Assembly: GCA_013335095.1 (NCBI GenBank)
Contig: JAAXWF010000002.1
Span: forward strand, 205,566 to 269,565
DNA from: a candidate division WWE3 bacterium
GTDB lineage: Bacteria; Patescibacteriota; 4484-211; GCA-002791395
Direction of reading: 5' to 3'
DNA length: 64,000 nucleotides
Positions 1 through 64,000 of the stretch are shown piece after piece (the stretch's first letter is position 1; each line of letters starts with the position of its first letter). The position numbers were made by a program, and so were the translations under genes. Below the pieces are notes generated by a model. It was not told where the DNA came from. It saw only the letters and a list, made by a program, of their open reading frames with translations, and did no database searches.

Positions 1-304
1 GTGAATGGGATTTATCTCCGTCCATCAGCCTAAGAAAAGTCAGCAAACCGTTGAACTGCAAGCCCGTTAGGATAGGAAACCACTTCAACACGTAATCAAT
101 CAAAAGGTTCGAACTTTTACGCTATGGCCCACCATTTAGTTTAACGATTGGATATACCACAAGTAAAACCTTGTATGTATGGCCCTGGCTATCCCCTAAA
201 TAGATCGATAACAGAGTTATGATTTTCAATCCCTCTAATATTACTTTGACGAACAGATGAAAACGTGAAAGCAGATGATCTATTATCAGAGATCATTAAT
301 AGTC

Positions 305-994
305 TTACCTATACGCAGTTAATTCCGCCGTGGTGAGGATTTTTATATAATCTTGAAACATTGTCTCGTTTTTAGCATTTATATTCACAAACAAACTCGT
401 ATAGGGCGAAGAATCTGGCAATGAGAGTACCGTATCCGAACTATTGACCGTAGCCGCATGAATCTCACCAGTGGTTTTATCCTGACAGGAATAAAGTGAA
501 CGATCCCCATGCAAAAAAACCACATCAATAAATGATGACGTTCCATTATCACAATTGATCCCAACATCATAGGGCGCGGGACGCACAGTAATTCCATACT
601 TAGTACCATCCGATGTTCGCTCCGAACTAACAACAGCAACTTGTGGAACCTGCATCTGCACCTGCGAACAACTACTCAGATTCCGAACAATACCTTGCAA
701 CTGACTACACAGCACAGTTACATTACGACGCTCGATGGTATACATACCAGGAACAATAATCGTAAAACCATATTCATCCAAATCATATGATTTACTTTCT
801 ATCGCAGATGGAGAAGTCGAAACAGTCGGGGTGGGGGAAAGATCTACAGATGGAACCAAAGTAACGGTAGGTACCAGATCCGACTGATTTTGTCGGACCT
901 TGTTGGTATAAACCAGAACGCAGATAACACCAACGCTCACAATCAATAGGATCACAAAGACTTCAATAACGCCAAAACCCTTGGTAGATTTCAC
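305..994 (-). CDS. type IV pilin-like (prepilin N-terminus) exported protein
   Basis: N-terminus MKSTKGFGVIEVFVILLIVSVGVI fits the prepilin peptidase motif (G|F..E at +5 followed by a hydrophobic helix). Pro/Thr-rich linker follows. Hairpin terminator-like inverted repeat just downstream (approx 273-300). Confidence 0.55.
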   Translation of the reverse strand: MKSTKGFGVIEVFVILLIVSVGVICVLVYTNKVRQNQSDLVPTVTLVPSVDLSPTPTVSTSPSAIESKSYDLDEYGFTIIVPGMYTIERRNVTVLCSQLQGIVRNLSSCSQVQMQVPQVAVVSSERTSDGTKYGITVRPAPYDVGINCDNGTSSFIDVVFLHGDRSLYSCQDKTTGEIHAATVNSSDTVLSLPDSSPYTSLFVNINAKNETMFQDYIKILTTAELTAYR

Positions 995-1043
995 CTATTC
1001 ATCATAATACATTTTTAGGCGCAAGAAAAATCAAACCCAGTCA

Positions 1044-1532
1044 TTAATAACTTTCATTCATAATCTGGTCTATTCCGTTGATTAACTGATCTCCTGATTG
1101 AGATGAGGTAGTTGGAGTAGGGGAAACATCGGTATCAGGACCAAGCTCCAGTAAATAATCAGTACCGTATAATCCGGCAAAAATCCCTAAATCATACACA
1201 TCAACCCGACCGTTGCCTTCAATATCACACAGAGCCTGATAAATATCACTCGAATCCGTAATCATCGAATCATAGTAATAGGCAAATACACCAAGATCAT
1301 ACACATCAACCACGCCATTACCATCAATATCCGCCGGAAAAGAACCGCCTTCGTTTACTTGATTCGTTGTAGCTACTTGAGCGTTTGATTGATCTTTTGG
1401 AAAAAGAGATGCAAATTTACTCTTAAACGCAAACGGAGCAAGAGATCCGAGCACAACGATTAAAGCGATAAACAAACCACTAAAAACAACTCCAGTATTA
1501 TTCACTTTTGCTTTTTTATCTTTAGTATCCAT
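1044..1532 (-). CDS. membrane-anchored protein with two dockerin-type repeats
   Basis: N-terminal TM helix. Repeats DIDGNGVVDVYDLGVFAYYY and DIEGNGRVDVYDLGIFAGLYG match the dockerin type I Ca-binding repeat. Confidence 0.5.
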   Translation of the reverse strand: MDTKDKKAKVNNTGVVFSGLFIALIVVLGSLAPFAFKSKFASLFPKDQSNAQVATTNQVNEGGSFPADIDGNGVVDVYDLGVFAYYYDSMITDSSDIYQALCDIEGNGRVDVYDLGIFAGLYGTDYLLELGPDTDVSPTPTTSSQSGDQLINGIDQIMNESY

Positions 1533-1575
1533 GCATTAAATAAAAACCACTATTTTATGAAGTTATATAAGAAGA

Positions 1576-1869
1576 TTATAAACCGTTAGAAGAATCATTC
1601 AAAGAATCGCTGTTAAGATCAGTCGAATCATCCATGACCTGATTAATTTGATCAATCTCACTGTTAACGCTATCTGAAGAATCAATTACGGTAGGGCTAG
1701 CCGAAATAACTGGAGTAGGAGTCGTAGCCGTATCAGTTGAATTACTTGATTTGCTTTGGGTCATGTATACGTACACACCACCAACAATAACACCAATGAT
1801 AAACAACACAACAACAACTTCAACAATTGAAAAACCTTTGTTTGACGACTTACTCAACATGTAATTCAT
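1576..1869 (-). CDS. small type IV pilin-like protein
   Basis: N-terminus NKGFSIVEVVVVLFIIGVIVGG is a prepilin-type methylation motif. Followed by a Thr/Ser-rich tail. Confidence 0.5.
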   Translation of the reverse strand: MNYMLSKSSNKGFSIVEVVVVLFIIGVIVGGVYVYMTQSKSSNSTDTATTPTPVISASPTVIDSSDSVNSEIDQINQVMDDSTDLNSDSLNDSSNGL

Positions 1870-1937
1870 GATAATAAATTGACATTCGCATCGTCAACCA
1901 CTAGTTTAGATTATTACGTTAAGTATCTTCCCATACA

Positions 1938-1962
1938 AAAGAGACCGATAAACGGTCTCTTT
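1938..1962 (-). terminator. perfect 10-bp stem hairpin (AAAGAGACCG-ATAAA-CGGTCTCTTT), bidirectional terminator candidate
   Basis: Perfect inverted repeat seen directly, between the stop of 1985..2776 and the start of 1576..1869. Followed on the minus strand by TTTGTATGG. Confidence 0.5.
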
Positions 1963-1984
1963 AATGTCTAGGAACACTTCTTAC

Positions 1985-2776
1985 TTACAGTGTTGTCGTA
2001 GGAGTAATAGTAGCCTCAAGTTGAGTGCGCAAATCTGCCAATAACGGAGAAATCGAATCGTGGTAATACGTTCGAATTTCATTCAGATCATTACGGATAA
2101 CTAATAACTGAGCGCGTGCGCTTTCAAGTTTCGCATCGAACGAACCATCGGTTGCGTTACAATCAGCATTTTTTGCATCCTGTAACAACGTCACTAATTG
2201 ATCTACATCAGTGGTTAACTTATCAACACGTTGCTGAAGAGCAGGCAATGCCGCTTCAAGCTCGGTTGTATCAACGCCTTTTGACTGGGCGAGCGTGATT
2301 AAATTATGTAATCGTGAGATAACGTCACTCCGCTTATCTTTTGCTTGTTGATACTGCTCAATTCGCTTGTCTAAAGCCGATGTAACCCTCTCACATACCC
2401 GAGCGGCGATAGTCGCACGTGGTACCCGTGTAGGAATCAACGACGGATTAATCGTTGGGAACCGACTAATATTAAGAGTCGGAAATCGGGTAGGGAACGT
2501 AGACGGATCCCGTGTCGGACGAGGTGATGGCTTTCGAGATGGATCTATCGTTGGCATGCGTGATAATAATCGATCTGGAATAGTTATTCGTGGTGTGACT
2601 GAAAGGAAACGTTTTGGCGTTGTCGTACGAGTCACTGTTGGCGTTACTTCGTTTTCAGTTGTAGGGATAGACGATTCAAGCGGTTGGGTTGCTGTAGTGA
2701 CAACCGGTCGAGCCGCATACATAACAAACAATGCAACAAAAGCAGTAATAGTTAATGCTGTACGTTTCATAGTCAA
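1985..2776 (-). CDS. secreted Pro/Thr/Arg-rich protein with C-terminal coiled-coil region (hypothetical)
   Basis: Signal-peptide-like N-terminus MKRTALTITAFVALFVMYAA. Long P/T/R-rich low-complexity stretch, then an alpha-helical heptad-like C-terminus. Confidence 0.4.
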   Translation of the reverse strand: MTMKRTALTITAFVALFVMYAARPVVTTATQPLESSIPTTENEVTPTVTRTTTPKRFLSVTPRITIPDRLLSRMPTIDPSRKPSPRPTRDPSTFPTRFPTLNISRFPTINPSLIPTRVPRATIAARVCERVTSALDKRIEQYQQAKDKRSDVISRLHNLITLAQSKGVDTTELEAALPALQQRVDKLTTDVDQLVTLLQDAKNADCNATDGSFDAKLESARAQLLVIRNDLNEIRTYYHDSISPLLADLRTQLEATITPTTTL

Positions 2777-2867
2777 TCACCTCCTTTGAATTTACTCTAA
2801 CCCTCGGTACATAAAAAAGCAATCTTGTAGTTTATCACACGAGATATACCAGATATACTAACAAGAT

Positions 2868-3857
2868 ATGGAAAAACAATCAAAGATAGTCAGCTTAATC
2901 AATTTTATTCGTAAACCGATCTATCCTAATGAAATCAGTACCGATTCTTTTGCCCATAAATTCTGGACCGTCATTCAGTTTTTGTCATTGCACTATGCGA
3001 TATCGATACCTTTTGGAATTCTAATTGTTGTAATACTAACAGCGGTAAATTATCCGGTTGAAAATCATTCCGTAGTTAATTTTTTTTCCAATGAACCATG
3101 GTACTTTACTCTCTTAGTCGGCAGCATATTAGCTCCGATAATTGAAGAGTTGACGTTTAGACTTCCGCTTCGGTATTCCGCGCTCAATGTGAGTGTGTTT
3201 ATAGGGTTTGTTAGCTTACTTATCTTCCAGCTTATGGACGAGCTAAACCTACCGTTCATGGACCTTATACCAGAGCAAATTCGATCAGTTGGCATATTAT
3301 CGGGAGGACCAATATTCACTGCAAGTTTTAGTGTAGGTATTCTAATTTTATTTTTGATCGTGCGCCAATTCATAAAAAAAGACGCCGCCCTCGGTTGGTA
3401 TAGTCGCCATGTTGGTGTGTTGTTTTACCTGTCTGCACTATCGTTTGGATTTGTGCATCTTGAAAATTACACCGGGCTTGGTACGTTGATTTTTCTGGCT
3501 CCGATATTAGTCGCACCACAAATCATCGGGGGTTTGATGTGGGGGTATCTCAGAATACGCTATGGCTTTGGATGGTCGATTTTAATCCATTCATTGTATA
3601 ACTTCATTGGTATTGTTCCGTTTACCATCCTTTCATTTGCATCCGAGCGATTAACCGACTTTTTAAACAAACCAACAGCACTGACTCTCATGAACCTGAC
3701 CGAATATGACAAAGCCATCCTAATGATTGCCGCAGCCGTCACCTCGGCAATTGCGCTGATATTATTAGTTGCCCTTATCAGCATCGTTTTAGATTGGTAC
3801 GCTCATCGCCCCGTGCGTCAACCAATCATCCGCGAAGACAAGAGTGCGATACAATAA
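2868..3857 (+). CDS. CPBP family (CAAX protease / Abi-like) intramembrane metalloprotease
   Basis: Polytopic membrane protein with the three CPBP motifs in order: EELTFR (EExxxR), FGFVHL (FxxxH), HSLYNF (HxxxN). Confidence 0.7.
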   Translation: MEKQSKIVSLINFIRKPIYPNEISTDSFAHKFWTVIQFLSLHYAISIPFGILIVVILTAVNYPVENHSVVNFFSNEPWYFTLLVGSILAPIIEELTFRLPLRYSALNVSVFIGFVSLLIFQLMDELNLPFMDLIPEQIRSVGILSGGPIFTASFSVGILILFLIVRQFIKKDAALGWYSRHVGVLFYLSALSFGFVHLENYTGLGTLIFLAPILVAPQIIGGLMWGYLRIRYGFGWSILIHSLYNFIGIVPFTILSFASERLTDFLNKPTALTLMNLTEYDKAILMIAAAVTSAIALILLVALISIVLDWYAHRPVRQPIIREDKSAIQ

Positions 3858-4134
3858 CCGTATGGAACAAGAACTCCCTCCGATTATCCGATGCCAAAGT
3901 TGCGGTATGCCGCTTGACGAAGGCCTCTATGGAACAAACGCCGACACAACATTATCTAAAGAATTCTGTGTGTATTGTTTTGAATTAGGCGAATATAAAG
4001 AACCAAAGATAACCATAATCGATATGGTGAATCGGTCGGTACAAGAGATGACAAATACCTATGAATTTCCTGAACAAGTTGCACGTGAATTAGCACTCGC
4101 AGTTATTCCGTATCTAAAACGTTGGAAAACCTAA
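3844..4134 (+). CDS. zinc-ribbon domain protein
   Basis: CQSCGMPL...CVYCFELGEY forms a CxxC...CxxC pair resembling the Zn_ribbon_2 type. Overlaps the end of the upstream gene by 14 nt. Confidence 0.45.
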   Translation: MRYNNRMEQELPPIIRCQSCGMPLDEGLYGTNADTTLSKEFCVYCFELGEYKEPKITIIDMVNRSVQEMTNTYEFPEQVARELALAVIPYLKRWKT

Positions 4135-4162
4135 CCCATTAATTATTTTATAAAAATTGGAA

Positions 4163-7100
4163 TTAATCAGCCTTTTTAGGAGATTCAGCTGACTTGGAAT
4201 GAAGTTTATCACTAACACTTCGGAACGCGACATAAAGTATCGGAGAAATGATGAGTGACACAAACCCAGAGGTAAACAATCCACTCACAATAACTAACGA
4301 TAATGATCGATACAGCTCGGAGAACAAAATCAACGGAAGTGTTGAAACAAGAGTCGTTATCTTGGTCAAGATTATCGGACGAAACCGAACTCCAGAGGCA
4401 TACGCAATCGCATCTTTATAATTCCATCCCTGGCGAACTTTTTGATTAGCACCATCAATAAGGAAGATCGCCACGTTTTCAACAATTCCGACCAAAATAA
4501 TCACACCAATAATCTCAAGGAAGCCAAGCTGCCCACCCGCCAAATATGCGAGTGCCGGGAAGATGCCGATAAAGGTAAGTGGAATGGCAAATAGAATCAC
4601 CAACGGCAAACTAAATGAATTAAAGAATACGACGAGAATCCCATACGTAAGGACTATCGCCAAAAGAAGGGCCAACCCAAGTTCTTTAAACGACTTACCC
4701 ATAGATGCGGTATCGCCTTCGGAATATACCTCAACCACTGTTTCATCATCATAATATTCTTTGTAATCATCATTAAATGATTTGATTACCAACGATTGAA
4801 TCGTTCCGACATTTGCCTGGTCAGTAAAATCGGTCTTAGGTTTAGCATTAACCACTCCAATAACTTCACCATTTACTCGCCGTATTGATGGGGGAGATTC
4901 TACCGTCGAAATAGAAGCGACATCAGAAAGTGGCACCGACGTACCGCGCACGCTGGTTAACGTAACGTTTTTCAGATCATCAATACTCGCAGGAGCCTCT
5001 TTATCTGATTCAAGTTTAATGTCTAATTCCGTTTCACCAGTTTTAAGCACAGCAACTCGTTTACCACCATTAACAGAATACAGATTAGAAATAATTTGTT
5101 GAACAGCAAATGGCTGGATACCGTTACTTACTAATTTCTCTCGATCCAATAAGACTTGAACAAAGGTAGTGGCACTATCATCGTAGCCGTTATCAACGCG
5201 TTCTATAACTTTATTTGAAGCCGAACATTGTTGGTCTATCGTTATGGCATTATCGCCATCTTTACACACGCTATTTAAAATTTTGGTGACGTCTTCAGCG
5301 ATTTGGCGTTGGACATCCAGATCAGGGTTTTTAATCCCCAGCGCAATCGGATAAGCCGAATTTTGAGGACCAGGTCCTAGAACATTAACTGTAATATCGC
5401 TGAATCGAGATCCAACATCTTTTAGCTTTGTCCGTAAACGCTCCGCAACGTCGGTAGCTGTGGTATCAACCCGATCGTTACGATCAACTAATTTGACCAT
5501 GTATCCACCAGCTCCCCGAGTGGAAAAAGGCGAAACATCTTTAACTGCCGAATCTTTCATAATCTGTGAGACCAATGCCTTTTCGTCAGATACAATTTGA
5601 TCTTTGGTTAGCTGAGGACGAAGCGTCGCCGAGATTAATAACGAGTCGCCGTCTTCAGGTTGAGCGAATTGAACCGATTTAACTTGACCTGTTCCCATGT
5701 AAAAGCCGGCCGTACCGACAGATAAAACCAATGCCAAAACGACAATAACAACCCGAATCCATGCCGGTGCATATAAGATCTTTTTGTTAAGCCAGGCCAT
5801 GCCACGGGCAATACTCCACAGATTCTTTTCTTCATCATCTGATGACGATTCACCCCGGCGCAAAAAAATGCCGCCAAACCAAGCCAAAAATACAATCGGA
5901 ACAACATAAGAACCAATGATCGCTGGAATTACGGTGAGTGGAATGTATGAAATAATTTGTCCGAAGACACCCGACACCACTCCAAATGGGAAGAATACAA
6001 TCAGCGAGGTCACGACGGCAAGGACAAGCCCCCAGCCGATTTCATCGACGGCAGCAATCACCGCATCTTTGCCGCTTAATCCACTATCAATCTTGCGCTG
6101 GATAGCCTCGAGCACTACTAATGCCGGATCAACAACCAGCCCAATAACTAAGACCAATGAAAAAAGAACTAATGTATTTAAGTCATTGCCAGTTGCGGCA
6201 ACCCAAATTGTCGAAAAAGAAAATGATAATGGAACTGCAAAAGCCGAAATCAACGCCGCTCGCCAGCTCACGAGTGCGAGCATGGCAAGGAACACGAGTT
6301 GAATACCTCCAAAGATATATCCGATCCAACCCAATGGAATATCCCACTTGCCACCAATCATACCCGAGATAACTTCTTCGACCTGCTTTTGATTATCCTC
6401 AGCCACGTTATATGTTTTGACTAACTCATATTGGCGGAAAATAAGTTGATTCTGCGATGTCAGCGTTTTAAATGACGTCGATGCCGCATCGAAATACTTT
6501 TCAATTATCGACTTCAGGCGTAGATCGTATTCAGACAACGGAACATCATCGGCGATATCAATACTAAAAGAGATACCCTCGCTCACTACATCTGCTCCGC
6601 GATTTTGGAAACCGATCACACTCGGAGACTCTTCGGTATCGTACGTTTCTTTTATATCGGCGATGTCACGAAGCCTTACTATTGAAGGAGCGGTCGGTCC
6701 GTTTGCGGCCCCGACCAATTGAATAGCTCCAAAATCATCCAGCGATTTACCAGAAATCGACAAATTAATGTTGTATGTCTTGTCATCCAGATTGGCGTCT
6801 TGCACAACCGGAAGAGTTAAACCCCACGATTTGAGTTGTTCAATAATGCTTTGAGTAGTTAATCCTGCTTTAACAACATCACTATTTCGTAATGTTACTG
6901 AAATTTCTTTTTTAATCTCATTATTCAAGGTTATGCTGGCAACCGCTGAATCTTTTTCGACTTCTTTACGAAACATCTCGAATACCTGATACATTTCGGC
7001 AGGTCGATACTCAACATCTTTTGGTACTAAGGAAAAATAATATTCATCGCCACTTACTTTTGGCGTATATACAGTAGTTTTATCAACTCCATCAGGTAAC

Positions 7101-7486
7101 GTAACCGAACCAATCGCCGAGTCGATCTCACTTTTTACGCTTTGTAAATTAGCGCCAGTATTTAGATTAACGACAATGCTCGATACGTTATCAAGAGAGT
7201 TTGAATTTACACTTTTAACACCATCGACTTGAGTAATTTCGCTTTCGAGCGGTCTGGTAACTTGTTCCATCACCGTCGATGATGAGGCACCAGGATAAAG
7301 GGTATTTACCACAATAATGTCGATTGTTGGTGAAGGGAACCCGGTGGTTCGAAGCATAAATATCGAACCGATACCAAACACTACCAGGATGACTAGTAAT
7401 AATAAAGTGATGCGGGCACGATTTAAGAAAAATCGCGTAATACGCGCATTAAGCGAGATTGGTGGGGCAGTGTAATTTTTTACCAT
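4163..7486 (-). CDS. RND superfamily efflux transporter permease (AcrB-like, 12 TM, two large loops)
   Basis: 1107 aa. TM-loop-TM6 organisation repeated twice. AcrB-like TM4 and TM10 motifs VIGLVVDPALVVLEAI and GIVENVAIFLID. No membrane fusion protein or outer-membrane factor adjacent. Confidence 0.8.
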   Translation of the reverse strand: MVKNYTAPPISLNARITRFFLNRARITLLLLVILVVFGIGSIFMLRTTGFPSPTIDIIVVNTLYPGASSSTVMEQVTRPLESEITQVDGVKSVNSNSLDNVSSIVVNLNTGANLQSVKSEIDSAIGSVTLPDGVDKTTVYTPKVSGDEYYFSLVPKDVEYRPAEMYQVFEMFRKEVEKDSAVASITLNNEIKKEISVTLRNSDVVKAGLTTQSIIEQLKSWGLTLPVVQDANLDDKTYNINLSISGKSLDDFGAIQLVGAANGPTAPSIVRLRDIADIKETYDTEESPSVIGFQNRGADVVSEGISFSIDIADDVPLSEYDLRLKSIIEKYFDAASTSFKTLTSQNQLIFRQYELVKTYNVAEDNQKQVEEVISGMIGGKWDIPLGWIGYIFGGIQLVFLAMLALVSWRAALISAFAVPLSFSFSTIWVAATGNDLNTLVLFSLVLVIGLVVDPALVVLEAIQRKIDSGLSGKDAVIAAVDEIGWGLVLAVVTSLIVFFPFGVVSGVFGQIISYIPLTVIPAIIGSYVVPIVFLAWFGGIFLRRGESSSDDEEKNLWSIARGMAWLNKKILYAPAWIRVVIVVLALVLSVGTAGFYMGTGQVKSVQFAQPEDGDSLLISATLRPQLTKDQIVSDEKALVSQIMKDSAVKDVSPFSTRGAGGYMVKLVDRNDRVDTTATDVAERLRTKLKDVGSRFSDITVNVLGPGPQNSAYPIALGIKNPDLDVQRQIAEDVTKILNSVCKDGDNAITIDQQCSASNKVIERVDNGYDDSATTFVQVLLDREKLVSNGIQPFAVQQIISNLYSVNGGKRVAVLKTGETELDIKLESDKEAPASIDDLKNVTLTSVRGTSVPLSDVASISTVESPPSIRRVNGEVIGVVNAKPKTDFTDQANVGTIQSLVIKSFNDDYKEYYDDETVVEVYSEGDTASMGKSFKELGLALLLAIVLTYGILVVFFNSFSLPLVILFAIPLTFIGIFPALAYLAGGQLGFLEIIGVIILVGIVENVAIFLIDGANQKVRQGWNYKDAIAYASGVRFRPIILTKITTLVSTLPLILFSELYRSLSLVIVSGLFTSGFVSLIISPILYVAFRSVSDKLHSKSAESPKKAD

Positions 7487-7551
7487 GCAAAGTGGACACT
7501 ATAACTATTGTCCGAACCTGGTAAAAAGTCAAGTTGGTTTGCTATGAAGGT

Positions 7552-8073
7552 TTATTTAACGGTAATTGTCAGTACAGATTCATCGCTGCCATGGGCTGAT
7601 TCATCAAGGTGATTATGGACCTCCCATGTACCTGGAACCGAAAACGTAAATACGAAATGACCATTAGCAGCTAATTCACCCGAGTCCATATATCCGTCAT
7701 GATCATCGTGTGAACCAGTGGCTAAAAGAATTGGATCAGTACTGTTATTAACAAAATCAACGATATCTCCAACATGTAATGAAAGTATTGGGGATAAGAA
7801 ACCTTGTTGTTGCCAGGAAACGACGGTGGGCTGTTTTACGCTTTGGTCATCTGCACTAGGACTCGTATTTATACGTTCTAAATATCCAGTTGCCTGAGGT
7901 GCTCGAGAAGGTGATGGCGTTGGTGACGTTCGCGTATTCGTTGAACGGGGTGCGGGGCTATTCACATATTCGTTAGAAAGAACGTACAACGCGCAACCAA
8001 TTGTTACCAAAGCGGCAACAATAATAATGATCAAAATATAAGGTGATGACGCATTTGACGACTTATCATCCAT
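7552..8073 (-). CDS. membrane-anchored exported protein with His/Asp-rich cupredoxin-like beta domain (hypothetical)
   Basis: N-terminal TM, P/S/T linker, C-terminal approx 90 aa with HVGDIVDFVNN...SHDDHDGYMDSG...EVHNHLDESAHG. Lies immediately upstream of, and co-directional with, the RND pump. Confidence 0.35.
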   Translation of the reverse strand: MDDKSSNASSPYILIIIIVAALVTIGCALYVLSNEYVNSPAPRSTNTRTSPTPSPSRAPQATGYLERINTSPSADDQSVKQPTVVSWQQQGFLSPILSLHVGDIVDFVNNSTDPILLATGSHDDHDGYMDSGELAANGHFVFTFSVPGTWEVHNHLDESAHGSDESVLTITVK

Positions 8074-8163
8074 ATGCAGTTTAAGTATACACCGAAAAAA
8101 ACGTCAGTGGAAAGTTATCAAACAATGATACAAAATGAGGTACAATAAACACAACATAAGGAG

Positions 8164-8430
8164 GTGATTAATAGTATGAATGAATCACAAAAACAAGAAG
8201 AATCATTTCGAGTGAACGGCAGCCAACTCCTCGCAAAGTTTGAGGAGCTCATCAAAGAAGGTAACGTTCGCAAAATATCGATTACCGATAAAGACGGCAA
8301 AACCCTTGCGGTTTTCCCACTCACCGTTGGTGTAGTTGGAATGATGCTTGCCCCAGTACTTGCAGCTGTAGGTGCCATTGCCGCACTCGTAACAGACTGT
8401 ACGATTACCGTCGAACGCCAGCAAGATTAA
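8164..8430 (+). CDS. DUF4342 domain protein
   Basis: Strong match to the DUF4342 consensus from memory (F.V.G..LL.K..EL.KEGNVR.I.I.D..G..L...PL..GVVG..LAP.LAA.GAIAAL...C.I.VE). RBS AAGGAGG upstream. Confidence 0.7.
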   Translation: MINSMNESQKQEESFRVNGSQLLAKFEELIKEGNVRKISITDKDGKTLAVFPLTVGVVGMMLAPVLAAVGAIAALVTDCTITVERQQD

Positions 8431-8485
8431 AAGACATTCCATGGTAAGATAGGATTAATAAATCTGCCCAAATGACCTATTACGT

Positions 8486-9109
8486 ATGGGCAGATATAAA
8501 ATAATTCAATCACAATCATTATTCTCGTGGAAACATATTTTGATCGGAGGCGTTCTAGCCGGGGTATCGCTATTAATTGTCCATTCTTTTGTTCCAAATA
8601 GAATTGCCTCATCGCTTGCATTTAATGAATTAAAAACATTTGATACAACGGCTATCGATCCGCACCAACCCGCACTAAATATCACGCCATCGGTGCCAAC
8701 ACTAACAGAGCTTCCAGTCCGAAAAAATTTTCATCTTAAGCCAAGCAGAACTCCAACAGCGACACCCACCATACTTACTCCGAATACGCCTACACCAACA
8801 ACAACACAACCACTTCCGACAGCCACCCAGACACTAACCATAGCCGTACCAACCGAAATACCGCAAACGCCGACTCCAATCATTACGAAAGAGTTTGATC
8901 CATTACCTACAGTAATACCAATTACGCTGATTCCACTTCCAACAATAATTGGAATTCCATGCGGATGCCCTTGTCCACCATGTATTGATCCCGTTTCCGC
9001 TGAATCACTCAAAACTTCTATCTGTGTCTGTCCCCAGTATCAAACAGACTCAATTGGATCAACAATTCGCTGCCTTGATCAAACAGTGGTTTATCCATGC
9101 GCGCTGTAA
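8486..9109 (+). CDS. membrane-anchored Pro/Thr-rich protein with Cys-rich C-terminal module (hypothetical)
   Basis: TM helix near N-terminus, long PT-repeat linker, C-terminus GIPCGCPCPPC...CVCPQYQ...CLDQ...YPC. Confidence 0.4.
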   Translation: MGRYKIIQSQSLFSWKHILIGGVLAGVSLLIVHSFVPNRIASSLAFNELKTFDTTAIDPHQPALNITPSVPTLTELPVRKNFHLKPSRTPTATPTILTPNTPTPTTTQPLPTATQTLTIAVPTEIPQTPTPIITKEFDPLPTVIPITLIPLPTIIGIPCGCPCPPCIDPVSAESLKTSICVCPQYQTDSIGSTIRCLDQTVVYPCAL

Positions 9110-9147
9110 TCATATTCGGCTATTTATTTTGGTACACTTAACTAACC

Positions 9148-9507
9148 ATGAGTATTAAACAGACCGTAACCATCGTACTAATTATGACACTTGTAGCTTT
9201 TGTCGGAATTTATGTCGCATATTATGCACAGCCAGGTTTAACCGAAGCCGACGCAATCGCCAAAGTTCAGCAAACAGATCCGCAGCTACAAGAGTATCCG
9301 TCCGATAGCCTTCCGCCCAAAAGCATTAGGACAAAGTCCAATGGCTCTGGCTGGTTAATTCAATTTGTCCAAGAGGGGAGCGGAGTACCGATAATTTCGG
9401 CACAATGTTTTTCGGTTGATAAAAGAGGGATCGTAACGAAACGAGGATCATACGACCGAGTAAAAGATGGTGAGAAAATGGATCTATCATTTAGTGATTG
9501 CCAATAA
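9148..9507 (+). CDS. small TM-anchored PepSY-like protein (hypothetical)
   Basis: N-terminal TM helix followed by approx 80 aa resembling a PepSY fold (GLTEADAIAKV...GWLIQFVQEGSG...VDKRGIV). Weak. Confidence 0.3.
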   Translation: MSIKQTVTIVLIMTLVAFVGIYVAYYAQPGLTEADAIAKVQQTDPQLQEYPSDSLPPKSIRTKSNGSGWLIQFVQEGSGVPIISAQCFSVDKRGIVTKRGSYDRVKDGEKMDLSFSDCQ

Positions 9508-9603
9508 TCGCTTCTAAAAGAGTCTCATTATTTCAACATGCAGGTATTTGCTACAATCGATGCGGGAAAAAAGTATAAGACGGCAGTACCAGGAGGATGA
9601 GCC

Positions 9604-10332
9604 ATGCTCACACGATCGGTGGATATGTCGCTGTCATGGAGCCCGGAAGTAAGTCATTTTGCCAGGCTCATGACCATCGGAATAAACCCGAGGATAAAGA
9701 TCGACGAGCTTCTTGGGGTTCTCGTGAGTGGCTATTTGGAACTTCTTGGGCAATCATTATTTGCCCAGAAGGATGGTGGTAAAACATATGTCGCCCTGAT
9801 CGCTGATCAGGAAGTACCACGACATACGATCGACTATACGAGACAATGCATCAATGTCACCCTTACCCCAGCGGGGCTTTTGGCACTTGAAGTACTACGG
9901 CATAAACTCGGCCAGGAGTGGCTGAGGGTCTCGATCGAACTGCTGATAAGTCAGTTAATAATCCGAACTGGAGTTCTTGCCGGAACGCCAGAAAACAGGC
10001 TTCGCCAACGGTTTCGCTGGCTTACACAACTGGCAAAGTCGGTTACGTCAGACACCATTCTTGGTCCCAATGATTTGTGGCCAGGGATGATCATTGGGGG
10101 TGAATATCTCGTCATCGGTCCTCCCGAAAGCTTTATGACGTGGAGGCCGGATGATCACTACGGTAGTCCGAATGTTGTTCTGCAGGATACCGGTACCGTC
10201 TTTAGCCTCACGCACCAAGGAATGATGATCACGTGCGCCACAACTTTCGCCCAAAAAAAGGACGACCATGACCTGGGGTCCTACGTAAACATAGGGCGGG
10301 AGCTCGTGCTTCCCGCAATCACAATAGTGTAA
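9604..10332 (+). CDS. hypothetical protein (GC-rich, approx 52% GC)
   Basis: Long ORF with RBS AGGAGG 8 nt upstream of ATG 9604. No recognisable domain. Composition differs from surrounding genes. Confidence 0.35.
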   Translation: MLTRSVDMSLSWSPEVSHFARLMTIGINPRIKIDELLGVLVSGYLELLGQSLFAQKDGGKTYVALIADQEVPRHTIDYTRQCINVTLTPAGLLALEVLRHKLGQEWLRVSIELLISQLIIRTGVLAGTPENRLRQRFRWLTQLAKSVTSDTILGPNDLWPGMIIGGEYLVIGPPESFMTWRPDDHYGSPNVVLQDTGTVFSLTHQGMMITCATTFAQKKDDHDLGSYVNIGRELVLPAITIV

Positions 10333-10449
10333 ACATCACGAGCAGATGGAATTTCTATCTGCTCTTTTCATATAACTCCCATTAAAGTCATAAAAAGCTG
10401 ATACAATACACTCGTTTCAGCACGATGTGGTAAGACGAGGAGGGCGTAG

Positions 10450-10755
10450 ATGCTCATCACCATGGCATCGGATTATCCGATAGGAACGATCGTTCATGAT
10501 AGATTCTGTGTGGTTGGACCACCAATTGAGGTTGCTGAGTGGCGATTAACTCACGCAGTGGGGTCTATAGTCGTAAATACCAGGACCGGAACGGTAATCA
10601 AACTCACTGATCATCCGATCCGCATCGAAATAGTCGCAACGGACACGTTTGCTGAGTCGATAGGAATTGGACCAGGAACAATCCTCCCCATCACCGACGA
10701 TGTGCTGGTTGCACCGGTAGAAGCGGTCGAGATCGCCGAAAACGTTAACGGATAA
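10450..10755 (+). CDS. hypothetical protein
   Basis: ORF with RBS-like GAGGAGGG upstream. No recognisable motif. Confidence 0.3.
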   Translation: MLITMASDYPIGTIVHDRFCVVGPPIEVAEWRLTHAVGSIVVNTRTGTVIKLTDHPIRIEIVATDTFAESIGIGPGTILPITDDVLVAPVEAVEIAENVNG

Positions 10756-10798
10756 AAAATACGCATAGACACCGGGAGTAGAAATACTTCCGGTGATA

Positions 10799-11422
10799 TT
10801 AATGAAGGCCCAAGCTTTGAGATAATCGGTTTTTATCAAATCCAATAATGAATTCAGAATCGGCGTCGGTGTAGGTGATTTCGGTAACAGGTACTCCCAT
10901 TTGTCCGGTCTTTTTTACCATTTCTTCGGCGGCTTCACGACTCTGATCTACGTACACTACTTCGTGATCAATTTCTTTCTCATCAAGCCATTTCTTTTCC
11001 ATCACGCAATACGGACAGGTTTGAGTTGAATACAAAATAACTTTCTCAGGCTTTAGAGCTTCGACCTTGGCGGCGGTGTGCACAACTTCACGAAGTAGAT
11101 TATCAAACGTTGCAACGAGTGGAGATAATTCTGGCCGGCGAACAACCATCCCAACAAGTTCGGCCAAACCAACCCCAACCGAAACGGTATTAGAATCATT
11201 TAATACCGTAACAAGAGAGGGGATAAGCCCAATTGCATTTTTGTCGATCTTGATAATTTGCTCAAAAATTTCTGGATGGACAATTGATAATAATTCACCG
11301 TGTTGATTTGATAAAGTGGTCGCACCGACAACTACAAATCCGCTCTTTTCCAACGCGATGCGTGTTTGCTGAAGTGTTTCGCTAAATGATTGTGTACTGT
11401 TTCGATAATATGCAATATTCAT
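10799..11422 (-). CDS. DUF302 domain fused to C-terminal glutaredoxin-like (CPYC) domain
   Basis: C-terminal VILYSTQTCPYCVMEKKWLDEKEIDHEVVYVDQ...GQMGVPVTEI is a classic Grx/NrdH fold with a CPYC active site. The N-terminal approx 120 aa resembles DUF302 (from memory). 5 nt downstream of arsR in the same orientation. Confidence 0.5.
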   Translation of the reverse strand: MNIAYYRNSTQSFSETLQQTRIALEKSGFVVVGATTLSNQHGELLSIVHPEIFEQIIKIDKNAIGLIPSLVTVLNDSNTVSVGVGLAELVGMVVRRPELSPLVATFDNLLREVVHTAAKVEALKPEKVILYSTQTCPYCVMEKKWLDEKEIDHEVVYVDQSREAAEEMVKKTGQMGVPVTEITYTDADSEFIIGFDKNRLSQSLGLH

Positions 11423-11426
11423 AAAT

Positions 11427-11699
11427 TTATTCTGTTTGTGTTGTTATAAAATCTAAAAGCTGTTTGCTCACCGTTACCAAAGATTGATCGGCGATTTCAT
11501 AATACATTTCTCGACCATCTCGCGTGGCTTTTATTAGTCCCGCCTCCCGCAACTTCTCAAGATGTTGAGATACGGCTGATTGAGCCAGTCCACAATGATT
11601 GATCAGCTCGGTAACATTTTTCTTCCGTTCATCTAAGCACAAAATCAGCCGCAATCTTGTTTCGTTGGCTAATGCTTTTAGACGGACGTTGTGTTCCAC
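11427..11699 (-). CDS. arsR: ArsR/SmtB family metalloregulator
   Basis: ETRLRLILCL...VTELINHCGLAQSAVSQHLEKLREAGLI is a canonical ArsR wHTH with a Cys in helix a3 (metal site). Start codon appears to be GTG. Confidence 0.85.
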   Translation of the reverse strand: MEHNVRLKALANETRLRLILCLDERKKNVTELINHCGLAQSAVSQHLEKLREAGLIKATRDGREMYYEIADQSLVTVSKQLLDFITTQTE

Positions 11700-11700
11700 T

Positions 11701-11730
11701 ACAAAATATTAGCACCTACTAATATTTTGT
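11701..11730. promoter_or_regulatory. perfect 12-6-12 inverted repeat ACAAAATATTAG-n6-CTAATATTTTGT; candidate ArsR operator
   Basis: Seen directly. Abuts the arsR start and lies in the divergent region towards 11851. ArsR/SmtB operators are 12-2-12-like palindromes overlapping their own promoter. Confidence 0.5.
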
Positions 11731-11850
11731 CAACAACCACTTTAACGCATATGTGATACACATCACATTCCACGATGCCTAAAAATTTGTATAATATGCT
11801 CGCTTTAGCCGCTTTGAAGAAGGGATAGCAAAATACCACAGGAGGCAGCG

Positions 11851-12339
11851 ATGACTGCAACAGTATTAGTGGACAACGCATCTCGCGTATGGCCGTTCGA
11901 GCTCGCCGAAAGCGATATCGAATGTGATGTAGGATGCTGCCTAAACATCGCCCATGCATTTTTCGTAAGGTGCCTAGGAGCCCAGATTGTCGTTCCGATT
12001 GCGGAACGGGAAGGCCAAGCGATCTCGGTAATTCAGCTCCCTGACGGCCAGCGACTGGTTTTAACACCTCGGTGCAGTTGTGAGTTTGTCACCACATCGT
12101 GGCGCACACCAGATCCGCAGCTGCTGATCGTTGAGCTGAACGATCCTCGCCATGCGTGGGTCAGGATCGTCGAGTGGACAACGGCTGTCTTTGGTAATAC
12201 CAATCATGAGCACGGCGGCAATCACGAGCAAACCTATGACTGGCAGGATCTGCCAGGAGATGCGTTTGAGATCGCGATTTACCCGCTCATGAATCGGAAA
12301 CTTGTACTGGTACCAGCACGTGGAGGTGCAACGTGTTAA
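11851..12339 (+). CDS. hypothetical protein (GC-rich)
   Basis: ORF preceded by TTGTATAAT-like -10 and AGGAGG RBS. The R-rich ORFs on the opposite strand look like antisense artefacts. Confidence 0.3.
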   Translation: MTATVLVDNASRVWPFELAESDIECDVGCCLNIAHAFFVRCLGAQIVVPIAEREGQAISVIQLPDGQRLVLTPRCSCEFVTTSWRTPDPQLLIVELNDPRHAWVRIVEWTTAVFGNTNHEHGGNHEQTYDWQDLPGDAFEIAIYPLMNRKLVLVPARGGATC

Positions 12340-12650
12340 TGCCTCGCCCCATTCAAGGTGTTTTAAACACCCTGCGTTCACGGATTGACCAGGCCGATCA
12401 AGCATTGATCGCCGGGTTAACCGAAGCAACGTTAACAACAGCGCATATGTATGAGCGCTGGTTTGGGCCTGGTGTAATATGGATCGATCCACGGACAAAG
12501 GAGACCGTGTTTCGAACCTGGTGGGAACTGGCACAGTGTCGGCTTAAAGTCGGCAATTTGCCACAGGGCTATCAGGTGGGTCGCGAAACCCTGTATATGG
12601 TCCGGCACTGGTGGGGCGGCGTATCGCTCTACCGAGTAGCCAACCAATAA
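12333..12650 (+). CDS. hypothetical protein (GC-rich), overlaps upstream ORF end
   Basis: Tandem ORF overlapping the previous stop. No recognisable motif. Confidence 0.25.
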   Translation: MLMPRPIQGVLNTLRSRIDQADQALIAGLTEATLTTAHMYERWFGPGVIWIDPRTKETVFRTWWELAQCRLKVGNLPQGYQVGRETLYMVRHWWGGVSLYRVANQ

Positions 12651-12797
12651 CAGGTAAGTTAAGCGGTAAACGATATAAAAATTCATAGGATGGGGGATAA
12701 TCTCCCATCCTTTTTGTTATGCGTTTAATTTCCACTATAAGTATGCACAGTTACAGCTTTTATCGACAATCCACCTAAGGACTGATAGTATAAATCG

Positions 12798-14636
12798 ATG
12801 GACGAAGGTTCTCGTCGATTTGAACAAAGACCTCAGCAAGATCAGATAGAGTCAAAAGAAAAATTGATTGAAGAACCGATTGAAGAGCAATCACCTGAAG
12901 AGGCTCCTCACCCTGAAGATCCTAAATGGTGGTATTTACAGCCTTCACCGCAACCATTTCGCGCAGAGCCGGATTTACAGCTTTTAAAATATTCTCGTCC
13001 CTTAGAAAAAGACTCACCAACATATGAACTAGAGCGCCGAGCATATCGAATGAAGATCGAAGAATATAAGCGCAAACTATTATCCCAAAAAGAAGCAGTG
13101 ATTAATTTAGTCCATACAATTCGGGGACGGTCACAAAATGGAGTGCAGATATCCGCCACCGAGTTAAGAGAGTTAGCCCAGCAAGCGGTTACAGAAGGAC
13201 GAATATCGATCGATGAAGCCGCACCGATCGAAAGAGGGATTCAGAATGTGTGGACGCAGCAAGAAGCGGTTCGACAAGCCCATGAACAGTATCCTGAACC
13301 GAATGACTTATTTCGCGCATGCTTTATGATTGAACCGATAGGCAAAGTGGATCTAGTACGATCGGGCTTATCAATTAATTTTGTATTAGACCGCAAAGAT
13401 TTTGACCGAGTCGCTAATCTTAAAAGAAACGCAGACGGTACCTATTCGGTGGCCGAGTCGAGTACGATCACTCCATCAACGACTTTAGGTACGGCATTTA
13501 TACTTTCGAAGCCGCCAATCGAAGGGTTGGAACAGGCGGTGACGATCATCGCGCGAGATAGCGGCGTGATATCGGAGCAAATAACAACTGAGATTATTGA
13601 CCAAGAAGAACGAACGTTTCCAATACATGGGCAGGGGCGCTTCTCGGGAGGCTCATTTTTTGATGAGCATAGGAACCGTGCCGTATTTGTAACCAGTAGC
13701 AGGGATGGAGTTACCACGGATTTTATTTGGGCCAGTACTTCGCGTCCAGGCGAACAGTCGGATCTTCATAAGTATCGACGAATACAGGTAGACGATGCAT
13801 TTACGTGGCAGGAATATACAAGTGATGACCAAGGTAATGAAACAATTGTTGGGACATACAACGAGATAACGACTCCACTTGATCCTCAAAATCCAGAAGC
13901 GGGGATGATAACAATATCAGATGAAGCTATGACGGTGCACGGAGATGGGTCAAAAGAGATAAATGCGTTTGAAAAAGTAGCTTACGTTACGTACGATGAT
14001 ACTAAATTGCACGAAGAGCAACATCACATTAATAAGATGTTTAAACCTCACGAATCCAATCCGCGGGAAAATCCGATGAATTCAGCAGAATTAGTCGCGA
14101 CTCGATATGAAACTGCTGACGAACAACTTCAGGCTTTAGTAGAGAGAATCGCAAATTATGAACGCCGTCGTCAGTTGTCGGTTACAACTCGCGGGAGAGA
14201 TGAGTTATTGGCGATGTTGGCTGGTGGGGACAATGCCGATTTTATTGAGGCAACATTAACACTTCCAGATGGACCATATGACTATGCCAGGACAAATCAT
14301 TCAGTGTCGGGACAGCGCTGGCAAATAGTGGCAGATTCGCACAGATTTTATGCAGATTTAAATTTTGAACGTAAGAAGCAAGGACAACCAGAGTTAAATC
14401 AGGAAGGATTTTCGCGAGATGATTTTAAGCAACGATTAATTGAGGCAATTGATCATGACTGGTCCGAAGGTTATTTTGAAGATGTTAAAGAGTGGTGTGG
14501 AGCGGTTAAGCGAATGGAGGCAAAAGGGTATTCGCGTGATGAGGTGGTTGATATTTTGTATACCGAGCCAACGAAACGTTGGGTCGCCTTGAGTCGTCGG
14601 CTGCCTGATCAGAATCCAACAACTTCACAACCTTAA
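12798..14636 (+). CDS. large hypothetical cytoplasmic protein (612 aa), acidic N-terminus
   Basis: Long uninterrupted ORF with no TM or signal peptide and no recognisable catalytic motif. Converges on and overlaps the GNAT-like gene by 4 nt. Confidence 0.45.
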   Translation: MDEGSRRFEQRPQQDQIESKEKLIEEPIEEQSPEEAPHPEDPKWWYLQPSPQPFRAEPDLQLLKYSRPLEKDSPTYELERRAYRMKIEEYKRKLLSQKEAVINLVHTIRGRSQNGVQISATELRELAQQAVTEGRISIDEAAPIERGIQNVWTQQEAVRQAHEQYPEPNDLFRACFMIEPIGKVDLVRSGLSINFVLDRKDFDRVANLKRNADGTYSVAESSTITPSTTLGTAFILSKPPIEGLEQAVTIIARDSGVISEQITTEIIDQEERTFPIHGQGRFSGGSFFDEHRNRAVFVTSSRDGVTTDFIWASTSRPGEQSDLHKYRRIQVDDAFTWQEYTSDDQGNETIVGTYNEITTPLDPQNPEAGMITISDEAMTVHGDGSKEINAFEKVAYVTYDDTKLHEEQHHINKMFKPHESNPRENPMNSAELVATRYETADEQLQALVERIANYERRRQLSVTTRGRDELLAMLAGGDNADFIEATLTLPDGPYDYARTNHSVSGQRWQIVADSHRFYADLNFERKKQGQPELNQEGFSRDDFKQRLIEAIDHDWSEGYFEDVKEWCGAVKRMEAKGYSRDEVVDILYTEPTKRWVALSRRLPDQNPTTSQP

Positions 14637-15466
14637 GCAGCAGATATGTATGCCGGTGGAGTTTTCTTTCCTTGGTTTTGTTCGTGGACAATTTGATGGA
14701 GTTTTTCCCAATCGAGTCGATACATGAGTCTGTTTGGTTTATTGATGGCATCTTGGAGTATGAATCCTGATTTTTCTACGATTCGTTTTGATGCGTCGTT
14801 TTGGGGGTCGATGTAGGCGATTACTTCGGTGATGGGGTGTGAGTAGCGTTGCGTTAGTTCGGCTTCGAAGGTTTGTCGATCGGCTAGTTCATCTTCGATG
14901 GTGTACTGGGGATTTTCGGTGCGTTTTTGCTGAAGTTGTTTTTCAAATTTGGCTTTTGCGTTTGATTCACGTTTTACGTCTCCAAGAGCAGTGGCGCGGG
15001 ATAGCATTAAGCACGATGCAATGACTCCGTCAACCATGCTGCCGCCGTGACTTTCGGGAGCACGGGCGTAGGTGATCGAGAAGACCGGAGTTTCTTCTGG
15101 TTCGATGTCTTGTTTTTCGGCGAGGTATCGTTTGGTTTGGAGGTCGGGAGCAAAGTAGACGATGCCGTCGATTTCACCGGTATGCTCGGTGGATTGTTCG
15201 GGAGTTTCGGTTACGGCGTAGCTTATGATGCCGGCTTCATCACTGGCGATCATTTGTTGAACTTCGTCGCTTAATGGTTCGCCTAAAAACTGTTCGGCGT
15301 TTGGGCTGCTAAATGATTCATGCATCCGGCGCATATCCTCGGGGTTTGAGGCATCGATTCGGCGTACAGCGGCCCGACCGACTCCAACAAATTCCCACTG
15401 AGTGCGTGGCTTTTCGGTCGATGATTCCTGTTTTGATTCTGGGGATTTGTATGTTTCGTTGTGCAT
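14633..15466 (-). CDS. GNAT-like acetyltransferase domain protein (tentative)
   Basis: C-terminal IAYIDPQNDASKRIVEKSGF resembles the GNAT motif (N..S.R..EK.GF). The remainder is diverged. The + strand ORFs here are G/F/V-rich antisense artefacts. Confidence 0.35.
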   Translation of the reverse strand: MHNETYKSPESKQESSTEKPRTQWEFVGVGRAAVRRIDASNPEDMRRMHESFSSPNAEQFLGEPLSDEVQQMIASDEAGIISYAVTETPEQSTEHTGEIDGIVYFAPDLQTKRYLAEKQDIEPEETPVFSITYARAPESHGGSMVDGVIASCLMLSRATALGDVKRESNAKAKFEKQLQQKRTENPQYTIEDELADRQTFEAELTQRYSHPITEVIAYIDPQNDASKRIVEKSGFILQDAINKPNRLMYRLDWEKLHQIVHEQNQGKKTPPAYISAA

Positions 15467-15560
15467 AGTATTTATCCTACACCTTTATGCACATGAGAGT
15501 GCTCGTCGGTTTTTTATAGTACGATAGTAAATAACAATAAAAGGGAGTACTATAAAGACA

Positions 15561-16112
15561 ATGCTCCTCCCTTCTAAATGGATGTATGGTTTGATTGGTT
15601 TTTCGATACTTACAATAACTCTTGTTTCAGGTGCGATATATAAACAAAGTACAAATAATACGGAACAAGAACCACTACATCAAACAGAATCAAAAATCCA
15701 AGGGTTGCGTACGGTAAATAATGACAGTGATTCTGGAGATAGTGCACAGGATATTGATGAGAGTGCCATAGAACAAGACTCCCTTGAACCTACAATTACG
15801 GATATGCCCACCATAACGCCGATCCCAACCGATCAACCACCAACAGTTACGGCGATAAATACTCCAGTACCGACCAATACCCCGAGACTACAACCGACTG
15901 CAATCCCAACAGTAGTACCGACGAATACACCACGTCCGATTGAGCCAACGGCAAGACAAGCTGCGTATGTGTGTGACTGTAGTAAAACGTGTAAACAAAT
16001 TAGCACTTGCCAAGAAGCGCAATATCAATTGACCACGTGTAACTGCACCGCTAGAGATGGTGATGATGATGGAATTGCTTGCGACGGTGCGCCTCTGAAT
16101 TGTCAAAGATAA
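15561..16112 (+). CDS. membrane-anchored PT-rich protein with C-terminal Excalibur Ca-binding domain
   Basis: C-terminus CKQISTCQEAQYQLTTCNCTARDGDDDGIACDG matches the Excalibur signature (C...AQ...D.DGDG.ACE). Confidence 0.5.
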   Translation: MLLPSKWMYGLIGFSILTITLVSGAIYKQSTNNTEQEPLHQTESKIQGLRTVNNDSDSGDSAQDIDESAIEQDSLEPTITDMPTITPIPTDQPPTVTAINTPVPTNTPRLQPTAIPTVVPTNTPRPIEPTARQAAYVCDCSKTCKQISTCQEAQYQLTTCNCTARDGDDDGIACDGAPLNCQR

Positions 16113-16130
16113 AGTGTATAATCCCAAATA

Positions 16131-16490
16131 ATGAGTTCAAGTAATGACCAATTAACTTTACGAATTCGTCGAATCATTGATTTTAGAGATGCTCGTGACT
16201 GGAAGCAGTTTCATAATCCAAAAGATATATCAATTTCTCTTGTTCTTGAAGCGACCGAAGTCTTGGAACATTTTCAATGGAAAAATAAAGAAGAGATGGA
16301 AGAACACATTAAAAAAAATAAAGATTCTATAGGGGAGGAACTTGCCGATGTACTCTACTGGATTCTATTGATGTGCCATGATCTTAAAATAGATATATTA
16401 GCTGCACTTGACGATAAACTAAAAAAAAATGAACAAAAATACCCAGTAGAAAAGGCAAGAGGAAACCATACCAAATACAACAAGTTATGA
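16131..16490 (+). CDS. MazG-like nucleotide pyrophosphohydrolase (all-alpha NTP-PPase)
   Basis: ARDWKQFHNPKDISISLVLEATEVLEHFQWK...EELADVLYWILLMCHDLKIDI carries the EExx(E/D) metal-binding helix pair typical of the small MazG/HisE-like family. A TGTATAAT element sits only 8 nt before the ATG (possible leaderless start). Stop overlaps the next start (ATGA). Confidence 0.8.
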   Translation: MSSSNDQLTLRIRRIIDFRDARDWKQFHNPKDISISLVLEATEVLEHFQWKNKEEMEEHIKKNKDSIGEELADVLYWILLMCHDLKIDILAALDDKLKKNEQKYPVEKARGNHTKYNKL

Positions 16491-18343
16491 TACTTTACCA
16501 AGGTTTAGTAAGCGAATTCACAGAGATAATCGAAAATAACCAAATAATACCTACACTTGAAAAAGAATTTAAAAACAAACTTGGTAGAAAATTACCACCG
16601 AATGAATTTAGTGCCTATACGAACTCGTTATCATTTATAGAAAGAATAATCCGTAAATCAAAGGTAGAGAGTAATTGTGGTGTTTTAATTGAATATATTA
16701 TTCCTTCGACTTCAAATCGAATAGATTTCATAATTACGGGATTGAATCAAAATAAAGCAGAAAACTTTATAATTATTGAACTGAAGCAATGGCAGCAAGC
16801 TGAGGCAACAGAACTTGAAAGTTTAGTAACGACGATGTTAGGAGGGAAATTTAAGGATACAGTTCATCCAAGTTATCAAGCGTCATCGTATAAACAGTTC
16901 TTAAATGATTTTAACCCTCACATCTCAGATGGATCCGTTATAGCGAATGCTTGTGCGTACTTACATAATTATCGAAGAAGTGAATACGAACCGCTATTAG
17001 AGCCCCAATATTCCCACGTTGTGAAAGATGCGCCCCTATTCTTTCAGGGGGACACGGATAAGCTAGCCGATTATATAAATGGTAAAGTGGGCTTAGGAAA
17101 CGGGGCTGCGATCATAGACAAAATAGAGCATGGACCGACTAAACCAAGTAAAAAGCTGATTTCTCATGTATCAAAAATAATAAAAGGTAACAAGGAATTT
17201 ATTTTATTAGATGATCAAAAAGTCGCCTATGAAAAAGCATTGTATTTCGCTCGAAAACCAGAAGATAAATCAGTAATAATAATAAAAGGCGGTCCAGGAA
17301 CAGGAAAATCGGTTATTGCAGTAAATTTACTCGCACAATTATTGAAAGATCAAAGGAATGCTATTTTTGTTGCACCAAATGCATCATTTAGAGAGGTTTT
17401 AGTAAAAAAGCTGGCCCAAGAACATTCGCTAATACGTTTGAAAAATTTATTTAAAGGCTCTAGCGGTTTTGTCGAGATTGAACCAAATACATTTGACGCA
17501 TTAATTGTTGATGAGGCACATCGGCTCAAGCAAAAAGGCGCATTTATGTATCATGGCGATAATCAAATAGAGGATATCGTTAGAAAGTCTAAAACTTCTG
17601 TATTCTTCATTGATGATGATCAGATCATCAGGCCGGATGATGTTGGATCTGTTTCCGAAATTAAAAAAATTGCAGAATTGTATGATGCTAAGGTAGAGGA
17701 GATTGAATTAACAGCACAATTTCGATGCTCTGGAGCTGAGGGCTACATTAACTGGATTAATGATGTTTTACATATAAAAGAGACTGCAAACTTCAATGGT
17801 TGGGATAAATCAACGTTTGATTTTAAAATATTTGACGACCCTAATGAGTTACGTCAAGCAATATTAGAAAAACATAACCAAGGTAACTATTCTCGTATTT
17901 TAGCAGGATATGCGTGGAAATGGTCTTTAGCTAATGAAGGTAATGGAAATGCTGAGATAGAAGATATTGAAATACCTGAATTTGACTTTAAAATGCCTTG
18001 GAACTCAAGGAAGGTCGGTTCGACATGGGCTTTGGATACAGACGGAATCCATCAAGCAGGTTGTATCCATACATCCCAAGGCCTAGAGTTTGACTATGTA
18101 GGTGTCATTGTCGGTAAGGATTTAACTTTCAGTTTTGACACGTATTCATACTCAACGAGCGTGATTGAATATAAAGATGTTGCTGGTAAAAAAGGATTAA
18201 AAGATAGACCTGATGAACTAAATAAATATGTCCGCAACATATATAAAACATTAATGACGCGAGGAATAAAAGGATGCTACGTCTATTTCATGGATGTAAA
18301 TGTAAAAAATCATTTTAAAAATAGGCTTCAAAACTCGCATTAA
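16487..18343 (+). CDS. DUF2075-type protein: N-terminal PD-(D/E)xK-like nuclease-fold region plus P-loop ATPase (Schlafen-helicase-like)
   Basis: N-terminal RIDFIITG...NFIIIELKQW is a D...ExK-like motif. Walker A IIKGGPGTGKS and Walker B LIVDEAHRL are present. Overall architecture and length match DUF2075 (from memory). Hairpin terminator follows immediately. Confidence 0.7.
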   Translation: MILYQGLVSEFTEIIENNQIIPTLEKEFKNKLGRKLPPNEFSAYTNSLSFIERIIRKSKVESNCGVLIEYIIPSTSNRIDFIITGLNQNKAENFIIIELKQWQQAEATELESLVTTMLGGKFKDTVHPSYQASSYKQFLNDFNPHISDGSVIANACAYLHNYRRSEYEPLLEPQYSHVVKDAPLFFQGDTDKLADYINGKVGLGNGAAIIDKIEHGPTKPSKKLISHVSKIIKGNKEFILLDDQKVAYEKALYFARKPEDKSVIIIKGGPGTGKSVIAVNLLAQLLKDQRNAIFVAPNASFREVLVKKLAQEHSLIRLKNLFKGSSGFVEIEPNTFDALIVDEAHRLKQKGAFMYHGDNQIEDIVRKSKTSVFFIDDDQIIRPDDVGSVSEIKKIAELYDAKVEEIELTAQFRCSGAEGYINWINDVLHIKETANFNGWDKSTFDFKIFDDPNELRQAILEKHNQGNYSRILAGYAWKWSLANEGNGNAEIEDIEIPEFDFKMPWNSRKVGSTWALDTDGIHQAGCIHTSQGLEFDYVGVIVGKDLTFSFDTYSYSTSVIEYKDVAGKKGLKDRPDELNKYVRNIYKTLMTRGIKGCYVYFMDVNVKNHFKNRLQNSH

Positions 18344-18361
18344 ATAATCAAGCCCACAAAA

Positions 18362-18382
18362 AAAGCCCAATAAGGGCTTTTT
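18362..18382 (+). terminator. rho-independent terminator (AAAAGCCC-AATAA-GGGCTTTTT)
   Basis: Stem-loop followed by a T-run directly after the DUF2075 stop. Confidence 0.6.
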
Positions 18383-18504
18383 CCGACCACGTTCCTAGGT
18401 AGGATGTCCCAACCACGCCACCGTCCGGTGACAGTTCGGAATACAGGTCTTTGTAATTATCATTATAAAGTATTGTGGCAAAGCCCAAACTAATCCCATA
18501 GCAT

Positions 18505-18533
18505 TTGACGGCTCACAACTCCCATACTATAAT
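18505..18533 (+). promoter_or_regulatory. consensus sigma70-type promoter TTGACG-17nt-TATAAT
   Basis: Perfect -35/-10 hexamers with a 17-nt spacer, seen directly. Positioned approx 45 nt upstream of ATG 18582, which has a GGGAGGG RBS. Confidence 0.5.
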
Positions 18534-18581
18534 CAATTGACCGATTTTCGTGGGCATTCGTGCCCCTACACGGGAGGGATT

Positions 18582-19187
18582 ATGTCCCAGAGCTACGTGA
18601 CCGACGGTCAACGCGGTGTCGTAAAACCCCTGGATCTGGACCCGTATGTCCAGATGTTCATGACCATGCGGCGGATTTTGGCCAACGCCTCTGACAACGA
18701 TGCACAGCAGATCATCCGCGCACAGCTCGAGCTTCTAAGAAGCGCCGAGATTGGACGCATCGAAACGATCTTTAGCGCGTTCATGGCCCGGAACATCCTC
18801 AATACCGCAATCCCGGAAATTCTCCTTGGCATGATCAAGGGGAATACGAAGGACGCGTGGTATATAAGGGAACCAGCTCCACCGGTGCCCGATCCGCGGG
18901 AGGCGGTTGAGCCGATCGACCTGGCACCAATCGTTGAACTCCTCATGACCTTACACGCTAGAGCAGGGGGGTACAGCGAAGATGAAACTAGGGCCGAAAT
19001 CCGTGGCCAACTCACCGACACGCTACGACAGGAGCGGGAGCGAATCCAGCTTCTGATTCGGGGCTTGCAAACGGGCACGGGAGCAAACCTCCACCCACTT
19101 CAAGCACTCGAGCTTCTCCATAAAGCGCTTGAAGGAAAATCCATCGAGATATTTCTAGGCGACGGCCAGATCGGCCCGATCCTGTAA
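18582..19187 (+). CDS. hypothetical protein with two approx 45-aa internal repeats (GC-rich, approx 57%)
   Basis: Start chosen at ATG 18582 (RBS GGGAGGGATT) rather than the ORF-track TTG at 18537, which would lie at or before the predicted TSS. Repeats LDLDPYVQMFMTMRRIL...DAQQIIRAQL and IDLAPIVELLMTLHAR...ETRAEIRGQL. Confidence 0.4.
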   Translation: MSQSYVTDGQRGVVKPLDLDPYVQMFMTMRRILANASDNDAQQIIRAQLELLRSAEIGRIETIFSAFMARNILNTAIPEILLGMIKGNTKDAWYIREPAPPVPDPREAVEPIDLAPIVELLMTLHARAGGYSEDETRAEIRGQLTDTLRQERERIQLLIRGLQTGTGANLHPLQALELLHKALEGKSIEIFLGDGQIGPIL

Positions 19188-19238
19188 CCAAAGCCAACAA
19201 AACAAACGGTGTCCACTCATCATGGGTGGGCACCAACT

Positions 19239-21362
19239 TTATCCTGATTGCCGATATTGATGTATCAACAACCCAAGATCATAAATATTCACCATACCGT
19301 CATTGTTAATATCACATCTTCTGGTTAATTCATCCGAACTACTTGTAATGGTTTGTCCATAATGCGACGCTAAAATACCAAGATCAAAAAGATCAACATG
19401 TCCATCCAAATTAATATCACCGACATTATCAACTTTTGTTAATGTTACATTATCAATCCAGAATTCATCCGCACTCGTAGCACTAATTCGAAGCCGGGCA
19501 TCGCTTACCGGTGAATCAAAACCAGACGTAACAAATTCAGTCTCAAAGTGTTGCCACTGTGAAGTCAAATCAGACGGATATTCATTTAACCCATACAACG
19601 TAAACGGACTAACATGCTTTTGCACCGTCATGGTTAAATTACTACCAGCAACAGAACGCCCATCAAATGAAAGAGAATACCGTTGAGCGGGGGATAGTGG
19701 AATGTCGTACTGATACAGTTGAGTATTAGTACCAGCATTAGTAACCGCAATCTGTAATGCATTGGTCGTATCTGAACTCCCTGAATGAATCGAAGCGGTT
19801 CCAGTTCCATTTGTATAAAAAGTCCATGGAGTAATACCTGTTTCAAACGTACTGTTTTTAAGAACATTACCCGAAATAACCGGAGTACTAGTTGGAGAAA
19901 TTGTTACAGTCGGAGTAGGAGTTCGTGTAACGGTTGGCGTAACGGAAGGAATAGGCGTTACCGATATCGAGACGGGTACATCAATTACCTTAACTTCAAA
20001 GCGCGACAAATTGACGGTCTGATTATTTACATACACCGTTACCGGATAATCAACATTATTTGCCAACAAGGTTTTTGACGGAGAGGATATCGCCGAAACT
20101 AAAGTATTAGACCGCGTGGTTTTAAGGAGAGATGTGCCTGTACTAAAATAGTCATGGAACGCCTTAAATACGGCATAATGAGGATACGCCACCCCTCCAC
20201 CAGTTGACGTGATTTGAGAAAACAGACTGTGCGGTATTGTAAGGCCCGCATCGCCCTGAGGCTCCCACAACAGCATTCCTTCACAATTATTTAGCGCCGC
20301 ATTGATATACTCACCTGCGTAATGAGCGGCTGTATATTGGGTGTCGGATCGTGAGGACGCCGCGTAATATTCTGCCCACCAAATTGGAAGTCCACCGGTA
20401 GCATCAGAAATACGTTTAGAAATCTCTCCAATAACATGAGTTTTCTGATTATATTCAAGTAAACTACTGCCTTTATTCACAATGGTATAGCCGAAAGAAA
20501 AATCGAGTGCAACGAAATCAGCACCATGTTTATGCTGATTCCAATAATTTATGACAGTCCAGTTTTTAGGCGTGATTGGATCAGCCGACTGAGCAGGATA
20601 TGCCGGGTTACCTTGAACAATCAAATAGGGGCCACCAATTTTAGCATTTGGCCGAACTGATTTTATTGCATCGTATACCAAGTTGTACATCTCGGTATAT
20701 CCGACATAATCCCAATTACTTTCGGTATTATTCCAAAATCCTTTTAGTTCATTCCACACCTGAAAATAGGTTACATCTGGATACCTCAGTGCCACTTGCT
20801 TAGCTAGCTCAGCGTAATCAGCATAATTACCCGGAAGCGGTGCTTTCTCTAATAGCGTCCAATCAGTATTACCAGAAATTCCCCCTTTCATCCAGTCCGG
20901 CGCACAGCATAAGGTGATAGTAGGGATCCCGAGCTCGCGCGCCAAACTCATTCGTTTGTCTAAACTAGACCAATCATACACACCTTTAGAAGGTTCAGGA
21001 TTAAGCGTTCCCCACCCCATAATATGAACATTTTGAAATGTAGAGCCTTGTTTAATTAAGCTTTTCGCATTTGCTAGCGCCGATGGATTGGGGTTCGATA
21101 CGGTGTCGATTGCGGCATGAGTATGAGTGACACCCATAATAAGTTTACTGACGGCAGCGACTTGATTTGAAACAGTAACCGTAACTTCAGACGCCGCGGC
21201 GGGATGAAGTTTCGGAAATAATACCGAAAGTGAAGTTGCCGAAAATGATCCAAAAGTATTGGCCGAAACAATTAGTAATGCAAGGAATACTAAAAAAGAA
21301 ACACCACTGAATATCAATTCAGATTGAGTCAATGCTGATTTAGCAGTTTTATGTTTCATCAC
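19239..21362 (-). CDS. secreted clan GH-A glycoside hydrolase with CBM4_9-like module and C-terminal dockerin repeats
   Basis: Signal peptide. Catalytic region with FQVWNELKG (NE[P/L] acid/base motif of clan GH-A). PT linker. LKNSTFETGITPWTF... resembles CBM_4_9. C-terminal DINLDGHVDLFDLGILASHYG and DINNDGMVNIYDLGLLIHQY are dockerin repeats. Confidence 0.6.
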   Translation of the reverse strand: MMKHKTAKSALTQSELIFSGVSFLVFLALLIVSANTFGSFSATSLSVLFPKLHPAAASEVTVTVSNQVAAVSKLIMGVTHTHAAIDTVSNPNPSALANAKSLIKQGSTFQNVHIMGWGTLNPEPSKGVYDWSSLDKRMSLARELGIPTITLCCAPDWMKGGISGNTDWTLLEKAPLPGNYADYAELAKQVALRYPDVTYFQVWNELKGFWNNTESNWDYVGYTEMYNLVYDAIKSVRPNAKIGGPYLIVQGNPAYPAQSADPITPKNWTVINYWNQHKHGADFVALDFSFGYTIVNKGSSLLEYNQKTHVIGEISKRISDATGGLPIWWAEYYAASSRSDTQYTAAHYAGEYINAALNNCEGMLLWEPQGDAGLTIPHSLFSQITSTGGGVAYPHYAVFKAFHDYFSTGTSLLKTTRSNTLVSAISSPSKTLLANNVDYPVTVYVNNQTVNLSRFEVKVIDVPVSISVTPIPSVTPTVTRTPTPTVTISPTSTPVISGNVLKNSTFETGITPWTFYTNGTGTASIHSGSSDTTNALQIAVTNAGTNTQLYQYDIPLSPAQRYSLSFDGRSVAGSNLTMTVQKHVSPFTLYGLNEYPSDLTSQWQHFETEFVTSGFDSPVSDARLRISATSADEFWIDNVTLTKVDNVGDINLDGHVDLFDLGILASHYGQTITSSSDELTRRCDINNDGMVNIYDLGLLIHQYRQSG

Positions 21363-22301
21363 TTAATTTGATACATTATACGAAATACCATTCAAACGAT
21401 TTATGAGTGTTTGCATTTCGGGAGTCGTTGTTTCGAAAAATGTTTTTATTGTTTCATTATTCAACAAAGCAAGCCGATTATATGGAATAGCCATCGCACC
21501 ATACTCCGAATCATAGGTTGTGTATTTTGCGAGCATCTCAGCGTATAACCCATTATTACTTTTAGGCGTACCATCGATCTCAAGGTTTACATAAAACGTA
21601 TCACCCTGAGGAGAAACAAAAACTTTTTGCCCCCGAAGTCGAATCGTTAATCCATCCGGCAAAATTGGGCCACCTTCCTCGACCGGATAATACATACTTA
21701 TTTGAATCGAATCGCGATTATAAATCGTATCACCGTATAAATGAAGCAATGGAGCGCCACCGTGTCCAAGTTCCTGCGAATCATCGTCATACAAAACGAC
21801 CCTATTCCCAAAAAGATCATTTGAATCAGACTTTAATTGAACAACAACAAAACGATCTTTTTCTGATTCTGCACTTGCACTAATACAATCAAGGGTTGAT
21901 TTACTTTCTGGTGATACCGGCAGAATATTTTCATCAATCGTAATCGGTAGACGATTATACGAGATCGTTCTATTTTCGACGCCAAATGTTTGTGAGGTCT
22001 GATCTAAGGTCGGCCGACATTCAGCATCCAAATAATCTTGTAACGCCGAGACAATGTGAACAGATTCAGTCGGAGTCGGCGAAACAGTTGATTCAGTAAA
22101 GGTATTCGCGGGAGTGGTGATTAGGGATTCATTTTTATCATTAACCGGAGTAATTGAAGCCGTCAAAGTGGGCGAGACGGCAGTGAACGATACAAAGGAT
22201 TTCGGTGCTCGAGATTGGGTTACATATAAAACGAGTACGATAACAGCGATGATAAAAACACCTACAAGAACCTCGATCAAAGTAAACCCACGTTTATGCA
22301 T
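21363..22301 (-). CDS. type IV pilin-like protein (canonical prepilin N-terminus)
   Basis: Internal Met gives MHKRGFTLIEVLVGVFIIAVIVLVLYV, a textbook prepilin signal (GFTLIE). The ORF-track 5' extension to 22472 is probably not translated. Confidence 0.55.
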   Translation of the reverse strand: MHKRGFTLIEVLVGVFIIAVIVLVLYVTQSRAPKSFVSFTAVSPTLTASITPVNDKNESLITTPANTFTESTVSPTPTESVHIVSALQDYLDAECRPTLDQTSQTFGVENRTISYNRLPITIDENILPVSPESKSTLDCISASAESEKDRFVVVQLKSDSNDLFGNRVVLYDDDSQELGHGGAPLLHLYGDTIYNRDSIQISMYYPVEEGGPILPDGLTIRLRGQKVFVSPQGDTFYVNLEIDGTPKSNNGLYAEMLAKYTTYDSEYGAMAIPYNRLALLNNETIKTFFETTTPEMQTLINRLNGISYNVSN

Positions 22302-22422
22302 AGTCTTAAGGTAAATAGATAAACTCGCTCTGTCAAGGAATGATTCGTTGACGGCTAAAGCCCTATAGTATATACTTAATCCGCAACAATCGCTGGGCAT
22401 GTAAAGGAAGGAGCGCATCTTT

Positions 22423-23136
22423 ATGCGTATCGGATCGCACAAGGTCACAGTGGGCGAACTCGCAGTCAGCACGGCGGTATTTCTGCTCCTGGCGAATCTG
22501 GTGGTTGGTTTTCTTAGCTGGAGGACCCAGTCTGAGATTCTCCAGCAAAACGTACGCCTCCAAGCGTATCAGAATAATCAATCGTTGATCCTACGGCAGG
22601 TGAACCAACGCCAAACGGCTCTACTGGAGATGCCGCATCAGCCCGAAGGCTGGACGCCAATTGGCAACCTGGAGCCACGCGCCAATATCAGCGTCGAGTC
22701 ACTCAAGGGATACACCTTCGGAACGACCTTCTATACCGGGCGCACGCTCACACCTGGCGAGGTGTCGTGGCTCATTACCGAGGGCCCCCAAAACGGGGTT
22801 CAGCTCATGACGGGCGCCATCGGCTTTATCGGGGGGAGCTCGTCGACCCATGGTCTGTTCGAAGTTACCCAGAATGGAAGTCTGTCTTGGCATGATAGCA
22901 AAGGGGCGATAACGCCCCTGGCAATAACATTGCCGCTTGGACAGGAGATCTTTGTCACAACCAACGGGGTTGTTGCCGGGATGGAGTTTTCCGAAGTGCA
23001 GCGGATGGTTCTGTACATTGATCCGCACTACCATCAGCTATCGGCCGCGTACATTCCGGTTCCAAAGAATCAGCCGAGACCTGGTATCACATCCAGGCCA
23101 ATAATCTATATTAAGGACTCGGCTCTCGGCGAGTAG
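22423..23136 (+). CDS. membrane-anchored hypothetical protein (GC-rich, approx 55%)
   Basis: Single N-terminal TM (LAVSTAVFLLLANLVVGFL). No recognisable domain. Followed by a GGCGGTGG-GCTTTTGT-CCACCGC hairpin terminator at approx 23168-23190. Confidence 0.4.
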   Translation: MRIGSHKVTVGELAVSTAVFLLLANLVVGFLSWRTQSEILQQNVRLQAYQNNQSLILRQVNQRQTALLEMPHQPEGWTPIGNLEPRANISVESLKGYTFGTTFYTGRTLTPGEVSWLITEGPQNGVQLMTGAIGFIGGSSSTHGLFEVTQNGSLSWHDSKGAITPLAITLPLGQEIFVTTNGVVAGMEFSEVQRMVLYIDPHYHQLSAAYIPVPKNQPRPGITSRPIIYIKDSALGE

Positions 23137-23362
23137 AATCACACGAGGGGACGGTTTTCGTCGAATTGGCGGTGGGCTTTTGTCCACCGCTTTTACCAAT
23201 TTATTACATTGTTTTCAAATATTTCTTTTTTTCAACGACGAAACTTAGACCTATGACGGTGAGGGACAGCCTGTCATTCGTTGAGTTTTAACTCTCCAAT
23301 ACTGTCACGCATAATCATTTTTCCCATTGACTTTTATATATAATCAAAGATATAAGTAAATA

Positions 23363-24076
23363 ATGGAATCACGTAATGGATTTGGACTAGTCGAAATAAT
23401 TATATTGGTAACCTTACTGACAGCTATCGGAGTAGGTGTATGGGCATATGTTTTGTCTGGTGCAAAATCAAAAGATGGAAATGATGTTTCTTTGACTCCG
23501 ACTCAGGTGGTTACCATCTCTCCATCAATCACACCAAAACCAACCGTTTTTCCAACAATTACACCAATACCTACAATTGATAATTCCGTTTATGAAGGAT
23601 GGAACGAATATAAAAATGATGAGCTGGGGATTTCGTTTAGATATTTAAATAATTGGTATATACCTCAAGATGAATCTATGGTGAAAGGTCAATACAATTA
23701 TTACTTAGACGATGAAGTTAGAAATAATTTTCTAGGGGGACTAGAACTTGATGGTGGTAAAGACAAAACGGACTTAGTCAGACGTCCGTTACTTTTACTC
23801 AGTGTTTTTAATAATGTAGAAGGACTTTCGGTAAAAGCATGGCTCGAAAAGCACGATATTAATACAAAGAAAAATCCTGATGAGATACCAGTAACGTTAT
23901 ACCCACGGCTAATAGCTGGACGGCAAGTTTACTTTAATGGCACAGAGGAACTTTACTTTGAAAATAACGGAAAAATTTATGGAATTGGTATGGGATATAC
24001 TACGTACGCTATTTATCCCGAAGATGGATTTCAGGAAATTTTTGATAAGTTACTTGATTCTGTCGAACTTTATTAA
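23363..24076 (+). CDS. prepilin-type N-terminus protein (pseudopilin-like)
   Basis: MESRNGFGLVEIIILVTLLTAIGVGVWAYVL is a G|F..E prepilin motif. Followed by a PT linker and globular domain. Confidence 0.5.
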   Translation: MESRNGFGLVEIIILVTLLTAIGVGVWAYVLSGAKSKDGNDVSLTPTQVVTISPSITPKPTVFPTITPIPTIDNSVYEGWNEYKNDELGISFRYLNNWYIPQDESMVKGQYNYYLDDEVRNNFLGGLELDGGKDKTDLVRRPLLLLSVFNNVEGLSVKAWLEKHDINTKKNPDEIPVTLYPRLIAGRQVYFNGTEELYFENNGKIYGIGMGYTTYAIYPEDGFQEIFDKLLDSVELY

Positions 24077-24155
24077 GCGTATTTTCCTACTTGACTCGAC
24101 TTATATATAGTAATATATTACATATGTACCTTTAGTTTCTATTAAGGAGGTTCGT

Positions 24156-25643
24156 ATGGGTTTCCGTAATCGGATTGGGTTACTGGCGTTTGGTCTCATT
24201 GCAACGGTGGCAGTGATGATCTCTATGAATGCAGGGTCTCTTTTTGCCCAAACCTGCCAATGCGCCGATTGGGCAAAAGAGAAGCGGCCGGACATCTATA
24301 GTAAGATTGCAGGGGCTGGATGCGCCGTTAATTGGCCCAATAAGATGAGAGCGAATGGGTATCCCCAACAGGTTGGAACCATTCCAATGAAAGGCTCTCT
24401 TGTTGTATTCAGCCAAGGAGCACATGATGCGGATTTTAGTTGTGGTCATGTCGCCTACGTCGAGAATGTAAACTCAGATGGCACATTCGCTATATCTGAG
24501 AAGGGTAGGCCGGCCGGATCATGCATTGTTAAATACGATCGCACGAAGCTAGATGTTAGAACGGGAGTGGAGTTTCTTTATGGAACAAACGAAACTCCGA
24601 TTCCACGCCTAGAACTTACGGGTGATGTGACGATGAGTGCGTACACGGTGACGGGAGGTCAGTCGGTGAGTTTTTCGGTTCCGGTGAAAAACTGGGGCGG
24701 GAATCTGACCATGGCTGATTCGTATCTGGATGTCACCACGTCAAACGGAAGCATTTGGAAGGCGACTGGGGTGAACCAAAACATCGCTGCCAACGGTACG
24801 ACAACACTCACGTTTTCGGGTCAGCTCTGGCAAACGCCGGGTGGCACATGGACGGTTCATGAGGTATCGTACAAAGACAGCGGAGGAGTCTGGCGCCAGG
24901 TGGGTCGGGGAGACAACCGGATTTTAGCTCGGTCGTTTACCGTCATACCACCCGATACACAGCCACCCACGGATGTCTTCATCCTTGAGCCGGCAAACGG
25001 TAGCACGCTGGGATTGGGAACCCATGGGGTGCGGATATCAGCCAAAGATACAGTAGGGGTAACGACCGTCACGCTGTATCTGTACACTCAACCAAGCATG
25101 GGGGCTTCGTTTCAGATGAATTCACTTCCTGTGCCTCTCCAATCTGGAACAGTGCAGGATGGTATCTGGCGAACCGAGATTGATCCTGGCCAATATGGTG
25201 CTGGGAGTTATTCGATCTTTAAATATCAGGTAATTGCCAAGGATGCGGCTGGTAACTCAACCACCTCTGGGTTACAACAGTACACGCTGGATCGTCGAGA
25301 CCTGCCACCATCGGTGGTAACAATTAATGAACCAGCATCAGGAGTAACCATTATCGGTGAACCACACGCGGTGATGATCCATGCGGTGGATGCGCAGGCG
25401 GTATCGTACGTAACCTTGTACGTATACTATCCTGAAACAACCGGTGGTAGTGACGTGATGCATGTATACAACGTACCTTTCCATCACGGAACTGCTCAAG
25501 ACGGATACTGGCGGATGGAACACTATCCGTTTAGTAATCATGCCGTGCCCACAACCAACATGAAGTTTCAGGCACGTGCATGTGATAGCGCCAATCAGTG
25601 TAGTTTTTCTGGACTCAGTTCAGGGATTACGCTGCAACGGTAG
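24156..25643 (+). CDS. secreted CHAP-domain peptidoglycan hydrolase with two tandem approx 110-aa beta-sandwich repeats
   Basis: Signal peptide. CHAP signature (QTCQCADWAKEKRPDIY ... FSCGHVAYVENVNSDGTFAISEKG) with Cys/His catalytic pair. Repeats PPTDVFILEPANGSTLG...YTLDRR and PPSVVTINEPASGVTII...ITLQR. Confidence 0.65.
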   Translation: MGFRNRIGLLAFGLIATVAVMISMNAGSLFAQTCQCADWAKEKRPDIYSKIAGAGCAVNWPNKMRANGYPQQVGTIPMKGSLVVFSQGAHDADFSCGHVAYVENVNSDGTFAISEKGRPAGSCIVKYDRTKLDVRTGVEFLYGTNETPIPRLELTGDVTMSAYTVTGGQSVSFSVPVKNWGGNLTMADSYLDVTTSNGSIWKATGVNQNIAANGTTTLTFSGQLWQTPGGTWTVHEVSYKDSGGVWRQVGRGDNRILARSFTVIPPDTQPPTDVFILEPANGSTLGLGTHGVRISAKDTVGVTTVTLYLYTQPSMGASFQMNSLPVPLQSGTVQDGIWRTEIDPGQYGAGSYSIFKYQVIAKDAAGNSTTSGLQQYTLDRRDLPPSVVTINEPASGVTIIGEPHAVMIHAVDAQAVSYVTLYVYYPETTGGSDVMHVYNVPFHHGTAQDGYWRMEHYPFSNHAVPTTNMKFQARACDSANQCSFSGLSSGITLQR

Positions 25644-25767
25644 GTAACAGTGTCTGGGAGGTACATCGTATGATGTGCCCCCCGACACGCTTCTTTCTTA
25701 ATCGCCCGACGGGACTGATCCTCCTGTTGGGCTCTATTTATTGTACCAAAATAGCGCACGTTTTCGC

Positions 25768-26379
25768 TTAAAAAAGGCCAATCTGTTTGGCTTGGGGTTG
25801 CAGATCGGCGGGGTAGGAAAAATCTAGGTCGAGAGTACGTTGAGTATTCCACTTGTCGGTATATTTAACGTGCTTATGTGACATCACGTAATCATACAGA
25901 TCACGCGTTAATGCAACATCCATCTCACAGTACTTTTGTAATTTTTCTAAACTTTCGGGTGTATGTTCGCGCCAATATACAACGGCATTACTACCGACAT
26001 CGCTCTTAGCACTTCCAAGGGTATCGGTCACCAATGAATTCAAGCTGATACGATGTCCGGCTTTTTCTTTAAATTTGTCCATGATGTCAAAGTGAGGTAG
26101 GGCACTTAAGTTAAAAAAGGCATACGGTTGTAAAACAACCGCGTCAAAATATTTTGAATTAAATCCGATGACCCGATCCGCTCGCTGAAAAATCGGCCAC
26201 ATCGGTGAAAAATCATTTTCCCAAAAACTCTCCATCTTCCCTTCGATCTCACGGCCATTTTCATCGACAGTACGAGAATATACGCAGACAATTGAAACTC
26301 CTAAATCTTGAATTTTATTAGGATCAATATCGGCAAACAATCTTTGTGTTTCGATATCAAAAAAGACTTCGTGTTTCAT
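25768..26379 (-). CDS. DEDDy-type 3'-5' exonuclease-like protein (DnaQ/RNase H-like fold)
   Basis: FFDIETQ (Exo I, DxE) ... FNSKYFD (Exo II-like) ... YCEMDVALTRDLYDY (Exo III YxxxD). Confidence 0.5.
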   Translation of the reverse strand: MKHEVFFDIETQRLFADIDPNKIQDLGVSIVCVYSRTVDENGREIEGKMESFWENDFSPMWPIFQRADRVIGFNSKYFDAVVLQPYAFFNLSALPHFDIMDKFKEKAGHRISLNSLVTDTLGSAKSDVGSNAVVYWREHTPESLEKLQKYCEMDVALTRDLYDYVMSHKHVKYTDKWNTQRTLDLDFSYPADLQPQAKQIGLF

Positions 26380-26465
26380 AAAGAAATTATTATAACGTGA
26401 ATATAAAGACTAAACAAAAATGGGCACACCTCTCAGTGTGCCCGGTAATTTTACCAACCTTACAA

Positions 26466-27269
26466 CTACAACTCAAACAGCATCCGCTGTCGATTGGGAT
26501 ACTCGGGGTCAAGGCCAGCGTAGTAAAACCCGAGCTGAATATCTGGGTTGTACATGACTGGCAGGACCATAATCCCGAGCGACTGTGCAGCCTCTATAAA
26601 CGCGGTCTCAACGTGTGGCTCGCAGCAAAACTGCACCGCCACCAGGCGTTCACCCGGCTGAATCCAATTGCTTAGCTGACTGGTAATCCCATCCCTTAGA
26701 CTCCGATATGCCGAAGAATTGTCCCGGGCAGAGCCATCCACCACTTTGATATAAAGATCGGTGTAATCACCTTCGGCATCGTGACGTAGATGGGGATCGG
26801 CCGAATACGCCGCGTTGACCATCATCCGCCGAGGCAAGGCAGGGATAAGACCGACACCATCTCGAATATGGATAGTTGATGCAAGCTGCATCTCTATCAT
26901 CCGAGAAAGCACCCGGACAGCTTCATTAACATCGGTGGTGAGATCAACAACCTGCTCACCGATTAAGAAGTACCTCGCAGAAAGCCAAGGCAGTTCTTCC
27001 CCGACGATACTGTTGATTGCCGACCTCATTCGATCACCGAAATCGGCCGAGACCGACTCAGTGAAAGCAAGGGAGGTAATAACGCCATCGTGCCTGGCCA
27101 GCTCCATCTGGAATGCTGGGAAATCAGACAATCGTGACAGCCGAAAGACCACTCCATATGCATCATTGAAGAGGCCAAGGCGAGTAGCCCCAGCTTCAAC
27201 AAAGTGAGCATCGACAAAGCCCCAATTTAGAGGCTTCCGCAGAGAACACATAGCCTGGATGATAACCAT
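26466..27269 (-). CDS. hypothetical protein (GC-rich, approx 56%)
   Basis: Long ORF. The opposite-strand ORF is R/S-rich. No recognisable domain. Confidence 0.35.
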   Translation of the reverse strand: MVIIQAMCSLRKPLNWGFVDAHFVEAGATRLGLFNDAYGVVFRLSRLSDFPAFQMELARHDGVITSLAFTESVSADFGDRMRSAINSIVGEELPWLSARYFLIGEQVVDLTTDVNEAVRVLSRMIEMQLASTIHIRDGVGLIPALPRRMMVNAAYSADPHLRHDAEGDYTDLYIKVVDGSARDNSSAYRSLRDGITSQLSNWIQPGERLVAVQFCCEPHVETAFIEAAQSLGIMVLPVMYNPDIQLGFYYAGLDPEYPNRQRMLFEL

Positions 27270-27487
27270 CGTTCCTCCTTATGAGGTGTGCATATACACG
27301 CCTCATTCCGCTAATAACGATACAAACATTATACAATTATAGGTCTACACCTGTAAGCTATTACAAAAAATGACTAGGTGGCGATAAGACCGAAGAAGGG
27401 AATATGTTCATACTATAAGTACAGTTATAGAAAAAAACACGACAGGGTTGAGATAAATCGAATTGAAGGTAAAGTTCTTCTAAAAAG

Positions 27488-27575
27488 AAAGTGCCGGGCC
27501 CCACAGTCTCTTTCCTTTTCAGGTAGAGTAAAGTGGGTCCCGGCATTGGGTGTTTCTTTTTATGTTTTGTTAGGT
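27488..27575 (+). ncRNA. candidate structured RNA element / long-loop hairpin with U-tract (within an 806-bp hairpin-dense intergenic region)
   Basis: GTGCCGGGCCCCAC ... GTGGGTCCCGGCAT form a 13/14-bp stem with a 28-nt loop followed by TTTCTTTTTATGTTTTG. See the finding for the whole region. Strand uncertain. Confidence 0.25.
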
Positions 27576-28075
27576 GTTTTTGTGATACGTTGTATCACCG
27601 ATTTGGATTTTAAAAGAGGGTCATGGTGATACCATGATTACTCTGATAAACAGAGTGACTCTTTTTTTCCGAATACGGTGTGCTTTTTATGAGGGAGTAT
27701 CGTCGTAACGATACCAGATCGCGCTCCTCATAAGAGCAGTATCAAAAAGCGTAGGCGCAACCCGTAAACAATTAATGAGATTCTGAGAGGTCAGAATCAA
27801 ACGTCTTGTTTGGGGTGTTAGCCTGACTAACAAAATAAGAATGTGCGAATTGAGTGATAAATCACTCAGTGTATTGTTTTAGAGTAGGTGTTCTACTTCG
27901 AATTGTCTTCGTAGTAGAGCCCTGTGCTACTAAAACGTTACTTTATATCACAAGAATAAATATGTGTCAACAAGTAATTTTTGAAATACCTTCACCAAAA
28001 GAATGATTCATTGTCACATCAGCATATTCGTACTGAAGAGTTGACATTTTCAATATTTCACCGACAATAAAGAAC

Positions 28076-28612
28076 ATGCAGGAGCAAGAAAAACCAACCG
28101 CACCGATTTCTAAATCTTTAATAATCGGAAGCGGACTCGTATTGCTGACAATTATCGGCGGTTTAGGATATATGTACTGGGACGTAAGTAATAAGGGTAA
28201 CGTCCTCAGCGAACAATCGACTCAAGCGACTCCCACACGAACCCCAACTCCAACAAAACGTCCAGAACAGATGAACGCAGACGATAAAATACAAGCTGAA
28301 CTTAAAATTGCAGCCGAAGCGTTTGAAAAATGCGCTATTGATAACCAGGATCTATTTGAAAAAGGAAAATGCGATTCAATTGCCAACTTAACCAAATCAA
28401 ATTACTACAAGCAACAGTATGTAAATACGAATTTTAAGGTTGTTGGAACTGATGACCATAAAGTAGGAATGATCTTTGCAAAAGCTGATGATCAAAAGAT
28501 TACGTGTGAATATACCCCACCCAAAGGCGGCGGTAATAATCGATACCACGTGTACCGAAGCATCGCAAAAGTTTTACGAATTGAATGTTGGTCGGGAGAA
28601 CCTCCACTGTAA
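28076..28612 (+). CDS. TM-anchored exported hypothetical protein
   Basis: N-terminal TM (LIIGSGLVLLTIIGGLGYMYW), T/P linker, Cys-containing globular C-terminus. Confidence 0.4.
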   Translation: MQEQEKPTAPISKSLIIGSGLVLLTIIGGLGYMYWDVSNKGNVLSEQSTQATPTRTPTPTKRPEQMNADDKIQAELKIAAEAFEKCAIDNQDLFEKGKCDSIANLTKSNYYKQQYVNTNFKVVGTDDHKVGMIFAKADDQKITCEYTPPKGGGNNRYHVYRSIAKVLRIECWSGEPPL

Positions 28613-28620
28613 AACCCCTA

Positions 28621-29904
28621 TTACTTATTTTTCCATGGATTTTGAGAGCTTATTGCTCCTAAATAGGGTCGTGATAGCAAGAACTGTTTTAATATAGACC
28701 GAATTTCGTCCTCGGTTATCATCGATGCTATCTGTACGTACTCTTGGGGTACAACTATTCGATCTTCATAAAAAAGCTCGGTTAAAAACATATCTGCAAT
28801 ATCCGAGATTGAATCAAATCGCATCATTGTACGCAGTCCCATATATTTACGAGCTCGATCGACATCTTCTGATGGGATTGGTTCACTAATAAACGAATTA
28901 AGCACCTGATTAATAACCGCGACGACCTCATCGACCTGGTCATTTGCAACTGAGGCGGCGACTTCAAAGATCCCGATATTCGGTAAAAACCAATAATCAC
29001 TATCTATCGAATAGACTAAACCGAGGCGCTGTCTTAATTCACGAAATAAACGGGCTTGGTGTGATCCACCGATCAGATATGAAGCTAAGTTTAATGCAAT
29101 TTCTTGACGCAAAGTCCATTGATCGGTATCAGTAATCATCCAACGCAGTACTAAACCGGTACTTTTAGATGCCATCTTATGCCAAATATATTGATCTTGT
29201 TTTGGTTTTGGAGGAATTATCGGCACATTAATGCGAGGATGCGGGGTTCGTGATTCAAGAATTGTAGAAAAGCGCTCAAGTACATGGTCGCAGTCGAATC
29301 GTCCGACGACTCCCACCACCATTTGCGCTGGAGTAATAAACCGATCGTGCAATGAGCGTAAACCCGCACACGTTGCTTTCGATATAGTCTCTAGCGATCC
29401 AATCGGTGATTGATTATATATATGCGAAGGTCCCAGCATCCGTTTTGAATATTTTTTCTCAAATAGTCGTGAAGGACTGAAATTAAGATCTTTGTATTCC
29501 TGAGTGATTACTTTTATCTCTCGTTGAAGTTCGGATTCGGGGAAAGTCGGGTTAAATATCCGTTCTTCCAGCAATGTTAATGCCGGCTCAATCGATTGGT
29601 AGGGAAGTTTAAACAAATACACAATACTTCGTCCAGAGGTTACCGCATTACTACTAATTGCATGTGATTCTTCAAATTCATTCAATGTTTCAATATTGGG
29701 AAACAAAGCCGTTCCCTGAAACGACATGTGTTCAAGTAGATGAAACAGGCCTAACTGAGAACGCGATTCATACCAAGAACCAGCATGGAACATTACCCGA
29801 ATTACAACAGTCCGAACTTCTTCCATTGGATACAACAAAATATTTGCATCATGGACGACGGTATGAAAAGGTTTCTTGACCGCATCAAAAACTGTTTGGT
29901 CCAT
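28621..29904 (-). CDS. M16 family (pitrilysin/insulinase-like) zinc peptidase
   Basis: Inverted zinc motif HxxEH in FHLLEHMSFQGT near the N-terminus. Length and two-domain layout typical of M16. Confidence 0.75.
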   Translation of the reverse strand: MDQTVFDAVKKPFHTVVHDANILLYPMEEVRTVVIRVMFHAGSWYESRSQLGLFHLLEHMSFQGTALFPNIETLNEFEESHAISSNAVTSGRSIVYLFKLPYQSIEPALTLLEERIFNPTFPESELQREIKVITQEYKDLNFSPSRLFEKKYSKRMLGPSHIYNQSPIGSLETISKATCAGLRSLHDRFITPAQMVVGVVGRFDCDHVLERFSTILESRTPHPRINVPIIPPKPKQDQYIWHKMASKSTGLVLRWMITDTDQWTLRQEIALNLASYLIGGSHQARLFRELRQRLGLVYSIDSDYWFLPNIGIFEVAASVANDQVDEVVAVINQVLNSFISEPIPSEDVDRARKYMGLRTMMRFDSISDIADMFLTELFYEDRIVVPQEYVQIASMITEDEIRSILKQFLLSRPYLGAISSQNPWKNK

Positions 29905-29908
29905 ATTT

Positions 29909-30298
29909 TTATGAGAAAAAATCCAAATAAATACCCCAAATCAGGGCGATGGCAGACATTATAAAGATAAATATCGAGTTAACTTTTTCTTTTGATGAAA
30001 GTAGGGTACCAAAAATATAATCCATTGCTTCTTTTTCGTCAGTTGTTAATCCCGAAAGCGAGTTCACTTTACTTTTTAAATCATATTGTTGAATGAGCTT
30101 GGCCCGTTTAGCCGAGATTTGATATCGATGAACAAAGTAAAAAATAAATCCGATTGTTCCAATATACCACGCAATTTGAGACCAAAATGTATTGTAATAG
30201 TTTAGAACGACGATAATCCGATACGCAAAAGTCGCGATAATACCCATCCAAAAATAAAATAAGCGGACGGGCTTTGAATGATATGTCGGCTTTTCCAT
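29909..30298 (-). CDS. small integral membrane protein (hypothetical)
   Basis: Three or four predicted TM helices. No motif. Confidence 0.3.
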   Translation of the reverse strand: MEKPTYHSKPVRLFYFWMGIIATFAYRIIVVLNYYNTFWSQIAWYIGTIGFIFYFVHRYQISAKRAKLIQQYDLKSKVNSLSGLTTDEKEAMDYIFGTLLSSKEKVNSIFIFIMSAIALIWGIYLDFFS

Positions 30299-30315
30299 CT
30301 TTGGATTATCTTACA

Positions 30316-31068
30316 CTAAATTCGTAACGCATAATAGGTTGTAATTATAAGCGTTATCGCTATCGCAATAATTAGAATGACAATAGTTCGTCTTCCTGGG
30401 CGAAATATTTTTTGCTGTCGCTCTAAATCAATAAACCAAATTTTCTTCTGCGTCTTATACACTAAAATAGCCAAACCGACTAACGCTAATAGGAATATTA
30501 CCGGAAGGATCCCGACAAAGAACACTTTTCCAAAGATAGCGACCATCCCATTAATGATGATAAAAACCAACCGCATTTCGGATGTTCCAAAACCATAGTA
30601 GGAGATTCGAAAATCGCCGGTAACTCCAAACTCCAGAAAGGCACTAACCATAAATCCACTAAATAAGGCCAAGGTAAAGAACAATACGTAGTACCATTCC
30701 GGCGGAATTAAAAACGAATACCCAATCAGAATCGCGCACAAGAAAATATAATCAAAGAAATGGTCCATGAAGTATCCCCACTTAACTAATCCGGTATTGC
30801 GATATCGGCCGACCGCACCATCGAGCATATCTGCAATATGTTGGGATGCGATTGCTGCAGAGGTTAGCCATAACCACGCTTCATTAGAATTAGCCAAATA
30901 CCCCGTAAGGATAATTAATGCGGAGAATGGAATCGTTAATAACGTTAAATGATATGTTTCGATACCTTTTGGTACAAGCGGAGTTGCCCATTTAATAAAC
31001 CGCTTCTCTAGGCTTTGTAACATATACGTATCGACTTTTTCGGCACCGCGAAACTTAGTATCTCCCAC
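30316..31068 (-). CDS. CDP-alcohol phosphatidyltransferase family protein
   Basis: DMLDGAVGRYRNTGLVKWGYFMDHFFD fits D-x2-D-G-x2-[AG]-R...G-x3-D-x3-D. Polytopic membrane protein. Confidence 0.6.
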   Translation of the reverse strand: MGDTKFRGAEKVDTYMLQSLEKRFIKWATPLVPKGIETYHLTLLTIPFSALIILTGYLANSNEAWLWLTSAAIASQHIADMLDGAVGRYRNTGLVKWGYFMDHFFDYIFLCAILIGYSFLIPPEWYYVLFFTLALFSGFMVSAFLEFGVTGDFRISYYGFGTSEMRLVFIIINGMVAIFGKVFFVGILPVIFLLALVGLAILVYKTQKKIWFIDLERQQKIFRPGRRTIVILIIAIAITLIITTYYALRI

Positions 31069-32391
31069 ATGAATATTATACGCGTTCTTACAATCTTAAC
31101 GCAAAATATCGATGATACAATTAAACCCATGCCGGATATGGTTTTAAAAGTATCTGAATTTAATGAACTCATTCATACGTATTTATCGCAAAGTAAAGTC
31201 TTCACCATCGCGGGTGAAATAAGCCAACTCAAAATAAGTCAAAACAAGTGGGTATTCATGACCATAAAAGATGAATCGGCAAGTCTAGACGTATTTGGCA
31301 CAATTTTTCAAATTACCAACTATAAATTACTCGAAGAGGGGATGCAGGTCCATGTTTATGGTATCCCTGGTTTATACGTAAAAACTGGTCGATTCAGTCT
31401 GCAAGCAAGCCAAGTGATACCAAGTGGAGATGGGTCGCTAAAAATTGCATATGAAAAACTTAAGCTACAGCTCGAAAAAGAAGGACTTTTTGATCGTGCA
31501 CGAAAACGCACTCTCCCCGAATATCCAGAACGAATTGGCTTGATAACCGCGAAAGGATCTCAGGCCTACAATGATTTTGTAAAAGTATTGGCCGAGCGAT
31601 GGGGGGGAATCAAAATCTATTTCCTTCCTGTACAAGTACAAGGAAACGCTGCGGTTAAATCTGTGTGTCAGGCAATTGAATATATGAACGGAGCGCATCC
31701 GGATATTGACGTATTAGTTGTAACAAGAGGAGGCGGGAGCTTGGAAGATTTAATTGCATTTAATGATGAGAACGTAGTCCGCTCAATTTTTGCATCTCGA
31801 ATTCCAGTAGTTAGTGCCATCGGACATGAAGGAGATGTCAGTCTTAGTGATATGGTAGCTGATTTAAGAGCTTCAACGCCATCCAATGCAGCCCAACTTA
31901 TTGTTAAAGATCGGGCAGAATTAAAAAAATTAATAATCCATCGACAGCAGATGCTTGGTAAACTCATGGATCAAAAAGTATTAACACTCAGACACCGAGT
32001 AAAACACGGCGTCGAAAAAATGTCGGGACAGATGCAGATGCAAACAAATCGTTTTCACAAACAGCTCCATCTGTTTAATCATCATCTGTTACGGTTCGAA
32101 CAAAGACGCCAAGAATTCAGAACCAGAATATATACCAATGTCGTTAGGTTGAACAAATCAATAGATATTTGGTTAGAAAGACACATGGTGCAAATTCAGA
32201 ACCAAACCAAACTTCTTAAATCACTTGATTACCAACGAATTTTACAAAGAGGTTTCAGCATCACCAGACGCAATGATGGTACAATCATTAGGAGTATCCA
32301 AGACCTACCAGAAGGCGCAACACTTATCACAACAATTTCAGATGGTGTTGTGTATTCTAGTGTTGATGAGATAAAAATAAATCATGAATGA
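31069..32391 (+). CDS. xseA: exodeoxyribonuclease VII large subunit
   Basis: N-terminal OB-fold region and catalytic core with conserved blocks GLITAKGSQAYNDF, VTRGGGSLEDLIAFNDE, SAIGHEGDVSLSDMVADLRASTPSNAAQL. Confidence 0.85.
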   Translation: MNIIRVLTILTQNIDDTIKPMPDMVLKVSEFNELIHTYLSQSKVFTIAGEISQLKISQNKWVFMTIKDESASLDVFGTIFQITNYKLLEEGMQVHVYGIPGLYVKTGRFSLQASQVIPSGDGSLKIAYEKLKLQLEKEGLFDRARKRTLPEYPERIGLITAKGSQAYNDFVKVLAERWGGIKIYFLPVQVQGNAAVKSVCQAIEYMNGAHPDIDVLVVTRGGGSLEDLIAFNDENVVRSIFASRIPVVSAIGHEGDVSLSDMVADLRASTPSNAAQLIVKDRAELKKLIIHRQQMLGKLMDQKVLTLRHRVKHGVEKMSGQMQMQTNRFHKQLHLFNHHLLRFEQRRQEFRTRIYTNVVRLNKSIDIWLERHMVQIQNQTKLLKSLDYQRILQRGFSITRRNDGTIIRSIQDLPEGATLITTISDGVVYSSVDEIKINHE

Positions 32392-32638
32392 CACGACACC
32401 AGCACCAAGTGAATTTACAAAATCATTAGCCGAATTTGAGTCGATTATTCGAGAATTTGATCGAGATCAGGTTGATTTAGAACAGGGGATACCTAAATTT
32501 AAACGTGGTAACGAACTGGCTCGATTGCTACTGAATCGCTTATCTCAGATTGAAAATGAGATTAAAGAAATCAAAGCTGAGTTTGCTGATCTTGAAGAGC
32601 AATCCGCAACGCCATCCGATAGTGAGTTATCTGAATAA
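32384..32638 (+). CDS. xseB: exodeoxyribonuclease VII small subunit
   Basis: 84 aa. FEsiIreF...LEQGIpkFKRGNELARLLLNRL matches the XseB helical pattern. Overlaps the xseA stop (operon). Confidence 0.7.
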   Translation: MNDTTPAPSEFTKSLAEFESIIREFDRDQVDLEQGIPKFKRGNELARLLLNRLSQIENEIKEIKAEFADLEEQSATPSDSELSE

Positions 32639-32651
32639 CAGTTAGACAGAC

Positions 32652-33179
32652 ATGGCACGTCTTTTTGTTGGTATACCAATTTCAGAAAAACTTCAAAGAA
32701 TTATTATCGATTGGCAACAACAACACTCTTTTTCTGAATCAGTCCGATGGATAAAACCGGAAAATCTCCATATAACATTAATACCACCCTGGGAAACGAA
32801 TTCTGTTCATGAGACTATCAAAAAAGTATCATCCTGGGAGTCGCCAACGTTAGGATTTGATATTAAATTCGATACAATTACATTTGGACACGCGCACCCA
32901 AATCCTTCGGTTATTTGGGCAACGGGACAAACACCTGAATCTCTTTTACTAATACGAAGTTCACTCCATTCAATTGTCCCGAATAATGCCGAAAAAAATC
33001 AACATTTTTTAATGCATACCACCATCGGTCGGATGAATTGGAAATTTCATAGTGAATTTACACTAAACAAGCAAATTAATTGGAAAGAAACGATACACAC
33101 TATCTGTTTATATGAATCAAAGCTTTTACCAACCGGGGCAGAATACAGTAAGCTTAAAGAGATACAATTAGAAAATTAA
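32652..33179 (+). CDS. 2H-phosphoesterase family protein (RNA 2',3'-cyclic phosphodiesterase / LigT-like)
   Basis: Two H-x-[TS]-x motifs (HITLI and HTTIGR) at the spacing expected for the 2H fold. Confidence 0.55.
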   Translation: MARLFVGIPISEKLQRIIIDWQQQHSFSESVRWIKPENLHITLIPPWETNSVHETIKKVSSWESPTLGFDIKFDTITFGHAHPNPSVIWATGQTPESLLLIRSSLHSIVPNNAEKNQHFLMHTTIGRMNWKFHSEFTLNKQINWKETIHTICLYESKLLPTGAEYSKLKEIQLEN

Positions 33180-33180
33180 A

Positions 33181-33810
33181 TCACGGCCACGGCTTGTCGT
33201 TACGGTACAATTTTTTAAGAACAGCATTACCTTTTCCATCAACGCTTACAACGGCTTGAGTAGGACCATTACTACCCCAAGCTGTCGTTCCGGTGCCTTC
33301 AGGAATATAGTATTCTTCAATACCGTACTCAATTGTTGCGGTGATAAAATACGATGGTGCAGTTTTATATGAATTGTAGGTATCAGTACTATCCATAGGA
33401 ACTAAATCGCGATAACCATCATAGCTGCTTCTATCCACATATGTCACATGACCTTTAATAAAGGTACCCGATTTTGGCATGACAGTCGATACAGAACCCG
33501 ATTCTGGCTGCCATGTTTTTCCATAACGACGTAATGGAACATATATTGTGTCACCAAGCTGAACGTTTTGGTTTTCAAAATAATATGAATCAAGCCGGGT
33601 TAGATCTGTATATTCAAAGGTAACATAATCACCCCGTAACGGATCTCGAGGATCAACTGGATTAATCGATAAAACGACTTCGGTGCCGCCTGCTACAACC
33701 AAAAATTTAAATAATATTAGTAAAAATATTACCGAGACCTGGAGCACTAACGCAGCCAGAAATCGCTGTGTGTTTGTAGTTGATTTTAGATAATTAAGTA
33801 CACTATTCAT
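33181..33810 (-). CDS. GDYXXLXY-family protein (TM-anchored)
   Basis: N-terminal TM. Motif GDYVTFEYT matches the GDYXXLXY signature. Last gene of a three-gene membrane cassette. Confidence 0.5.
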   Translation of the reverse strand: MNSVLNYLKSTTNTQRFLAALVLQVSVIFLLILFKFLVVAGGTEVVLSINPVDPRDPLRGDYVTFEYTDLTRLDSYYFENQNVQLGDTIYVPLRRYGKTWQPESGSVSTVMPKSGTFIKGHVTYVDRSSYDGYRDLVPMDSTDTYNSYKTAPSYFITATIEYGIEEYYIPEGTGTTAWGSNGPTQAVVSVDGKGNAVLKKLYRNDKPWP

Positions 33811-33812
33811 AA

Positions 33813-34961
33813 TTATTCAGCTTTTTTAGATAACACCGTAGAAAGGACTTGACGTCGTCCTTTCTCCATCAAATAACCGATTACAAATAAGATTACTCCT
33901 GCACTGATAAAGAATAAACTTTTATCAAGGAAGGAGAAGAACCAATCGAAGTATTTAATCGCAATAAGGATAAAAAGAAGCAAGGTTCCTAAATTGATCA
34001 TACCAATATCTCGGTGAACGTATCCGATGAAAATAATGCCAAGAACCTCTACAAAAACTAACACATTGAAAAGTAAGATCCAAAACATTTGTACATCAGT
34101 ATACGTTTGCGCATAGCCATAATAGTCACTATAAGAACCCGTGGGTAACATTGATGCCGGTACAATTGACAGCATTAGAAATACCAGAGTCAATCCAGAC
34201 AATGCGATAACTTCATAATTATTCAGTAAACCGTGCTGAACGGCATAGCCCATCGAGAATACAATAATGCTCCCAAAGACAATGAATGATAATACAAATG
34301 GTGTGTAGGTCCATGGTAATCCACCAGAAGACAGTGCACCCAATAATTCAGTTACCCCAGCTTGAGTAGAAAATATAAATAATACGAGCGTTATAAACAA
34401 TAACCCGACCATTGTGTATACAAATGAGAACCGTCCCCATTGAAAATGAGCCTTATGGATATAACCGATTATGTATAAGGCGATTGCAATTAAGGCGAGT
34501 CCGATAATGATGCTCAGTGGACGAACTGGGTATTCACCATAAACGGCAATACGTCCCATATCAGGTTGAGACCAGAAAAAGATCCAATCAGACGCTTTTA
34601 ATGCCCACCAAAACATACCTCCTCCTAAAGCTATCGGTAATAAATAAACGCTTTTAAGTAAGTACGAGGCGATAAAGAAGACGGCAATCGAACTTAAAGT
34701 AATCCACCACAAGCTAATGGGATGACCTAATTCTCGATTTATAGCAATTAAAAGATTCGCCACAAAAAAGAATCCAATCACATAGAGCAATTGGCTTAAA
34801 ATATCCTCTTTTCTTAAATGGACGTTGATCGGCATACCTAAGGTTTTTTGACGATTTCTAGCCGTCCAAAAGAAAATTGCTCCAATAATCAATAATGGTG
34901 ACGAAAGGATACTGCCTATAGAAAAAATAACATTGTAATAAAAGCTATCACCTAAAAACAT
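33813..34961 (-). CDS. polytopic membrane protein (DUF4401-like, tentative)
   Basis: About 10 TM helices. Gene order DUF2157 - polytopic membrane protein - GDYXXLXY recalls a known conserved cassette (from memory). Confidence 0.4.
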   Translation of the reverse strand: MFLGDSFYYNVIFSIGSILSSPLLIIGAIFFWTARNRQKTLGMPINVHLRKEDILSQLLYVIGFFFVANLLIAINRELGHPISLWWITLSSIAVFFIASYLLKSVYLLPIALGGGMFWWALKASDWIFFWSQPDMGRIAVYGEYPVRPLSIIIGLALIAIALYIIGYIHKAHFQWGRFSFVYTMVGLLFITLVLFIFSTQAGVTELLGALSSGGLPWTYTPFVLSFIVFGSIIVFSMGYAVQHGLLNNYEVIALSGLTLVFLMLSIVPASMLPTGSYSDYYGYAQTYTDVQMFWILLFNVLVFVEVLGIIFIGYVHRDIGMINLGTLLLFILIAIKYFDWFFSFLDKSLFFISAGVILFVIGYLMEKGRRQVLSTVLSKKAE

Positions 34962-35657
34962 TTAGTAAACTTCCTCCATTTCATTGTCGAAAAGATTACG
35001 TCGAATTATCCAACCGCCCCCAATAGTGGAAATACTTGCCAATAATAAAATAAATACCGATGTTACTAATGTTGTTTGATGGCCAGCAATAGACTCAAGA
35101 AGAACGATTGGGTAACCGATAACACTGACCATTCCCACAATAACCCCAACCGTTACGATTAAAAGTGAATTGATGGCAAGTCCCATTACGATAGATCCAA
35201 TTAACCACAAGATAAACCCATCCGGCCAATTCGCTGATATATGGAAAATCTGACCAACGAGAAAGATTCCACCACCATAAATTAAATTACCGAGCAACAA
35301 AAGTGCATTGCCTGTTTTTACATAGTCTCGGGCCTCTCTAAACCACCAGCCCAAACCATATGCGGCTGACATTCCCATCAAAATAACGAGTACTTTTACT
35401 TCGCTTGGCAATAATTGCCAATTACTCGCGATAAACGAAAACATACCGGCACCAACTAATATCGCGCCGCCTAAAACGATATAGTTAATTGTTCGCTTTT
35501 GAGCATCTTCGGGAGACGTTTGAGATTCGATAATTGAAAAAGCACGATTGATTTCATCAACTGAGGATCCATTCGTTAACTGGATTTTGAAGATCTGTTC
35601 TTTAGTTTTTCCTGATTCTAGAGCTGATTTTATACTATCAACTAAAGTATTTGTCAT
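34962..35657 (-). CDS. membrane protein (DUF2157-like, tentative)
   Basis: Soluble N-terminal approx 50 aa then 4-5 TM helices. First gene of the cassette. Stop/start adjacency with the next gene. Confidence 0.4.
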   Translation of the reverse strand: MTNTLVDSIKSALESGKTKEQIFKIQLTNGSSVDEINRAFSIIESQTSPEDAQKRTINYIVLGGAILVGAGMFSFIASNWQLLPSEVKVLVILMGMSAAYGLGWWFREARDYVKTGNALLLLGNLIYGGGIFLVGQIFHISANWPDGFILWLIGSIVMGLAINSLLIVTVGVIVGMVSVIGYPIVLLESIAGHQTTLVTSVFILLLASISTIGGGWIIRRNLFDNEMEEVY

Positions 35658-35709
35658 TTAAGTAATTTTATTAGAACAAAATTACATATGCTTTGCAATA
35701 GGATAAACT

Positions 35710-36474
35710 TTATAGAGAAACAAATGTTAACACATCTGGAGTTGATGAATTTAATTTATAACCATTGCAATTGAATTGAGCCACTTCTGCGAGCGTATGG
35801 GCTTCTCTCTCAATTAAATATTGAACCAGCAGTCCACGAGCTTTTTTAGTCAAGATTCCATGATTATGTATTACGCCCTTAACTTGCTCCATAAACTCCA
35901 CCGTAATGACCGGAACAGGAAGTGCGGTAAAATCTATCGCGCGGGTATATTCAATAGATGCCAAATTTAAAACAAACGGGTGATTATGCTCTCGAATCTC
36001 TTCAGATAAATACTGAGTAATTGCCTTCTGCCAGAACTTATTTAACGACATGTTCTTACCAATCTTTAGCGTTGTTGTCATTTCTAGTCGATACGGCTGG
36101 ATTAAATCCATTGGACGAACGATTCCATATAACCCAGAGAGGATTCGCAGGGTTTGTGACGCGTATTTTATTTGAGAAGAGGTGTATGAAGTAGGTCTTA
36201 ATTGTCGATAAATATCACCATGATATGCAAACAAAGCTGGACGCGAATTAGCTTTGGTATGTTTGTACTGCCAATTACGGAAACGTTCATGATTTAGTTC
36301 AGCAATACTCTGACTAACGCCTAAAATAGTGGCTAATTTCTTTAACGGATACGAACGCAACAGATTAATTATTTGCTCGGACTGATCTAAAAAAAGTGGC
36401 AATGTCGGTACCAAATCATTTCGAAGAGGGGATTCAAAATCCATAGTCTTGGCCGATGTCGTTAGTATTATCAT
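35710..36474 (-). CDS. yaaA: peroxide stress protein YaaA (UPF0246/DUF328)
   Basis: MIILTTSAKTMDF...FRNWQ...ALFAYHGDIY...LRILSGLYGIVRPMDLIQPYRLEM...VLNLASIEY...KKARGLLVQYLIE is near-collinear with E. coli YaaA. Confidence 0.8.
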   Translation of the reverse strand: MIILTTSAKTMDFESPLRNDLVPTLPLFLDQSEQIINLLRSYPLKKLATILGVSQSIAELNHERFRNWQYKHTKANSRPALFAYHGDIYRQLRPTSYTSSQIKYASQTLRILSGLYGIVRPMDLIQPYRLEMTTTLKIGKNMSLNKFWQKAITQYLSEEIREHNHPFVLNLASIEYTRAIDFTALPVPVITVEFMEQVKGVIHNHGILTKKARGLLVQYLIEREAHTLAEVAQFNCNGYKLNSSTPDVLTFVSL

Positions 36475-36482
36475 CTTAATAT

Positions 36483-37985
36483 CTAGATGCGATAACCCAT
36501 TTGCCGCGCCAAAAATTTCACTTGATCAACACTAAGCCCACTGAGATGGGTAAGGTTTTGTTCACGTAATGCTTTTATATTTGCTATTTTTTCACGAATA
36601 GCGACTTCCTCTTCTGCCGTAGGATGTTCTAAATCCTGGGCAACACGTCGGTTTGACTCATCTCGAAATTGCTGGCGTAGTTCATGAATACTCAACTGAT
36701 CTTCAATATCAGTTAGTCGTTGACGCGCGGCTCGACCATTTGCTTCAAAGTGTTGATATGACGTTTCGAGCTGCTGACGGAGCTCTTCTTTACGAGGATG
36801 ATCTACAACGGATGGGTGTTCCATCAATCGATTCAACACCTCCGGCATTAGTCGACCTTGCCAACGAATAAATCCTTCTTGGGTTTGCCACCATTCAAGC
36901 ATAGTTAGTGCTAAATGGCCCCTCTCTTCGGCGCTTAACGATTCAACACCACGCGCAACATTTTCTGACACGCCAATATTCAATTCTCGAAACTCCTTAT
37001 CTCCCTCACCAAAGGCAAGTTGCGGATTATATTCACGACCATACGGACCACGTAAATCAGATATGGCCAATGCGAACCCTCGCAATGAGCTTTCACTTTG
37101 TAGGTGCGGCTGAAAAAACATTGGGCCAGTGGTTTCATCATCAAGCCGAACACCCATGATTGCTTCGGGTTGGGTTGTTCTAATATCGCTTACGACCTCA
37201 TCACGAGAAACCGAAAAAACGGGTTCGCCATCGGGTGTTCTAAATCGGTCCAGCTGATCACCTAAGAGCTCACCGCTTTGGACCTCGTTATCACCCCGTT
37301 TTCGTAACCGGAATGAGCCACCTTCAAACATCTGAATGACATCATGGGCATAGGCTTCGAGTTCAAGGACGTCAAAATCCTCTTCGGTAACCGCTTCGGG
37401 GATGATCTCTTGAATCATCTGCAATATCTCGCGACTATATCCAGCGATCCGTTCGGCATGTTCAAGGTTATGAAACGGAAGCTCAGATCCCTCGACCCCG
37501 TAATGCTGACGTAATGCTTCACGCAGCATCTCGCGCATATATGAAACGGCATGTTGGCGATTTTCTACGACAACTTCGGTCTGCGGCATACGCAACCGTT
37601 CACCTCGGATACCTTGATTTCGATCAAACTCTTCACGCGATGGTAGACCAAGTAAAACTCTTTTTTGACGCGTAATTCGATTTATCGAGGCGGTACATTG
37701 ATCAATACGAGCTGGAAAATCATTACGGGAAATAATACCCTCGGACCCAAGATCTAATTCGGCACGATAACTCTCAAGTTCTTGCCGTTCATCGCTCATC
37801 GCATCGATAAGCTGTTGACGCAACTGCTCTTGCCTGACAATCTCTTGTTCGAGTTGCTCCAGTTCCCGAACAATCTCACCGGTCTGTTGCTCGGGAGACA
37901 CGTTAGTTTCCCCATTAGATTCAGCAGAATCAAGGGATTCCGGGGATCGATTATGTAATTCTTCGGAGGATGAATTCGCGTTCAT
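36483..37985 (-). CDS. coiled-coil protein with putative HD-type phosphohydrolase motif (hypothetical)
   Basis: N-terminal coiled coil. FHNLEHAERIA...EAYAHDVIQ resembles an H...HD metal site. Weak. Confidence 0.3.
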   Translation of the reverse strand: MNANSSSEELHNRSPESLDSAESNGETNVSPEQQTGEIVRELEQLEQEIVRQEQLRQQLIDAMSDERQELESYRAELDLGSEGIISRNDFPARIDQCTASINRITRQKRVLLGLPSREEFDRNQGIRGERLRMPQTEVVVENRQHAVSYMREMLREALRQHYGVEGSELPFHNLEHAERIAGYSREILQMIQEIIPEAVTEEDFDVLELEAYAHDVIQMFEGGSFRLRKRGDNEVQSGELLGDQLDRFRTPDGEPVFSVSRDEVVSDIRTTQPEAIMGVRLDDETTGPMFFQPHLQSESSLRGFALAISDLRGPYGREYNPQLAFGEGDKEFRELNIGVSENVARGVESLSAEERGHLALTMLEWWQTQEGFIRWQGRLMPEVLNRLMEHPSVVDHPRKEELRQQLETSYQHFEANGRAARQRLTDIEDQLSIHELRQQFRDESNRRVAQDLEHPTAEEEVAIREKIANIKALREQNLTHLSGLSVDQVKFLARQMGYRI

Positions 37986-38009
37986 AGAATATATCTAATA
38001 GTACACGAA

Positions 38010-41000
38010 TTATCGTAAAAGCGGCATCAGTGCATTTATCCATGTTTGAGCAATTTTTTCGTGTGCAGATTCGGTCGGGTGAACATCATCGTACAGATCA
38101 TTTATGGTAATTGAATGATAAATATCAGCAAAGCCGATTCGTTTACCTGATGCTTTATACTGCGCCACTTTTGCCTGAATCAATTGATTGTATTGGGTTC
38201 CAAGAGAGTCACGATCAGTGCCTTGCGCATTCGCACCTTTCATCGGGGTGATTGACCCGACAACGATAATGGCATTGGGATTAACCGCATATATTCGATC
38301 AATAATTTCACTAAATGTTCCATTTACAACGTTCGAGACATTATCGGTAAACCACCACGCGAAATCATTGACACCAGCCATAAGTAAAACCACATCAGGA
38401 CGGTATGTATTCATTCGATCGGTCATCTCATCAGCGATATTGCCGGTATTGTATCCGGGAGTACCCTGATGATCCTTATCTGCAACACGGGTATATTGAT
38501 CGTAGCGAGACCCAACCATATCAACCGAATACCCAGCAGATTTTAGGCTTGTATACACGCCGTTACGATATCCACCGTTCACACCTTCGGTAACAGAATC
38601 ACCGAGCGGCATGACCTTCAAGGACCCAGAACCAGCAGGTACAGTCGGTACAATACTGGGTGTTATCGTTGGCGTGATGCGGTTTGTTGGGATTGGAGTC
38701 GCAGTAGGTAGAGGAGTTACCGTTGGTGCTCGTGTCGGTGTAGGTGTCGGTCCGGTTAACGGGCCACCGACCAAAGAGATATCGTCGACAAAAAAGGTCG
38801 GTTGAGATTTTTCAATCGCACTTTGTAGTAGAATTCCATTGATCTTAGATGGCTGACCTAAATTACTAAAAGGAACTTCTATAAGCATCCATTCATTTGC
38901 TTTAAGTAAGGGCAACTGATAGCGCTGATACGGTGTATTAACATCATCGTAAAAGTACAACTGTAGTGCCTGATTGCCGGAAGTGCCTCCGTGTATCCAA
39001 AAGCGCAGCAGGTTATACGACGAGACATCCAGTCCCGCGGCGTATTTAAAATTAATTGCCGCCCACGGATCAAAAAATGTTGATGAAATTGACTTGCCTG
39101 AGCGCACAGGAGTTGTATTACTATAATTATTTGTCGATCCCCATGATGAATCAGTAAAACCAGTTCCAAGGGTATCGTTATATACGATTTGCGATCGGCT
39201 GGATGTATTAGGATGATTTTCATAAACACCAATTAAAATCCCTAAATCATACACATTTATGCTTCCATCCTTATTTATGTCGCTCCGGGATAATTGTAAA
39301 TTAGCCGGATCATCGCTCGTTCGGCGATTGTAATTGGCCGATAAAATACCCAAATCAAAAACATCAATAGCGCCATCTCGGTTTATGTCCGCAATCAAAG
39401 GATCGCTAATCGGCGTTGGGGTTGCAGGTATCCCAGTTGGAGTGGTTCGAATTGGAGTGACCGTTGGCGCCGAAGTTGGAACTGTCCCACCAGTGGCAGA
39501 CGAAAGGACTATTGAAGTCGCCGACCAGGCAGGAAATGTGTATGAGAATTGATTACCAGATACCGCCAAGCTTGTTGGTTTTATTTGCCCGACAGATGTG
39601 TCAATGGTGTCGGAAACTAATTTAATTCCGTTTATGGTAGTCGGAGCCGATTCAGTATTTGATATTGAAGACAAATCAGTAGGGTTAGAACTAGTCATCT
39701 GATAAAGCTGCCCACCTGATGCATTAAATGAGCCTAAATTTATTGAAGTCGATTGGTTGCTTGCGGTCATATTAGTGACCATTAATTTCAGTTTTCCAGG
39801 ATCCTTAGCATCAGTTGATGCCCAGATTGATACCTGCGCTTCATTAGATGAAGAACTCTTAACCATGCGATCACCAAAGTACTTTGCATACATTAAATAG
39901 GTATAGTAGGTGGGTCGTAGAGCTACCCGAGACGGCGGATCATCAGTTGCATAGACCATTGATAACCCTTGAGTTGCATAGCCTTCGTACATAGTGACAA
40001 AATCGACACCGTTGTACGCCAAGCGTCCTAACACATCGGCAAACCACAGCGCAGTTAAATGATTCCCATTAAGTACGCTGTCGTAATCACAGGCATCAAA
40101 GTTTAATTCGGTTACCCCTTGTAATGTAGTTGGATAAGAATTTAATACATCAGACTCAATCCATTTCGGATAAATTTGTGCGAAGTTTCGATACTCTGGA
40201 TTTCGCCAATCTTCACGTGCAACGTTTGCACCTAAGGAGTATGCGGTTATACCGTTAATGCCGCTATCATTGTTACACCGTTGATACCAATGCCATGTTA
40301 ATCCGTTAAGATCTTGGCCCGCGTTTCGGGTGGCTGAAAGCATTTCAGGAATAAATGGGTTAATAATTCGGGCACTGGTGTTTGGTCCAGCTTGAACAGT
40401 ACTATACGCAATAGCCGGACCGCGAATTCCGATAGTTGAATCAACGCTACGCATAGCTTGTTGATAGGTGGCAGCCAGACGGCCAGATTCTTGAGCGGTT
40501 ACATTCTGTTCCGATGCATAATCTAATTCATTTCCAAGCTCCCAGTATTTAAAGTTCCATCCGCGTTCCTTGTTTGTGTATTTAACCATGTCTGCCCACA
40601 TCGATGGGTTTTCTTCGGCAATATTGACTTGAATCATGACATCTGCCTGAATGGCATCAGCAAACGCATTTAGATCTTCCATTTCATCGGTACCGTAATG
40701 ATAGGTATAGGTATTTCCCAATGAATCACGCCATTCTACAGCGCCCCGTTTTTGGGTGGTGCGATCCCAGCCGACGTCATTACTAACCAGTCCGCCAGCA
40801 TATCGTACGAGTCCTGGTTTTATTTGTCGCATGACTTGAGTCAGTCCAGGAATTTTACCAACAAAAGGTCGTCCCCAATTGTGATCCCAATTTACAAAGC
40901 TAACTCCACGCATAGAGTCATTAAATTGATTGACCTGAACGGACGGATCAACGGTAAGCGAAATAATAGATTGAGCAGACGCCCGATCCTTACGATTTAA

Positions 41001-41126
41001 CAATGAGAAGACATCTTGATTTGTGGGTAATGTTGCAACACCTGTTAAAAATAAGGAGACCCCAACTAAGAAAAACGCAGCGGCTGTTATTCCCCAATGT
41101 TTTTTTGTACGTATTGTATTTCGCAT
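38010..41126 (-). CDS. secreted multi-domain CAZyme: clan GH-A glycoside hydrolase + dockerin repeats + CBM-like module + C-terminal SGNH/GDSL esterase
   Basis: Signal peptide. YWELGNELDY (NE acid/base motif). DINRDGAIDVFDLGILSANY and DINKDGSINVYDLGILIGVY dockerin pair. Approx 130-aa beta module. PT linker. KVMPLGDSVTEG (GDS block I) and DDVHPTESAH (DxxH block V). Confidence 0.65.
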   Translation of the reverse strand: MRNTIRTKKHWGITAAAFFLVGVSLFLTGVATLPTNQDVFSLLNRKDRASAQSIISLTVDPSVQVNQFNDSMRGVSFVNWDHNWGRPFVGKIPGLTQVMRQIKPGLVRYAGGLVSNDVGWDRTTQKRGAVEWRDSLGNTYTYHYGTDEMEDLNAFADAIQADVMIQVNIAEENPSMWADMVKYTNKERGWNFKYWELGNELDYASEQNVTAQESGRLAATYQQAMRSVDSTIGIRGPAIAYSTVQAGPNTSARIINPFIPEMLSATRNAGQDLNGLTWHWYQRCNNDSGINGITAYSLGANVAREDWRNPEYRNFAQIYPKWIESDVLNSYPTTLQGVTELNFDACDYDSVLNGNHLTALWFADVLGRLAYNGVDFVTMYEGYATQGLSMVYATDDPPSRVALRPTYYTYLMYAKYFGDRMVKSSSSNEAQVSIWASTDAKDPGKLKLMVTNMTASNQSTSINLGSFNASGGQLYQMTSSNPTDLSSISNTESAPTTINGIKLVSDTIDTSVGQIKPTSLAVSGNQFSYTFPAWSATSIVLSSATGGTVPTSAPTVTPIRTTPTGIPATPTPISDPLIADINRDGAIDVFDLGILSANYNRRTSDDPANLQLSRSDINKDGSINVYDLGILIGVYENHPNTSSRSQIVYNDTLGTGFTDSSWGSTNNYSNTTPVRSGKSISSTFFDPWAAINFKYAAGLDVSSYNLLRFWIHGGTSGNQALQLYFYDDVNTPYQRYQLPLLKANEWMLIEVPFSNLGQPSKINGILLQSAIEKSQPTFFVDDISLVGGPLTGPTPTPTRAPTVTPLPTATPIPTNRITPTITPSIVPTVPAGSGSLKVMPLGDSVTEGVNGGYRNGVYTSLKSAGYSVDMVGSRYDQYTRVADKDHQGTPGYNTGNIADEMTDRMNTYRPDVVLLMAGVNDFAWWFTDNVSNVVNGTFSEIIDRIYAVNPNAIIVVGSITPMKGANAQGTDRDSLGTQYNQLIQAKVAQYKASGKRIGFADIYHSITINDLYDDVHPTESAHEKIAQTWINALMPLLR

Positions 41127-41216
41127 TATCTTTCAAATACTCAAACTTCGTTTGAGCTGATTATATTAAAAACTATTGTTAAAGGCGATAAACGTATCCT
41201 TTGGTACAATGAAAAG

Positions 41217-41792
41217 CTATTTTACACTCGTTAATGTATGTACTATTTCTTCCGCAATAAGTACATTTTCGGAGTTTCGAGAAACATTTACCTGATTGGG
41301 GTCATTAACAGGAAATAGGGCAGTAACATATTCACCTTCACCAATAACAAAAACGTATACGTCGTTAATACGGTCGCCGCCGAATGCATCTCGGGTAATA
41401 TAGGTAGTAATTCCATTTATTTTAGTCTCTTCATATCCTTGAGGACCTGGCGAAAAGGCTTCTCCGAGGGAATCATCAAAATATGAAAACGTTATGGATT
41501 GATAGCTACCATCTTTTTTACCCACATACGGAAATCCATCGGGCTCGAATGAACTAGTTCCGCTGATCGTCACAGCCCAATCTGATGGATATTTGAATGA
41601 ATAATTATAGGTATTGCTTTTATACTCAAGCCAATCAGCATGTGGCGCAGTAGTGATTGTCGGCGAATTAGGGGAGTTATTTGAAGTATCAGGTGAAGAA
41701 AAAAACTGGAGCCAAATAATAAATCCAATAATCCCAAGAACAACAACAGCGGCTAGGGTCTCAAGCAGTAAAAATCCACGAGTATTAGTCAT
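41217..41792 (-). CDS. type IV pilin-like protein
   Basis: MTNTRGFLLLETLAAVVVLGIIGFIIWL is a prepilin motif (G|F..E). Confidence 0.5.
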   Translation of the reverse strand: MTNTRGFLLLETLAAVVVLGIIGFIIWLQFFSSPDTSNNSPNSPTITTAPHADWLEYKSNTYNYSFKYPSDWAVTISGTSSFEPDGFPYVGKKDGSYQSITFSYFDDSLGEAFSPGPQGYEETKINGITTYITRDAFGGDRINDVYVFVIGEGEYVTALFPVNDPNQVNVSRNSENVLIAEEIVHTLTSVK

Positions 41793-41850
41793 TACTCAAT
41801 TAAGGCTATCAAATTAGAAAAATCACGTCAACAGAGGAATTACGAAAACA

Positions 41851-41926
41851 TGGTGCCAAGGGAGGGAATCGAACCCCCATAAGTGGTTCTTCAGACCACC
41901 GCATTGACCAACTTTGCTACCTTGGC
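41851..41926 (-). tRNA. tRNA-Phe (anticodon GAA)
   Basis: Reverse complement GCCAAGGTAGCAAAGTTGGTCAATGCGGTGGTCTGAAGAACCACTTATGGGGGTTCGATTCCCTCCCTTGGCACCA shows a 7-bp acceptor stem, anticodon loop CUGAAGA, T-arm GGTTCGATTCC and encoded CCA. Confidence 0.8.
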
Positions 41927-42035
41927 GTATCTAGGTATTGTACCAAAAACTTCCAAATGTGACGATGATTACCATATAGGACGATGGGTAGATTGACAAA
42001 CTATTCCTAATAAAACAATAATAGGAAGAACACGT

Positions 42036-44030
42036 ATGGACACGGAACAAAGAAAACCTCAGGGTTTGTTTAAATTACCTCCTACATCGTCATACCATGA
42101 TCTACCTATATTTATATCGCTGTTAACCGTAATGGCGTTCTTAGCAATCGGTTTTTCATTCCCGATTGGCGATAACTTATTTGGATTCTTATTCCCGAAA
42201 CCTCAATCCCATGCGGCACAGTCTGGAACGGCATTAAAAGACAATACCATTGCAATACCATTAGTAATTGATGCGCCAAGAGCATTCAAAACGGCTAAAT
42301 TCACCGTAGTTGCACAAAATGGATCAATAGTAGGTGTAACTTGTGGACTGGGAACGTATACCGGAACAGAATCGAACAATGCCACCTGTACGGTCGAAGA
42401 CAGCCAACTCAGCACAACAACGGGTCAACGTACCGTTGGATATGTCAGCGTAAATGGAACAGGGGCGTTGGGTGCGGTACTTAAAATAACCGGATCAAAT
42501 GTAGAAGTAAAAGATATAAATAATGCCGTCATTACCGGCGCATCCTTAGTCGAAAGTAACTACACCATAGCTTCAACGCTTCCCATTAATCAACGAGTTT
42601 ATTTCCCGCTTCAATTCCATTCATCAACGAGAATCACCGCCGCCGAATTTTCACCAGTATTAAGTAGTTCAATGACCGCAACTGGCCGAGCTATAACTTG
42701 TGGTGGGGATGGTTTTGTCGATTCGGGAGTAAGTAGCAGTACACGATGCGTAATCTTTTATCCAGTAACCGATGCCGACCGCACAAACGGTACCGTAGGA
42801 TCAACCGGGGGAGTTGTCGGTATATTCACTTTCACACCAACTGTAACCGGCACATTTACCGTCGACATGCAGAATATTAAATTAAGTGATGCCAATGGTA
42901 CTGCAACTGCAGCAACGTTTGCTCAAATAAATGCAACGGTGGCAAATGTATCAAGCGTATCGCCAACAGCAGCAACAACGCCAACAAGTACACCCACACC
43001 GACCGCAACCCCAACACCAACATCAGCACCGGTTGATGGAGGCTTAAGTGCCGACCAAATATCTGCAACATCGCCCACGTTCGATTCAAACGTAACCGTA
43101 AGTGGCACAAAACCACAGGGAGTATCTGTTGTCTTAATAATGAACGATGGCAACGAAATCGTCGTTGAATCAAATACAGGAGCAACTACCTGGTCAACAA
43201 CCCAGACACTCGGATTAGGTGAAAACACCTTAGTGTTTAAGACTAAAGAAGGGTCTACAGTTAAAAATACGATCACTATAAGTATAAACCGCTATGGACT
43301 TGGCGATATAAACTCAAGCGGCCGAGTCGATGTATTTGATTTGGGTATATTTTCGGGAAATTATGGAACCGCACTTCAACAATCGACAACAAGCACACAA
43401 CGCCTCAGCGATATGAAGAAAGATCAACAGATTGATGTGTTTGATTTAGGCGTCTTTGCCGGAGTTTATGGAAATACATACGCTTATGATGGTTCTGCTC
43501 CGACACCAACTCTAACACCAACAGGATCACCAAGTAGAACCCCCACCCCAACTCCATCAGCGACACCGACTCCAACAGCCGCAGTTGCAAATCAAATGAT
43601 TTTATATAGCGATAGCATTGCTTCTGGAGGAGATAACTGGTCATGGAACTCAACCATTAATGTAAGCAACACGAGTCCCTCACGGAGCGGAAATTCGGTA
43701 GCGGTGACTCATAATCAGGCATGGGGAGGATTTTATCTTCGCTTTAGTAATGGTATCGACCTCGCAGAGTATGATCGGATTCGTTTCTATATCCATGGAG
43801 GCAGTACCGGCAGTCAGAACATCGTATTTGAGCTGTATGATGAAGCTGGAGAACCTATTGATTCTATTGAAATAACACCACCTCAAGCCCAAACCTGGCA
43901 AATGGTTGAAATCACGCTATCCGATTTAGGTAGCCCAAGTAAAGCGTGGGGATTCGTCTGGCAAGATAACAGCGGCGGATCACTCCCACAATATTATTTA
44001 GACGATATAATGCTCGTAAAAGGCAACTAA
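42036..44030 (+). CDS. secreted protein: two N-terminal approx 130-aa beta-sandwich repeats (cohesin/Ig-like?), dockerin repeats, C-terminal CBM-like module
   Basis: Signal/TM. Repeats IPLVIDAPRAFKTAKFTV... and RVYFPLQFHSSTRITAAEF.... DINSSGRVDVFDLGIFSGNYG and QIDVFDLGVFAGVYG dockerin pair. The C-terminal approx 130 aa is homologous to the beta module in 38010..41126 (NTSPSRSGNSV...RIRFYIHGG...YYLDDIMLV vs NTTPVRSGKSI...LLRFWIHGG...FFVDDISLV). Confidence 0.5.
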   Translation: MDTEQRKPQGLFKLPPTSSYHDLPIFISLLTVMAFLAIGFSFPIGDNLFGFLFPKPQSHAAQSGTALKDNTIAIPLVIDAPRAFKTAKFTVVAQNGSIVGVTCGLGTYTGTESNNATCTVEDSQLSTTTGQRTVGYVSVNGTGALGAVLKITGSNVEVKDINNAVITGASLVESNYTIASTLPINQRVYFPLQFHSSTRITAAEFSPVLSSSMTATGRAITCGGDGFVDSGVSSSTRCVIFYPVTDADRTNGTVGSTGGVVGIFTFTPTVTGTFTVDMQNIKLSDANGTATAATFAQINATVANVSSVSPTAATTPTSTPTPTATPTPTSAPVDGGLSADQISATSPTFDSNVTVSGTKPQGVSVVLIMNDGNEIVVESNTGATTWSTTQTLGLGENTLVFKTKEGSTVKNTITISINRYGLGDINSSGRVDVFDLGIFSGNYGTALQQSTTSTQRLSDMKKDQQIDVFDLGVFAGVYGNTYAYDGSAPTPTLTPTGSPSRTPTPTPSATPTPTAAVANQMILYSDSIASGGDNWSWNSTINVSNTSPSRSGNSVAVTHNQAWGGFYLRFSNGIDLAEYDRIRFYIHGGSTGSQNIVFELYDEAGEPIDSIEITPPQAQTWQMVEITLSDLGSPSKAWGFVWQDNSGGSLPQYYLDDIMLVKGN

Positions 44031-44084
44031 TATCGTTATCCATAATTCATCTATCACCTATTTTCATGAATAAATTATTTAACT

Positions 44085-45371
44085 TTGAAAAATAGAAACA
44101 TAACTACGACTATGAAAAGAGTCACGACACAAAAGTTTATATATACTTCCCGCTTACGCTTTTTAGTGATAGTCATAGTCATTGGTGCGTCATTACTGTG
44201 GATGTACCAGGAATACCAAACATATACCCACACCCCCCTAACCTGGTACGTTTCACCCCAAGGAAATGATGCATTGGATGGAAGGACCGAAATGAATGCA
44301 TTTGCGACCATACAACAGGCTATTAACACATCCCAATCGGGCGACACGATCTATTTATTACCCGGAGAATATTTGCAAGATATAAAAACAGTTCGCAGTG
44401 GACGCAAAAATAAACCGATTACGATAACAGGAGATAAAACAGCGGTCGTACGAGGTGGCGGAAGACCCCGGGTTATTGAGATACAACATAGTTACATTAC
44501 CGTAAACGGATTTACCGTGGATGGTTTGTTTGGAGATGGTTCAAAATCGAGTGGATACCGGGAAAAGCTCATCTACATTATGAATTCGAATAATCGCAGC
44601 GGAATTTCAAACGTGAAGATCCTCGGGATGCACGTAAAAAATTCGGGAGGGGAGTGCATTCGTGTCCGTTACTTTGCTCATGATATTGAGATAGCATACT
44701 CATACATCTACCGATGTGGGGTATACGATTATGCGTTTGAGAATGGCGGGCAAAATGGCGAAGGGATCTATATAGGTACGGCTCCCGAACAAGAAGGCAA
44801 AGGTGGAGCGCCGTCAAAAGATCACGATAATTCCAGAAATATTACCATACACCACAACATAATCGATCCCGAAGGAAGTGAATGCGTTAATGTTAAAGAA
44901 AGTTCTCACCATGTCGCCATCATCAACAACAGATGCCTTAGTCAATGGGATCGTAATAGTGCAGGATTTGATATTCGAGGAGCATGCACAATCATTGCCA
45001 ACAATGAAATAGGAGACAGCTCAAAACGTCCTCTCCTTGGAGCGACAATACGAATTGGCGCCCAAAAAGATTTTCAGGCACCATTTACTGATATCAAAAA
45101 CAACCTCATGGTTAATTATCAATATGAAACCGCGGTTAAATATCCGACTCAAGAAAGACCTGGAAAAATCTGTGGTAATACAAATCCAACAATGGTAGAC
45201 AAATTCGACGAACAGTTTTCTGATTATCCGGCAATAATAAATCAAGCAACCTGCACCCAAGGTAACACTACAATAGGAACTTATGGATGCATAGGGCCAG
45301 ATTGTGCTGTAGAGCCGTTAGCAAACGAAATTCAAATACCATCCCAACCTGACTGTATTAGCTGGGAATAA
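44085..45371 (+). CDS. right-handed parallel beta-helix (pectate-lyase-fold) protein
   Basis: WYVSPQGNDALDGRTEMNAFATIQQAINTSQSGDTIYLLPGEY is the typical N-terminal cap of DUF1565/pectin-lyase-fold proteins. Repeated NxIxxN/IxG beta-helix rungs (ITIHHNII, VAIINNRC, TIIANNEI). Confidence 0.55.
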   Translation: MKNRNITTTMKRVTTQKFIYTSRLRFLVIVIVIGASLLWMYQEYQTYTHTPLTWYVSPQGNDALDGRTEMNAFATIQQAINTSQSGDTIYLLPGEYLQDIKTVRSGRKNKPITITGDKTAVVRGGGRPRVIEIQHSYITVNGFTVDGLFGDGSKSSGYREKLIYIMNSNNRSGISNVKILGMHVKNSGGECIRVRYFAHDIEIAYSYIYRCGVYDYAFENGGQNGEGIYIGTAPEQEGKGGAPSKDHDNSRNITIHHNIIDPEGSECVNVKESSHHVAIINNRCLSQWDRNSAGFDIRGACTIIANNEIGDSSKRPLLGATIRIGAQKDFQAPFTDIKNNLMVNYQYETAVKYPTQERPGKICGNTNPTMVDKFDEQFSDYPAIINQATCTQGNTTIGTYGCIGPDCAVEPLANEIQIPSQPDCISWE

Positions 45372-45536
45372 TAGTAGACAACTTTACACCTAGACTTTAA
45401 TTATCCAATCATTTACACTGATTTACATAAAGATAAAAGGACAGTGATCAAGCGGGTGCGCACCTGCCTAAAATGTACAACAACCAAGTAGACAAATAAC
45501 GACCAATACAAAGAAATAACAGGGGGTGAATTACAT

Positions 45537-45965
45537 ATGATGACTCAACCAATACTACCAACAAAGCAACGGTTACAACCACATACACCACGCCGTAAAA
45601 CATCACGTGCGGCAGTCGGATTTGCTTCACCAGCCAGTGATTTCATCGAGCGGAACTTAGACCTAAATGTACTGCTCATAAAGCATCCGGCGGCGACATT
45701 TTTTGTTAGGGTTGAAGGAAATGCTATGGAAGATGCCGGGATTAACGAGGGCGACATCCTCATCGTTGATCGATCAACAAAGCCATCGACCGATCAAGTA
45801 GTCATTGCCGCACTCAATGGTGAACTAGTTGTACGAACAATGAAAACGACTTCTAACGGGATTTTATTAGTCGCAAATAAAAGCCGACGACCAACAATCC
45901 ATCTCTCCGACCAAGACCAGTTTGAAGTATGGGGTACGGTGACCTCTGTTGTTCATCGCGTTTAA
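45537..45965 (+). CDS. umuD: UmuD-like S24 LexA-family autopeptidase (TLS polymerase V accessory subunit)
   Basis: AAVGFASPASDFIERNLDLNVLLIKHPAATFFVRVEGNAMEDAGINEGDILIVDRS...VVIAALNGELVVRTMK aligns with E. coli UmuD, including the A-G cleavage site, Ser (GNAM) and Lys. Confidence 0.8.
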   Translation: MMTQPILPTKQRLQPHTPRRKTSRAAVGFASPASDFIERNLDLNVLLIKHPAATFFVRVEGNAMEDAGINEGDILIVDRSTKPSTDQVVIAALNGELVVRTMKTTSNGILLVANKSRRPTIHLSDQDQFEVWGTVTSVVHRV

Positions 45966-47250
45966 ATCCATGAAAAAACCGATCTTTGCGGTAATAGATT
46001 GTAATAACTTTTTTGTTTCATGCGAGAGGGTATTTAATCCGAGCTTATGGAACAAGCCGGTACTAGTCCTTTCAAATAATGATGGATGTATCGTATCTCG
46101 GTCCAACGAAGTCAAAGCATTAGGAATACCGATGGGGGCACCATTATTTGAACATACACATGTCGTCAAACAACATCAGGTAACCGTTTTTTCGGCAAAC
46201 TTTCTTTTATACGGAGATATGTCTCAGCGGGTTATTTCAATCATCTCGATGTTTGCGCCTCAAATTGAGGTCTATTCAATCGATGAAGCATTTATTTGCC
46301 TCGACGAGATACCTGATCAAAGTTTTCAAGAATATGGAGAAACTATTCGGAATACAATTTACCAATGGACAGGGATACCGGTATCCGTCGGGATAGGCCC
46401 AACAAAAACGCTGGCCAAAGCTGCATCGGAATTAGCCAAAAAGGGAGCTGGGCACAATAATGTTTTAACACTTCTAGAGGAAAGTACTCAATCAGATCTA
46501 CTCTCAAAACTTGAAGTAGGGGATGTTTGGGGGATCGGGCGGAAATGGTCACAAACACTTCAGCGTCATGGCATTTATACTGCTCAGCAATTACGCCAAA
46601 CAAATGATCGATGGGTTCGGAAACAATTAGGAATCGTTGGATTACGTACGGCCTTGGAGCTTCAGGGAATTGTGTGTCTTAGATTAGAACCAGAACTACG
46701 TCCACGCAAAGGGATCATCAGCTCGCGCTCATTTGGAAGGCCGGTGTCCGATATCAAAGAAATGAAAGAGGCTGTTTCACAATATGCCTCACGTGCATCT
46801 GAAAAATTAAGGGAGCAGAATTCCATCGCAGCAACAGTAAGTGTCTACATCACCACAAATCGATTTAATAATAATGACCCGCAATATTCCAACAGCATTA
46901 CCATTCCGTTGCCAATACCAACCGATTACACCCCCGAAATTATTCGCCATGCTCTCACCGGACTTACTCGCATATTTCGCCCGGGATATCGGTATAAAAA
47001 AGCAGTTGTGGGACTCCAGCACATCACCTCATCCGACCTGATTCAGTTAAATCTTTTTACCAAATCACCAAATATTTCAAAACGAACCCAGATTATGTCC
47101 TGCGTCGATACCATTAATCAGGCGTGGGGTGATCATATTATTCACAGTGCTGCAGCTGGCATTAAAAGGGACTGGAAGATGAAGCAAGATCAACGATCAC
47201 CTCGCTATACCACACATTGGGAGGAGCTACCCGTAGTTAAGGCGCACTAG
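45949..47250 (+). CDS. umuC: Y-family DNA polymerase UmuC
   Basis: FAVIDCNNFFVSCERVFNPSLWNKPVLVLSNNDGCIVSRS and C-terminal WKMKQDQRSPRYTT match E. coli UmuC almost block for block. Overlaps umuD by 17 nt. Confidence 0.85.
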   Translation: MFIAFKSMKKPIFAVIDCNNFFVSCERVFNPSLWNKPVLVLSNNDGCIVSRSNEVKALGIPMGAPLFEHTHVVKQHQVTVFSANFLLYGDMSQRVISIISMFAPQIEVYSIDEAFICLDEIPDQSFQEYGETIRNTIYQWTGIPVSVGIGPTKTLAKAASELAKKGAGHNNVLTLLEESTQSDLLSKLEVGDVWGIGRKWSQTLQRHGIYTAQQLRQTNDRWVRKQLGIVGLRTALELQGIVCLRLEPELRPRKGIISSRSFGRPVSDIKEMKEAVSQYASRASEKLREQNSIAATVSVYITTNRFNNNDPQYSNSITIPLPIPTDYTPEIIRHALTGLTRIFRPGYRYKKAVVGLQHITSSDLIQLNLFTKSPNISKRTQIMSCVDTINQAWGDHIIHSAAAGIKRDWKMKQDQRSPRYTTHWEELPVVKAH

Positions 47251-47358
47251 CCTTGGTGGATTTAAGCCAAATAATAAAACACACAATCTTAAGATTTTCT
47301 TACATGGACATAGTACAATCCAGTTAATCGAATATACGGTTATCAGATCATAAAGGAG

Positions 47359-47913
47359 GTGATCTGGATGATCACAGACGCTTCGAGTTCCAGGCTCTGT
47401 CTGGCGACACGCATGGAGGAAGATGAGCCCGCATCGATCTGGATACCGAGGAAGCTGATGCTTGAGTTGCGGTTGGATCTGTTGATCCTTTACCATTCAA
47501 GCATAGCGTTTAGTAAGGCCCAAATGTCCGCACTTCGACAAGTAAAACACGGACAGGTAATCTATCTTGACGGGGCTATCCCTATAACCCCTCAAGAAAC
47601 ACGACGGCTCCAAATAGTATGGAGACACGTTCGTGATGCCGAAATACTATGGCAGAAGACATTTCGCATGGTAGAGCGGCAGATTATCAATCCCAGCTCA
47701 ATGGATGCGACGTCTGAAGAAATCGAATATCATACCTTCAGATATCTTTCCATGGGGGCGGTAAAACTCAGGAGGGCCAAGGCTCGGCTTAATCGAGTAA
47801 TCCGCACACTTGAGTCAGGACGGTTGTCGGCAACTCAAGTACGCAATATCCGCAAACACGATTTTCAGGTCGCGCTTTGGATAGCGTACTTACAGGCAGG
47901 ATGCGATCAATGA
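47359..47913 (+). CDS. hypothetical protein (GC approx 50%)
   Basis: ORF with RBS AAAGGAGGTGATC 5 nt upstream. No recognisable domain. Confidence 0.35.
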   Translation: MIWMITDASSSRLCLATRMEEDEPASIWIPRKLMLELRLDLLILYHSSIAFSKAQMSALRQVKHGQVIYLDGAIPITPQETRRLQIVWRHVRDAEILWQKTFRMVERQIINPSSMDATSEEIEYHTFRYLSMGAVKLRRAKARLNRVIRTLESGRLSATQVRNIRKHDFQVALWIAYLQAGCDQ

Positions 47914-48037
47914 ACACATCAGGGCAACATCCGGCGCGGGTTCCCTACATCTAACCGCCGTCATGTAAACATTCATGGCGGCATTTTTATTTGAATCATT
48001 GCCAGAAAAGTTGGTTTGTGCTAATACATATAAATAT

Positions 48038-48511
48038 ATGGAGAGTAAATTATATCGATCCAGAACCAATAGAATCATTGCCGGGGTAGCGAGCGGATTA
48101 GCTCAGTATTTCAACATCGATCCAATATTAGTTCGATTATTTTTTGTTGCCGCGATGTTTGGTGGTGGGTCAGGATTTTGGATTTATATTATCTTATGGA
48201 TAATTGTCCCTGAAGAACCATACGTGCTGCCACAAGAAAACAAGAACCAGACTCAAACCGACGCAGAAGTCACAGCACCGACCACAACCGATACAAGCAC
48301 AACGTCAACTACATCTACCGAAGTAGTAAGACCAACACTAATTAAAAATCCATCCGACCGAGGAAATGGATTTGGCCTAATACTCATTATCGTAGGATTA
48401 TTGTTCTTAGCCCAAAATACTATTCCCAATTTTCATATTGGACAATTATGGCCAATCATTTTGATTGCAATTGGATTATCATTTATCCTTAACAGCAATA
48501 CACGATCATGA
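48038..48511 (+). CDS. PspC-domain membrane protein
   Basis: From internal ATG: MESKLYRSRTNRIIAGVASGLAQYFNIDPILVRLFFVAAMFGGGSGFWIYIILWIIVPEEP is the canonical PspC domain. Followed by a Thr-rich linker and a second TM. Confidence 0.65.
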   Translation: MESKLYRSRTNRIIAGVASGLAQYFNIDPILVRLFFVAAMFGGGSGFWIYIILWIIVPEEPYVLPQENKNQTQTDAEVTAPTTTDTSTTSTTSTEVVRPTLIKNPSDRGNGFGLILIIVGLLFLAQNTIPNFHIGQLWPIILIAIGLSFILNSNTRS

Positions 48512-49404
48512 AAAGTAATAATATTGTCATTGGCGGAATACTCATTGTCGTAGGCATTTTGGTGCTCGCCTCCAATTTAGACATTTTTCATCTTAACTGG
48601 GAGATAGTCAGCCGCTTATGGCCAGCGATAATTCTATTTATAGGCATTCGTTCGTTTTTCCCGAATGCCTACGGACTCTTAATATCCCTGTTATTAACCA
48701 CGATCATCGTTGTCGGTGTCGGCTATGTAGCAACAGTAACCGGGCAACTTGATCCACGTGATTTCCTCACCACCACCCAAACAGGCAATCATCAACAATT
48801 TACCGTAGAAAATAATGAGTCAATACAAACCGCATCATTAAAGATTGAAAGCGGAGCAGGCGATATCTCGCTGTCATCAGGAACAGACACATTAATGACC
48901 GCAGAGGCAACATCCACGATTGGTGCTTATACGCTGGATCAGGACCTCACCACCACAAATGCCGATCTTCGATTGCATATTGATAATCCCAACATACAGC
49001 TTGGTCCTCAAAACCATACATTAGATGTAAAACTCAACTCAAATCCAGCATGGAGAATCGATGCAAATATTGGAGCAGCCCAAGGACGGTTTGATTTTAG
49101 CGACCTTCAGATAGAGCAACTAACACTTAAATCTGGCGCAACAGACGTGAATCTACGACTCGGAAGTATCGCAAAAGAGGCTCAAGTCACAATAGAAACC
49201 GGTGCATCATCAACCGATATTGAAGTCCCTCAAATAGCTGGGGTTCAAATCACGACCGACACGGGATTAACCGATAACGAATTTAATGGTTTTACACAGG
49301 TTAATGAAAAAACCTATCAATCCGATAATTTTGAATCCGCAGAAAAGAAAATCTTTATTCATATAAAAGCTGGCATGTCCTCAATTACGGTCAATCGGTA
49401 TTAA
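48508..49404 (+). CDS. LiaF-like / DUF4097-type beta-strand repeat protein with N-terminal TM pair
   Basis: Two N-terminal TMs then repetitive beta-rich segments. Start overlaps the PspC stop (ATGA). The PspC-LiaF pairing is a common envelope-stress arrangement. Confidence 0.4.
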   Translation: MKSNNIVIGGILIVVGILVLASNLDIFHLNWEIVSRLWPAIILFIGIRSFFPNAYGLLISLLLTTIIVVGVGYVATVTGQLDPRDFLTTTQTGNHQQFTVENNESIQTASLKIESGAGDISLSSGTDTLMTAEATSTIGAYTLDQDLTTTNADLRLHIDNPNIQLGPQNHTLDVKLNSNPAWRIDANIGAAQGRFDFSDLQIEQLTLKSGATDVNLRLGSIAKEAQVTIETGASSTDIEVPQIAGVQITTDTGLTDNEFNGFTQVNEKTYQSDNFESAEKKIFIHIKAGMSSITVNRY

Positions 49405-49559
49405 TCTTTTTTACCATTACAGATAGATGTATACTATGTTTTTGCTGACGAGCCTGCGTTGGTAGAGAAAGGAGTCGAATCCGACAAAAAGTGGAATTCG
49501 AGTTTCGAATACCTGACCTGCCAGTGTTGGCAAGTAGGTACAGCCAAGGAGGTTTCGCT

Positions 49560-50045
49560 ATGAGGTCGGTAGCAATGCCTGGATACCACGAATCATCAAT
49601 TCGTCGTTTCCATGCTTCTGCATGGGGAATCGCGATCGTGGCGTTCCTCATAAGCCCGTATGGTCCATTGGGATGGTTCTGGCGGCCCGCCGTTGAACTT
49701 CCCATTAATGGATTTATGGCCAGCTTGGCCTACGTGCTGATGCTGATTGTGAGGGTCATCTGTTTTGGGTACGCGGTGTCTTTTCTTCTGTTTAAATGGA
49801 AAAAGCTCCCCGCCCTACCGTCCCTCAGCCTTGCGGCAACACGTCTATTCGTAGCAATAACGGCACTATTGACCGCAAGCTGGTGGGTGACATCCTCAAT
49901 CAGCGAGGTAATGAGACTCAGCGGTTTAGGCAAAAGTATCTTCTTCGACGGGGTGTTTCAACTCCTCGCCATGGGGTACGGCCTGTTCCTGGTTTTCGTG
50001 ATCATACCGAAGATCGGGAGTGCCAATAGCGACACCAGTGCCTAA
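49560..50045 (+). CDS. integral membrane protein, 4 TM (hypothetical; GC-rich approx 57%)
   Basis: Start chosen at ATG 49560 with a perfect AGGAGG RBS 7 nt upstream. The ORF-track start 49491 lacks an RBS. Confidence 0.4.
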   Translation: MRSVAMPGYHESSIRRFHASAWGIAIVAFLISPYGPLGWFWRPAVELPINGFMASLAYVLMLIVRVICFGYAVSFLLFKWKKLPALPSLSLAATRLFVAITALLTASWWVTSSISEVMRLSGLGKSIFFDGVFQLLAMGYGLFLVFVIIPKIGSANSDTSA

Positions 50046-50138
50046 AAATCAAGCCAGGCGGTATTATATCGTCTGGCATTTACTTTTCTATTACACCCCG
50101 CATATTTTTTTCAAATATATTTTTTTTACAGTACAAAA

Positions 50139-50978
50139 ATGGAAAAACAGTCTCGACAAACTCCACCAGGAATTCAAGAAAATATGAAGGACAAGCCTGA
50201 ATCAATAAAAAAAGATTATAAAGCGGCGGGCAAACTCAAAGATAAAACTGCAATTATCACGGGGGGAGATAGTGGTATCGGACGTGCTGCCGCAATAATG
50301 TTTGCCCAAGAAGGAGCGAATGTCAGCATTGTGTACTTAAACGAAAATAATGATGCACAAGAAACTAAACAGATGATTGAAGAGCTCGGACGTCACTGCC
50401 TTACGATAAACGGAGATGTCGGACAAGAAGATTTTTGTGAATATGCACTGGAACAAATACTGCATGAATATAAGCATGTCGATGTGTTAATTAACAATGC
50501 CGCAGAACAACATCCTCAAGAAAAAATGGAAGATATTACTCAAGAACAACTCGAAAAAACTTTTCGCACTAACGTATTTGGATATTTTTACATGGCAAAG
50601 TCGACTATTCCTCATCTTTCTAAGGGTAGTTCAATTATAAATACATCTTCGGTCACCGCATATCGTGGGAGCAGTCATTTAATTGACTATTCAGCGACAA
50701 AAGGGGCGATTGTCGCGTTTACACGTTCGTTATCCCAAAATTTAGCAGCAAAAGAGATTCGAGTAAACGCAGTTGCACCCGGTCCCGTTTGGACACCACT
50801 TATTACCTCAACGTTCCCACAAGAAAAAATAGAGTCATTTGGATCAGATACAGCATTACAGCGAGCCGCCCAGCCAACCGAAATAGCGCCTTGTTTTGTA
50901 TTTTTAGCTTCGGAGGATTCAAGTTATATGACTGGACAAGTACTACATCCCAATGGTGGAGAAATAATTAATGGATAA
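50139..50978 (+). CDS. SDR family NAD(P)-dependent oxidoreductase (YghA/YhdF-like)
   Basis: TGGDSGIGRA (TGxxxGxG), NNAA, catalytic S...YSATKGA (YxxxK), PG motif APGPVWTPL. Confidence 0.8.
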   Translation: MEKQSRQTPPGIQENMKDKPESIKKDYKAAGKLKDKTAIITGGDSGIGRAAAIMFAQEGANVSIVYLNENNDAQETKQMIEELGRHCLTINGDVGQEDFCEYALEQILHEYKHVDVLINNAAEQHPQEKMEDITQEQLEKTFRTNVFGYFYMAKSTIPHLSKGSSIINTSSVTAYRGSSHLIDYSATKGAIVAFTRSLSQNLAAKEIRVNAVAPGPVWTPLITSTFPQEKIESFGSDTALQRAAQPTEIAPCFVFLASEDSSYMTGQVLHPNGGEIING

Positions 50979-51033
50979 AAAAATACCAGCATACTCGTCA
51001 TTGAGCATGCTGGCGTTACGGCCGATGGGCAAA

Positions 51034-51354
51034 CTACCCCTCGTTGACGATCGTCTGATCGCCGGTCGTAATGTTGATGTTGCGACCAGCTACCATTCGA
51101 TTGATGCGGAGGACTGGCCCAACATGGACCACGTTCCCGCGCCCCTGAACGTGAACCTCCACTCCTGAGGCGGTTACGATGTTCAAGTCACTCGCCGCAT
51201 CCTGAGCGACGGGCGGCTGCCCGGGGGTGATGCCTGCCCGAGCAAGGCTAGCCCGAACCTGTGCCATCACAGCAGCGGCTGCGGCCCCCGATACGGGCTG
51301 GCCGTTCGTGACGACCTGATGATTGCCCGTCACCATAATCACGCGCTTGGTCAT
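51034..51354 (-). CDS. small Gly/Val/Ala-rich hypothetical protein, very GC-rich (approx 65%)
   Basis: ORF in a short segment whose composition is far from the local 40% GC. Could equally be a non-coding GC-rich insert. Confidence 0.25.
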   Translation of the reverse strand: MTKRVIMVTGNHQVVTNGQPVSGAAAAAVMAQVRASLARAGITPGQPPVAQDAASDLNIVTASGVEVHVQGRGNVVHVGPVLRINRMVAGRNINITTGDQTIVNEG

Positions 51355-51462
51355 AAGACCCTCCCGATAATGAGGAAAGATTCCCCTCCAAGAGTGGCCC
51401 GGAGGCCCTTCAAATTGGTGTTTTGATTATACAAGAAAATCCAACAAAATAAAACTATAGGG

Positions 51463-52155
51463 CTAACGCATTAATTTCAATGAACGGGTTATCTGGTCTA
51501 AAATAGTCAAGTTTGCATCAATGTTCGTTCCTATATAGGTAATTTGATATTGAGTCATATTATTTACCGTTCCAAATCCAGGCGAATTTGGTTCAACATA
51601 CTCAACGTAATAGGTTTCATCTGTATTGGTCACATAGTAGCGTCTTTTTTGTACCGTAAATCCTAAAATATTTTGCTGCCCATCAATCGAAGATCCGCAC
51701 ACATTAGAATCTGGTGCGGGACTTGATTCAGGCCAGGAACAGATTGACGGATCATCAACGTACGCGTTGTAACCTGTTAGTAACGGGGACACATAAAATA
51801 CCCACATCGCACCACCGTTAGAGATGGTGACCTTTGCCGTGTTGCAACAAGATTCGCTTTGATAATCTTCGACATTATTTGCCTGATCAATATTTAATTC
51901 CCATTCCGGTGGATATTGGACGGAATAACCGTGAACATTATTACGATATGTTTTCCATGTTTGTAGATTAATTGGGGTTGGACTAACGGCCATTGTTGGT
52001 GTTGGACTGACCATGTCATCATCTTCGTTCTCAATATTTAATGCATCGCGGGTAATAAAAAAGACCGCCGCCACAAACGTTAAAATGGCAAAGCCAATCG
52101 CCGCAAACTCAACAGTGGTGAATCCTCGATTTTTTTGAAATATCATCATACTCAT
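51463..52155 (-). CDS. type IV pilin-like protein
   Basis: MIFQKNRGFTTVEFAAIGFAILTFVAAVFFI is a prepilin motif (G|F..E). Confidence 0.5.
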   Translation of the reverse strand: MSMMIFQKNRGFTTVEFAAIGFAILTFVAAVFFITRDALNIENEDDDMVSPTPTMAVSPTPINLQTWKTYRNNVHGYSVQYPPEWELNIDQANNVEDYQSESCCNTAKVTISNGGAMWVFYVSPLLTGYNAYVDDPSICSWPESSPAPDSNVCGSSIDGQQNILGFTVQKRRYYVTNTDETYYVEYVEPNSPGFGTVNNMTQYQITYIGTNIDANLTILDQITRSLKLMR

Positions 52156-52189
52156 AATGACTGAACAGGTAGATACCTGTCAACGTTAG

Positions 52190-53572
52190 TTATTCTAAAT
52201 TACGACGTACCATTTTATACAACGTACGTACGGTACCCGGGATAGCAACAGACTGCGAGATCGTATAAAACTTTCCAAAGCTTTCTTCGAAAGATTCCTG
52301 CGAATACTGGTTAAAAATATCTTTGCGGGTAGTTAATAAACGTTGGACTTGTGTATCTTCTTTTGGCACGAACTCGATAATAAGTTGAGGGGCAATCAGA
52401 CTAAACTGGTACGCGATTTGATCAAACGGGAGGTTATTTGATATCGCCAGGTGATGAATTAGAGCGAGGGCTAGTATAGTATCGACCGAAACACGCTCGT
52501 ATAACGGCGATCTTTCTTTGTTCATCCAGCCAATTCCCGGCGAAGGGTTGGTTATATCAGAAATAAAACAAGCGACATTTTGAACGTGTTGTTTTTGAAT
52601 ATATGAATACATTCGATCAATAGCCAGCGGATCAATATCACTACTTAATACCAATGAATGATGCTCGGCAGCCAGTAGACTAAAAACTCCGGTATTGCCA
52701 CCAATATCCCACACACATCCCGGCTCGATTGAGGTTAATAACTGAACAAGGATCTTCTTTTTTTCTTCAAAAGAATCATCGCCGTAGTTGGTGTTGGCAT
52801 AATAATCGCCCCATTCAGTCTGAGTGTTAGGAAGTGATATCTTTACAGTTGCATTCGTAAGACTATCAATTAGCCCCTTCATTTGAGTGAGAGAAAAAGC
52901 CTTATTCAGATCGACAGAACTTTTTTTAGAGTCAGAATACAATCGTTGAATGTAGGCATGAATAAATAAATGAATCAGATATGACGGTCGGAGGGTAAAA
53001 GTCTTTGGTAGTATTGCAACGGCTGTTTGGAGTGGAATACCATCTAAATTAAATTCGAGCATTTTATTTAAAGAAAGATCGACCTTTGCCATGAGCGCGA
53101 GTGGTGCTAAAAAGTGCTGGCAAAATTGTTTATAGGCGACCCATGGTTTTTCGGTATATTCTTCAAAAGAGAGGGTGTCGATAAAGATCGGTTTCCCCTG
53201 GTGGAACTGGACATTATAACTACTCGCATCCTTTAATGACATGTTATATTCCAGGGCTATTTGCTGTATTTTTAGCGTTAGCATGGCTGCATCTTTTAAC
53301 ATTTGAAATGACCATTCGTATGGATAGGTAATGCACAAAATCTTATTTGGCTCAATGACTTTATATCCTTGATCATTGAGCGGTGCATGAGTTGAATCCT
53401 GATGAGGGATAAGGAGTTTTTCAGATACCAATCGATCATACAGACCGCTGTTTATCAGCATATCGAACTCATGTTGATACGAGTGGTTTATTTGGCGATA
53501 GATCGTACCGTTTTCTGAAAAAATAAATCCGGAAGGATCGCGAAAAGATGCGGGATGGTTACTTGGAATCAT
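52190..53572 (-). CDS. class I SAM-dependent methyltransferase (FkbM-like C-terminal domain) with N-terminal domain of unknown function
   Basis: C-terminal VWDIGGNTGVFSLLAAE is the motif I (D/E-x-G-x-N-x-G) of FkbM-type methyltransferases. Acidic motif II LSSDID. Confidence 0.5.
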   Translation of the reverse strand: MIPSNHPASFRDPSGFIFSENGTIYRQINHSYQHEFDMLINSGLYDRLVSEKLLIPHQDSTHAPLNDQGYKVIEPNKILCITYPYEWSFQMLKDAAMLTLKIQQIALEYNMSLKDASSYNVQFHQGKPIFIDTLSFEEYTEKPWVAYKQFCQHFLAPLALMAKVDLSLNKMLEFNLDGIPLQTAVAILPKTFTLRPSYLIHLFIHAYIQRLYSDSKKSSVDLNKAFSLTQMKGLIDSLTNATVKISLPNTQTEWGDYYANTNYGDDSFEEKKKILVQLLTSIEPGCVWDIGGNTGVFSLLAAEHHSLVLSSDIDPLAIDRMYSYIQKQHVQNVACFISDITNPSPGIGWMNKERSPLYERVSVDTILALALIHHLAISNNLPFDQIAYQFSLIAPQLIIEFVPKEDTQVQRLLTTRKDIFNQYSQESFEESFGKFYTISQSVAIPGTVRTLYKMVRRNLE

Positions 53573-53801
53573 GATTATCTGACGAGGTTTGAGTTGGTTG
53601 TTTTTTCTTCCACAGCTTAGACCAACGTTCTTTTAGAGCAGCCCAATATGTTTTTATTAGAAATCCGCCGCCGACTGCGCCGCCGATTAATAACTGAATT
53701 AGATAACTCCCGGTTCCTGGATCAAGATATGCATGGGCGTGGGGGGTAAAGGTGATTGATAAAAAGAACAGTACTAAAAAGATATCGGTAACTCTTCGCA
53801 T
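53559..53801 (-). CDS. small TM protein (hypothetical)
   Basis: Signal/TM at the N-terminus and a second hydrophobic segment (LIGGAVGGGFLI). Confidence 0.3.
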   Translation of the reverse strand: MRRVTDIFLVLFFLSITFTPHAHAYLDPGTGSYLIQLLIGGAVGGGFLIKTYWAALKERWSKLWKKKQPTQTSSDNHDSK

Positions 53802-53828
53802 AATAATCGTTATAATACACTATTTTGC

Positions 53829-53912
53829 TGGTGCCGGAGAGAGGACTCGAACCTCCACAGGTTTCCCCGTCAGCTCCTAAAGCTGATGCGTCTGCCATTT
53901 CGCCACTCCGGC
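53829..53912 (-). tRNA. tRNA-Leu (anticodon UAG), type II with long variable arm
   Basis: Reverse complement GCCGGAGTGGCGAAATGGCAGACGCATCAGCTTTAGGAGCTGACGGGGAAACCTGTGGAGGTTCGAGTCCTCTCTCCGGCACCA shows anticodon stem TCAGC/GCTGA, loop UUUAGGA, a 15-nt variable arm, a T-arm and CCA. Confidence 0.8.
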
Positions 53913-53950
53913 ACATAAAAGCACTCTTATTTTAGCATGGCGTCGCCTTC

Positions 53951-55414
53951 TTACAGTATATGATGCTCGGTTAAATATTTGCGGATCCGGTTTTTAGTAC
54001 TATTCATCTTGGCGATACGCAGCCAGTCCGAACTTGGGTATTTTCGAGTAGGTGAAATAATAATCTCGCAGACATCATTGTTCTGGAGCTCATAATCAAT
54101 CCCAACCATCTTGCCGTTAACTTTCGCCCCGCTCAAATGGTGACCGATCTCGGTATGCACTTGATAGGCAAAATCAATCGGCGTGGCGCCTTTGGGCATG
54201 TCTTTTACATCGCCCTTTGGAGTAAACACAAATACACGGTCTCCAAATAAATCTAATTTTAAAGCCGCCTCAAACTCGTGATCTTCTAAAATTTCGGATT
54301 GCCATTCGACCAAATCTCGCAGCCATTTAATCCGATCTTCCGGCGCTTCGGTCATACTATGCCCAAGCTCTTTGTAAATAACGTGAGCAGCGGGACCAAA
54401 TTCGTTGTATTGATGCATCTCTCGGGTTCTGATCTGGACTTCGGCATGATCATTTCGCTCAGGCACAAAAACTGACGTATGCACCGACCGATATCCATTT
54501 GGCTTTGGGCGGGCGATATAATCATCAAAACCCTTTGGGTTCGAACGCCAGCGCTGATGAACATATCCAAGCGCGGTATAACATTCTTCTAACGAACCAA
54601 CAATGATGCGAAACGCTTGTTTATCCTGCAATCGATCTAAATAATCCTCAATCGTTTCACCGGCAGTATGTTTACGGGAAAATTTCCGATAGATACTGTA
54701 ATAATTTTTAATCCGTCCATATACATAGGATTCAATGGAGTTAATATCCATCAAGGTGTGCAGTTCATCCGTCATGTAATGAATAAACTGCTCACGCTCA
54801 TCGTACGTTTTAACAAAATAATTATCCATTTGCTGATACACATCAGGATACATACGTTTAAACGCACCATCTTCAAGCTTACGTTTTAAATGGAAAATAC
54901 CAAGACGCTCGGCGAGAGGAGCATAAATCTCCAAAATTTTTTCCAAAGTCTGATGCTGAACTTCTATCGGCAGCGCATCAACCGTTTCTAGATTATGTAA
55001 TTTATCGGCTAGACGAATCAGTATCACCCGAATATCTTTGGCACTGGCCAAGAATAGCTTACGCAAATTTTCCCGATAGGCGAGAACACCTTTATGTGTG
55101 GCGATCCTTTTTAACCCGGTCACACCATCAACAAGCTCAGCCACCGTTTCGCCGAACTCTTCCTCTAAATCTTTTTTAGTGATATCAGTATGTTCGAGGA
55201 CATCATGGAGTAGCGCTGCACTTAGCGTGTACGAATCGACTTTAATATCTGCAAGATAGTTTGCCACTGCCACCGGATGATCAATAAAGCTTGAACCGAC
55301 TTTACGTTTTTGTCCGACATGCGCCGCATCAGCAAACGCATACGCCCGACGAATCAAATCGATCTTAGCGGTGGGATGGTATTTCAGTACTTTTTCAATA
55401 AGAGGATCAATCAT
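53951..55414 (-). CDS. rel: short RelA/SpoT homolog (HD hydrolase + synthetase + TGS; no ACT domain)
   Basis: HD motif HDVLEDT. Synthetase block RIKNYYSIYRKF...YRSVHTSV. TGS-like VFVFTPKGDVKDMPKGATPIDFAYQVHTEIG. Start set at internal ATG 55414 (MIDPLIEKVLKY). Confidence 0.8.
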   Translation of the reverse strand: MIDPLIEKVLKYHPTAKIDLIRRAYAFADAAHVGQKRKVGSSFIDHPVAVANYLADIKVDSYTLSAALLHDVLEHTDITKKDLEEEFGETVAELVDGVTGLKRIATHKGVLAYRENLRKLFLASAKDIRVILIRLADKLHNLETVDALPIEVQHQTLEKILEIYAPLAERLGIFHLKRKLEDGAFKRMYPDVYQQMDNYFVKTYDEREQFIHYMTDELHTLMDINSIESYVYGRIKNYYSIYRKFSRKHTAGETIEDYLDRLQDKQAFRIIVGSLEECYTALGYVHQRWRSNPKGFDDYIARPKPNGYRSVHTSVFVPERNDHAEVQIRTREMHQYNEFGPAAHVIYKELGHSMTEAPEDRIKWLRDLVEWQSEILEDHEFEAALKLDLFGDRVFVFTPKGDVKDMPKGATPIDFAYQVHTEIGHHLSGAKVNGKMVGIDYELQNNDVCEIIISPTRKYPSSDWLRIAKMNSTKNRIRKYLTEHHIL

Positions 55415-55524
55415 GGGTTCAATTATACGATCGAGCGCTACTACACAGAGCGACACATCGACTCTCAGCAAAATATAAGTAAAGATTTGTACTATATGTC
55501 CGCATAATATGTATAATAAATCGT

Positions 55525-56415
55525 ATGAACATATATGATCAGATCAGTCAAAATAAAACCCGAAGTATTGTAATTATCACCGTATTCATAGTAGTCGTGG
55601 CCGGACTCGGCTTTATATTTGGAAAAGCACTAGACTATGGATATACGCTATTTATTTTTGCAACGGTCTTTGCTATCTGTAGCTCTTTCTTTAGCTATTA
55701 TTTCTCCGATAAGTTAGCACTATCAGTGAGTGGCGCTCGGGAGGTCAGTACACAGACAGAACAACGACTTTTTAGAATGGTAGAAAATCTATCCATTGGC
55801 GCAGGACTCACACCCATGCCCAAAGTCTATGTAATCGAAGATACCGCGATAAACGCATTTGCCACAGGAAGGGATCCCAAACATGCTTCAGTAGCTGTAA
55901 CACGGGGAGCGCTGCAAAAACTTGATGATATGGAACTAGAAGGTGTTATCGCCCATGAGTTATCGCATATTCGTAATTATGATATTTTGACAATGACGAT
56001 CGCGGTCGTCTTAGTTGGAATAATCGCCCTTGTGAGCGAATGGTTTATGCGATCATTGTGGTTTAGCGGAGATGATAATCGACGCGAAGGTCGGAGTGGG
56101 GGATTGATGATAATCTTTGCCATAATCGGAGCAATTTTAGCCCCGCTGATTGGTCAATTATTGCAAATGGCGCTATCTCGACAACGTGAATATCTTGCCG
56201 ATGCCAGTGGTGCGCTTTTAACCCGCTACCCAGACGGGTTAGCCCAAGCTTTGGAAAAAATTCAAGCTGATGGTCAACCGCTACGAAATGCAAACACCGC
56301 AACAGCTCACCTATATATAGCCAATCCATTTGAAGGTGTTAATGAAAAATTGTTTAACCTCTTTTCGACTCATCCGCCTATTGAAGAGCGGATTAAACGA
56401 CTGCGTGCTATGTAA
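55525..56415 (+). CDS. htpX: zinc metalloprotease HtpX (M48)
   Basis: Two N-terminal TMs, HELSH in VIAHELSHIRN, downstream E (REYLADA), C-terminal TM pair. Confidence 0.85.
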   Translation: MNIYDQISQNKTRSIVIITVFIVVVAGLGFIFGKALDYGYTLFIFATVFAICSSFFSYYFSDKLALSVSGAREVSTQTEQRLFRMVENLSIGAGLTPMPKVYVIEDTAINAFATGRDPKHASVAVTRGALQKLDDMELEGVIAHELSHIRNYDILTMTIAVVLVGIIALVSEWFMRSLWFSGDDNRREGRSGGLMIIFAIIGAILAPLIGQLLQMALSRQREYLADASGALLTRYPDGLAQALEKIQADGQPLRNANTATAHLYIANPFEGVNEKLFNLFSTHPPIEERIKRLRAM

Positions 56416-56469
56416 AAAAAGCCGGCAAGCATAATGCTCACCGGCCTGAAGTTCAATCTATAAAAAAGG

Positions 56470-57051
56470 CTACTGTACTTCAGGGATGGTTAGATCCTCG
56501 CTGAAGTGGACTTCAAAGTCCTTCTGAGATGGTGGTGTCCGTGCATCTACCTGCTTGGTAAATATCACCTCGACCACCGAAGATTTCAGGTTAACCGTCC
56601 CTGCGATGGTCATGGTCACCGAGATATCCGTGAGATTGATTGTTTTAGTCGCCGTAAAGCGATATTTATCAGATCCTTCGGATTTCCAGGTCCCACTGAG
56701 TGGATAGAGCTGCAGGTCATAGCGAAGATGCAACGGAGGTTCAAACTCCATTGTTCCATCATCGTAGAACCGCCACGCCGCGTATCCGAACACCCACATG
56801 GCATCATCACTCGCCACGCGAGCATCACCGACTTGGGGATTGGCTGATCCCTCTTGATAGGTCATCTTACTGAAGGTTTCCCGTAAAGGGAGGCCACCTT
56901 CATAGGTGTATAGAATGACCTTAGAAGATGCTGGTTTTGGTGACGAAGGAAGAGGTGTAGATTGGGGAACGATGCCGGCGCACCCACACAAAGCCATTAC
57001 GAATAACCATCCCAGAAGTGGGATTCCGATTAGCCGCATGCGCATTCTCAT
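56470..57051 (-). CDS. putative lipoprotein (GC-rich approx 55%)
   Basis: Signal peptide ending in lipobox-like LCGCAG. Beta-rich mature region. No known domain. Confidence 0.4.
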   Translation of the reverse strand: MRMRMRLIGIPLLGWLFVMALCGCAGIVPQSTPLPSSPKPASSKVILYTYEGGLPLRETFSKMTYQEGSANPQVGDARVASDDAMWVFGYAAWRFYDDGTMEFEPPLHLRYDLQLYPLSGTWKSEGSDKYRFTATKTINLTDISVTMTIAGTVNLKSSVVEVIFTKQVDARTPPSQKDFEVHFSEDLTIPEVQ

Positions 57052-57149
57052 GCTCCTTGCCTTATTGAGGGATAATCCTCTAGCATACTCGACGCGGTTG
57101 TAGGATACAACAAATTCCCGGGTATTTCAAGGGAAAACTAAATTTCAGG

Positions 57150-57995
57150 TTACTCAAGTCCCGTGCAGTCAGATATGGTTTCTTTAGATTCACCACTTGC
57201 AGAAGTTACGCACGAAGCGACAACGGTAGCGTTATTATTATCTAGTTTGATTTGGTACAAAAAGATCGATGAGCGGTCTTGATTTCCCCCATCACATTGC
57301 CAGGTTAACGTACCGTTTGTTGTAAGTTGGATTGGTTTGGCACAAGAAAATGAAGGAAGTTCATCTACTAATTGTTCGATCTGTCCAATAATACGATCGT
57401 TTTTATTATGTTCATAGACAAAAAATACTCGAGTCAGACCCGATGAAGCGGCTAAACCCGTATGCAGAACATACAGCGAATCGCCGGTTATTGTCCGACA
57501 ATACATAGCGCCATTCACTTCATTTCTTTGACTTGTTAATTGGTCCAATTTTTCTATGGCCTGGTGTATGACCATATCAGGTGAAACGGATTCGACGGCA
57601 GTATCCGAAACCGCATAGGGATTTAATTGGGTAAACTTTGCACCTGATTCGTGATTTGTAAGCGTGGTATAAAACGTTGAACAACGCAATCCAATCAACT
57701 GGTCTAGTGGAGTATCAATAATAGAAGAAGGGTATGGGTGGCCATCAACAAAAATATCATCATATCCAATGTAGCGATCGCGAAAACCAACGGACTGTGA
57801 AGACTGACGGACAATAGTAGTGGGAGTTATATCGCTAGAATGTTCATTATCGGCCCGTAGATCAGTCAAATTTGTATCCTCAGAGGAGTTATTGGTTAAC
57901 AAACTAAGAACAATGAATAATCCAGCGCACACGAGCCAGACAGCGTAGATACCATTTTTAGCAGAATATTTTTCATTCGATGATGCAGCCATCAC
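57150..57995 (-). CDS. TM-anchored hypothetical exported protein
   Basis: N-terminal TM (GIYAVWLVCAGLFIVLSLL). No motif. Start overlaps the upstream gene end (operon with the aminopeptidase). Confidence 0.35.
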   Translation of the reverse strand: MMAASSNEKYSAKNGIYAVWLVCAGLFIVLSLLTNNSSEDTNLTDLRADNEHSSDITPTTIVRQSSQSVGFRDRYIGYDDIFVDGHPYPSSIIDTPLDQLIGLRCSTFYTTLTNHESGAKFTQLNPYAVSDTAVESVSPDMVIHQAIEKLDQLTSQRNEVNGAMYCRTITGDSLYVLHTGLAASSGLTRVFFVYEHNKNDRIIGQIEQLVDELPSFSCAKPIQLTTNGTLTWQCDGGNQDRSSIFLYQIKLDNNNATVVASCVTSASGESKETISDCTGLE

Positions 57996-58987
57996 AATAG
58001 GAATTTACCCTCTTCCATGACCATCTTATCGCCGATCCAAATTGACGTATTTGGTGAAACAAGGTCAATATGTCCAGGTGCATCCCACGTGGCTCCGGTT
58101 TGATCAGGAAACGGGTGTCCAAATGCTATATGGAGTCCGGGGTACTTCTCATCTTGTAATAAATTGCCTGTTAGATGGTCCAAACCAATATTTGTACCGA
58201 TTGCAAATTCACCAACCCGATCGTTATTCGCTTCGGCTTTTACATACTTTAAGAATTCGTTAACAAGCTGTTGATCAGGATGGGTTGCACTGACAATACG
58301 GCTATCTTGGATTGTTACATGAATAGGTTTAGCTAAAATACCGTATTGATGGCCAAAGTAATCACCAAGAACTCGAGCTGAGATTAATCCAGAGACGGAT
58401 ACCGGAGTCGTAAATATTTCGCCATCGGGTAAATTGGTCCATGTACCTGGGTTTTCAATCGATCCTGTACATACCACCCACTTATATTTTTTCGGGTCAA
58501 CAATGGCTTTTATATTCGTTCCGTCACTCGAAGTAACTCGAATTGATGTCGCCGTTAATAGCAACTGATGAAGAGCGTTTGTTATTTCGGCAACTCGGTC
58601 ATAATCGGCATTCATTCCTTCTTTCATTAACTGTTCATCGATATTAATCATATGAGCGTGACGACAGTTAAGCTCTTTAATGAGCAGGTCCAATAGTGGA
58701 TGTCGGAAACCGGGGAGTTCTCCTTCTAATCCTTGGGCTGCATAGATTGATACCGTGGGTTTAAATTCGCGTATTTCATTAATCATTGCATCAGGAAGGG
58801 TTAAAGTGGGACGATTGCTAAAATCTTCTATGCGTATTGGCTTTACAGCTCCAATCAAGTTTGCTTCTATTTCTATTTGTGTTGCAATAGTAGCTGAATG
58901 ATCATCAGTAATAATAATCATCCGATCCTGTGATGAAAAATGAGTTAATTTGATGACGTTACGTGCTCCGTTTTGTAATGTTTGCAT
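57992..58987 (-). CDS. M29-family-like aminopeptidase (AmpS/PepS type), tentative
   Basis: GEFAIGTNIGL and LHIAFGHP blocks resemble the M29 aminopeptidase core. Shorter than typical (331 aa). Confidence 0.45.
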   Translation of the reverse strand: MQTLQNGARNVIKLTHFSSQDRMIIITDDHSATIATQIEIEANLIGAVKPIRIEDFSNRPTLTLPDAMINEIREFKPTVSIYAAQGLEGELPGFRHPLLDLLIKELNCRHAHMINIDEQLMKEGMNADYDRVAEITNALHQLLLTATSIRVTSSDGTNIKAIVDPKKYKWVVCTGSIENPGTWTNLPDGEIFTTPVSVSGLISARVLGDYFGHQYGILAKPIHVTIQDSRIVSATHPDQQLVNEFLKYVKAEANNDRVGEFAIGTNIGLDHLTGNLLQDEKYPGLHIAFGHPFPDQTGATWDAPGHIDLVSPNTSIWIGDKMVMEEGKFLL

Positions 58988-59073
58988 ACACAGACAACAG
59001 TATCAACGAATAAGAAAACCACGCCGACACGTTAATACTGATAATAATACACCATGGGAAAAGAAGTGGGGAT

Positions 59074-59104
59074 AAAAAAACCTCCACCATATTTCAGGTG
59101 GAGG
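59074..59104 (-). terminator. rho-independent terminator (CCTCCACC-loop-GGTGGAGG + T7 on minus strand)
   Basis: Perfect 8-bp stem followed by TTTTTTTATCC on the minus strand, directly after paralog cassette 1. Marks the left edge of the high-GC island. Confidence 0.65.
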
Positions 59105-59138
59105 CGATTGACTACACGAACGTTACGTTTTGCAGCCT

Positions 59139-59846
59139 TTATGCAGGCTGGTGATCTACAGACTGTGCAGCCGAAGGGGAAAGAATCCCAAGGACCACCT
59201 GCCGATCTTTGATCATCGGCTCGATGTGATCCCGGTAGAATAACACCACTTGAGGCCCCAGTCCCTCAACAACGGGCGCACCGACAAACGAGTCGATGAT
59301 TTGGTCCCGCTCGACGCGGCTTGCCAACCGGAAATGATTAGGGTCGAGGATCTCGACCGGGCACACCCCGGCAATGCCCTGGTAATCGACCGACCAGAGC
59401 ACCATATGCCCAAGCACCCGCTGCACGACCCCGTGATATCCAAACACCAGGGGGTTGCGGGCGTGCTTATACACGATGACGTCACCGTGCTTCCACTCGA
59501 CGTCAGAGAACCGCATAGATGCCATGGTTACGGCACGGCTGCGCTGATAAAGCTCCTCAGCGCCCCGGGCGAGGTCGATCTTCTGGCGCATCACCATCCG
59601 CGCGTGCCAGCTAGCCGCGAAGCAGCCGACAGAGAACAACGCCATGCCAATAAGATCGAGAGAATCGACCGGGATCCAACCCGGTAGTGGCTCTCGAAGA
59701 AAAACAACGAACACGAAGCTCACCACGAGCCTTACGAGGGCCACGCCCATCGTAAAGTACCCAACAAACCCCCAGACACTGCCGGGACCTTCATCGGACG
59801 AAAGATTGGCATCAGCCATCTCTCCACGGGTAATGGATGTAGACAT
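59139..59846 (-). CDS. paralog 1 of a 2-TM membrane protein family (island cassette), unknown function
   Basis: Starts MSTS after GGAGG-n4-ATG. Two N-terminal TMs. C-terminal domain with W-x-[HND]-G-D-[VI]-[ILV], Y-[HG]-G, LxLW motifs shared with three downstream paralogs. Approx 58% GC. Confidence 0.6.
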   Translation of the reverse strand: MSTSITRGEMADANLSSDEGPGSVWGFVGYFTMGVALVRLVVSFVFVVFLREPLPGWIPVDSLDLIGMALFSVGCFAASWHARMVMRQKIDLARGAEELYQRSRAVTMASMRFSDVEWKHGDVIVYKHARNPLVFGYHGVVQRVLGHMVLWSVDYQGIAGVCPVEILDPNHFRLASRVERDQIIDSFVGAPVVEGLGPQVVLFYRDHIEPMIKDRQVVLGILSPSAAQSVDHQPA

Positions 59847-59893
59847 ACATGTCCTCCAGGATAAAACGGCTAGACCCGATGTCTAGCATTGTA

Positions 59894-59904
59894 GAACAAC
59901 TTAA
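59894..59904 (-). promoter_or_regulatory. extended -10 promoter TCTGGTATAAT for paralog 1 (family-conserved)
   Basis: The same T[CT]TG[AG]TATA[AC]T element recurs approx 45-50 nt upstream of each of the four paralog start codons: 59894-59904, 60716-60725, 61550-61560, 62393-62403. Confidence 0.5.
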
Positions 59905-59998
59905 TTATACCAGACCTATAATAGTTAGAGTTGTATAAAAAATGACCCGCATCTTAATTTGATACGGGTCGATATTACGAGAGTAAGAACAAGGCAGA

Positions 59999-60661
59999 CT
60001 AGGCCTGTGTGAGACTGCATGCACCATCGCTTGGAGTAATTGCTCCAAGCATATAAAAAATCGTTTCATCCATAAATAGCTGATCCAGCGCGTAGCGGGG
60101 CGACTCGGTGCCATAGAGCGTATCAAGCGGCCGATTCACCATCCAGCCTAATATCTGGACTCGCTCGGCTGGAGTTGCTAAACGATAGTCAAAAAAGTGC
60201 CGATCATTCACATCAGTCCAGCTGATGCAACCATTTAGTGCCGGACCCCACAAGAGCAAGATGCCAAAGCGTAGTTCAACGATCCCGTAGTTACCTGGAA
60301 TCCATTGTTCAAAAGGTTCCTTCAACAAGATCACATCACCGTTGGCCCATTCCGGATCGAGTGAAAGATCGTCACCGGGTGTTGTAGTACGTGTTTTATT
60401 ATCACGCATCTCAACCCTGAGGATCACGGTAATCAGTAGGCTAACAAGGCTAACACCAATAGCCATTGCTACTTGTTCCGAACGACGATACTGGAGATCG
60501 ATAATCCACAGTTGGTCAGGCCAATAGATGAGGATTGTTTGACCGATGGTTTTAGCGAAAACCATAACTCCGGCGACAATCATCATGCCGACACTAATGG
60601 CTGATGAAGTCACGACCAGAAAGGTAGAAAAAATCTTCCACAACCGTTGCCCCGAAGACAT
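59999..60661 (-). CDS. paralog 2 of 2-TM family
   Basis: True start ATG 60661 (MSSGQRLWKIF) preceded by AGGAGGAAGACT. The ORF-track TTG start 60703 is probably not used. Own promoter TTGATATACT and own terminator (59944-59970). Confidence 0.6.
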   Translation of the reverse strand: MSSGQRLWKIFSTFLVVTSSAISVGMMIVAGVMVFAKTIGQTILIYWPDQLWIIDLQYRRSEQVAMAIGVSLVSLLITVILRVEMRDNKTRTTTPGDDLSLDPEWANGDVILLKEPFEQWIPGNYGIVELRFGILLLWGPALNGCISWTDVNDRHFFDYRLATPAERVQILGWMVNRPLDTLYGTESPRYALDQLFMDETIFYMLGAITPSDGACSLTQA

Positions 60662-60810
60662 AGTCTTCCTCCTTGAATACATCGCCACTTGCTCACGCCA
60701 CAAAGAGACGCGCCCAGTATATCAAATGTAATAATTTTTATGAGTAAATAGTAAAAACCCGCCACACAGATGTGCAGCGGGTCCAAGTTAGGCGAACAAT
60801 GGTCTTGAAC

Positions 60811-61497
60811 TTACTCGGCCTGTGCAGCCGGCCCCCACAGAGTGGGGTCTTCCTGAGTAGGATACTCCTCGGCTTCACGCTCGCGGAGATACTCGACGTG
60901 CTCGGTCAGCGCCTGGGCGAGGATGGTACGAACAAACAGAGCATCCAGCTCGGATACCCCATCAGCGTTGAATCGCACATCGGGCGCCTTATCGGCCAGC
61001 CAGGTGATGATCTGGTCGTACTCAGCCGGAGTCACCCGACGAAAGGCTTGGGGATTAAGGCTGGGGCAAACCCAGCTGATCTTCCCATCAAGGGTCGGCT
61101 GCCACAGGAGCAGCTTCCCCCATCGGATTTCGGCCATCCCGTAGGCATTAATTGCATACGGGTCCCGAATACCGTCAGCGATGATGATATCACCATCTGA
61201 CCAGCACTCGTCAGCTCGGGGCCGCATGTGAGCCGGATCCTCGCTGATCTGGTCGAGCACCGCGGCGATGTTCCCGCTGATGAGGTGGTGGCTTTTATAG
61301 AACGCTGCCGTTCCTGCCATCGAGAAGATCGCAACGAACAGGGCGTCCCAACCGTCACGCCCAATCAGGTGTCGGCCATGCCCCAGTATGCTAATCAAGA
61401 TCAGCACACCGATGTAGCACAGAGATCCGACAGCCATCAGGCGATGGGCCTCGGTTGACCGATTGTCGAGCTCCTCCTCCGTGAACTTAGAAGACAT
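60811..61497 (-). CDS. paralog 3 of 2-TM family
   Basis: True start ATG 61497 (MSSKFTEEEL) after AGGAGGAAGACA. Motifs WSDGDIII, YGMAEIRWGKLLLWQP. Own promoter TCTGATATAAT and terminator (60752-60782). Confidence 0.6.
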   Translation of the reverse strand: MSSKFTEEELDNRSTEAHRLMAVGSLCYIGVLILISILGHGRHLIGRDGWDALFVAIFSMAGTAAFYKSHHLISGNIAAVLDQISEDPAHMRPRADECWSDGDIIIADGIRDPYAINAYGMAEIRWGKLLLWQPTLDGKISWVCPSLNPQAFRRVTPAEYDQIITWLADKAPDVRFNADGVSELDALFVRTILAQALTEHVEYLREREAEEYPTQEDPTLWGPAAQAE

Positions 61498-61630
61498 TGT
61501 CTTCCTCCTGGCCATACGGCCTCTTCCATTTCGCCACAAAAGCATATTTATTATATCAGACCCATAATATAAAAAGAAGCCCTACTGCATGTGATCTACA
61601 GTAGGGCAAAAAATAAGGCAAAGGCCTTGG

Positions 61631-62338
61631 TTAGTTTGTAGTTATAGTACGACCTTTTAGCAGCTCCCTGAACCAGTCTTCGAGTTTTTCCGGAGCATGA
61701 TAGCGCTCGAGTTCCTCGTTAAGTTGAGGCGCAATATGGGCATGGAAAAACGCTAGATCATCGGGATGAACCTTGGCACCTCCCAACGGGGTTAAAAGTT
61801 TGGTGTTAAACATCCACCCCAAGATCTTGCGGATCTCCCGATCATCGGCCAACCGAAACATCGACGGATCGGCTGAATCAAGAATTGTATAGGTTAGGTG
61901 TCCACCCACCGTTGGTGCCCATAAGCACAATACACCCCGACGGATCATGACCATGCCGTAAAGTCCCGGGACAAAGGCATTGTTGACCCCGTGCCGCACA
62001 AGCACGTCGCCATCGCTCCAGATACTATCGGGCGCACGAGGACCTCGATCAGGCATCGGTGCATCCACAAAGCGTATAGGCTTGAAAGTAGTCGCCGCAT
62101 ACAAATTGACCAAGGCCCAAAGGGCAAAGATCGCCGAATATGCAAGCAAGGTCAACACAATCCCTTCCCAATCCGAGATGTGTGTAGGGGACCAATTCGG
62201 AACCATCCGCGATATCGTCATGATGACGATTAATGCAATTGAAGCACAGACGAGCAAACCACTGCCTGCTAGGGCAATAAAGCCCATCCAGCGCAAGCGA
62301 TGCAGGTCTTCCTGCGAAAGGCTAGGTTCTGAAGACAT
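61631..62338 (-). CDS. paralog 4 of 2-TM family
   Basis: True start ATG 62338 (MSSEPSLSQ) after GGAGGAGATT. Motifs WSDGDVLV, YGMVMIRRGVLCLWAP. Own promoter TTTGATATAAT and terminator (61571-61607). Confidence 0.6.
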   Translation of the reverse strand: MSSEPSLSQEDLHRLRWMGFIALAGSGLLVCASIALIVIMTISRMVPNWSPTHISDWEGIVLTLLAYSAIFALWALVNLYAATTFKPIRFVDAPMPDRGPRAPDSIWSDGDVLVRHGVNNAFVPGLYGMVMIRRGVLCLWAPTVGGHLTYTILDSADPSMFRLADDREIRKILGWMFNTKLLTPLGGAKVHPDDLAFFHAHIAPQLNEELERYHAPEKLEDWFRELLKGRTITTN

Positions 62339-62455
62339 AATCTCCTCCACATGTCCGTTAAAGGACCCTCCGACACCGTTAAAAGCAAAAATATTATATC
62401 AAACCCATAGATGGAAATATCTGGATGTATTTTAGTACACCCAGATTGTTTATAG

Positions 62456-63109
62456 CTACACAAGGCCCAATGCGGCATACCATGCGTCCGAGTCTTCGAA
62501 ACGCCCTGCCGGAATATAGGAGGGAACTAACGCGTGGCCCATGCTTAGGAGTGGTATATAGCGCTTGGTCCAATCGTCGCTATAATTAACCCGCTCCATC
62601 ACCAGAATCAACTTTGTCGACCCTGGTACAATTCGGCCGACCTCACGTAAGGCTGACCGACGTCCGAATTCCAGAACAGCAACAGAATTTGGAAAACATT
62701 CCATTGCCGCGACGAATTGAACTAATTCATTCACATTCACATCGAGCACCGGCACCACCAAGACCCCTTCAGCAGCCTGAAGGTGATCCAAAAGTAGTGC
62801 ATACCGTGCCCAGCAGATACGCGATGAAATCAAGGCGACGCAGATGTGGCAGAATGATGGGCCGATCTCTGCGATCGCCGTATTCACATCGGTATAGCAG
62901 CCCAGGCTCGGGCCTAACTCTTGTAGGGAGATCCATTCCAGACCACCACAACAAGGAAGTCGATCATACCGGACATGTACATCGTCTGAGTCGAGTACGG
63001 CTAAGATAGGACTCGAAAGCACCACTGAGCCCAATCGGTCCAACAGATCATCACAAGGATCAAGAAGAACAACGACCGACGTGTCCGGATACATCGTCAA
63101 AAATGTCAT
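62456..63109 (-). CDS. Cys-rich hypothetical protein in high-GC island (start uncertain)
   Basis: The maximal ORF runs 62456..63577 (373 aa) but its first approx 70 codons overlap the tig start on the opposite strand. An internal Met at 63109 is the first start that avoids tig. Sixteen Cys residues (counted over the full 373-aa ORF). No known domain. The opposite-strand ORF is R-rich (antisense-like). Confidence 0.3.
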   Translation of the reverse strand: MTFLTMYPDTSVVVLLDPCDDLLDRLGSVVLSSPILAVLDSDDVHVRYDRLPCCGGLEWISLQELGPSLGCYTDVNTAIAEIGPSFCHICVALISSRICWARYALLLDHLQAAEGVLVVPVLDVNVNELVQFVAAMECFPNSVAVLEFGRRSALREVGRIVPGSTKLILVMERVNYSDDWTKRYIPLLSMGHALVPSYIPAGRFEDSDAWYAALGLV

Positions 63110-63359
63110 GAGATGATGTATATCCACGTGTGCTGGCAGACAGATAAGACGATGTCCAGATACTTTTTGCCAGATCGACAAAAAGCAATACCACCGACGA
63201 ATCCTTGGAATTGTCGGTAGGACTACGACCACAGTCCGAGACGCTTGGCTCAATGAAAGCCTCCTTACGATTAATCCGCCACAAAAACTGGCACTATCAT
63301 TATAGATTATCCCTGCAGAAGCGGTTGGTAACTCTGTACAACCTGTATATAATGATCGA

Positions 63360-64000
63360 ATGCAAATTAAAGTTGATACCCAAAAGAACGGTACGGTTGT
63401 CATTTCGGCTACCGCATCAGTCGATGAAGCAATAGCAGCTCGAGACCAAGTCGTCGCAAAATATGCTCCACAGATGAAAATCCAAGGATTTCGTCCCGGA
63501 AAAGCACCTAAAGCGTTAATCGAAAAGAGTGTTAAAACAGATAAACTCGCCGAAGAAACACTTTCAATCCTCGCCACCCAAGGTTACAACCAGGCAATTA
63601 TCGAAAATAAATTAAACCCGATTACGCAACCAAGCGTGAGTATTCCCGCCGCAAAAGATGCACAAACCACCGAAGATTCGCTCAAAGTAATTTGGCCAAA
63701 AGCGATCGAAGAGGGGATCGAGATTGAAATTCTTACGTTCATTAACCCCGAAATCTCATTAGAAGGATGGGAAAAGGCCGTAACATCAGCTAAATCTGAA
63801 CCCGCAATCGAAGTAGCAAAAGACATTAAAGAAGCCAAAGAAAAAGGCAAAAAAAATAAAAAAGATTCGGAGAACGTCGAAGAACCCGCACCCGAGTTAA
63901 CCCCAGAGCAGAAAGATCAATATCTCGAAGACAATATTCTCAATGCACTAGTAACCGAAGTTAAATTTGAGCTGCCTGATGCACTGGTACGAGGAGAAAC
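63360..64000 (+). CDS. tig: trigger factor, N-terminal part (3' end outside window)
   Basis: MQIKVDTQKNGTVVISATASVDEAIAARDQVVAKYAPQMKIQGFRPGKAPKALIEKSV carries the ribosome-binding GFRxGxxP signature. Frame read continuously to the window end. In-frame stop at 63303 upstream. Absent from the ORF track only because it has no stop in the window. Confidence 0.8.
   Translation, partial: MQIKVDTQKNGTVVISATASVDEAIAARDQVVAKYAPQMKIQGFRPGKAPKALIEKSVKTDKLAEETLSILATQGYNQAIIENKLNPITQPSVSIPAAKDAQTTEDSLKVIWPKAIEEGIEIEILTFINPEISLEGWEKAVTSAKSEPAIEVAKDIKEAKEKGKKNKKDSENVEEPAPELTPEQKDQYLEDNILNALVTEVKFELPDALVRGE

Follow-up and report, generated by a model that had tools for sequence, protein, structure and literature searches.

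Two adjoining genes on the forward strand of the window (the whole 64,000-nucleotide stretch of DNA that was analysed) make up the locus. The first (16131–16490) encodes a MazG-like protein of 119 aa and the second (16487–18343) encodes a 618-aa nuclease-helicase that combines a PD-(D/E)xK nuclease with a DUF2075/SLFN-group-3 SF1B helicase. The two overlap by 4 nt in an ATGA (16487–16490, + strand), in which the second gene's ATG shares letters with the stop codon TGA of the first. This is the arrangement of translationally coupled genes, and the discrete coupled unit described in an earlier note on this DNA was confirmed. A −10-like hexamer, TATAAT, can be read from the sequence at 16117–16122 (+ strand). 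Because it lies 8 nt before the ATG of the MazG-like gene and no Shine-Dalgarno sequence precedes this ATG, a leaderless or near-leaderless start is plausible. The hexamer was not called in a sigma-70 promoter scan as a −35 element at the proper spacing is absent. The gap between the upstream gene and the MazG-like gene is 18 nt and contains no terminator, and the pair may be transcribed by read-through from this upstream gene.

The hairpin that had been noticed 3′ of the pair is real. It spans 18360–18382, has a GC-rich stem of 9 bp with an A-run and a T-run at its flanks, and folds with a dG of −11.7 kcal/mol (z = −3.4); an equally good fold was obtained in 0 of 200 shuffles. It escaped a simple terminator scan. 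An Rfam match to the DUF3800-IX RNA adjoins the hairpin on the − strand, convergent with the pair, and the hairpin is probably a bidirectional intrinsic terminator at which the transcripts of both the pair (+) and this RNA (−) end. This RNA was rejected as a conserved part of the module, being present at the window and at only one of 37 other loci. The pair sits among surface-protein genes, as had been stated, namely those for an Excalibur-domain protein, a GH39/CBM/dockerin protein and a pilin-like protein. PADLOC gave no matches within ±8 kb of the pair in the window, where no recognisable defence island is found. The GC content of the pair is 0.347 against a mean of 0.435 ± 0.045 for the other genes of the window, no direct or inverted repeats of note flank the pair around 15400–19300, and no tRNA was found near it; among these features it is the GC content only that suggests horizontal acquisition.

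The 119-aa protein matched the MazG-like family PF12643 over 85 of 85 profile positions (E = 2e-18, 66.8 bits against a cut-off of 27) and the MazG family PF03819 with E = 2.4e-5. Its matches in the PDB included 4qgp, a pyrophosphatase of A. fulgidus (9e-21), and DCTPP1 (1e-17). The EExxD site claimed earlier corresponds to E69-E70-L-A-D73, which together with E40 and E43 gives an ExxE…ExxD tetrad. The metal ligands E40 (16248–16250), E43 (16257–16259), E70 (16338–16340) and D73 (16347–16349), all on the + strand, align to E63, E66, E95 and D98 of DCTPP1 and are invariant among 26 close homologs, and E70 and D73 are kept in 53 of 53 MazG partners of the nuclease-helicase. The pocket tryptophans of DCTPP1 are also conserved, and both of them align. 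These alignments establish, at the level of sequence, that the first gene encodes a DCTPP1/RS21-C6-type all-alpha NTP pyrophosphohydrolase with a complete metal site. DCTPP1 is known to control 5-methyl-dCTP (PMC4491611) and to hydrolyse abnormal cytosine triphosphates (PMC13510388). By analogy, the MazG-like enzyme probably converts non-canonical, probably 5-modified, dCTP-type dNTPs to the monophosphate; its specificity for modified cytosines is projected from what mammalian DCTPP1 does and from the circumstantial evidence of gene neighbours, and the substrate could be other than modified dCTP. These neighbours include HNH and NOV_C nuclease genes, to which genes of this MazG clade are coupled as well, a C5 methylase lying nearby, and the MrcB_N (5mC-reader) proteins that adjoin the clade in two instances only.

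The N-terminal 258 aa of the 618-aa protein gave no match in Pfam, and the PDB search was empty for the single sequence, while a profile retrieved only the P-loop of IGHMBP2; the fold was therefore taken from structure prediction. The AF2 model (pLDDT 82, pTM 0.78) places a PD-(D/E)xK nuclease domain at aa 1–238 (16487–17200), which has the restriction-endonuclease-like fold together with the D…(D/E)xK motif that characterise this superfamily. Its catalytic residues E69 (16691–16693), D80 (16724–16726) and E98-x-K100 (16778–16786) are invariant in 53 of 53 paired homologs. The SF1B helicase/ATPase core follows at aa 261–603 (17267–18295) and matched SLFN-g3_helicase/DUF2075 (PF09848) with E = 1.2e-95 and 321 bits against a cut-off of 24, in agreement with the DUF2075 architecture and the Schlafen-helicase homology proposed before. 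The D…ExK motif was likewise correctly read from the sequence, as were Walker A GGPGTGKS (17288–17311) and Walker B LIVDEAHR with its DEAH motif (17501–17524), all of these features lying on the + strand, and K274, D342 and E343 of the helicase are invariant in homologs. In Foldseek, the helicase core resembled RecD2 (2e-10), Dna2 (3e-9) and SLFN11 (8e-9), and also Dda and Upf1. The protein was nevertheless rejected as a housekeeping RecD/RecD2 helicase, a possibility the earlier note had named as fatal to its proposal, since its NCBIfam score was 24 bits against cut-offs of 310 and 500. Among relatives the nuclease head is interchangeable, being either PD-(D/E)xK or GIY-YIG, whereas MazG and the helicase stay constant. 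In 18 of 80 homologs a C-terminal S24 domain of the LexA/UmuD type is present, complete with its Ser-Lys dyad and an A/C-G site for cleavage; this tail is absent from the 618-aa protein of the window.

The recurrence of the pair was surveyed from both sides. MazG is directly adjacent to DUF2075 in 52 of 78 testable species loci, with inverted order in 7, and when the survey was started from MazG, DUF2075 was found directly downstream in 46 of 73 loci. The earlier proposal was to fall if the two genes did not co-occur in other genomes, and this wide co-occurrence spares it. The 4-nt overlap as seen in the window was found in 15 of the 42 loci having MazG directly upstream of DUF2075. The pair is spread over more than eight phyla, archaea, plasmids and a phage record. 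The family is retained by reduced CPR genomes and is carried on 96 plasmid records, and its nuclease domain, distributed patchily over phyla and archaea, accounts for only about 1,400 of 1.84 billion clusters at 50% identity. A phage origin of the pair was rejected: only two full-length matches were found in IMG/VR and one to two in GenBank phages, and the pair is therefore not typically phage-borne. The divergence of the MazG genes is correlated with that of the DUF2075 genes (Mantel r = 0.39, a value reached in 0 of 2000 permutations). The two genes are translationally coupled and have been co-inherited across phyla. MazG is not obligatory, since no MazG gene was found near DUF2075 in 21 of 80 homologs. 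A constant substitute for MazG in these loci was also rejected, as a DEAD helicase, RtcB, PARG, a methyltransferase and unknowns were found instead.

A small gene overlapping and preceding the gene of a large effector is reminiscent of toxin-antitoxin operons, and the nuclease-helicase might be a toxic protein that MazG restrains, by binding or by removal of a nucleotide cofactor or activator, until infection. The reported toxicity of AbiO at high copy is in line with this explanation, and so is the finding that full-length Nhi, a staphylococcal nuclease-helicase of the same architecture, shows little activity in vitro and perhaps has to be activated. We consider it quite unlikely, because the invariant catalytic residues of MazG argue for an enzyme more than a binder, and because the inverted gene order and the loci lacking MazG do not suit an immunity gene. 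The occurrence of the same MazG clade beside the unrelated HNH and NOV_C nucleases further argues against a specific protein-protein inhibitor.

The neighbourhoods of the pair in other genomes are variable, with 168 Pfam families among 135 immediate neighbours, and a conserved third gene was rejected; MrcB_N occurred only twice. Fic, PLD, AbiEi, Mrr, DUF3427, Mokosh, MADS and PD-T4-6 are among these neighbours, as are Type IV and Type I restriction endonucleases and McrB-like genes; this richness in restriction and Abi genes is a plain tally of the neighbours at pair loci. On a Priestia plasmid (NZ_CP083270) the order is restriction endonuclease, MutT, MrcB_N, MazG, DUF2075 and Type I R-M, and in a Saccharibacteria locus AAA_15, DUF2130, HNH and MazE adjoin the pair. 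The pair is embedded in defence islands in these other genomes, and the defence setting anticipated for it was found there. A role of the family in phage defence is inferred from this context and from the domain architecture.

Some of the same observations could also be accommodated by a module for DNA damage and repair, in which a Dna2-like nuclease-helicase would act on replication intermediates that are damaged or stalled, and MazG would cleanse the dNTP pool. The structural similarity to Dna2 and RecD2, the high conservation of MazG, the retention of the family by reduced CPR genomes, and the presence of NUDIX/MutT genes next to the pair (3 of 135 neighbours and one more at the Priestia locus) are all compatible with such a function, as is the LexA/UmuD-type S24 domain of some homologs. 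Under this explanation the LexA-like tail would bring SOS control in some lineages. The patchy distribution over phyla and archaea, the carriage on plasmids and phage, the low GC of the pair and the swapping of nuclease heads are not those expected of a repair system, the neighbourhoods are hypervariable and dominated by restriction and Abi genes, and no curated repair helicase family matched the 618-aa protein. A repair function therefore appears improbable.

Taken together, we favour the interpretation, with a probability of roughly 55%, that the locus carries a two-gene module against phages or other mobile genetic elements which was acquired horizontally, and in which the nuclease-helicase would be the sensor and effector and MazG an enzyme of the nucleotide pool. 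Since the pair recurs in defence islands, on plasmids and in bacteria and archaea alike, it probably represents a two-gene form, not described so far, of a known nuclease-helicase phage defence, and it makes a credible candidate defence system. The nucleotide-targeting defence module proposed in the earlier note is upheld in its domains, its unit and its recurrence, but not in the wiring of a sensor to a MazG effector. In that proposal DUF2075 was the nuclease-like sensor driving MazG, and the evidence points the opposite way: by analogy with Nhi, AbiO and Nhi-like, which have the same architecture and defend singly as DNA nuclease-helicases, and because the nuclease and ATPase residues are invariant and about a quarter of homologs have no MazG neighbour, the nuclease-helicase most likely serves as sensor and effector in one, with MazG as an accessory.

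A version of the sensor-to-MazG scheme would be conditional dNTP depletion, in which DUF2075, on sensing phage DNA, would activate or recruit MazG, and the resulting depletion of canonical dCTP or dNTPs would starve phage replication. MazG is related to dNTP pyrophosphatases, the translational coupling suggests a complex of MazG with the helicase, and defences that deplete dNTPs by dCTP deaminase or dGTPase do exist; moreover, the MazG clade is more conserved than its partner, being the most conserved component of the pair, and has several different nuclease partners. We still regard this scheme as unlikely. A domain for sensing or regulation is missing from the 119-aa MazG, a pure sensor would not need the invariant nuclease site of its partner, Nhi, AbiO and Nhi-like defend without MazG, a quarter of the homologs lack it, and no PADLOC model, those of dNTP-depletion enzymes included, matched MazG (E ≤ 0.01).

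In the favoured two-gene module, the nuclease-helicase would load on phage DNA or replication intermediates, translocate with ATP and then cut. MazG would be constitutively active as a nucleotide-pool enzyme and hydrolyse 5-modified dCTP-type dNTPs, which could serve in two non-exclusive ways. It may take the special precursor from phages with modified cytosines, or it may block the salvage into host DNA of modified nucleotides released from degraded phage DNA, which would otherwise make the host itself a target. In S24-tailed relatives, a self-cleavage possibly stimulated by RecA* may license the nuclease. A wider reading, which we offer tentatively and hold to be doubtful at present, is that the DCTPP1-type MazG is a portable and so far unrecognised immune accessory, one highly conserved clade of which would serve nucleases of at least four folds by controlling the modified-nucleotide pool. 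The four folds of this reading are PD-(D/E)xK-DUF2075, GIY-YIG-DUF2075, HNH and NOV_C.

Nhi, AbiO and Nhi-like are already known as single-protein defences, and the new information is the conserved and coupled partner resembling a dCTP pyrophosphatase. This partner suggests that nucleotide-pool chemistry, probably of modified cytosines, takes part in the discrimination of phage from self or in self-protection. Nuclease-helicases of this class might be switched on in a RecA-linked manner, as is hinted by the LexA-like self-cleaving tail that some of them carry. The system is found in archaea, in bacteria including CPR organisms, and on plasmids, so that validating its function would give an annotation to thousands of genes now called ‘DUF2075’ and ‘nucleotide pyrophosphohydrolase’. 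If MazG is indeed such a portable accessory, it would keep the restriction of modified-cytosine phages from failing and from turning against the host, and the combination of Schlafen-type helicase and DCTPP1, each of them a human protein, would have a bacterial and archaeal immune origin. The parallels to human SLFN11 and DCTPP1 are of interest to comparative immunology.

No named system pairing MazG with DUF2075 was found in PADLOC or in the literature searched, which took in a minority of the subscription journals, and the earlier remark that this exact pairing carries no system name holds for these sources. The parts of the pair do have known counterparts. DCTPP1/RS21-C6 (the mammalian dCTP pyrophosphatase 1) and 4qgp share the all-alpha MazG-like fold, with all four ligands and both tryptophans in register, but they are stand-alone housekeeping ‘house-cleaning’ enzymes, whereas the clade of the window shares operons with DNA nucleases. 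The dCTP deaminase and dGTPase defences also manipulate the nucleotide pool in the conflict of phage and host; however, they belong to enzyme families unrelated to MazG and act alone rather than with a nuclease-helicase. The dCTPase gp56 of phage T4 belongs to the all-alpha NTP-PPases and serves to exclude canonical dCTP. The human Schlafens of group 3 (SLFN11 and others) have a homologous helicase domain and both antiviral and DNA-damage roles, but the tRNase AlbA_2 domain defines human and bacterial Schlafens, and this ribonuclease domain (Ex4ExK) was not found by Pfam in the protein of the window, whose N-terminus is of the PD-(D/E)xK DNase type.

The single-gene abortive-infection system AbiO of Lactococcus comprises an N-terminal restriction-endonuclease-like domain and an SLFN_3-like SF1B helicase without MazG. 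Its model (PDLC02350) was the best PADLOC match of the 618-aa protein (E = 7.6e-17), and the match was partial, pairing aa 218–469 of 618 with profile positions 156–375 of 468, that is, the ATPase core. Similarly, the Nhi model (PDLC02372) matched the ATPase core in part (aa 235–469 with positions 178–379 of 470, E = 2e-15). Nhi of Staphylococcus epidermidis (SERP2475) carries PD-(D/E)xK and the DUF2075 SF1B helicase in one protein, prevents the accumulation of phage DNA and was proposed to be sensor and effector (Bari et al.). The structural neighbours reported for it, Dda, Upf1 and Dna2, are those of the window protein. The N-terminal domains of the two have no detectable sequence similarity, and Nhi differs further in having no MazG partner and no described S24 variants.

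The Nhi-like system of Bacillus cereus FSL H8-0482 (gene 2729017301), validated as a single gene (Millman et al. 2022), was overlooked in the earlier note. It has the same order of parts as the window protein, with an N-terminal PD-(D/E)xK nuclease, a linker and a DUF2075 SF1 helicase in about 610–620 aa, and is aligned with it colinearly by hhalign (aa 38–347, 94.7%, E = 6e-8), a remote homology. The window protein thus shares the domain architecture of Nhi-like, N-terminal nuclease plus DUF2075, but lies outside the sequence family as delimited by its authors: identity is about 21%, BLASTP is limited to the P-loop, and no genome carrying the family of the window appears in the homolog table of Millman et al. 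The DUF2075 proteins of B. thuringiensis plasmids were rejected as members of the Nhi-like family (BLASTP 5e-6 to Nhi-like) and form a third distant lineage; the NTP-PPase of these plasmids is barely similar to the MazG-like protein of the window. Nhi-like acts as one gene alone, whereas the family of the window has a coupled MazG at two thirds of loci, and both occur in defence islands. Phages escape Nhi-like through loss of a DNA methylase, which hints at sensing of modified DNA and fits the MrcB_N, HNH and methylase neighbours of the MazG clade and of the pair.

The MazG-like gene (119 aa; 16131..16490) and the DUF2075 gene (618 aa; 16487..18343) are ORFs on the forward strand, together spanning 16131-18343. 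The stop codon of the first overlaps the start codon of the second as ATGA, and the pair is translationally coupled. By inspection, a TATAAT is present 8 nt 5' of the ATG of the MazG-like gene, and no Shine-Dalgarno sequence was seen ahead of this ATG. The pair is followed by a hairpin with a 9-bp stem at 18360-18382 (dG -11.7, z = -3.4). Thus, every checkable detail of the two-gene observation in the earlier note (ORFs, ATGA overlap, domains, motifs, hairpin and TATAAT) holds. Abutting the hairpin, the minus strand carries a full-length DUF3800-IX RNA at 18381-18449 (Rfam RF02968; 51.3 bits, gathering score 36.8), which is convergent with, and downstream of, the pair. Seen from the minus strand, the hairpin carries a tail of seven T, and the RNA motif is preceded by a TATAAT at a distance of 12 nt; the hairpin is thus probably a bidirectional terminator common to the pair and the convergent small RNA. 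A second full-length copy (Rfam, 61.6 bits, minus strand) was found at 227-297 of L091, a metagenomic pair locus unrelated to that of the window, where it is divergent and 146 nt upstream of MazG. The motif is not followed by a DUF3800 gene in the window or in L091, and its absence from the other 36 pair loci scanned ruled out this RNA as a conserved component of the module.

The earlier note had proposed checking the conservation of the gene neighbourhood, and the MazG-DUF2075 pairing was found to recur in species and metagenomic loci alike. When one genome per GTDB species was scanned, at least 545 relatives of the DUF2075 protein were found, and the best 80 of these (40-62% identity, full length) were examined. 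They belong to bacteria (CPR groups, Gammaproteobacteria, Bacteroidota, many Firmicutes, Chloroflexota, Planctomycetota and Spirochaetota) and archaea (Methanobrevibacter and Woesearchaeota). A MazG profile search detected a same-strand MazG gene in 57 of these 80 loci. It was directly upstream in 45 (42 called and 3 masked by ORF over-extension), 15 of which have the identical 4-nt overlap, directly downstream in 7, indicating that the gene order is not fixed, and a few kb away in 5; the gene was absent from 21 loci and 2 were untestable. From the other side, the MazG protein's 80 nearest relatives in metagenomes (61-80% identity) provided 73 testable loci, with a DUF2075 gene directly downstream in 46 and within about 700 nt in 3 more. 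The pairwise divergences of the MazG and DUF2075 proteins were correlated (Mantel r = 0.39, 0 of 2000 permutations). As judged from these sequence comparisons, MazG and DUF2075 are a conserved and co-inherited unit, in which MazG is not obligatory.

The MazG-like protein matched two Pfam families, MazG (PF03819) and, over the full profile, MazG-like (PF12643, E = 2e-18), and no PADLOC model. Among solved structures it comes nearest to an Archaeoglobus pyrophosphatase (4qgp, 9e-21) and to mammalian dCTP pyrophosphatase 1/RS21-C6 (DCTPP1, 1e-17). In the alignment, its acidic metal ligands E40, E43, E70 and D73 correspond to E63, E66, E95 and D98 of DCTPP1, and W24 and W50 to W47 and W73. These four ligands and two tryptophans are invariant in close homologs and essentially so in 53 MazG partners from distant taxa. 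The DUF2075 protein matched SLFN-g3_helicase/DUF2075 (PF09848) over aa 261-603 (E = 1.2e-95) and contains Walker A (GGPGTGKS) and Walker B (DEAH) motifs, and in a full-length model (pLDDT 82) its C-terminal half falls among the SF1B helicases RecD2, Dda, Dna2, SLFN11, IGHMBP2 and Upf1. The pair has three intact catalytic centres: pyrophosphohydrolase, PD-(D/E)xK nuclease and SF1B ATPase. Both proteins are 100% identical to WWE3 (CPR/Patescibacteria) entries, whose names say no more than "nucleotide pyrophosphohydrolase" and "DUF2075 domain-containing protein", respectively. The PD-(D/E)xK head forms a small family, with 1,406 clusters at 50% identity (690 of them at E ≤ 1e-10), and the head is N-terminal in proteins of about 620 or 800 aa in every match listed.

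A C-terminal Peptidase_S24 tail occurs in about a fifth of the nuclease-helicase homologs (L002, L005, L006, L022, L024, L033, L036, L038, L048, L051, L056, L057, L059, L062, L067, L070, L076, L080, L087, L095, L102, L115, L150 and L153). In 18 of 80 PD-(D/E)xK-type homologs this LexA/UmuD-like module has a cleavage site (A-G or C-G) and a Ser-Lys dyad (GxSM...GK), which suggests that these proteins are switched on by cleaving themselves, possibly in response to RecA*; the window protein is without the module. An in-cell truncation of Nhi, left unexplained, was reported by Bari et al.

In 16 MazG-anchored loci, the match of the partner was confined to the helicase part. Among eight such partners scanned, four gave weak N-terminal Pfam matches to GIY-YIG nuclease in place of PD-(D/E)xK, and six have a C-terminal Peptidase_S24 domain. 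The GIY-YIG and DUF2075 helicase sister architecture, with or without S24, was seen in metagenome loci (L087, L095, L102 and L151). The MazG proteins encoded directly upstream of GIY-YIG-DUF2075 genes are 71-78% identical to that of the window. Where the MazG clade occurs without DUF2075, its stop codon is overlapped by an HNH endonuclease gene (twice), a NOV_C-domain gene or unknowns (coupled HNH and NOV_C genes at L105 1817-2806, L137 401-1369 and L134 4321-5382), and other such loci have a C5 cytosine methylase, DEAD helicase or PIF1 helicase near MazG. Conflict systems typically swap nuclease heads. Given these head swaps and alternative partners, the constant elements across loci are the MazG enzyme and a DNA-targeting nuclease. 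On the B. thuringiensis megaplasmid pKK1 (L179 3130-6722), NTP-pyrophosphohydrolase, HNH and DUF2075 genes are consecutive. In a metagenomic locus, a group I catalytic intron (Rfam RF00028, 87 bits; L110 2785-3054, forward strand) lies about 1 kb upstream of MazG.

The neighbours of the pair in the window encode an Excalibur-domain protein, a GNAT-like protein, orphans, a GH39/CBM/dockerin protein and a pilin-like protein, and no PADLOC match was obtained within ±8 kb. The GC content of the pair is the lowest among window genes (0.33-0.35 against 0.435 ± 0.045), which suggests acquisition; neither repeats nor tRNA were found as insertion marks around it. The GC mosaic of the window (0.33-0.56) suggests several acquisitions. 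The next gene downstream (18537-19187, forward strand; TTG start) has the highest GC of the window (0.56; GC3 0.65). It matched no family, and a near-consensus sigma-70-like promoter (TTGACG-17-TATAAT) lies at 18505-18533. The gene at 19239-21362 (minus strand) encodes a 707-aa secreted WWE3 (CPR) protein with GH39/GH42-like glycosidase, CBM_4_9 and type I dockerin domains.

Elsewhere, the pair is present in a defence-island context, and the enrichment is qualitative. The 135 immediate flanking genes across the 80 species loci represent 168 Pfam families, most commonly Fic, ResIII, PLDc_2, AbiEi, NUDIX, DUF3427, Mrr_cat and DUF2357, with no conserved third gene. Flanking genes were matched strongly by PADLOC to, among others, restriction enzymes (Type IV methyl-directed and Type I), AbiEi, MkoA/MkoC, PbeA, MADS, Hhe, PD-T4-6 and several PDC candidates. 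A Priestia aryabhattai plasmid (NZ_CP083270.1; L180, 3685-15586) has restriction endonuclease, MutT, MrcB_N, MazG, DUF2075 and Type I R-M genes in succession, the last accompanied by an AAA ATPase; an ABC-three-component system lies beside them, and the whole forms a dense defence island. Its MrcB_N gene (DUF3578, E = 1.5e-51) overlaps MazG, and MrcB_N-MazG-DUF2075 may be a three-gene version of the pair. In a Saccharibacteria chromosome, the pair is directly followed by AAA_15/AAA_23 ATPase, DUF2130, HNH and MazE genes, and a Paenibacillus pair locus has an McrB-like gene (MrcB_N and AAA_5) downstream. The nuclease-helicase family occurs in 96 plasmid records. The 22-kb record of Microcystis phage Mwe-JY31 (PP438423.1; L181 5657-7863), titled "complete phage genome" and annotated with hypothetical proteins throughout, contains a MazG-DUF2075 pair (42% identity); a phage or satellite may carry it for defence, or the element may have been mis-assigned. 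Conditional dNTP depletion, a DNA-damage/repair module and a toxin-immunity logic are the rival explanations for the pair.

The earlier note's interpretation is supported in part: its candidate defence module stands, and its wiring, with the DUF2075 sensor driving MazG for conditional dNTP depletion, is probably wrong. MazG is a small enzyme that carries no regulatory domain, and its conservation exceeds that of the partner (best-homolog identity 70-83% against at most 65%). It is therefore more likely to be a constitutive enzyme with a non-canonical substrate than one induced to deplete canonical dNTPs, as such depletion would be toxic. Its closest characterised relative, DCTPP1, acts on 5-modified and abnormal dCTPs (PMC4491611, PMC13510388), and the recurring neighbours of MazG are modified-cytosine readers or makers and modification-dependent nucleases (MrcB_N, C5 methylase, HNH, NOV_C and DUF3427). 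On these grounds MazG is proposed, with perhaps one chance in three, to hydrolyse modified dCTP-type nucleotides. It could thereby starve phages that build modified DNA, or, once phage DNA has been degraded, keep its modified nucleotides from being salvaged into host DNA. The nuclease-helicase would be both sensor and effector by analogy with Nhi of Staphylococcus epidermidis, AbiO of Lactococcus and Nhi-like, the single-gene defence of Millman et al. (2022).

Nhi has a nuclease activity, at the N-terminus, and a bidirectional helicase activity; it keeps phage DNA from accumulating and was proposed to be sensor plus effector. AbiO has the same nuclease and helicase layout. Phages that inactivate their own DNA methylase escape Nhi-like, pointing to methylated DNA as the cue that Nhi-like senses. 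The PADLOC matches of the DUF2075 protein to AbiO (7.6e-17), PDC-S41 and Nhi (2e-15) were partial and confined to the ATPase core. The first 399 residues of Nhi-like, from the supplement of Millman et al., aligned with the window protein only at the P-loop by BLASTP (3e-4), and in profile-profile comparison the two matched colinearly from aa 38 to 347, a stretch that takes in the E...D...ExK motifs (hhalign 94.7%, E = 6e-8; identity about 21%). Furthermore, the Nhi-like table of Millman et al. lacks genomes that bear the family of the window protein and that IMG already included then (Halomonas halocynthiae DSM 14573, Cohnella sp. OV330, Halalkalicoccus jeotgali and Paenibacillus). By these comparisons, the window protein belongs to a distinct family in the same architectural class as Nhi-like, and is not a member of the Nhi-like family. 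It is the Schlafen RNase domain that defines the bacterial "Schlafen" defences, and this domain is missing from the DUF2075 protein. A housekeeping helicase, considered in the earlier note as a refuting identity, was not supported, as NCBIfam scores for RecD/RecD2 were far under cut-off; the pair is widespread and not ordinary housekeeping. No named system is known to have this pairing, in agreement with PADLOC v2 and the searchable literature, where the pair is undescribed. The pair is best classed with the known single-protein nuclease-helicase defences, as a new two-gene form that joins a MazG/DCTPP1-type enzyme to a nuclease-helicase.

Follow-up and report, generated by a model that had tools for sequence, protein, structure and literature searches.

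What is the function of an 806-bp stretch of DNA, packed with hairpins and left empty by public annotation, in a bacterium of the Candidate Phyla Radiation (CPR), whose members have tiny, densely packed genomes? The stretch occupies positions 27270 to 28075 of a 64,000-nucleotide segment of the genome of a candidate division WWE3 bacterium (GCA_013335095.1 JAAXWF010000002.1:205566-269565), which is referred to below as the window. It separates two divergent genes, a 267-aa open reading frame (ORF) on the minus strand (26466-27269), whose product is identical to NCBI protein HGA91_03840, and a 178-aa ORF on the plus strand (28076-28612), which corresponds to HGA91_03845. An earlier note on this DNA had described the gap as the longest non-coding stretch of the window, located between divergent genes and saturated with hairpins, and had proposed three roles for it: a structured non-coding RNA (ncRNA) or small RNA, a riboswitch-like leader for the downstream gene, or an array of regulator binding sites. 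The description was correct on all of these points, the second-largest gap of the window being 412 nt in length. The three proposals fared differently, as detailed below.

The eight inverted repeats of the earlier list were all present, with some coordinates displaced by 3 to 6 nt. From left to right, these are ATGAGGTGTG/CACGCCTCAT (27281-27290/27297-27306, one G-T pair), TGCCGGGCCCCAC/GTGGGTCCCGGCA (27492-27504/27533-27545, one mismatch), the perfect hairpins GTGATAC-GTT-GTATCAC (27582-27598) and TCATGGT-GAT-ACCATGA (27621-27637), TTATGAGG/CCTCATAA (27687-27694/27726-27733), which encloses the hairpin GTATCGT-CGTA-ACGATAC (27697-27714), the hairpins GATTCTGA-GAGG-TCAGAATC (27779-27798) and TGAGTGAT-AA-ATCACTCA (27851-27868), and the repeat TAGTAG...CTACTA (27912-27932). 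Two additional perfect hairpins, absent from that list, were found at 27640-27656 and 27816-27832. In total, the gap contains nine perfect stems of at least 6 bp with loops of 2 to 12 nt, in comparison to 2.5 ± 1.6 in dinucleotide shuffles (none of 500 shuffles reached nine), and five perfect stems of at least 7 bp, in comparison to 0.66 in shuffles. By hairpin count, no 800-nt stretch of the window is denser than this region, which ties for first place. Another stretch rich in hairpins, at 11700-12700, was considered as a possible paralogue and rejected, since it consists of two high-GC genes and a terminator; no second copy of the element was detected in the 64 kb.

Folding energies led to the same picture. 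Over positions 27470-27990, the plus strand folded at -191.9 kcal/mol versus -122.3 ± 5.8 kcal/mol in shuffled sequences (z = -11.9) and the minus strand at -160.9 kcal/mol (z = -9.7). The whole gap had z-scores of -7.9 and -10.6, and the other ten of the 11 intergenic gaps of at least 150 nt in the window all scored -4.6 or above. A sliding scan limited the folding signal to approximately 27450-27990, the flanking coding sequence being ordinary, and the scan of the whole window did not reveal any second stretch with comparably extended structure. Weaker and shorter outliers were observed at 8200-8550, 25600-25750 and 59600-60050 (150-nt windows, z-scores between -3 and -5). The claim that the density of structure exceeds chance expectation is thus borne out, both by the count of perfect stems and by a fold z-score of approximately -11. 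The GC content of the element (0.38) does not rise over the genome background, unlike that of many structured RNAs in AT-rich genomes.

Scoring of transcription signals on both strands of the window (128 kb) assigned the top σ70-type match, which is a match to the consensus only, to a promoter-like site within the gap on the minus strand (27970-27942). The site consists of TTGACA (27970-27965), a 17-nt spacer and an extended -10 element, TGa-TATAAA, with the hexamer at 27947-27942. Six nucleotides separate it from the first helix of the folded segment, downstream on that strand, and transcription is predicted to start on the opening base of this helix (G27936 or U27935). The -10 hexamer TATAAA does not have the highly conserved final T, and a promoter tool omitted the site from its scan because the last base of the -10 element is A rather than T. 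The second and third best σ70-type matches (18505, plus strand; 11733, minus strand) are located upstream of real genes, indicating that the score picks plausible promoters. An extended -10 promoter (TGgTACAAT) also precedes the tRNA-Phe gene of the window, indicating that promoters of this type are in use in this genome.

At the other end of the folded segment, the minus strand contains the strongest terminator-like site found on either strand of the window (27546-27482; -31.0 kcal/mol versus -20.9 kcal/mol for the runner-up). It comprises a GC-rich hairpin (27546-27492) followed by C-UUUCUUUUU at 27490-27482. The U-tract that the earlier note had placed after this hairpin adjoins it on the minus strand only, being displaced by 8 nt on the plus strand, where the sequence UUGGGUG precedes the U-run and makes the hairpin a poor terminator. 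Several other top terminator-like matches, such as those at 26420, 12712, 56420 and 61577, are located just beyond the 3' ends of ORFs. Thus, the folded segment is framed on the minus strand by the best promoter-like and the best terminator-like sites of the 64 kb, correctly ordered.

The segment bracketed in this manner (27482-27936, minus strand) corresponds to a predicted non-coding transcript of approximately 455 nt, with a minimum free energy (MFE) of -150.5 kcal/mol versus -89.2 ± 5.6 kcal/mol in shuffles (z = -11.0). It does not contain any ORF of at least 12 codons preceded by a Shine-Dalgarno sequence. The only ORF of at least 20 codons located wholly inside the transcript on the minus strand is a 48-aa ORF starting with TTG, which has no Shine-Dalgarno sequence in a genome where such sequences are clear, AAGGAGG being one of them. 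On balance, and from a case built on one sequence, we lean towards the view that the gap holds an independent minus-strand gene for a hairpin-rich ncRNA of this size. Transcription would start at approximately 27936, at the foot of the first helix, from the near-consensus σ70-type promoter (27970-27942); the RNA would fold into some six extended stem-loop domains arranged in a chain, each of 30 to 85 nt; and transcription would stop at the strong intrinsic terminator (27546-27482). The rest of the gap would consist of the separate promoters of the two flanking genes, both of which are ORFans.

In the predicted fold of the minus-strand RNA, domain 1 is a 5'-terminal extended stem-loop of 61 nt (27876-27936) that comprises the helices 27936-27930/27882-27876, 27918-27913/27897-27892 and 27911-27908/27902-27899. 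Domain 2 (27843-27874) is a hairpin whose core is the perfect stem at 27851-27868. Domain 3 (27752-27825) is an irregular stem-loop of 74 nt capped by the perfect 8-bp stem at 27779-27798, with an apical loop that reads CCUC on the minus strand (27790-27787). Domain 4 (27681-27738) is a 58-nt stem-loop with TTATGAGG/CCTCATAA as the outer and GTATCGT/ACGATAC as the inner helix, the latter closed by a UACG loop of the UNCG class on the minus strand. Domain 5 (27596-27680) is an 85-nt three-way junction, in which a stem (27596-27618/27659-27680) bears two perfect hairpins (27621-27637 and 27640-27656). The small perfect hairpin at 27582-27598 follows; its arms could pair with 27625-27632 or with 27739-27744 instead, leading to competing structures. 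The terminator hairpin is capped by a GAAA loop on the minus strand (27520-27517). Prediction yielded the same helices for either strand, as well as with DNA parameters. The stem TTATGAGG/CCTCATAA is common to domain 4 and to the hairpin in the predicted 5' untranslated region of the 267-aa gene; a meaningful sharing of this stem was rejected, since repeated 8-mers are no commoner than expected by chance.

The structural signal is mainly local. Limiting the span of base pairs to 80 nt or less already gave a z-score of -10.1, pairs spanning more than 40 nt had a z-score of -4.7, showing that spans of 40 to 80 nt do contribute, and the energy gained from pairs more than 80 nt apart was not above that of shuffles (z = +1.2). 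The MFE fold contains helices of 9 to 12 bp that close the centre of the molecule, but this nested long-range architecture was rejected, since pairs over such distances provided no gain over shuffles. These results point to a chain of extended stem-loops and leave a compact globular RNA unsupported.

We compared the region with known RNA families and with available sequences. The scan with Rfam that the earlier note had suggested did not assign the gap to any family. At gathering thresholds, Rfam 15 identified in the whole window only two tRNAs and one DUF3800-IX RNA motif, all located elsewhere. The DUF3800-IX match (18381-18449, minus strand; 51.3 bits for a gathering score of 36.8, E = 3.8e-8) sits in a 193-nt gap between the ORFs 16487-18343 and 18537-19187. 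With the threshold relaxed to E ≤ 10, region 27150-28200 yielded four chance matches to eukaryotic models (12 to 19 bits versus thresholds of 69 to 100). The models included those for RNase P, tmRNA, SRP, 6S, OLE, GOLLD, ROOL, HEARO, raiA and RNAIII, as well as riboswitches, group I and II introns and ribozymes. ARAGORN did not detect any tmRNA.

Two other functions were rejected for this region. A chromosomal replication origin was discarded because 27270-28075 contains no TTATCCACA-like DnaA box with up to one mismatch; DnaA boxes occur at chance level in the whole window, and no clear change in the sign of the GC skew was seen at the gap. A type I toxin-antitoxin system of the hok/sok type was discarded because the RNA does not contain any small hydrophobic ORF with a ribosome-binding site.

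Searches for relatives of the nucleotide sequence identified one other contig carrying the gap region, which is identical in sequence. Comparison by blastn with phage and plasmid collections found nothing similar to the gap, and scans of contigs for exact patterns, covering viral, metagenome and genome sequences, returned chance matches only, without extended similarity. Two JGI metagenome contigs (L058, 5090-5279; L059, 5180-5369) carry a tandem array with a 34-nt period and at least six copies that contains the 20-mer GATTCTGAGAGGTCAGAATC, and their similarity to the window ends with this 20-mer. At the protein level, neither flanking ORF had relatives among 5.8 billion proteins. The neighbouring M16 peptidase had relatives of up to 34% identity, located in unrelated gene neighbourhoods, and a scan of genome contigs with this peptidase found nothing. 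A literature search found no mention of this element and no published work on regulatory RNAs of CPR bacteria. Thus, the element is novel, lying outside every described RNA family and having no relatives among the sequences searched.

On the minus strand, the RNA is followed by the terminator and then by the 267-aa gene, an arrangement that would also fit an attenuator or a long structured leader at the 5' end of that gene. The promoter at 27970 would then drive the gene, and the upstream hairpins would control conditional read-through of the terminator (27546-27482), a control for which the alternative pairings among GUGAUAC/GUAUCAC copies (27582-27599, 27625-27632 and 27739-27744) offer a possible basis. 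However, the very strong terminator is located 210 nt upstream of the ORF, and the gene has a control region of its own outside the RNA (27274-27357, minus strand), with a promoter-like site, CTTACA-18-TATAAT (27357-27328), between terminator and ORF, and the Shine-Dalgarno sequence AAGGAGG (27280-27274). The predicted 5' untranslated region of the gene contains, directly upstream of AAGGAGG, the 26-nt near-palindrome ATGAGGTGTGCATATACACGCCTCAT (27306-27281), which might act as an operator or as a 5' hairpin with a stabilising effect. Further evidence against a leader comes from the sole homologue of the 267-aa protein, a remote one recovered by an exhaustive HMMER search (P0026, 272 aa, 29% identity) and encoded by a Logan contig (SRR21121628; L005, 1962 nt) from an organism of approximately 55% GC. 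Alignment with this homologue backs the start of the 267-aa ORF at 27269. The homologous gene is divergent from a HEAT-repeat gene and is preceded by a spacer of just 135 nt, indicating that the structured region does not travel with this gene family. No known riboswitch or leader model matches the region. Taking these elements together, we consider a leader of the 267-aa gene improbable, and a cis-acting role of the predicted RNA unlikely.

The question of the strand, which bears on the preferred reading of an independent minus-strand RNA gene, was less straightforward. Over positions 27478-27936, the raw folding energy is lower on the plus strand (-178.9 versus -150.5 kcal/mol), which is rich in G and U and forms 19 G-U pairs versus 5 on the minus strand. 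This could suggest a structured RNA or a long leader running rightwards from approximately 27483, downstream of a promoter-like site, TTGAGA-16-TAAAGT (27448-27475), to the 178-aa gene. Weak terminator-like hairpins of the plus strand at 27638-27658 and 27849-27870, and an AU-rich hairpin followed by U5 at 27937-27983, are in keeping with such a transcript. We rejected the G-U asymmetry as proof of the plus strand, however, since correction for composition resulted in equal z-scores on the two strands (-11.06 versus -11.02). The promoter of the plus-strand transcript fits the consensus at only 9 of 12 positions and would direct transcription straight into the GC-rich hairpin, and the strongest promoter-like and terminator-like signals belong to the minus strand. 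Of the four tetraloops formed by the latter, two are of stabilising classes (GAAA at the tip of the terminator, UACG at that of domain 4), versus none on the plus strand, a reading made post hoc. The composition of unpaired bases did not discriminate between the strands. Weighed jointly, the evidence favours the minus strand for the candidate RNA, and a plus-strand RNA appears unlikely.

For the 178-aa gene itself, a promoter-like site, TTGACA-16-GACAAT (28041-28068, plus strand), stops 8 nt short of the start codon (ATG, 28076), indicating that the structured region is not its leader. This position, and the lack of a Shine-Dalgarno sequence, suggest a probably leaderless mRNA, even though the genes nearby rely on strong Shine-Dalgarno sequences. 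The proposal of a riboswitch-like leader for the downstream gene was therefore not retained: in addition to this separate promoter-like site, the strongest promoter-like and terminator-like sites bracket the fold on the minus strand, and no riboswitch or leader family of Rfam matched at E ≤ 10. Among the three roles initially put forward, the structured ncRNA is the one that we favour, on the strand opposite to that implied. The 178-aa ORF, which encodes a protein with a membrane-anchor-like N-terminus, is convergent with the minus-strand gene for the M16 peptidase. Their ends are 8 nt apart (28612-28621), with no terminator-like hairpin between them, and their transcripts would run antisense into each other.

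The gap might also be a non-functional spacer, in which hairpins were generated by template-switch (quasi-palindrome) mutations or were left as debris of imported DNA between recently acquired ORFans. The unusually perfect stems, which are made almost entirely of Watson-Crick pairs, would fit a recent mutational origin, the long-range helices are not significant, and neither a homologue of the gap nor close relatives of the flanking ORFans were found. Two observations argue against this explanation, to which we give little credence. The window is compact, with no other gap of more than 412 nt, and a z-score of -11 combined with the best promoter-like and terminator-like sites, ordered on one strand, would be hard to obtain by accident.

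Least probable of all, in our assessment, is an element acting at the DNA level, either through hairpins formed when the DNA is supercoiled or single-stranded (as in an oriT, a single-strand origin or the recombination site of an integrated mobile element) or through palindromic protein-binding sites, since the nearly perfect Watson-Crick palindromes, the equal folding of both strands, the DNA-parameter fold (z = -14.3, stronger relative to shuffles than the RNA-parameter fold) and a neighbourhood that looks horizontally acquired (high-GC ORFans and a phage-like PolB-exonuclease homologue) are offset by the lack of any relaxase, replication-initiator, integrase or transposase match among the neighbouring ORFs scanned (22423-31068), by iterons and direct repeats that do not exceed chance, by palindromes that are all different and hence lack a common binding site, and by a promoter and terminator bracket that suits an RNA gene better. 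The array of regulator binding sites proposed in the earlier note is likewise not supported, given the diversity of the palindromes, the spacers that have the size of loops and the shared 8-mers at chance level.

The genes surrounding the predicted minus-strand RNA point to an accessory region. The 267-aa gene (26466-27269) and the gene at 24156-25643, which encodes a CHAP and Big_7 cell-wall hydrolase-like protein, have GC contents of approximately 0.50 to 0.55 versus approximately 0.40 around them. At 11851-12650, a pair of overlapping ORFs (162 and 105 aa) show the same GC content (approximately 0.50 to 0.55). This composition suggests that the three high-GC regions are horizontally acquired islands, and the predicted RNA probably sits in accessory, horizontally acquired DNA. 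The 267-aa protein did not match any entry of Pfam, PHROG, PADLOC or NCBIfam, and a scan of viral contigs with its alignment returned no match. Its AlphaFold model was poor (pLDDT of 61) and gave no meaningful fold match; it contains beta-alpha-beta units and showed weak partial matches to small alpha/beta domains such as those of acylphosphatase and PII.

How might such an RNA act? Activity of the promoter, stability and abundance of the RNA and its action in trans are all inferred. The likeliest action would be that of a stable, abundant, trans-acting RNA, as a multi-hairpin regulator resembling RNAIII or as a protein-binding scaffold. Duplex-folding target prediction against the 60 translation-initiation regions of the window was uninformative as to targets. 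More tentatively, and with rather less assurance than for the RNA gene itself, the element may represent a new class of large multi-hairpin ncRNAs, of which it would be the first member and to date the sole one. It would then be specific to a deep-branching WWE3 lineage, be transcribed at high levels from the minus strand, and act in trans, as a regulator or as the scaffold of a ribonucleoprotein, in an island of accessory genes. If the proposal is true, a 455-nt RNA endowed with the best promoter-like and terminator-like signals of the window would mean that CPR bacteria devote part of their limited genomes to large RNAs specific to a lineage. The element would provide a concrete object for metatranscriptomics or for synthesis and probing.

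Comparison with known systems places the candidate closer to some groups than to others. Like BOX, REP/BIME and Correia elements and MITEs, it consists of non-coding intergenic DNA packed with stable stem-loops. Unlike these repeats, it is present as a single copy in 64 kb, is not enclosed by terminal inverted repeats, forms several domains rather than one long hairpin, and is bracketed by promoter-like and terminator-like sites. With riboswitch and attenuator leaders, it shares competing pairings followed by an intrinsic terminator upstream of an ORF on the same strand, that of 267 aa. It differs from them by the 210 nt and the separate promoter-like site that precede this ORF, by the lack of a match to any aptamer model, and by the fact that the region is missing from the only homologous 267-aa gene.

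The large bacterial RNAs OLE, GOLLD, ROOL, HEARO and raiA, whose functions are unknown or came to light only recently, are long, highly structured and non-coding, and often reside in accessory or prophage-like DNA, as proposed for the candidate; they were likewise found as unusually long structured intergenic regions. The candidate does not match any of their covariance models, even at E ≤ 10, and a long-range tertiary architecture is not supported for it. Furthermore, conservation and covariation over many genomes underlie the definition of these classes, whereas the candidate is represented by one sequence.

The closest functional analogy, which does not imply membership of the family, is with RNAIII of Staphylococcus aureus (Rfam RF00503), a multi-hairpin regulatory RNA of 514 nt that has its own promoter, ends with a hairpin acting as a terminator, and pairs with Shine-Dalgarno sequences through C-rich apical loops. 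The candidate differs from RNAIII by the lack of similarity in sequence or to the covariance model, by the lack of an embedded peptide gene comparable to hld, by the presence of one C-rich loop only, and by its occurrence in an unrelated phylum. As predicted, it nevertheless resembles RNAIII in its size (approximately 455 versus 514 nt), in its stand-alone organisation, in its chain of stem-loops ending in a terminator, and in the exposure of a C-rich apical loop (CCUC, 27790-27787, minus strand).

What the first reader, a model, noticed from the sequence alone, without database searches (positions are those of the whole stretch)
59070..63300. High-GC (approx 58%) 4.2-kb island with four tandem, individually promoted and terminated, highly diverged paralog cassettes encoding 2-TM proteins
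Between the aminopeptidase gene and tig the composition jumps from about 40% to about 58% GC. The island holds four co-directional genes of 220-235 aa, each with:
- a conserved extended -10 (T[CT]TG[AG]TATA[AC]T)
- a 40-50 nt leader (TTTGTGGCG in two)
- a GGAGG RBS
- an identical opening ATG-TCT-(TCN/ACA) (MSS/MST)
- two TM helices
- a C-terminal domain sharing W-x-[NDH]-G-D-[VI]-[ILV], N/G-Y-G-[MI], R-x-G-x-L-x-L-W-x-P, [TA]-P-[AD]-E-[RY]-x-Q-I-[LI]
- its own perfect hairpin terminator
The regulatory parts are near-identical while the proteins are only about 25-30% identical. This pattern of conserved expression signals around rapidly diversifying ORFs is typical of immunity-protein arrays, superinfection-exclusion or receptor-variation loci. 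A further Cys-rich ORF (62456-63577) in the island overlaps the tig start. No integrase or repeat flanks are visible.
Basis: seen in the sequence. Interest (0 to 1): 0.75.

Follow-up and report, generated by a model that had tools for sequence, protein, structure and literature searches.

The report
Orphan membrane-protein gene array in WWE3
A candidate-phylum (WWE3) bacterium carries, between two housekeeping genes, five separately switched genes: four are very divergent copies of a previously undescribed membrane-anchored protein. The arrangement is real and is shared with a relative, but its function is unknown and nothing supports the proposed toxin-immunity or phage role.

Summary
The core observation holds. 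On the minus strand, between tig and an M29 aminopeptidase gene, lie four tandem paralogs of 220-235 aa that are 23-30% identical. Each has an extended -10 promoter, a 45-50 nt leader, a GGAGG site, an ATG-TCT start and a strong hairpin terminator.

Three details are wrong:
- GC is 51% over the stretch. Only two paralogs reach 58-59%.
- The Cys-rich ORF is a fifth real gene (62456-63253, 265 aa, TTG start) that does not overlap tig.
- The promoter type is the genome's general one, since it also precedes tRNA genes.

The locus is not a mis-assembly or a recent island. An independent assembly is identical, and a second, related genome has the same module with three paralogs at the same position.

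The family has no match in Pfam, NCBIfam, PADLOC, PHROGs, PDB, phages or plasmids. Among 1.84 billion representative proteins, only that relative and one soluble two-domain variant were found.

The proteins are predicted N-in/C-in hairpins holding a new small beta-barrel plus helices domain in the cytoplasm, with no conserved catalytic residues.

Best reading: a vertically kept, fast-evolving accessory module of membrane-tethered binding proteins. An immunity or exclusion role is possible but untested. Receptor variation is unlikely.

The parts
63299..63304 (-). -10 hexamer TATAAT of the fifth gene (orf5); no TG extension
63277..63285 (-). leader motif TTTGTGGCG of orf5, shared with the P2 and P3 leaders
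   Evidence: 5 matches in the window against 0.65 expected; 3 are in leaders of this locus and the other 2 lie inside coding regions
62456..63253 (-). orf5: 265-aa soluble, acidic, Cys-rich (10 Cys) orphan protein. TTG start with AAGGAGG 6 nt upstream. Annotated HGA91_04035.
   Evidence: The C-terminal 43 aa are 53% identical to the in-frame end of the gene upstream of the array in the relative.
62421..62444 (-). weak hairpin after orf5 (9 pairs including one G-U, poor T-run); read-through into P1 is possible
   Evidence: read from the sequence; not listed by the scan
62393..62401 (-). extended -10 (TGATATAAT) of P1, within the block CTATGGGTTTGATATAAT
61631..62338 (-). paralog P1, 235 aa (HGA91_04030): 2-TM hairpin plus C-terminal barrel/helix domain
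61579..61607 (-). intrinsic terminator of P1 (11-bp stem plus T-run)
61550..61558 (-). extended -10 (TGATATAAT) of P2
61532..61540 (-). leader motif TTTGTGGCG of P2
60811..61497 (-). paralog P2, 228 aa (HGA91_04025); GC 58.8%, GC3 0.69
60755..60784 (-). intrinsic terminator of P2 (13-bp stem)
60716..60724 (-). extended -10 (TGATATACT) of P3
60696..60704 (-). leader motif TTTGTGGCG of P3
59999..60661 (-). paralog P3, 220 aa (identical to P0005)
59944..59970 (-). intrinsic terminator of P3 (10-bp stem)
59904..59912 (-). extended -10 (TGGTATAAT) of P4
59139..59846 (-). paralog P4, 235 aa (HGA91_04015); GC 57.8%, GC3 0.67; ortholog of P0008 in the relative
59080..59105 (-). intrinsic terminator of P4 (9-bp stem plus T7)

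Best explanation
This is a chromosomal, vertically retained accessory module of a candidate division WWE3 (CPR) bacterium. One soluble Cys-rich orphan gene (orf5) is followed by a tandem array of four very divergent paralogs. The related genome has three.

SHOWN
- Every gene is its own transcription unit by sequence signals. Each paralog has the genome's standard extended -10 promoter in its strongest form, a structured leader of about 45-50 nt, a consensus Shine-Dalgarno site and an intrinsic terminator.
- The family has no detectable relative in any curated library.
- The module is syntenic in a second genome.

INFERRED
- Each paralog is an N-in/C-in two-helix membrane hairpin that holds a roughly 110-130 aa domain at the cytoplasmic face of the membrane. 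The domain is a five-stranded SH3/Tudor-like small barrel followed by helices.
- Only structural residues are conserved in this domain (aromatic-x-x-G-[DE]-V, G, L-W, F-R-x-A-T-P-x-E-R-x-x-I-L). No catalytic-type residues are conserved. It is therefore most likely a binding or adaptor domain, not an enzyme.
- The paralogs would tether or sequester a cytoplasmic partner (protein or nucleic acid) at the membrane. orf5 may be a co-functioning partner, and the divergent copies may give different specificities.
- The narrow distribution, fast divergence, copy-number change and autonomous expression fit a conflict-related or niche-specific role, such as exclusion or immunity acting at the inner membrane. 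This last step is a guess.
For: ANATOMY
- ORFs, sequence and paralog alignment.
- Promoters, leaders, SD sites and terminators.

ORGANISM AND ANNOTATION
- Candidate division WWE3, locus tags HGA91_04015-04035.

NOT AN ARTEFACT
- A Logan contig from SRR11449211 is collinear with the window, with 0 mismatches in 12,370 nt.

SYNTENIC MODULE IN A SECOND GENOME
- Overlapping contigs L005, L004 and L002 give orf5-like end -> P0007 -> P0006 -> P0008 -> M29.
- Each gene there again has a TGnTAnAAT promoter, GGAGG and a hairpin terminator.
- M29 is 72% identical between the genomes, the orf5 C-terminus 53%, and the paralogs 23-32%.
- Only P4/P0008 keep recognisable N-terminal orthology.

ORPHAN STATUS
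- No hit in Pfam, NCBIfam, PADLOC or PHROGs.
- HMMER against 1.84e9 representatives finds only 3 homologs with the same architecture plus one soluble variant.
- No hit by PDB sequence profile.

STRUCTURE
- The C-domain model has pLDDT 82.6 and pTM 0.76, with five strands then helices.

TOPOLOGY
- K+R counts favour N-in/C-in in all 7 proteins.
- Soluble proteins made of two tandem copies of the domain exist on L007 without signal peptides, which fits a cytoplasmic domain.

LINK BETWEEN orf5 AND THE ARRAY
- orf5 is co-conserved next to the array in both genomes.
- It shares the leader motif TTTGTGGCG with P2 and P3 although the proteins are unrelated.
Against: - No experiment or known homolog gives a function.
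- Topology is inferred from charge counts only.
- orf5 could not be modelled, so its role as a partner is conjecture.
- Fast divergence (about 30% against 72% for M29) is within the range of weakly constrained accessory proteins and does not by itself show diversifying selection.
- The elevated GC3 (0.49-0.69 against a host mean of 0.385), also seen in the relative (0.50-0.63 against 0.44 for M29), is not explained by vertical inheritance with normal amelioration.
Confidence: 0.45

Rival explanations
1. Immunity-protein array. The paralogs would be membrane immunity proteins against a polymorphic toxin or bacteriocin, kept in several specificities. orf5 or an unseen gene would be the toxin.
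For: Tandem, highly diverged paralogs with a copy-number difference between the two genomes (4 against 3). The proteins are membrane anchored. An uncharacterised gene, orf5, always sits upstream.
Against: - No toxin, secretion or bacteriocin-processing gene lies among the called genes on the M29 side or up to tig. The region beyond tig was not available.
- orf5 has no signal peptide, no toxin-domain hit and no homologs.
- No known Imm family or PADLOC hit.
- Each gene is separately promoted and terminated rather than riding behind a toxin gene.
- The family is missing from all other sampled genomes, which is unusual for polymorphic-toxin systems.
Confidence: 0.12
2. Prophage remnant. The cassettes would be moron-like superinfection-exclusion genes that block phage DNA entry at the inner membrane.
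For: The promoter-ORF-terminator units with GC differing from their neighbours match the definition of morons (PMC3594210). Small inner-membrane proteins are typical exclusion factors (own knowledge: T4 Imm, P22 SieA, HK97 gp15). CPR bacteria rarely have CRISPR (abstract of PMC6509639, listed).
Against: - No phage gene, integrase, att repeat or tRNA lies at the borders.
- No PHROG hit, no match in BFVD predicted viral structures and no tblastn hit in 50,697 phage records.
- The viral contigs pattern scan returned 0 matches.
- The module is at the same chromosomal position in a relative whose M29 is only 72% identical, so it is old and chromosomal.
- Similar GC-rich autonomous orphan genes are scattered through the window.
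Confidence: 0.1
3. Weakly constrained lineage-specific membrane proteins with an ordinary structural or housekeeping role, for example envelope or division accessory factors. They would have no conflict function, and their divergence would reflect relaxed constraint.
For: The chromosomal context is housekeeping (tig, pepS, htpX-like M48, relA). The genes use the standard host promoter form. There is no microdiversity between runs. The divergence ratio against M29 is compatible with fast neutral drift.
Against: Four or three paralogs retained as intact ORFs with conserved motifs and strong signals argue for selection on each copy. The distribution is too narrow for a housekeeping role in WWE3. 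The GC3 shift is unexplained.
Confidence: 0.25
4. Recently acquired foreign island or assembly chimera.
For: GC is 51% (up to 59%) against 42.5% for the rest of the window, with sharp steps at the borders.
Against: An independent assembly is identical over 12,370 nt. The same module lies next to the M29 gene in a second genome. The spacers have host-like GC and host-type promoters. No mobility genes or repeats are present.
Confidence: 0.03

Closest known systems
Phage 'morons' (e.g. HK97 gene 15; Cumby, Davidson and Maxwell 2012, PMC3594210)
   Same: Single ORFs flanked by their own promoter and factor-independent terminator, with GC content differing from neighbouring genes. The HK97 gp15 example is an inner-membrane exclusion protein.
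   Different: The locus is not in a phage or prophage and has no phage homologs. The units are tandem paralogs. The module is syntenic in a related genome rather than an 'extra' insertion seen in only one genome.
Tandem immunity-gene arrays of polymorphic toxin / bacteriocin loci (own knowledge: Zhang, Aravind and colleagues 2012)
   Same: Runs of highly diverged paralogs whose copy number varies between relatives.
   Different: No adjacent toxin and no known immunity domain. Every gene has its own promoter and terminator. The family is confined to one small lineage.
Mycoplasma Vlp/Vsa-type multigene families (own knowledge)
   Same: Reduced genomes with tandem divergent paralogs that keep a conserved promoter/5' region and conserved first codons.
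   Different: No lipoprotein signal peptide. No homopolymer tract or invertible element in the promoters. The conserved domain is predicted to be cytoplasmic, not surface exposed.
SH3/Tudor-like small beta-barrel domains (HspQ/YccV, RimP, PcrA/Mfd Tudor-like domains, FeoA, NdhS)

Membership tests
Phage moron / prophage accessory locus | Own promoter and own terminator around a single ORF | tested here: met
   An extended -10 element and a hairpin plus T-run flank each of the four paralogs. These are sequence signals only, with no transcript data.
Phage moron / prophage accessory locus | GC content differs from surrounding genes | tested here: met
   GC3 is 0.49-0.69 against 0.32-0.36 for M29 and tig.
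Phage moron / prophage accessory locus | Located inside a phage or prophage genome, and absent from the same position in related genomes | tested here: not met
   The neighbours are tig, M29, M48 and RelA. There are no PHROG, phage or BFVD matches. The module is present at the same position in the relative.
Polymorphic-toxin / bacteriocin immunity array | Adjacent toxin or bacteriocin gene with a recognisable toxin or secretion domain | tested here: not met
   No such domain is found in orf5 or the neighbours. orf5 remains unassigned, so a novel toxin cannot be fully excluded.
Polymorphic-toxin / bacteriocin immunity array | Membership of a known immunity protein family | tested here: not met
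   No Pfam, NCBIfam or PADLOC hit for any paralog.
Polymorphic-toxin / bacteriocin immunity array | Protection against a cognate toxin | not testable with these tools
   Needs co-expression or competition assays.
Known anti-phage defence systems (PADLOC-DB 2.0) | HMM match to a component of a described system | tested here: not met
   0 relevant hits for the 5 proteins and for 11 domain copies.
Phase-variable surface multigene family (Vlp/Vsa type) | Surface-exposed variable domain with a signal or lipoprotein peptide | tested here: not met
   No signal peptide. Predicted N-in/C-in topology with an 11-28 aa outer loop.
Phase-variable surface multigene family (Vlp/Vsa type) | Switch element (homopolymer/SSR or invertible promoter) | tested here: not met
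   No inverted repeats flank the promoters, and no homopolymer or SSR run longer than about 7 nt is visible in the promoter or leader sequences.
Integron gene cassettes | attC recombination sites and an IntI integrase | tested here: not met
   The hairpins are perfect GC-rich stems followed by T-runs, which marks them as terminators. No integrase or shared repeat is present.
Diversity-generating retroelement target | Template/variable repeat pair and a nearby reverse transcriptase | tested here: not met
   No repeat of 35 nt or more links the locus to anything in the window. No RT was seen among the neighbours examined.
SH3/Tudor-like small barrel superfold | Five-stranded small barrel with a significant structural match | tested here: inconclusive

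The most novel reading that the evidence does not exclude
GC-rich orphan genes in this CPR genome would behave as integrase-free, self-sufficient promoter-ORF-terminator cassettes ('chromosomal morons'). These include the five-gene module and at least seven other single genes in the window. They would be gained, duplicated and replaced at fixed chromosomal slots. The 2-TM/small-barrel family together with orf5 would form a previously unknown inner-membrane exclusion or immunity system specific to these episymbionts.
Probability: 0.1. Interest if true: 0.7.

Novelty: new variant of a known kind. Interest (0 to 1): 0.4.

Why it matters
CPR bacteria have tiny genomes in which most lineage-specific genes are unannotated, and little is known about how they defend themselves or interact with hosts. 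This locus is a clean, well-delimited case. It defines a new protein domain with a confident model and no structural neighbour. Its membrane-tethered paralogs and a co-conserved partner gene are kept at one chromosomal slot in two genomes while diverging to about 25-30% identity. It also gives eight aligned examples of a CPR promoter, leader, RBS and terminator, which is useful for annotating expression signals in these organisms. The persistent GC3 excess of orphan genes in a 42% GC genome is an unexplained compositional pattern worth testing genome-wide. Without a function, however, it remains one more orphan paralog family, so its importance is moderate.

Tried and rejected
1. Word-indexed searches of 5.8e9 proteins with the paralog profile, with orf5 and with a 7-sequence profile returned only self hits and P0008.
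3. Two genome-contig scans baited with the M29 peptidase, one with the single protein and one with a 2-sequence alignment, found no relative. Synteny in other WWE3 genomes therefore could not be examined.
4. A degenerate 102-nt DNA pattern for the W-x-x-G-D-V...G-x-L-x-L-W core gave one chance hit in metagenome contigs (L006, no family ORF) and none in viral contigs.
7. PDB sequence searches with the domain profile and with orf5 gave nothing.
8. Rfam on the locus at E<=1 gave no RNA family.
9. Leader folding showed no common significant structure (z from -2.1 to +1.1). The only recurring element is a small hairpin that encloses the start codon.
10. A search for DGR-like or other long repeats found none involving the locus.
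11. dN/dS was not attempted because synonymous sites are saturated at 23-32% protein identity.
12. A paper search for the SRA run numbers found nothing.

Full report
**What is there**

All genes of the finding lie on the minus strand. Reading from tig towards the M29 aminopeptidase gene there are five genes:
- orf5, 62456-63253, 265 aa, TTG start.
- P1, 61631-62338, 235 aa.
- P2, 60811-61497, 228 aa.
- P3, 59999-60661, 220 aa.
- P4, 59139-59846, 235 aa.

The window comes from a candidate division WWE3 (CPR) metagenome-assembled genome. The genes are annotated as hypothetical proteins HGA91_04015 to HGA91_04035 on a 358,632-bp contig.

The four paralogs are 23-30% identical to each other. A profile of the C-domain picks out exactly these four ORFs in a six-frame translation of the window, at E 1e-36 to 1e-42, and nothing else.

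**Expression signals**

The pattern TGRTATAMT occurs five times in the 64-kb window, and four of those precede the paralogs.
- The gap from the end of the -10 element to the ATG is 54, 52, 54 and 57 nt.
- A GGAGG site sits 6-7 nt before each start.
- A 9-13 bp GC-rich hairpin with a T-run follows each paralog. The region has 14 terminator-like sites against 4.4 +/- 1.9 in shuffles.

orf5 has a plain TATAAT, an AAGGAGG site and only a weak hairpin after it.

TTTGTGGCG occurs five times in the window against 0.65 expected. Three copies lie at the start of the leaders of orf5, P2 and P3. The other two are inside coding sequence.

The conserved ATG-TCT-TC has a nucleotide-level explanation. In P2 and P3 it pairs with the spacer GAAGAC to form a 6-7 bp hairpin whose loop holds the start codon, and a similar hairpin occurs in one gene of the relative.

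Outside the -10, SD and start elements the upstream regions are not alike. Mean column identity over the eight aligned regions is 51%.

The TGnTAnAAT form also precedes tRNA-Phe, tRNA-Leu and several other genes. The cassettes therefore use the genome's ordinary promoter type in a near-consensus, presumably strong, version.

**Corrections to the observation**

- GC over 59070-63300 is 51.3% against 42.5% for the rest of the window. Only P4 (57.8%) and P2 (58.8%) are near 58%. P1, P3 and orf5 are 48-51% and the spacers 37-44%.
- GC3 is 0.67-0.69 for P4 and P2 and 0.49-0.54 for the others. Other ORFs in the window have a mean of 0.385 (sd 0.096).
- The 'Cys-rich ORF 62456-63577' is only the mechanical stop-to-stop ORF. 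The real gene starts at 63253 and ends 106 nt before the tig ATG at 63360.
- Elevated GC is not unique to this stretch. At least nine other ORFs in the window have GC 0.49-0.56. Seven of the nine have no Pfam hit, and most have their own -10 element, GGAGG site and terminator.

**Not an artefact and not a recent island**

A Logan assembly of run SRR11449211 contains the same gene order and matches the window with 0 mismatches over 12,370 nt.

More importantly, the only homologs with the same architecture found anywhere come from three short contigs of runs SRR21121619, SRR21121620 and SRR21121627. These contigs overlap into one locus: the end of an orf5-like gene, then P0007, P0006, P0008, then an M29 peptidase.

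How the two genomes compare:
- The M29 protein is 72% identical to the window's.
- The orf5 C-terminus is 53% identical over 43 aa.
- The paralogs are 24-32% identical to each other and to the window's copies.
- Only P4/P0008, the copy next to M29 in both genomes, keep recognisable N-terminal similarity.
- Each gene in the relative again has TGnTAnAAT, GGAGG and a hairpin terminator.
- The first paralog after orf5 has the identical 18-nt block CTATGGGTTTGATATAAT in both genomes, although the two proteins are 27% identical.
- The relative's paralogs are also GC-enriched, with GC3 of 0.50-0.63 against 0.44 for its M29.

The module is therefore old, chromosomal and vertically kept, with a copy-number difference of four against three.

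**The proteins**

No Pfam, NCBIfam, PADLOC or PHROG family matches any of the five proteins or eleven domain copies.

HMMER against 1.84 billion representatives found three real relatives plus P0012. P0012 lies on a 1.8-kb contig (L007) next to a second gene. Both genes encode soluble proteins made of two tandem copies of the domain.

tblastn against phage and plasmid collections found nothing.

The full-length AF2 model (pLDDT 66) shows two long helices followed by a small beta domain. A model of the C-domain alone, built from 9 sequences, reaches pLDDT 82.6 and pTM 0.76. It has five strands followed by three helices.
- BFVD gives nothing below E 0.1.
- The conserved columns are G, D/E, V, W, L, F, A and I, which are structural rather than catalytic residues.
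- Counts of K+R put the N-terminus and the segment after TM2 inside in all seven proteins, leaving an 11-28 aa outer loop.

orf5 is acidic, has 10 Cys including a C-x-x-C, and has no hydrophobic helix above threshold. It has no homolog.

**Interpretation**

The evidence supports a lineage-restricted accessory module of membrane-tethered, cytoplasm-facing binding proteins with a co-conserved soluble partner. Each gene is expressed on its own from a strong standard promoter.

The function is inferred, not shown. Narrow distribution, fast divergence, copy-number change and autonomy are the usual marks of conflict-related genes. An inner-membrane exclusion or immunity role therefore remains possible. 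Receptor variation is unlikely given the topology.

The units formally resemble phage morons, which have their own promoter, their own terminator and deviant GC (PMC3594210). They fail the defining requirement of lying in a phage.

The persistent GC3 excess in both genomes is not explained by any of these readings.

**Verdict**

This is a real, well-delimited orphan paralog array with a new domain. It is moderately interesting and its function is unknown. Interest is 0.4. I file it as a new variant of a known kind: tandem, fast-evolving, autonomously expressed accessory membrane-protein genes.

Noticed in passing
window 9604-10332(+), 11851-12339(+), 18537-19187(+), 22423-23136(+), 24156-25643(+), 26466-27269(-), 47359-47913(+), 49491-50045(+), 56470-57051(-): GC-rich ORFs (GC 0.49-0.56, GC3 0.50-0.65) are scattered through a genome of about 42% GC. 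Seven of the nine have no Pfam hit. Most have their own TAnAAT -10 element, GGAGG site and downstream hairpin terminator. None is related to the 2-TM family or to orf5. This suggests a genome-wide class of GC-rich autonomous orphan genes.
   Followed up: partly
window 63325-63362 (+): tig seems to be nearly leaderless. A TTGGTA-17-TATAAT promoter ends 6 nt before the tig ATG (63360), and no Shine-Dalgarno sequence is present. It lies back-to-back with the orf5 promoter.
   Followed up: no
window 61495-61512 and 60659-60676 (-); L004 around 64-82: A small hairpin, GAAGAC-nAU-GUCUUC, encloses the start codon of P2 and P3, with GGAGGC-CAU-GUCUUC in the relative's P0006. It may modulate translation, and it explains why ATG-TCT-TC is conserved at the DNA level.
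   Followed up: partly
L007 95-1679 (Logan SRR22388139): Two adjacent, overlapping genes (255 and 279 aa) each encode two tandem soluble copies of the same barrel/helix domain without TM helices. They sit behind a TGCTACACT -10-like element and an AAAGGAGG site. This is a second architecture of the family in another organism.
   Followed up: partly
window 51463-52155 (-): The N-terminus MSMMIFQKNRGFTTVEFAAIGFAIL looks like a type IV prepilin leader with a G-F-T-x-x-E motif. No Pfam hit was obtained at E<=0.001.
   Followed up: no
window 45949-47250 (+), 47975-49404 (+): A Y-family (UmuC/DinB-like, IMS) polymerase gene and a PspC-domain / LiaF-like membrane stress pair lie upstream. Further along come RelA/SpoT (53951-55471) and an M48 peptidase (55525-56415).
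   Followed up: no
window 1176-1331, 19263-19418, 39231-39389: A 51-nt coding repeat recurs in pairs spaced 105-108 nt apart inside three large ORFs (1044-1532, 19239-21362, 38010-41126). This probably reflects a shared repeated protein module.
   Followed up: no
window 59250-59687 (+), 60772-61200 (+), 61980-62435 (+), 62614-63009 (+): Long antisense ORFs (131-151 aa) run opposite the paralogs and orf5. They are most likely by-products of the stop-poor, GC-rich coding sequence rather than genes.
   Followed up: no
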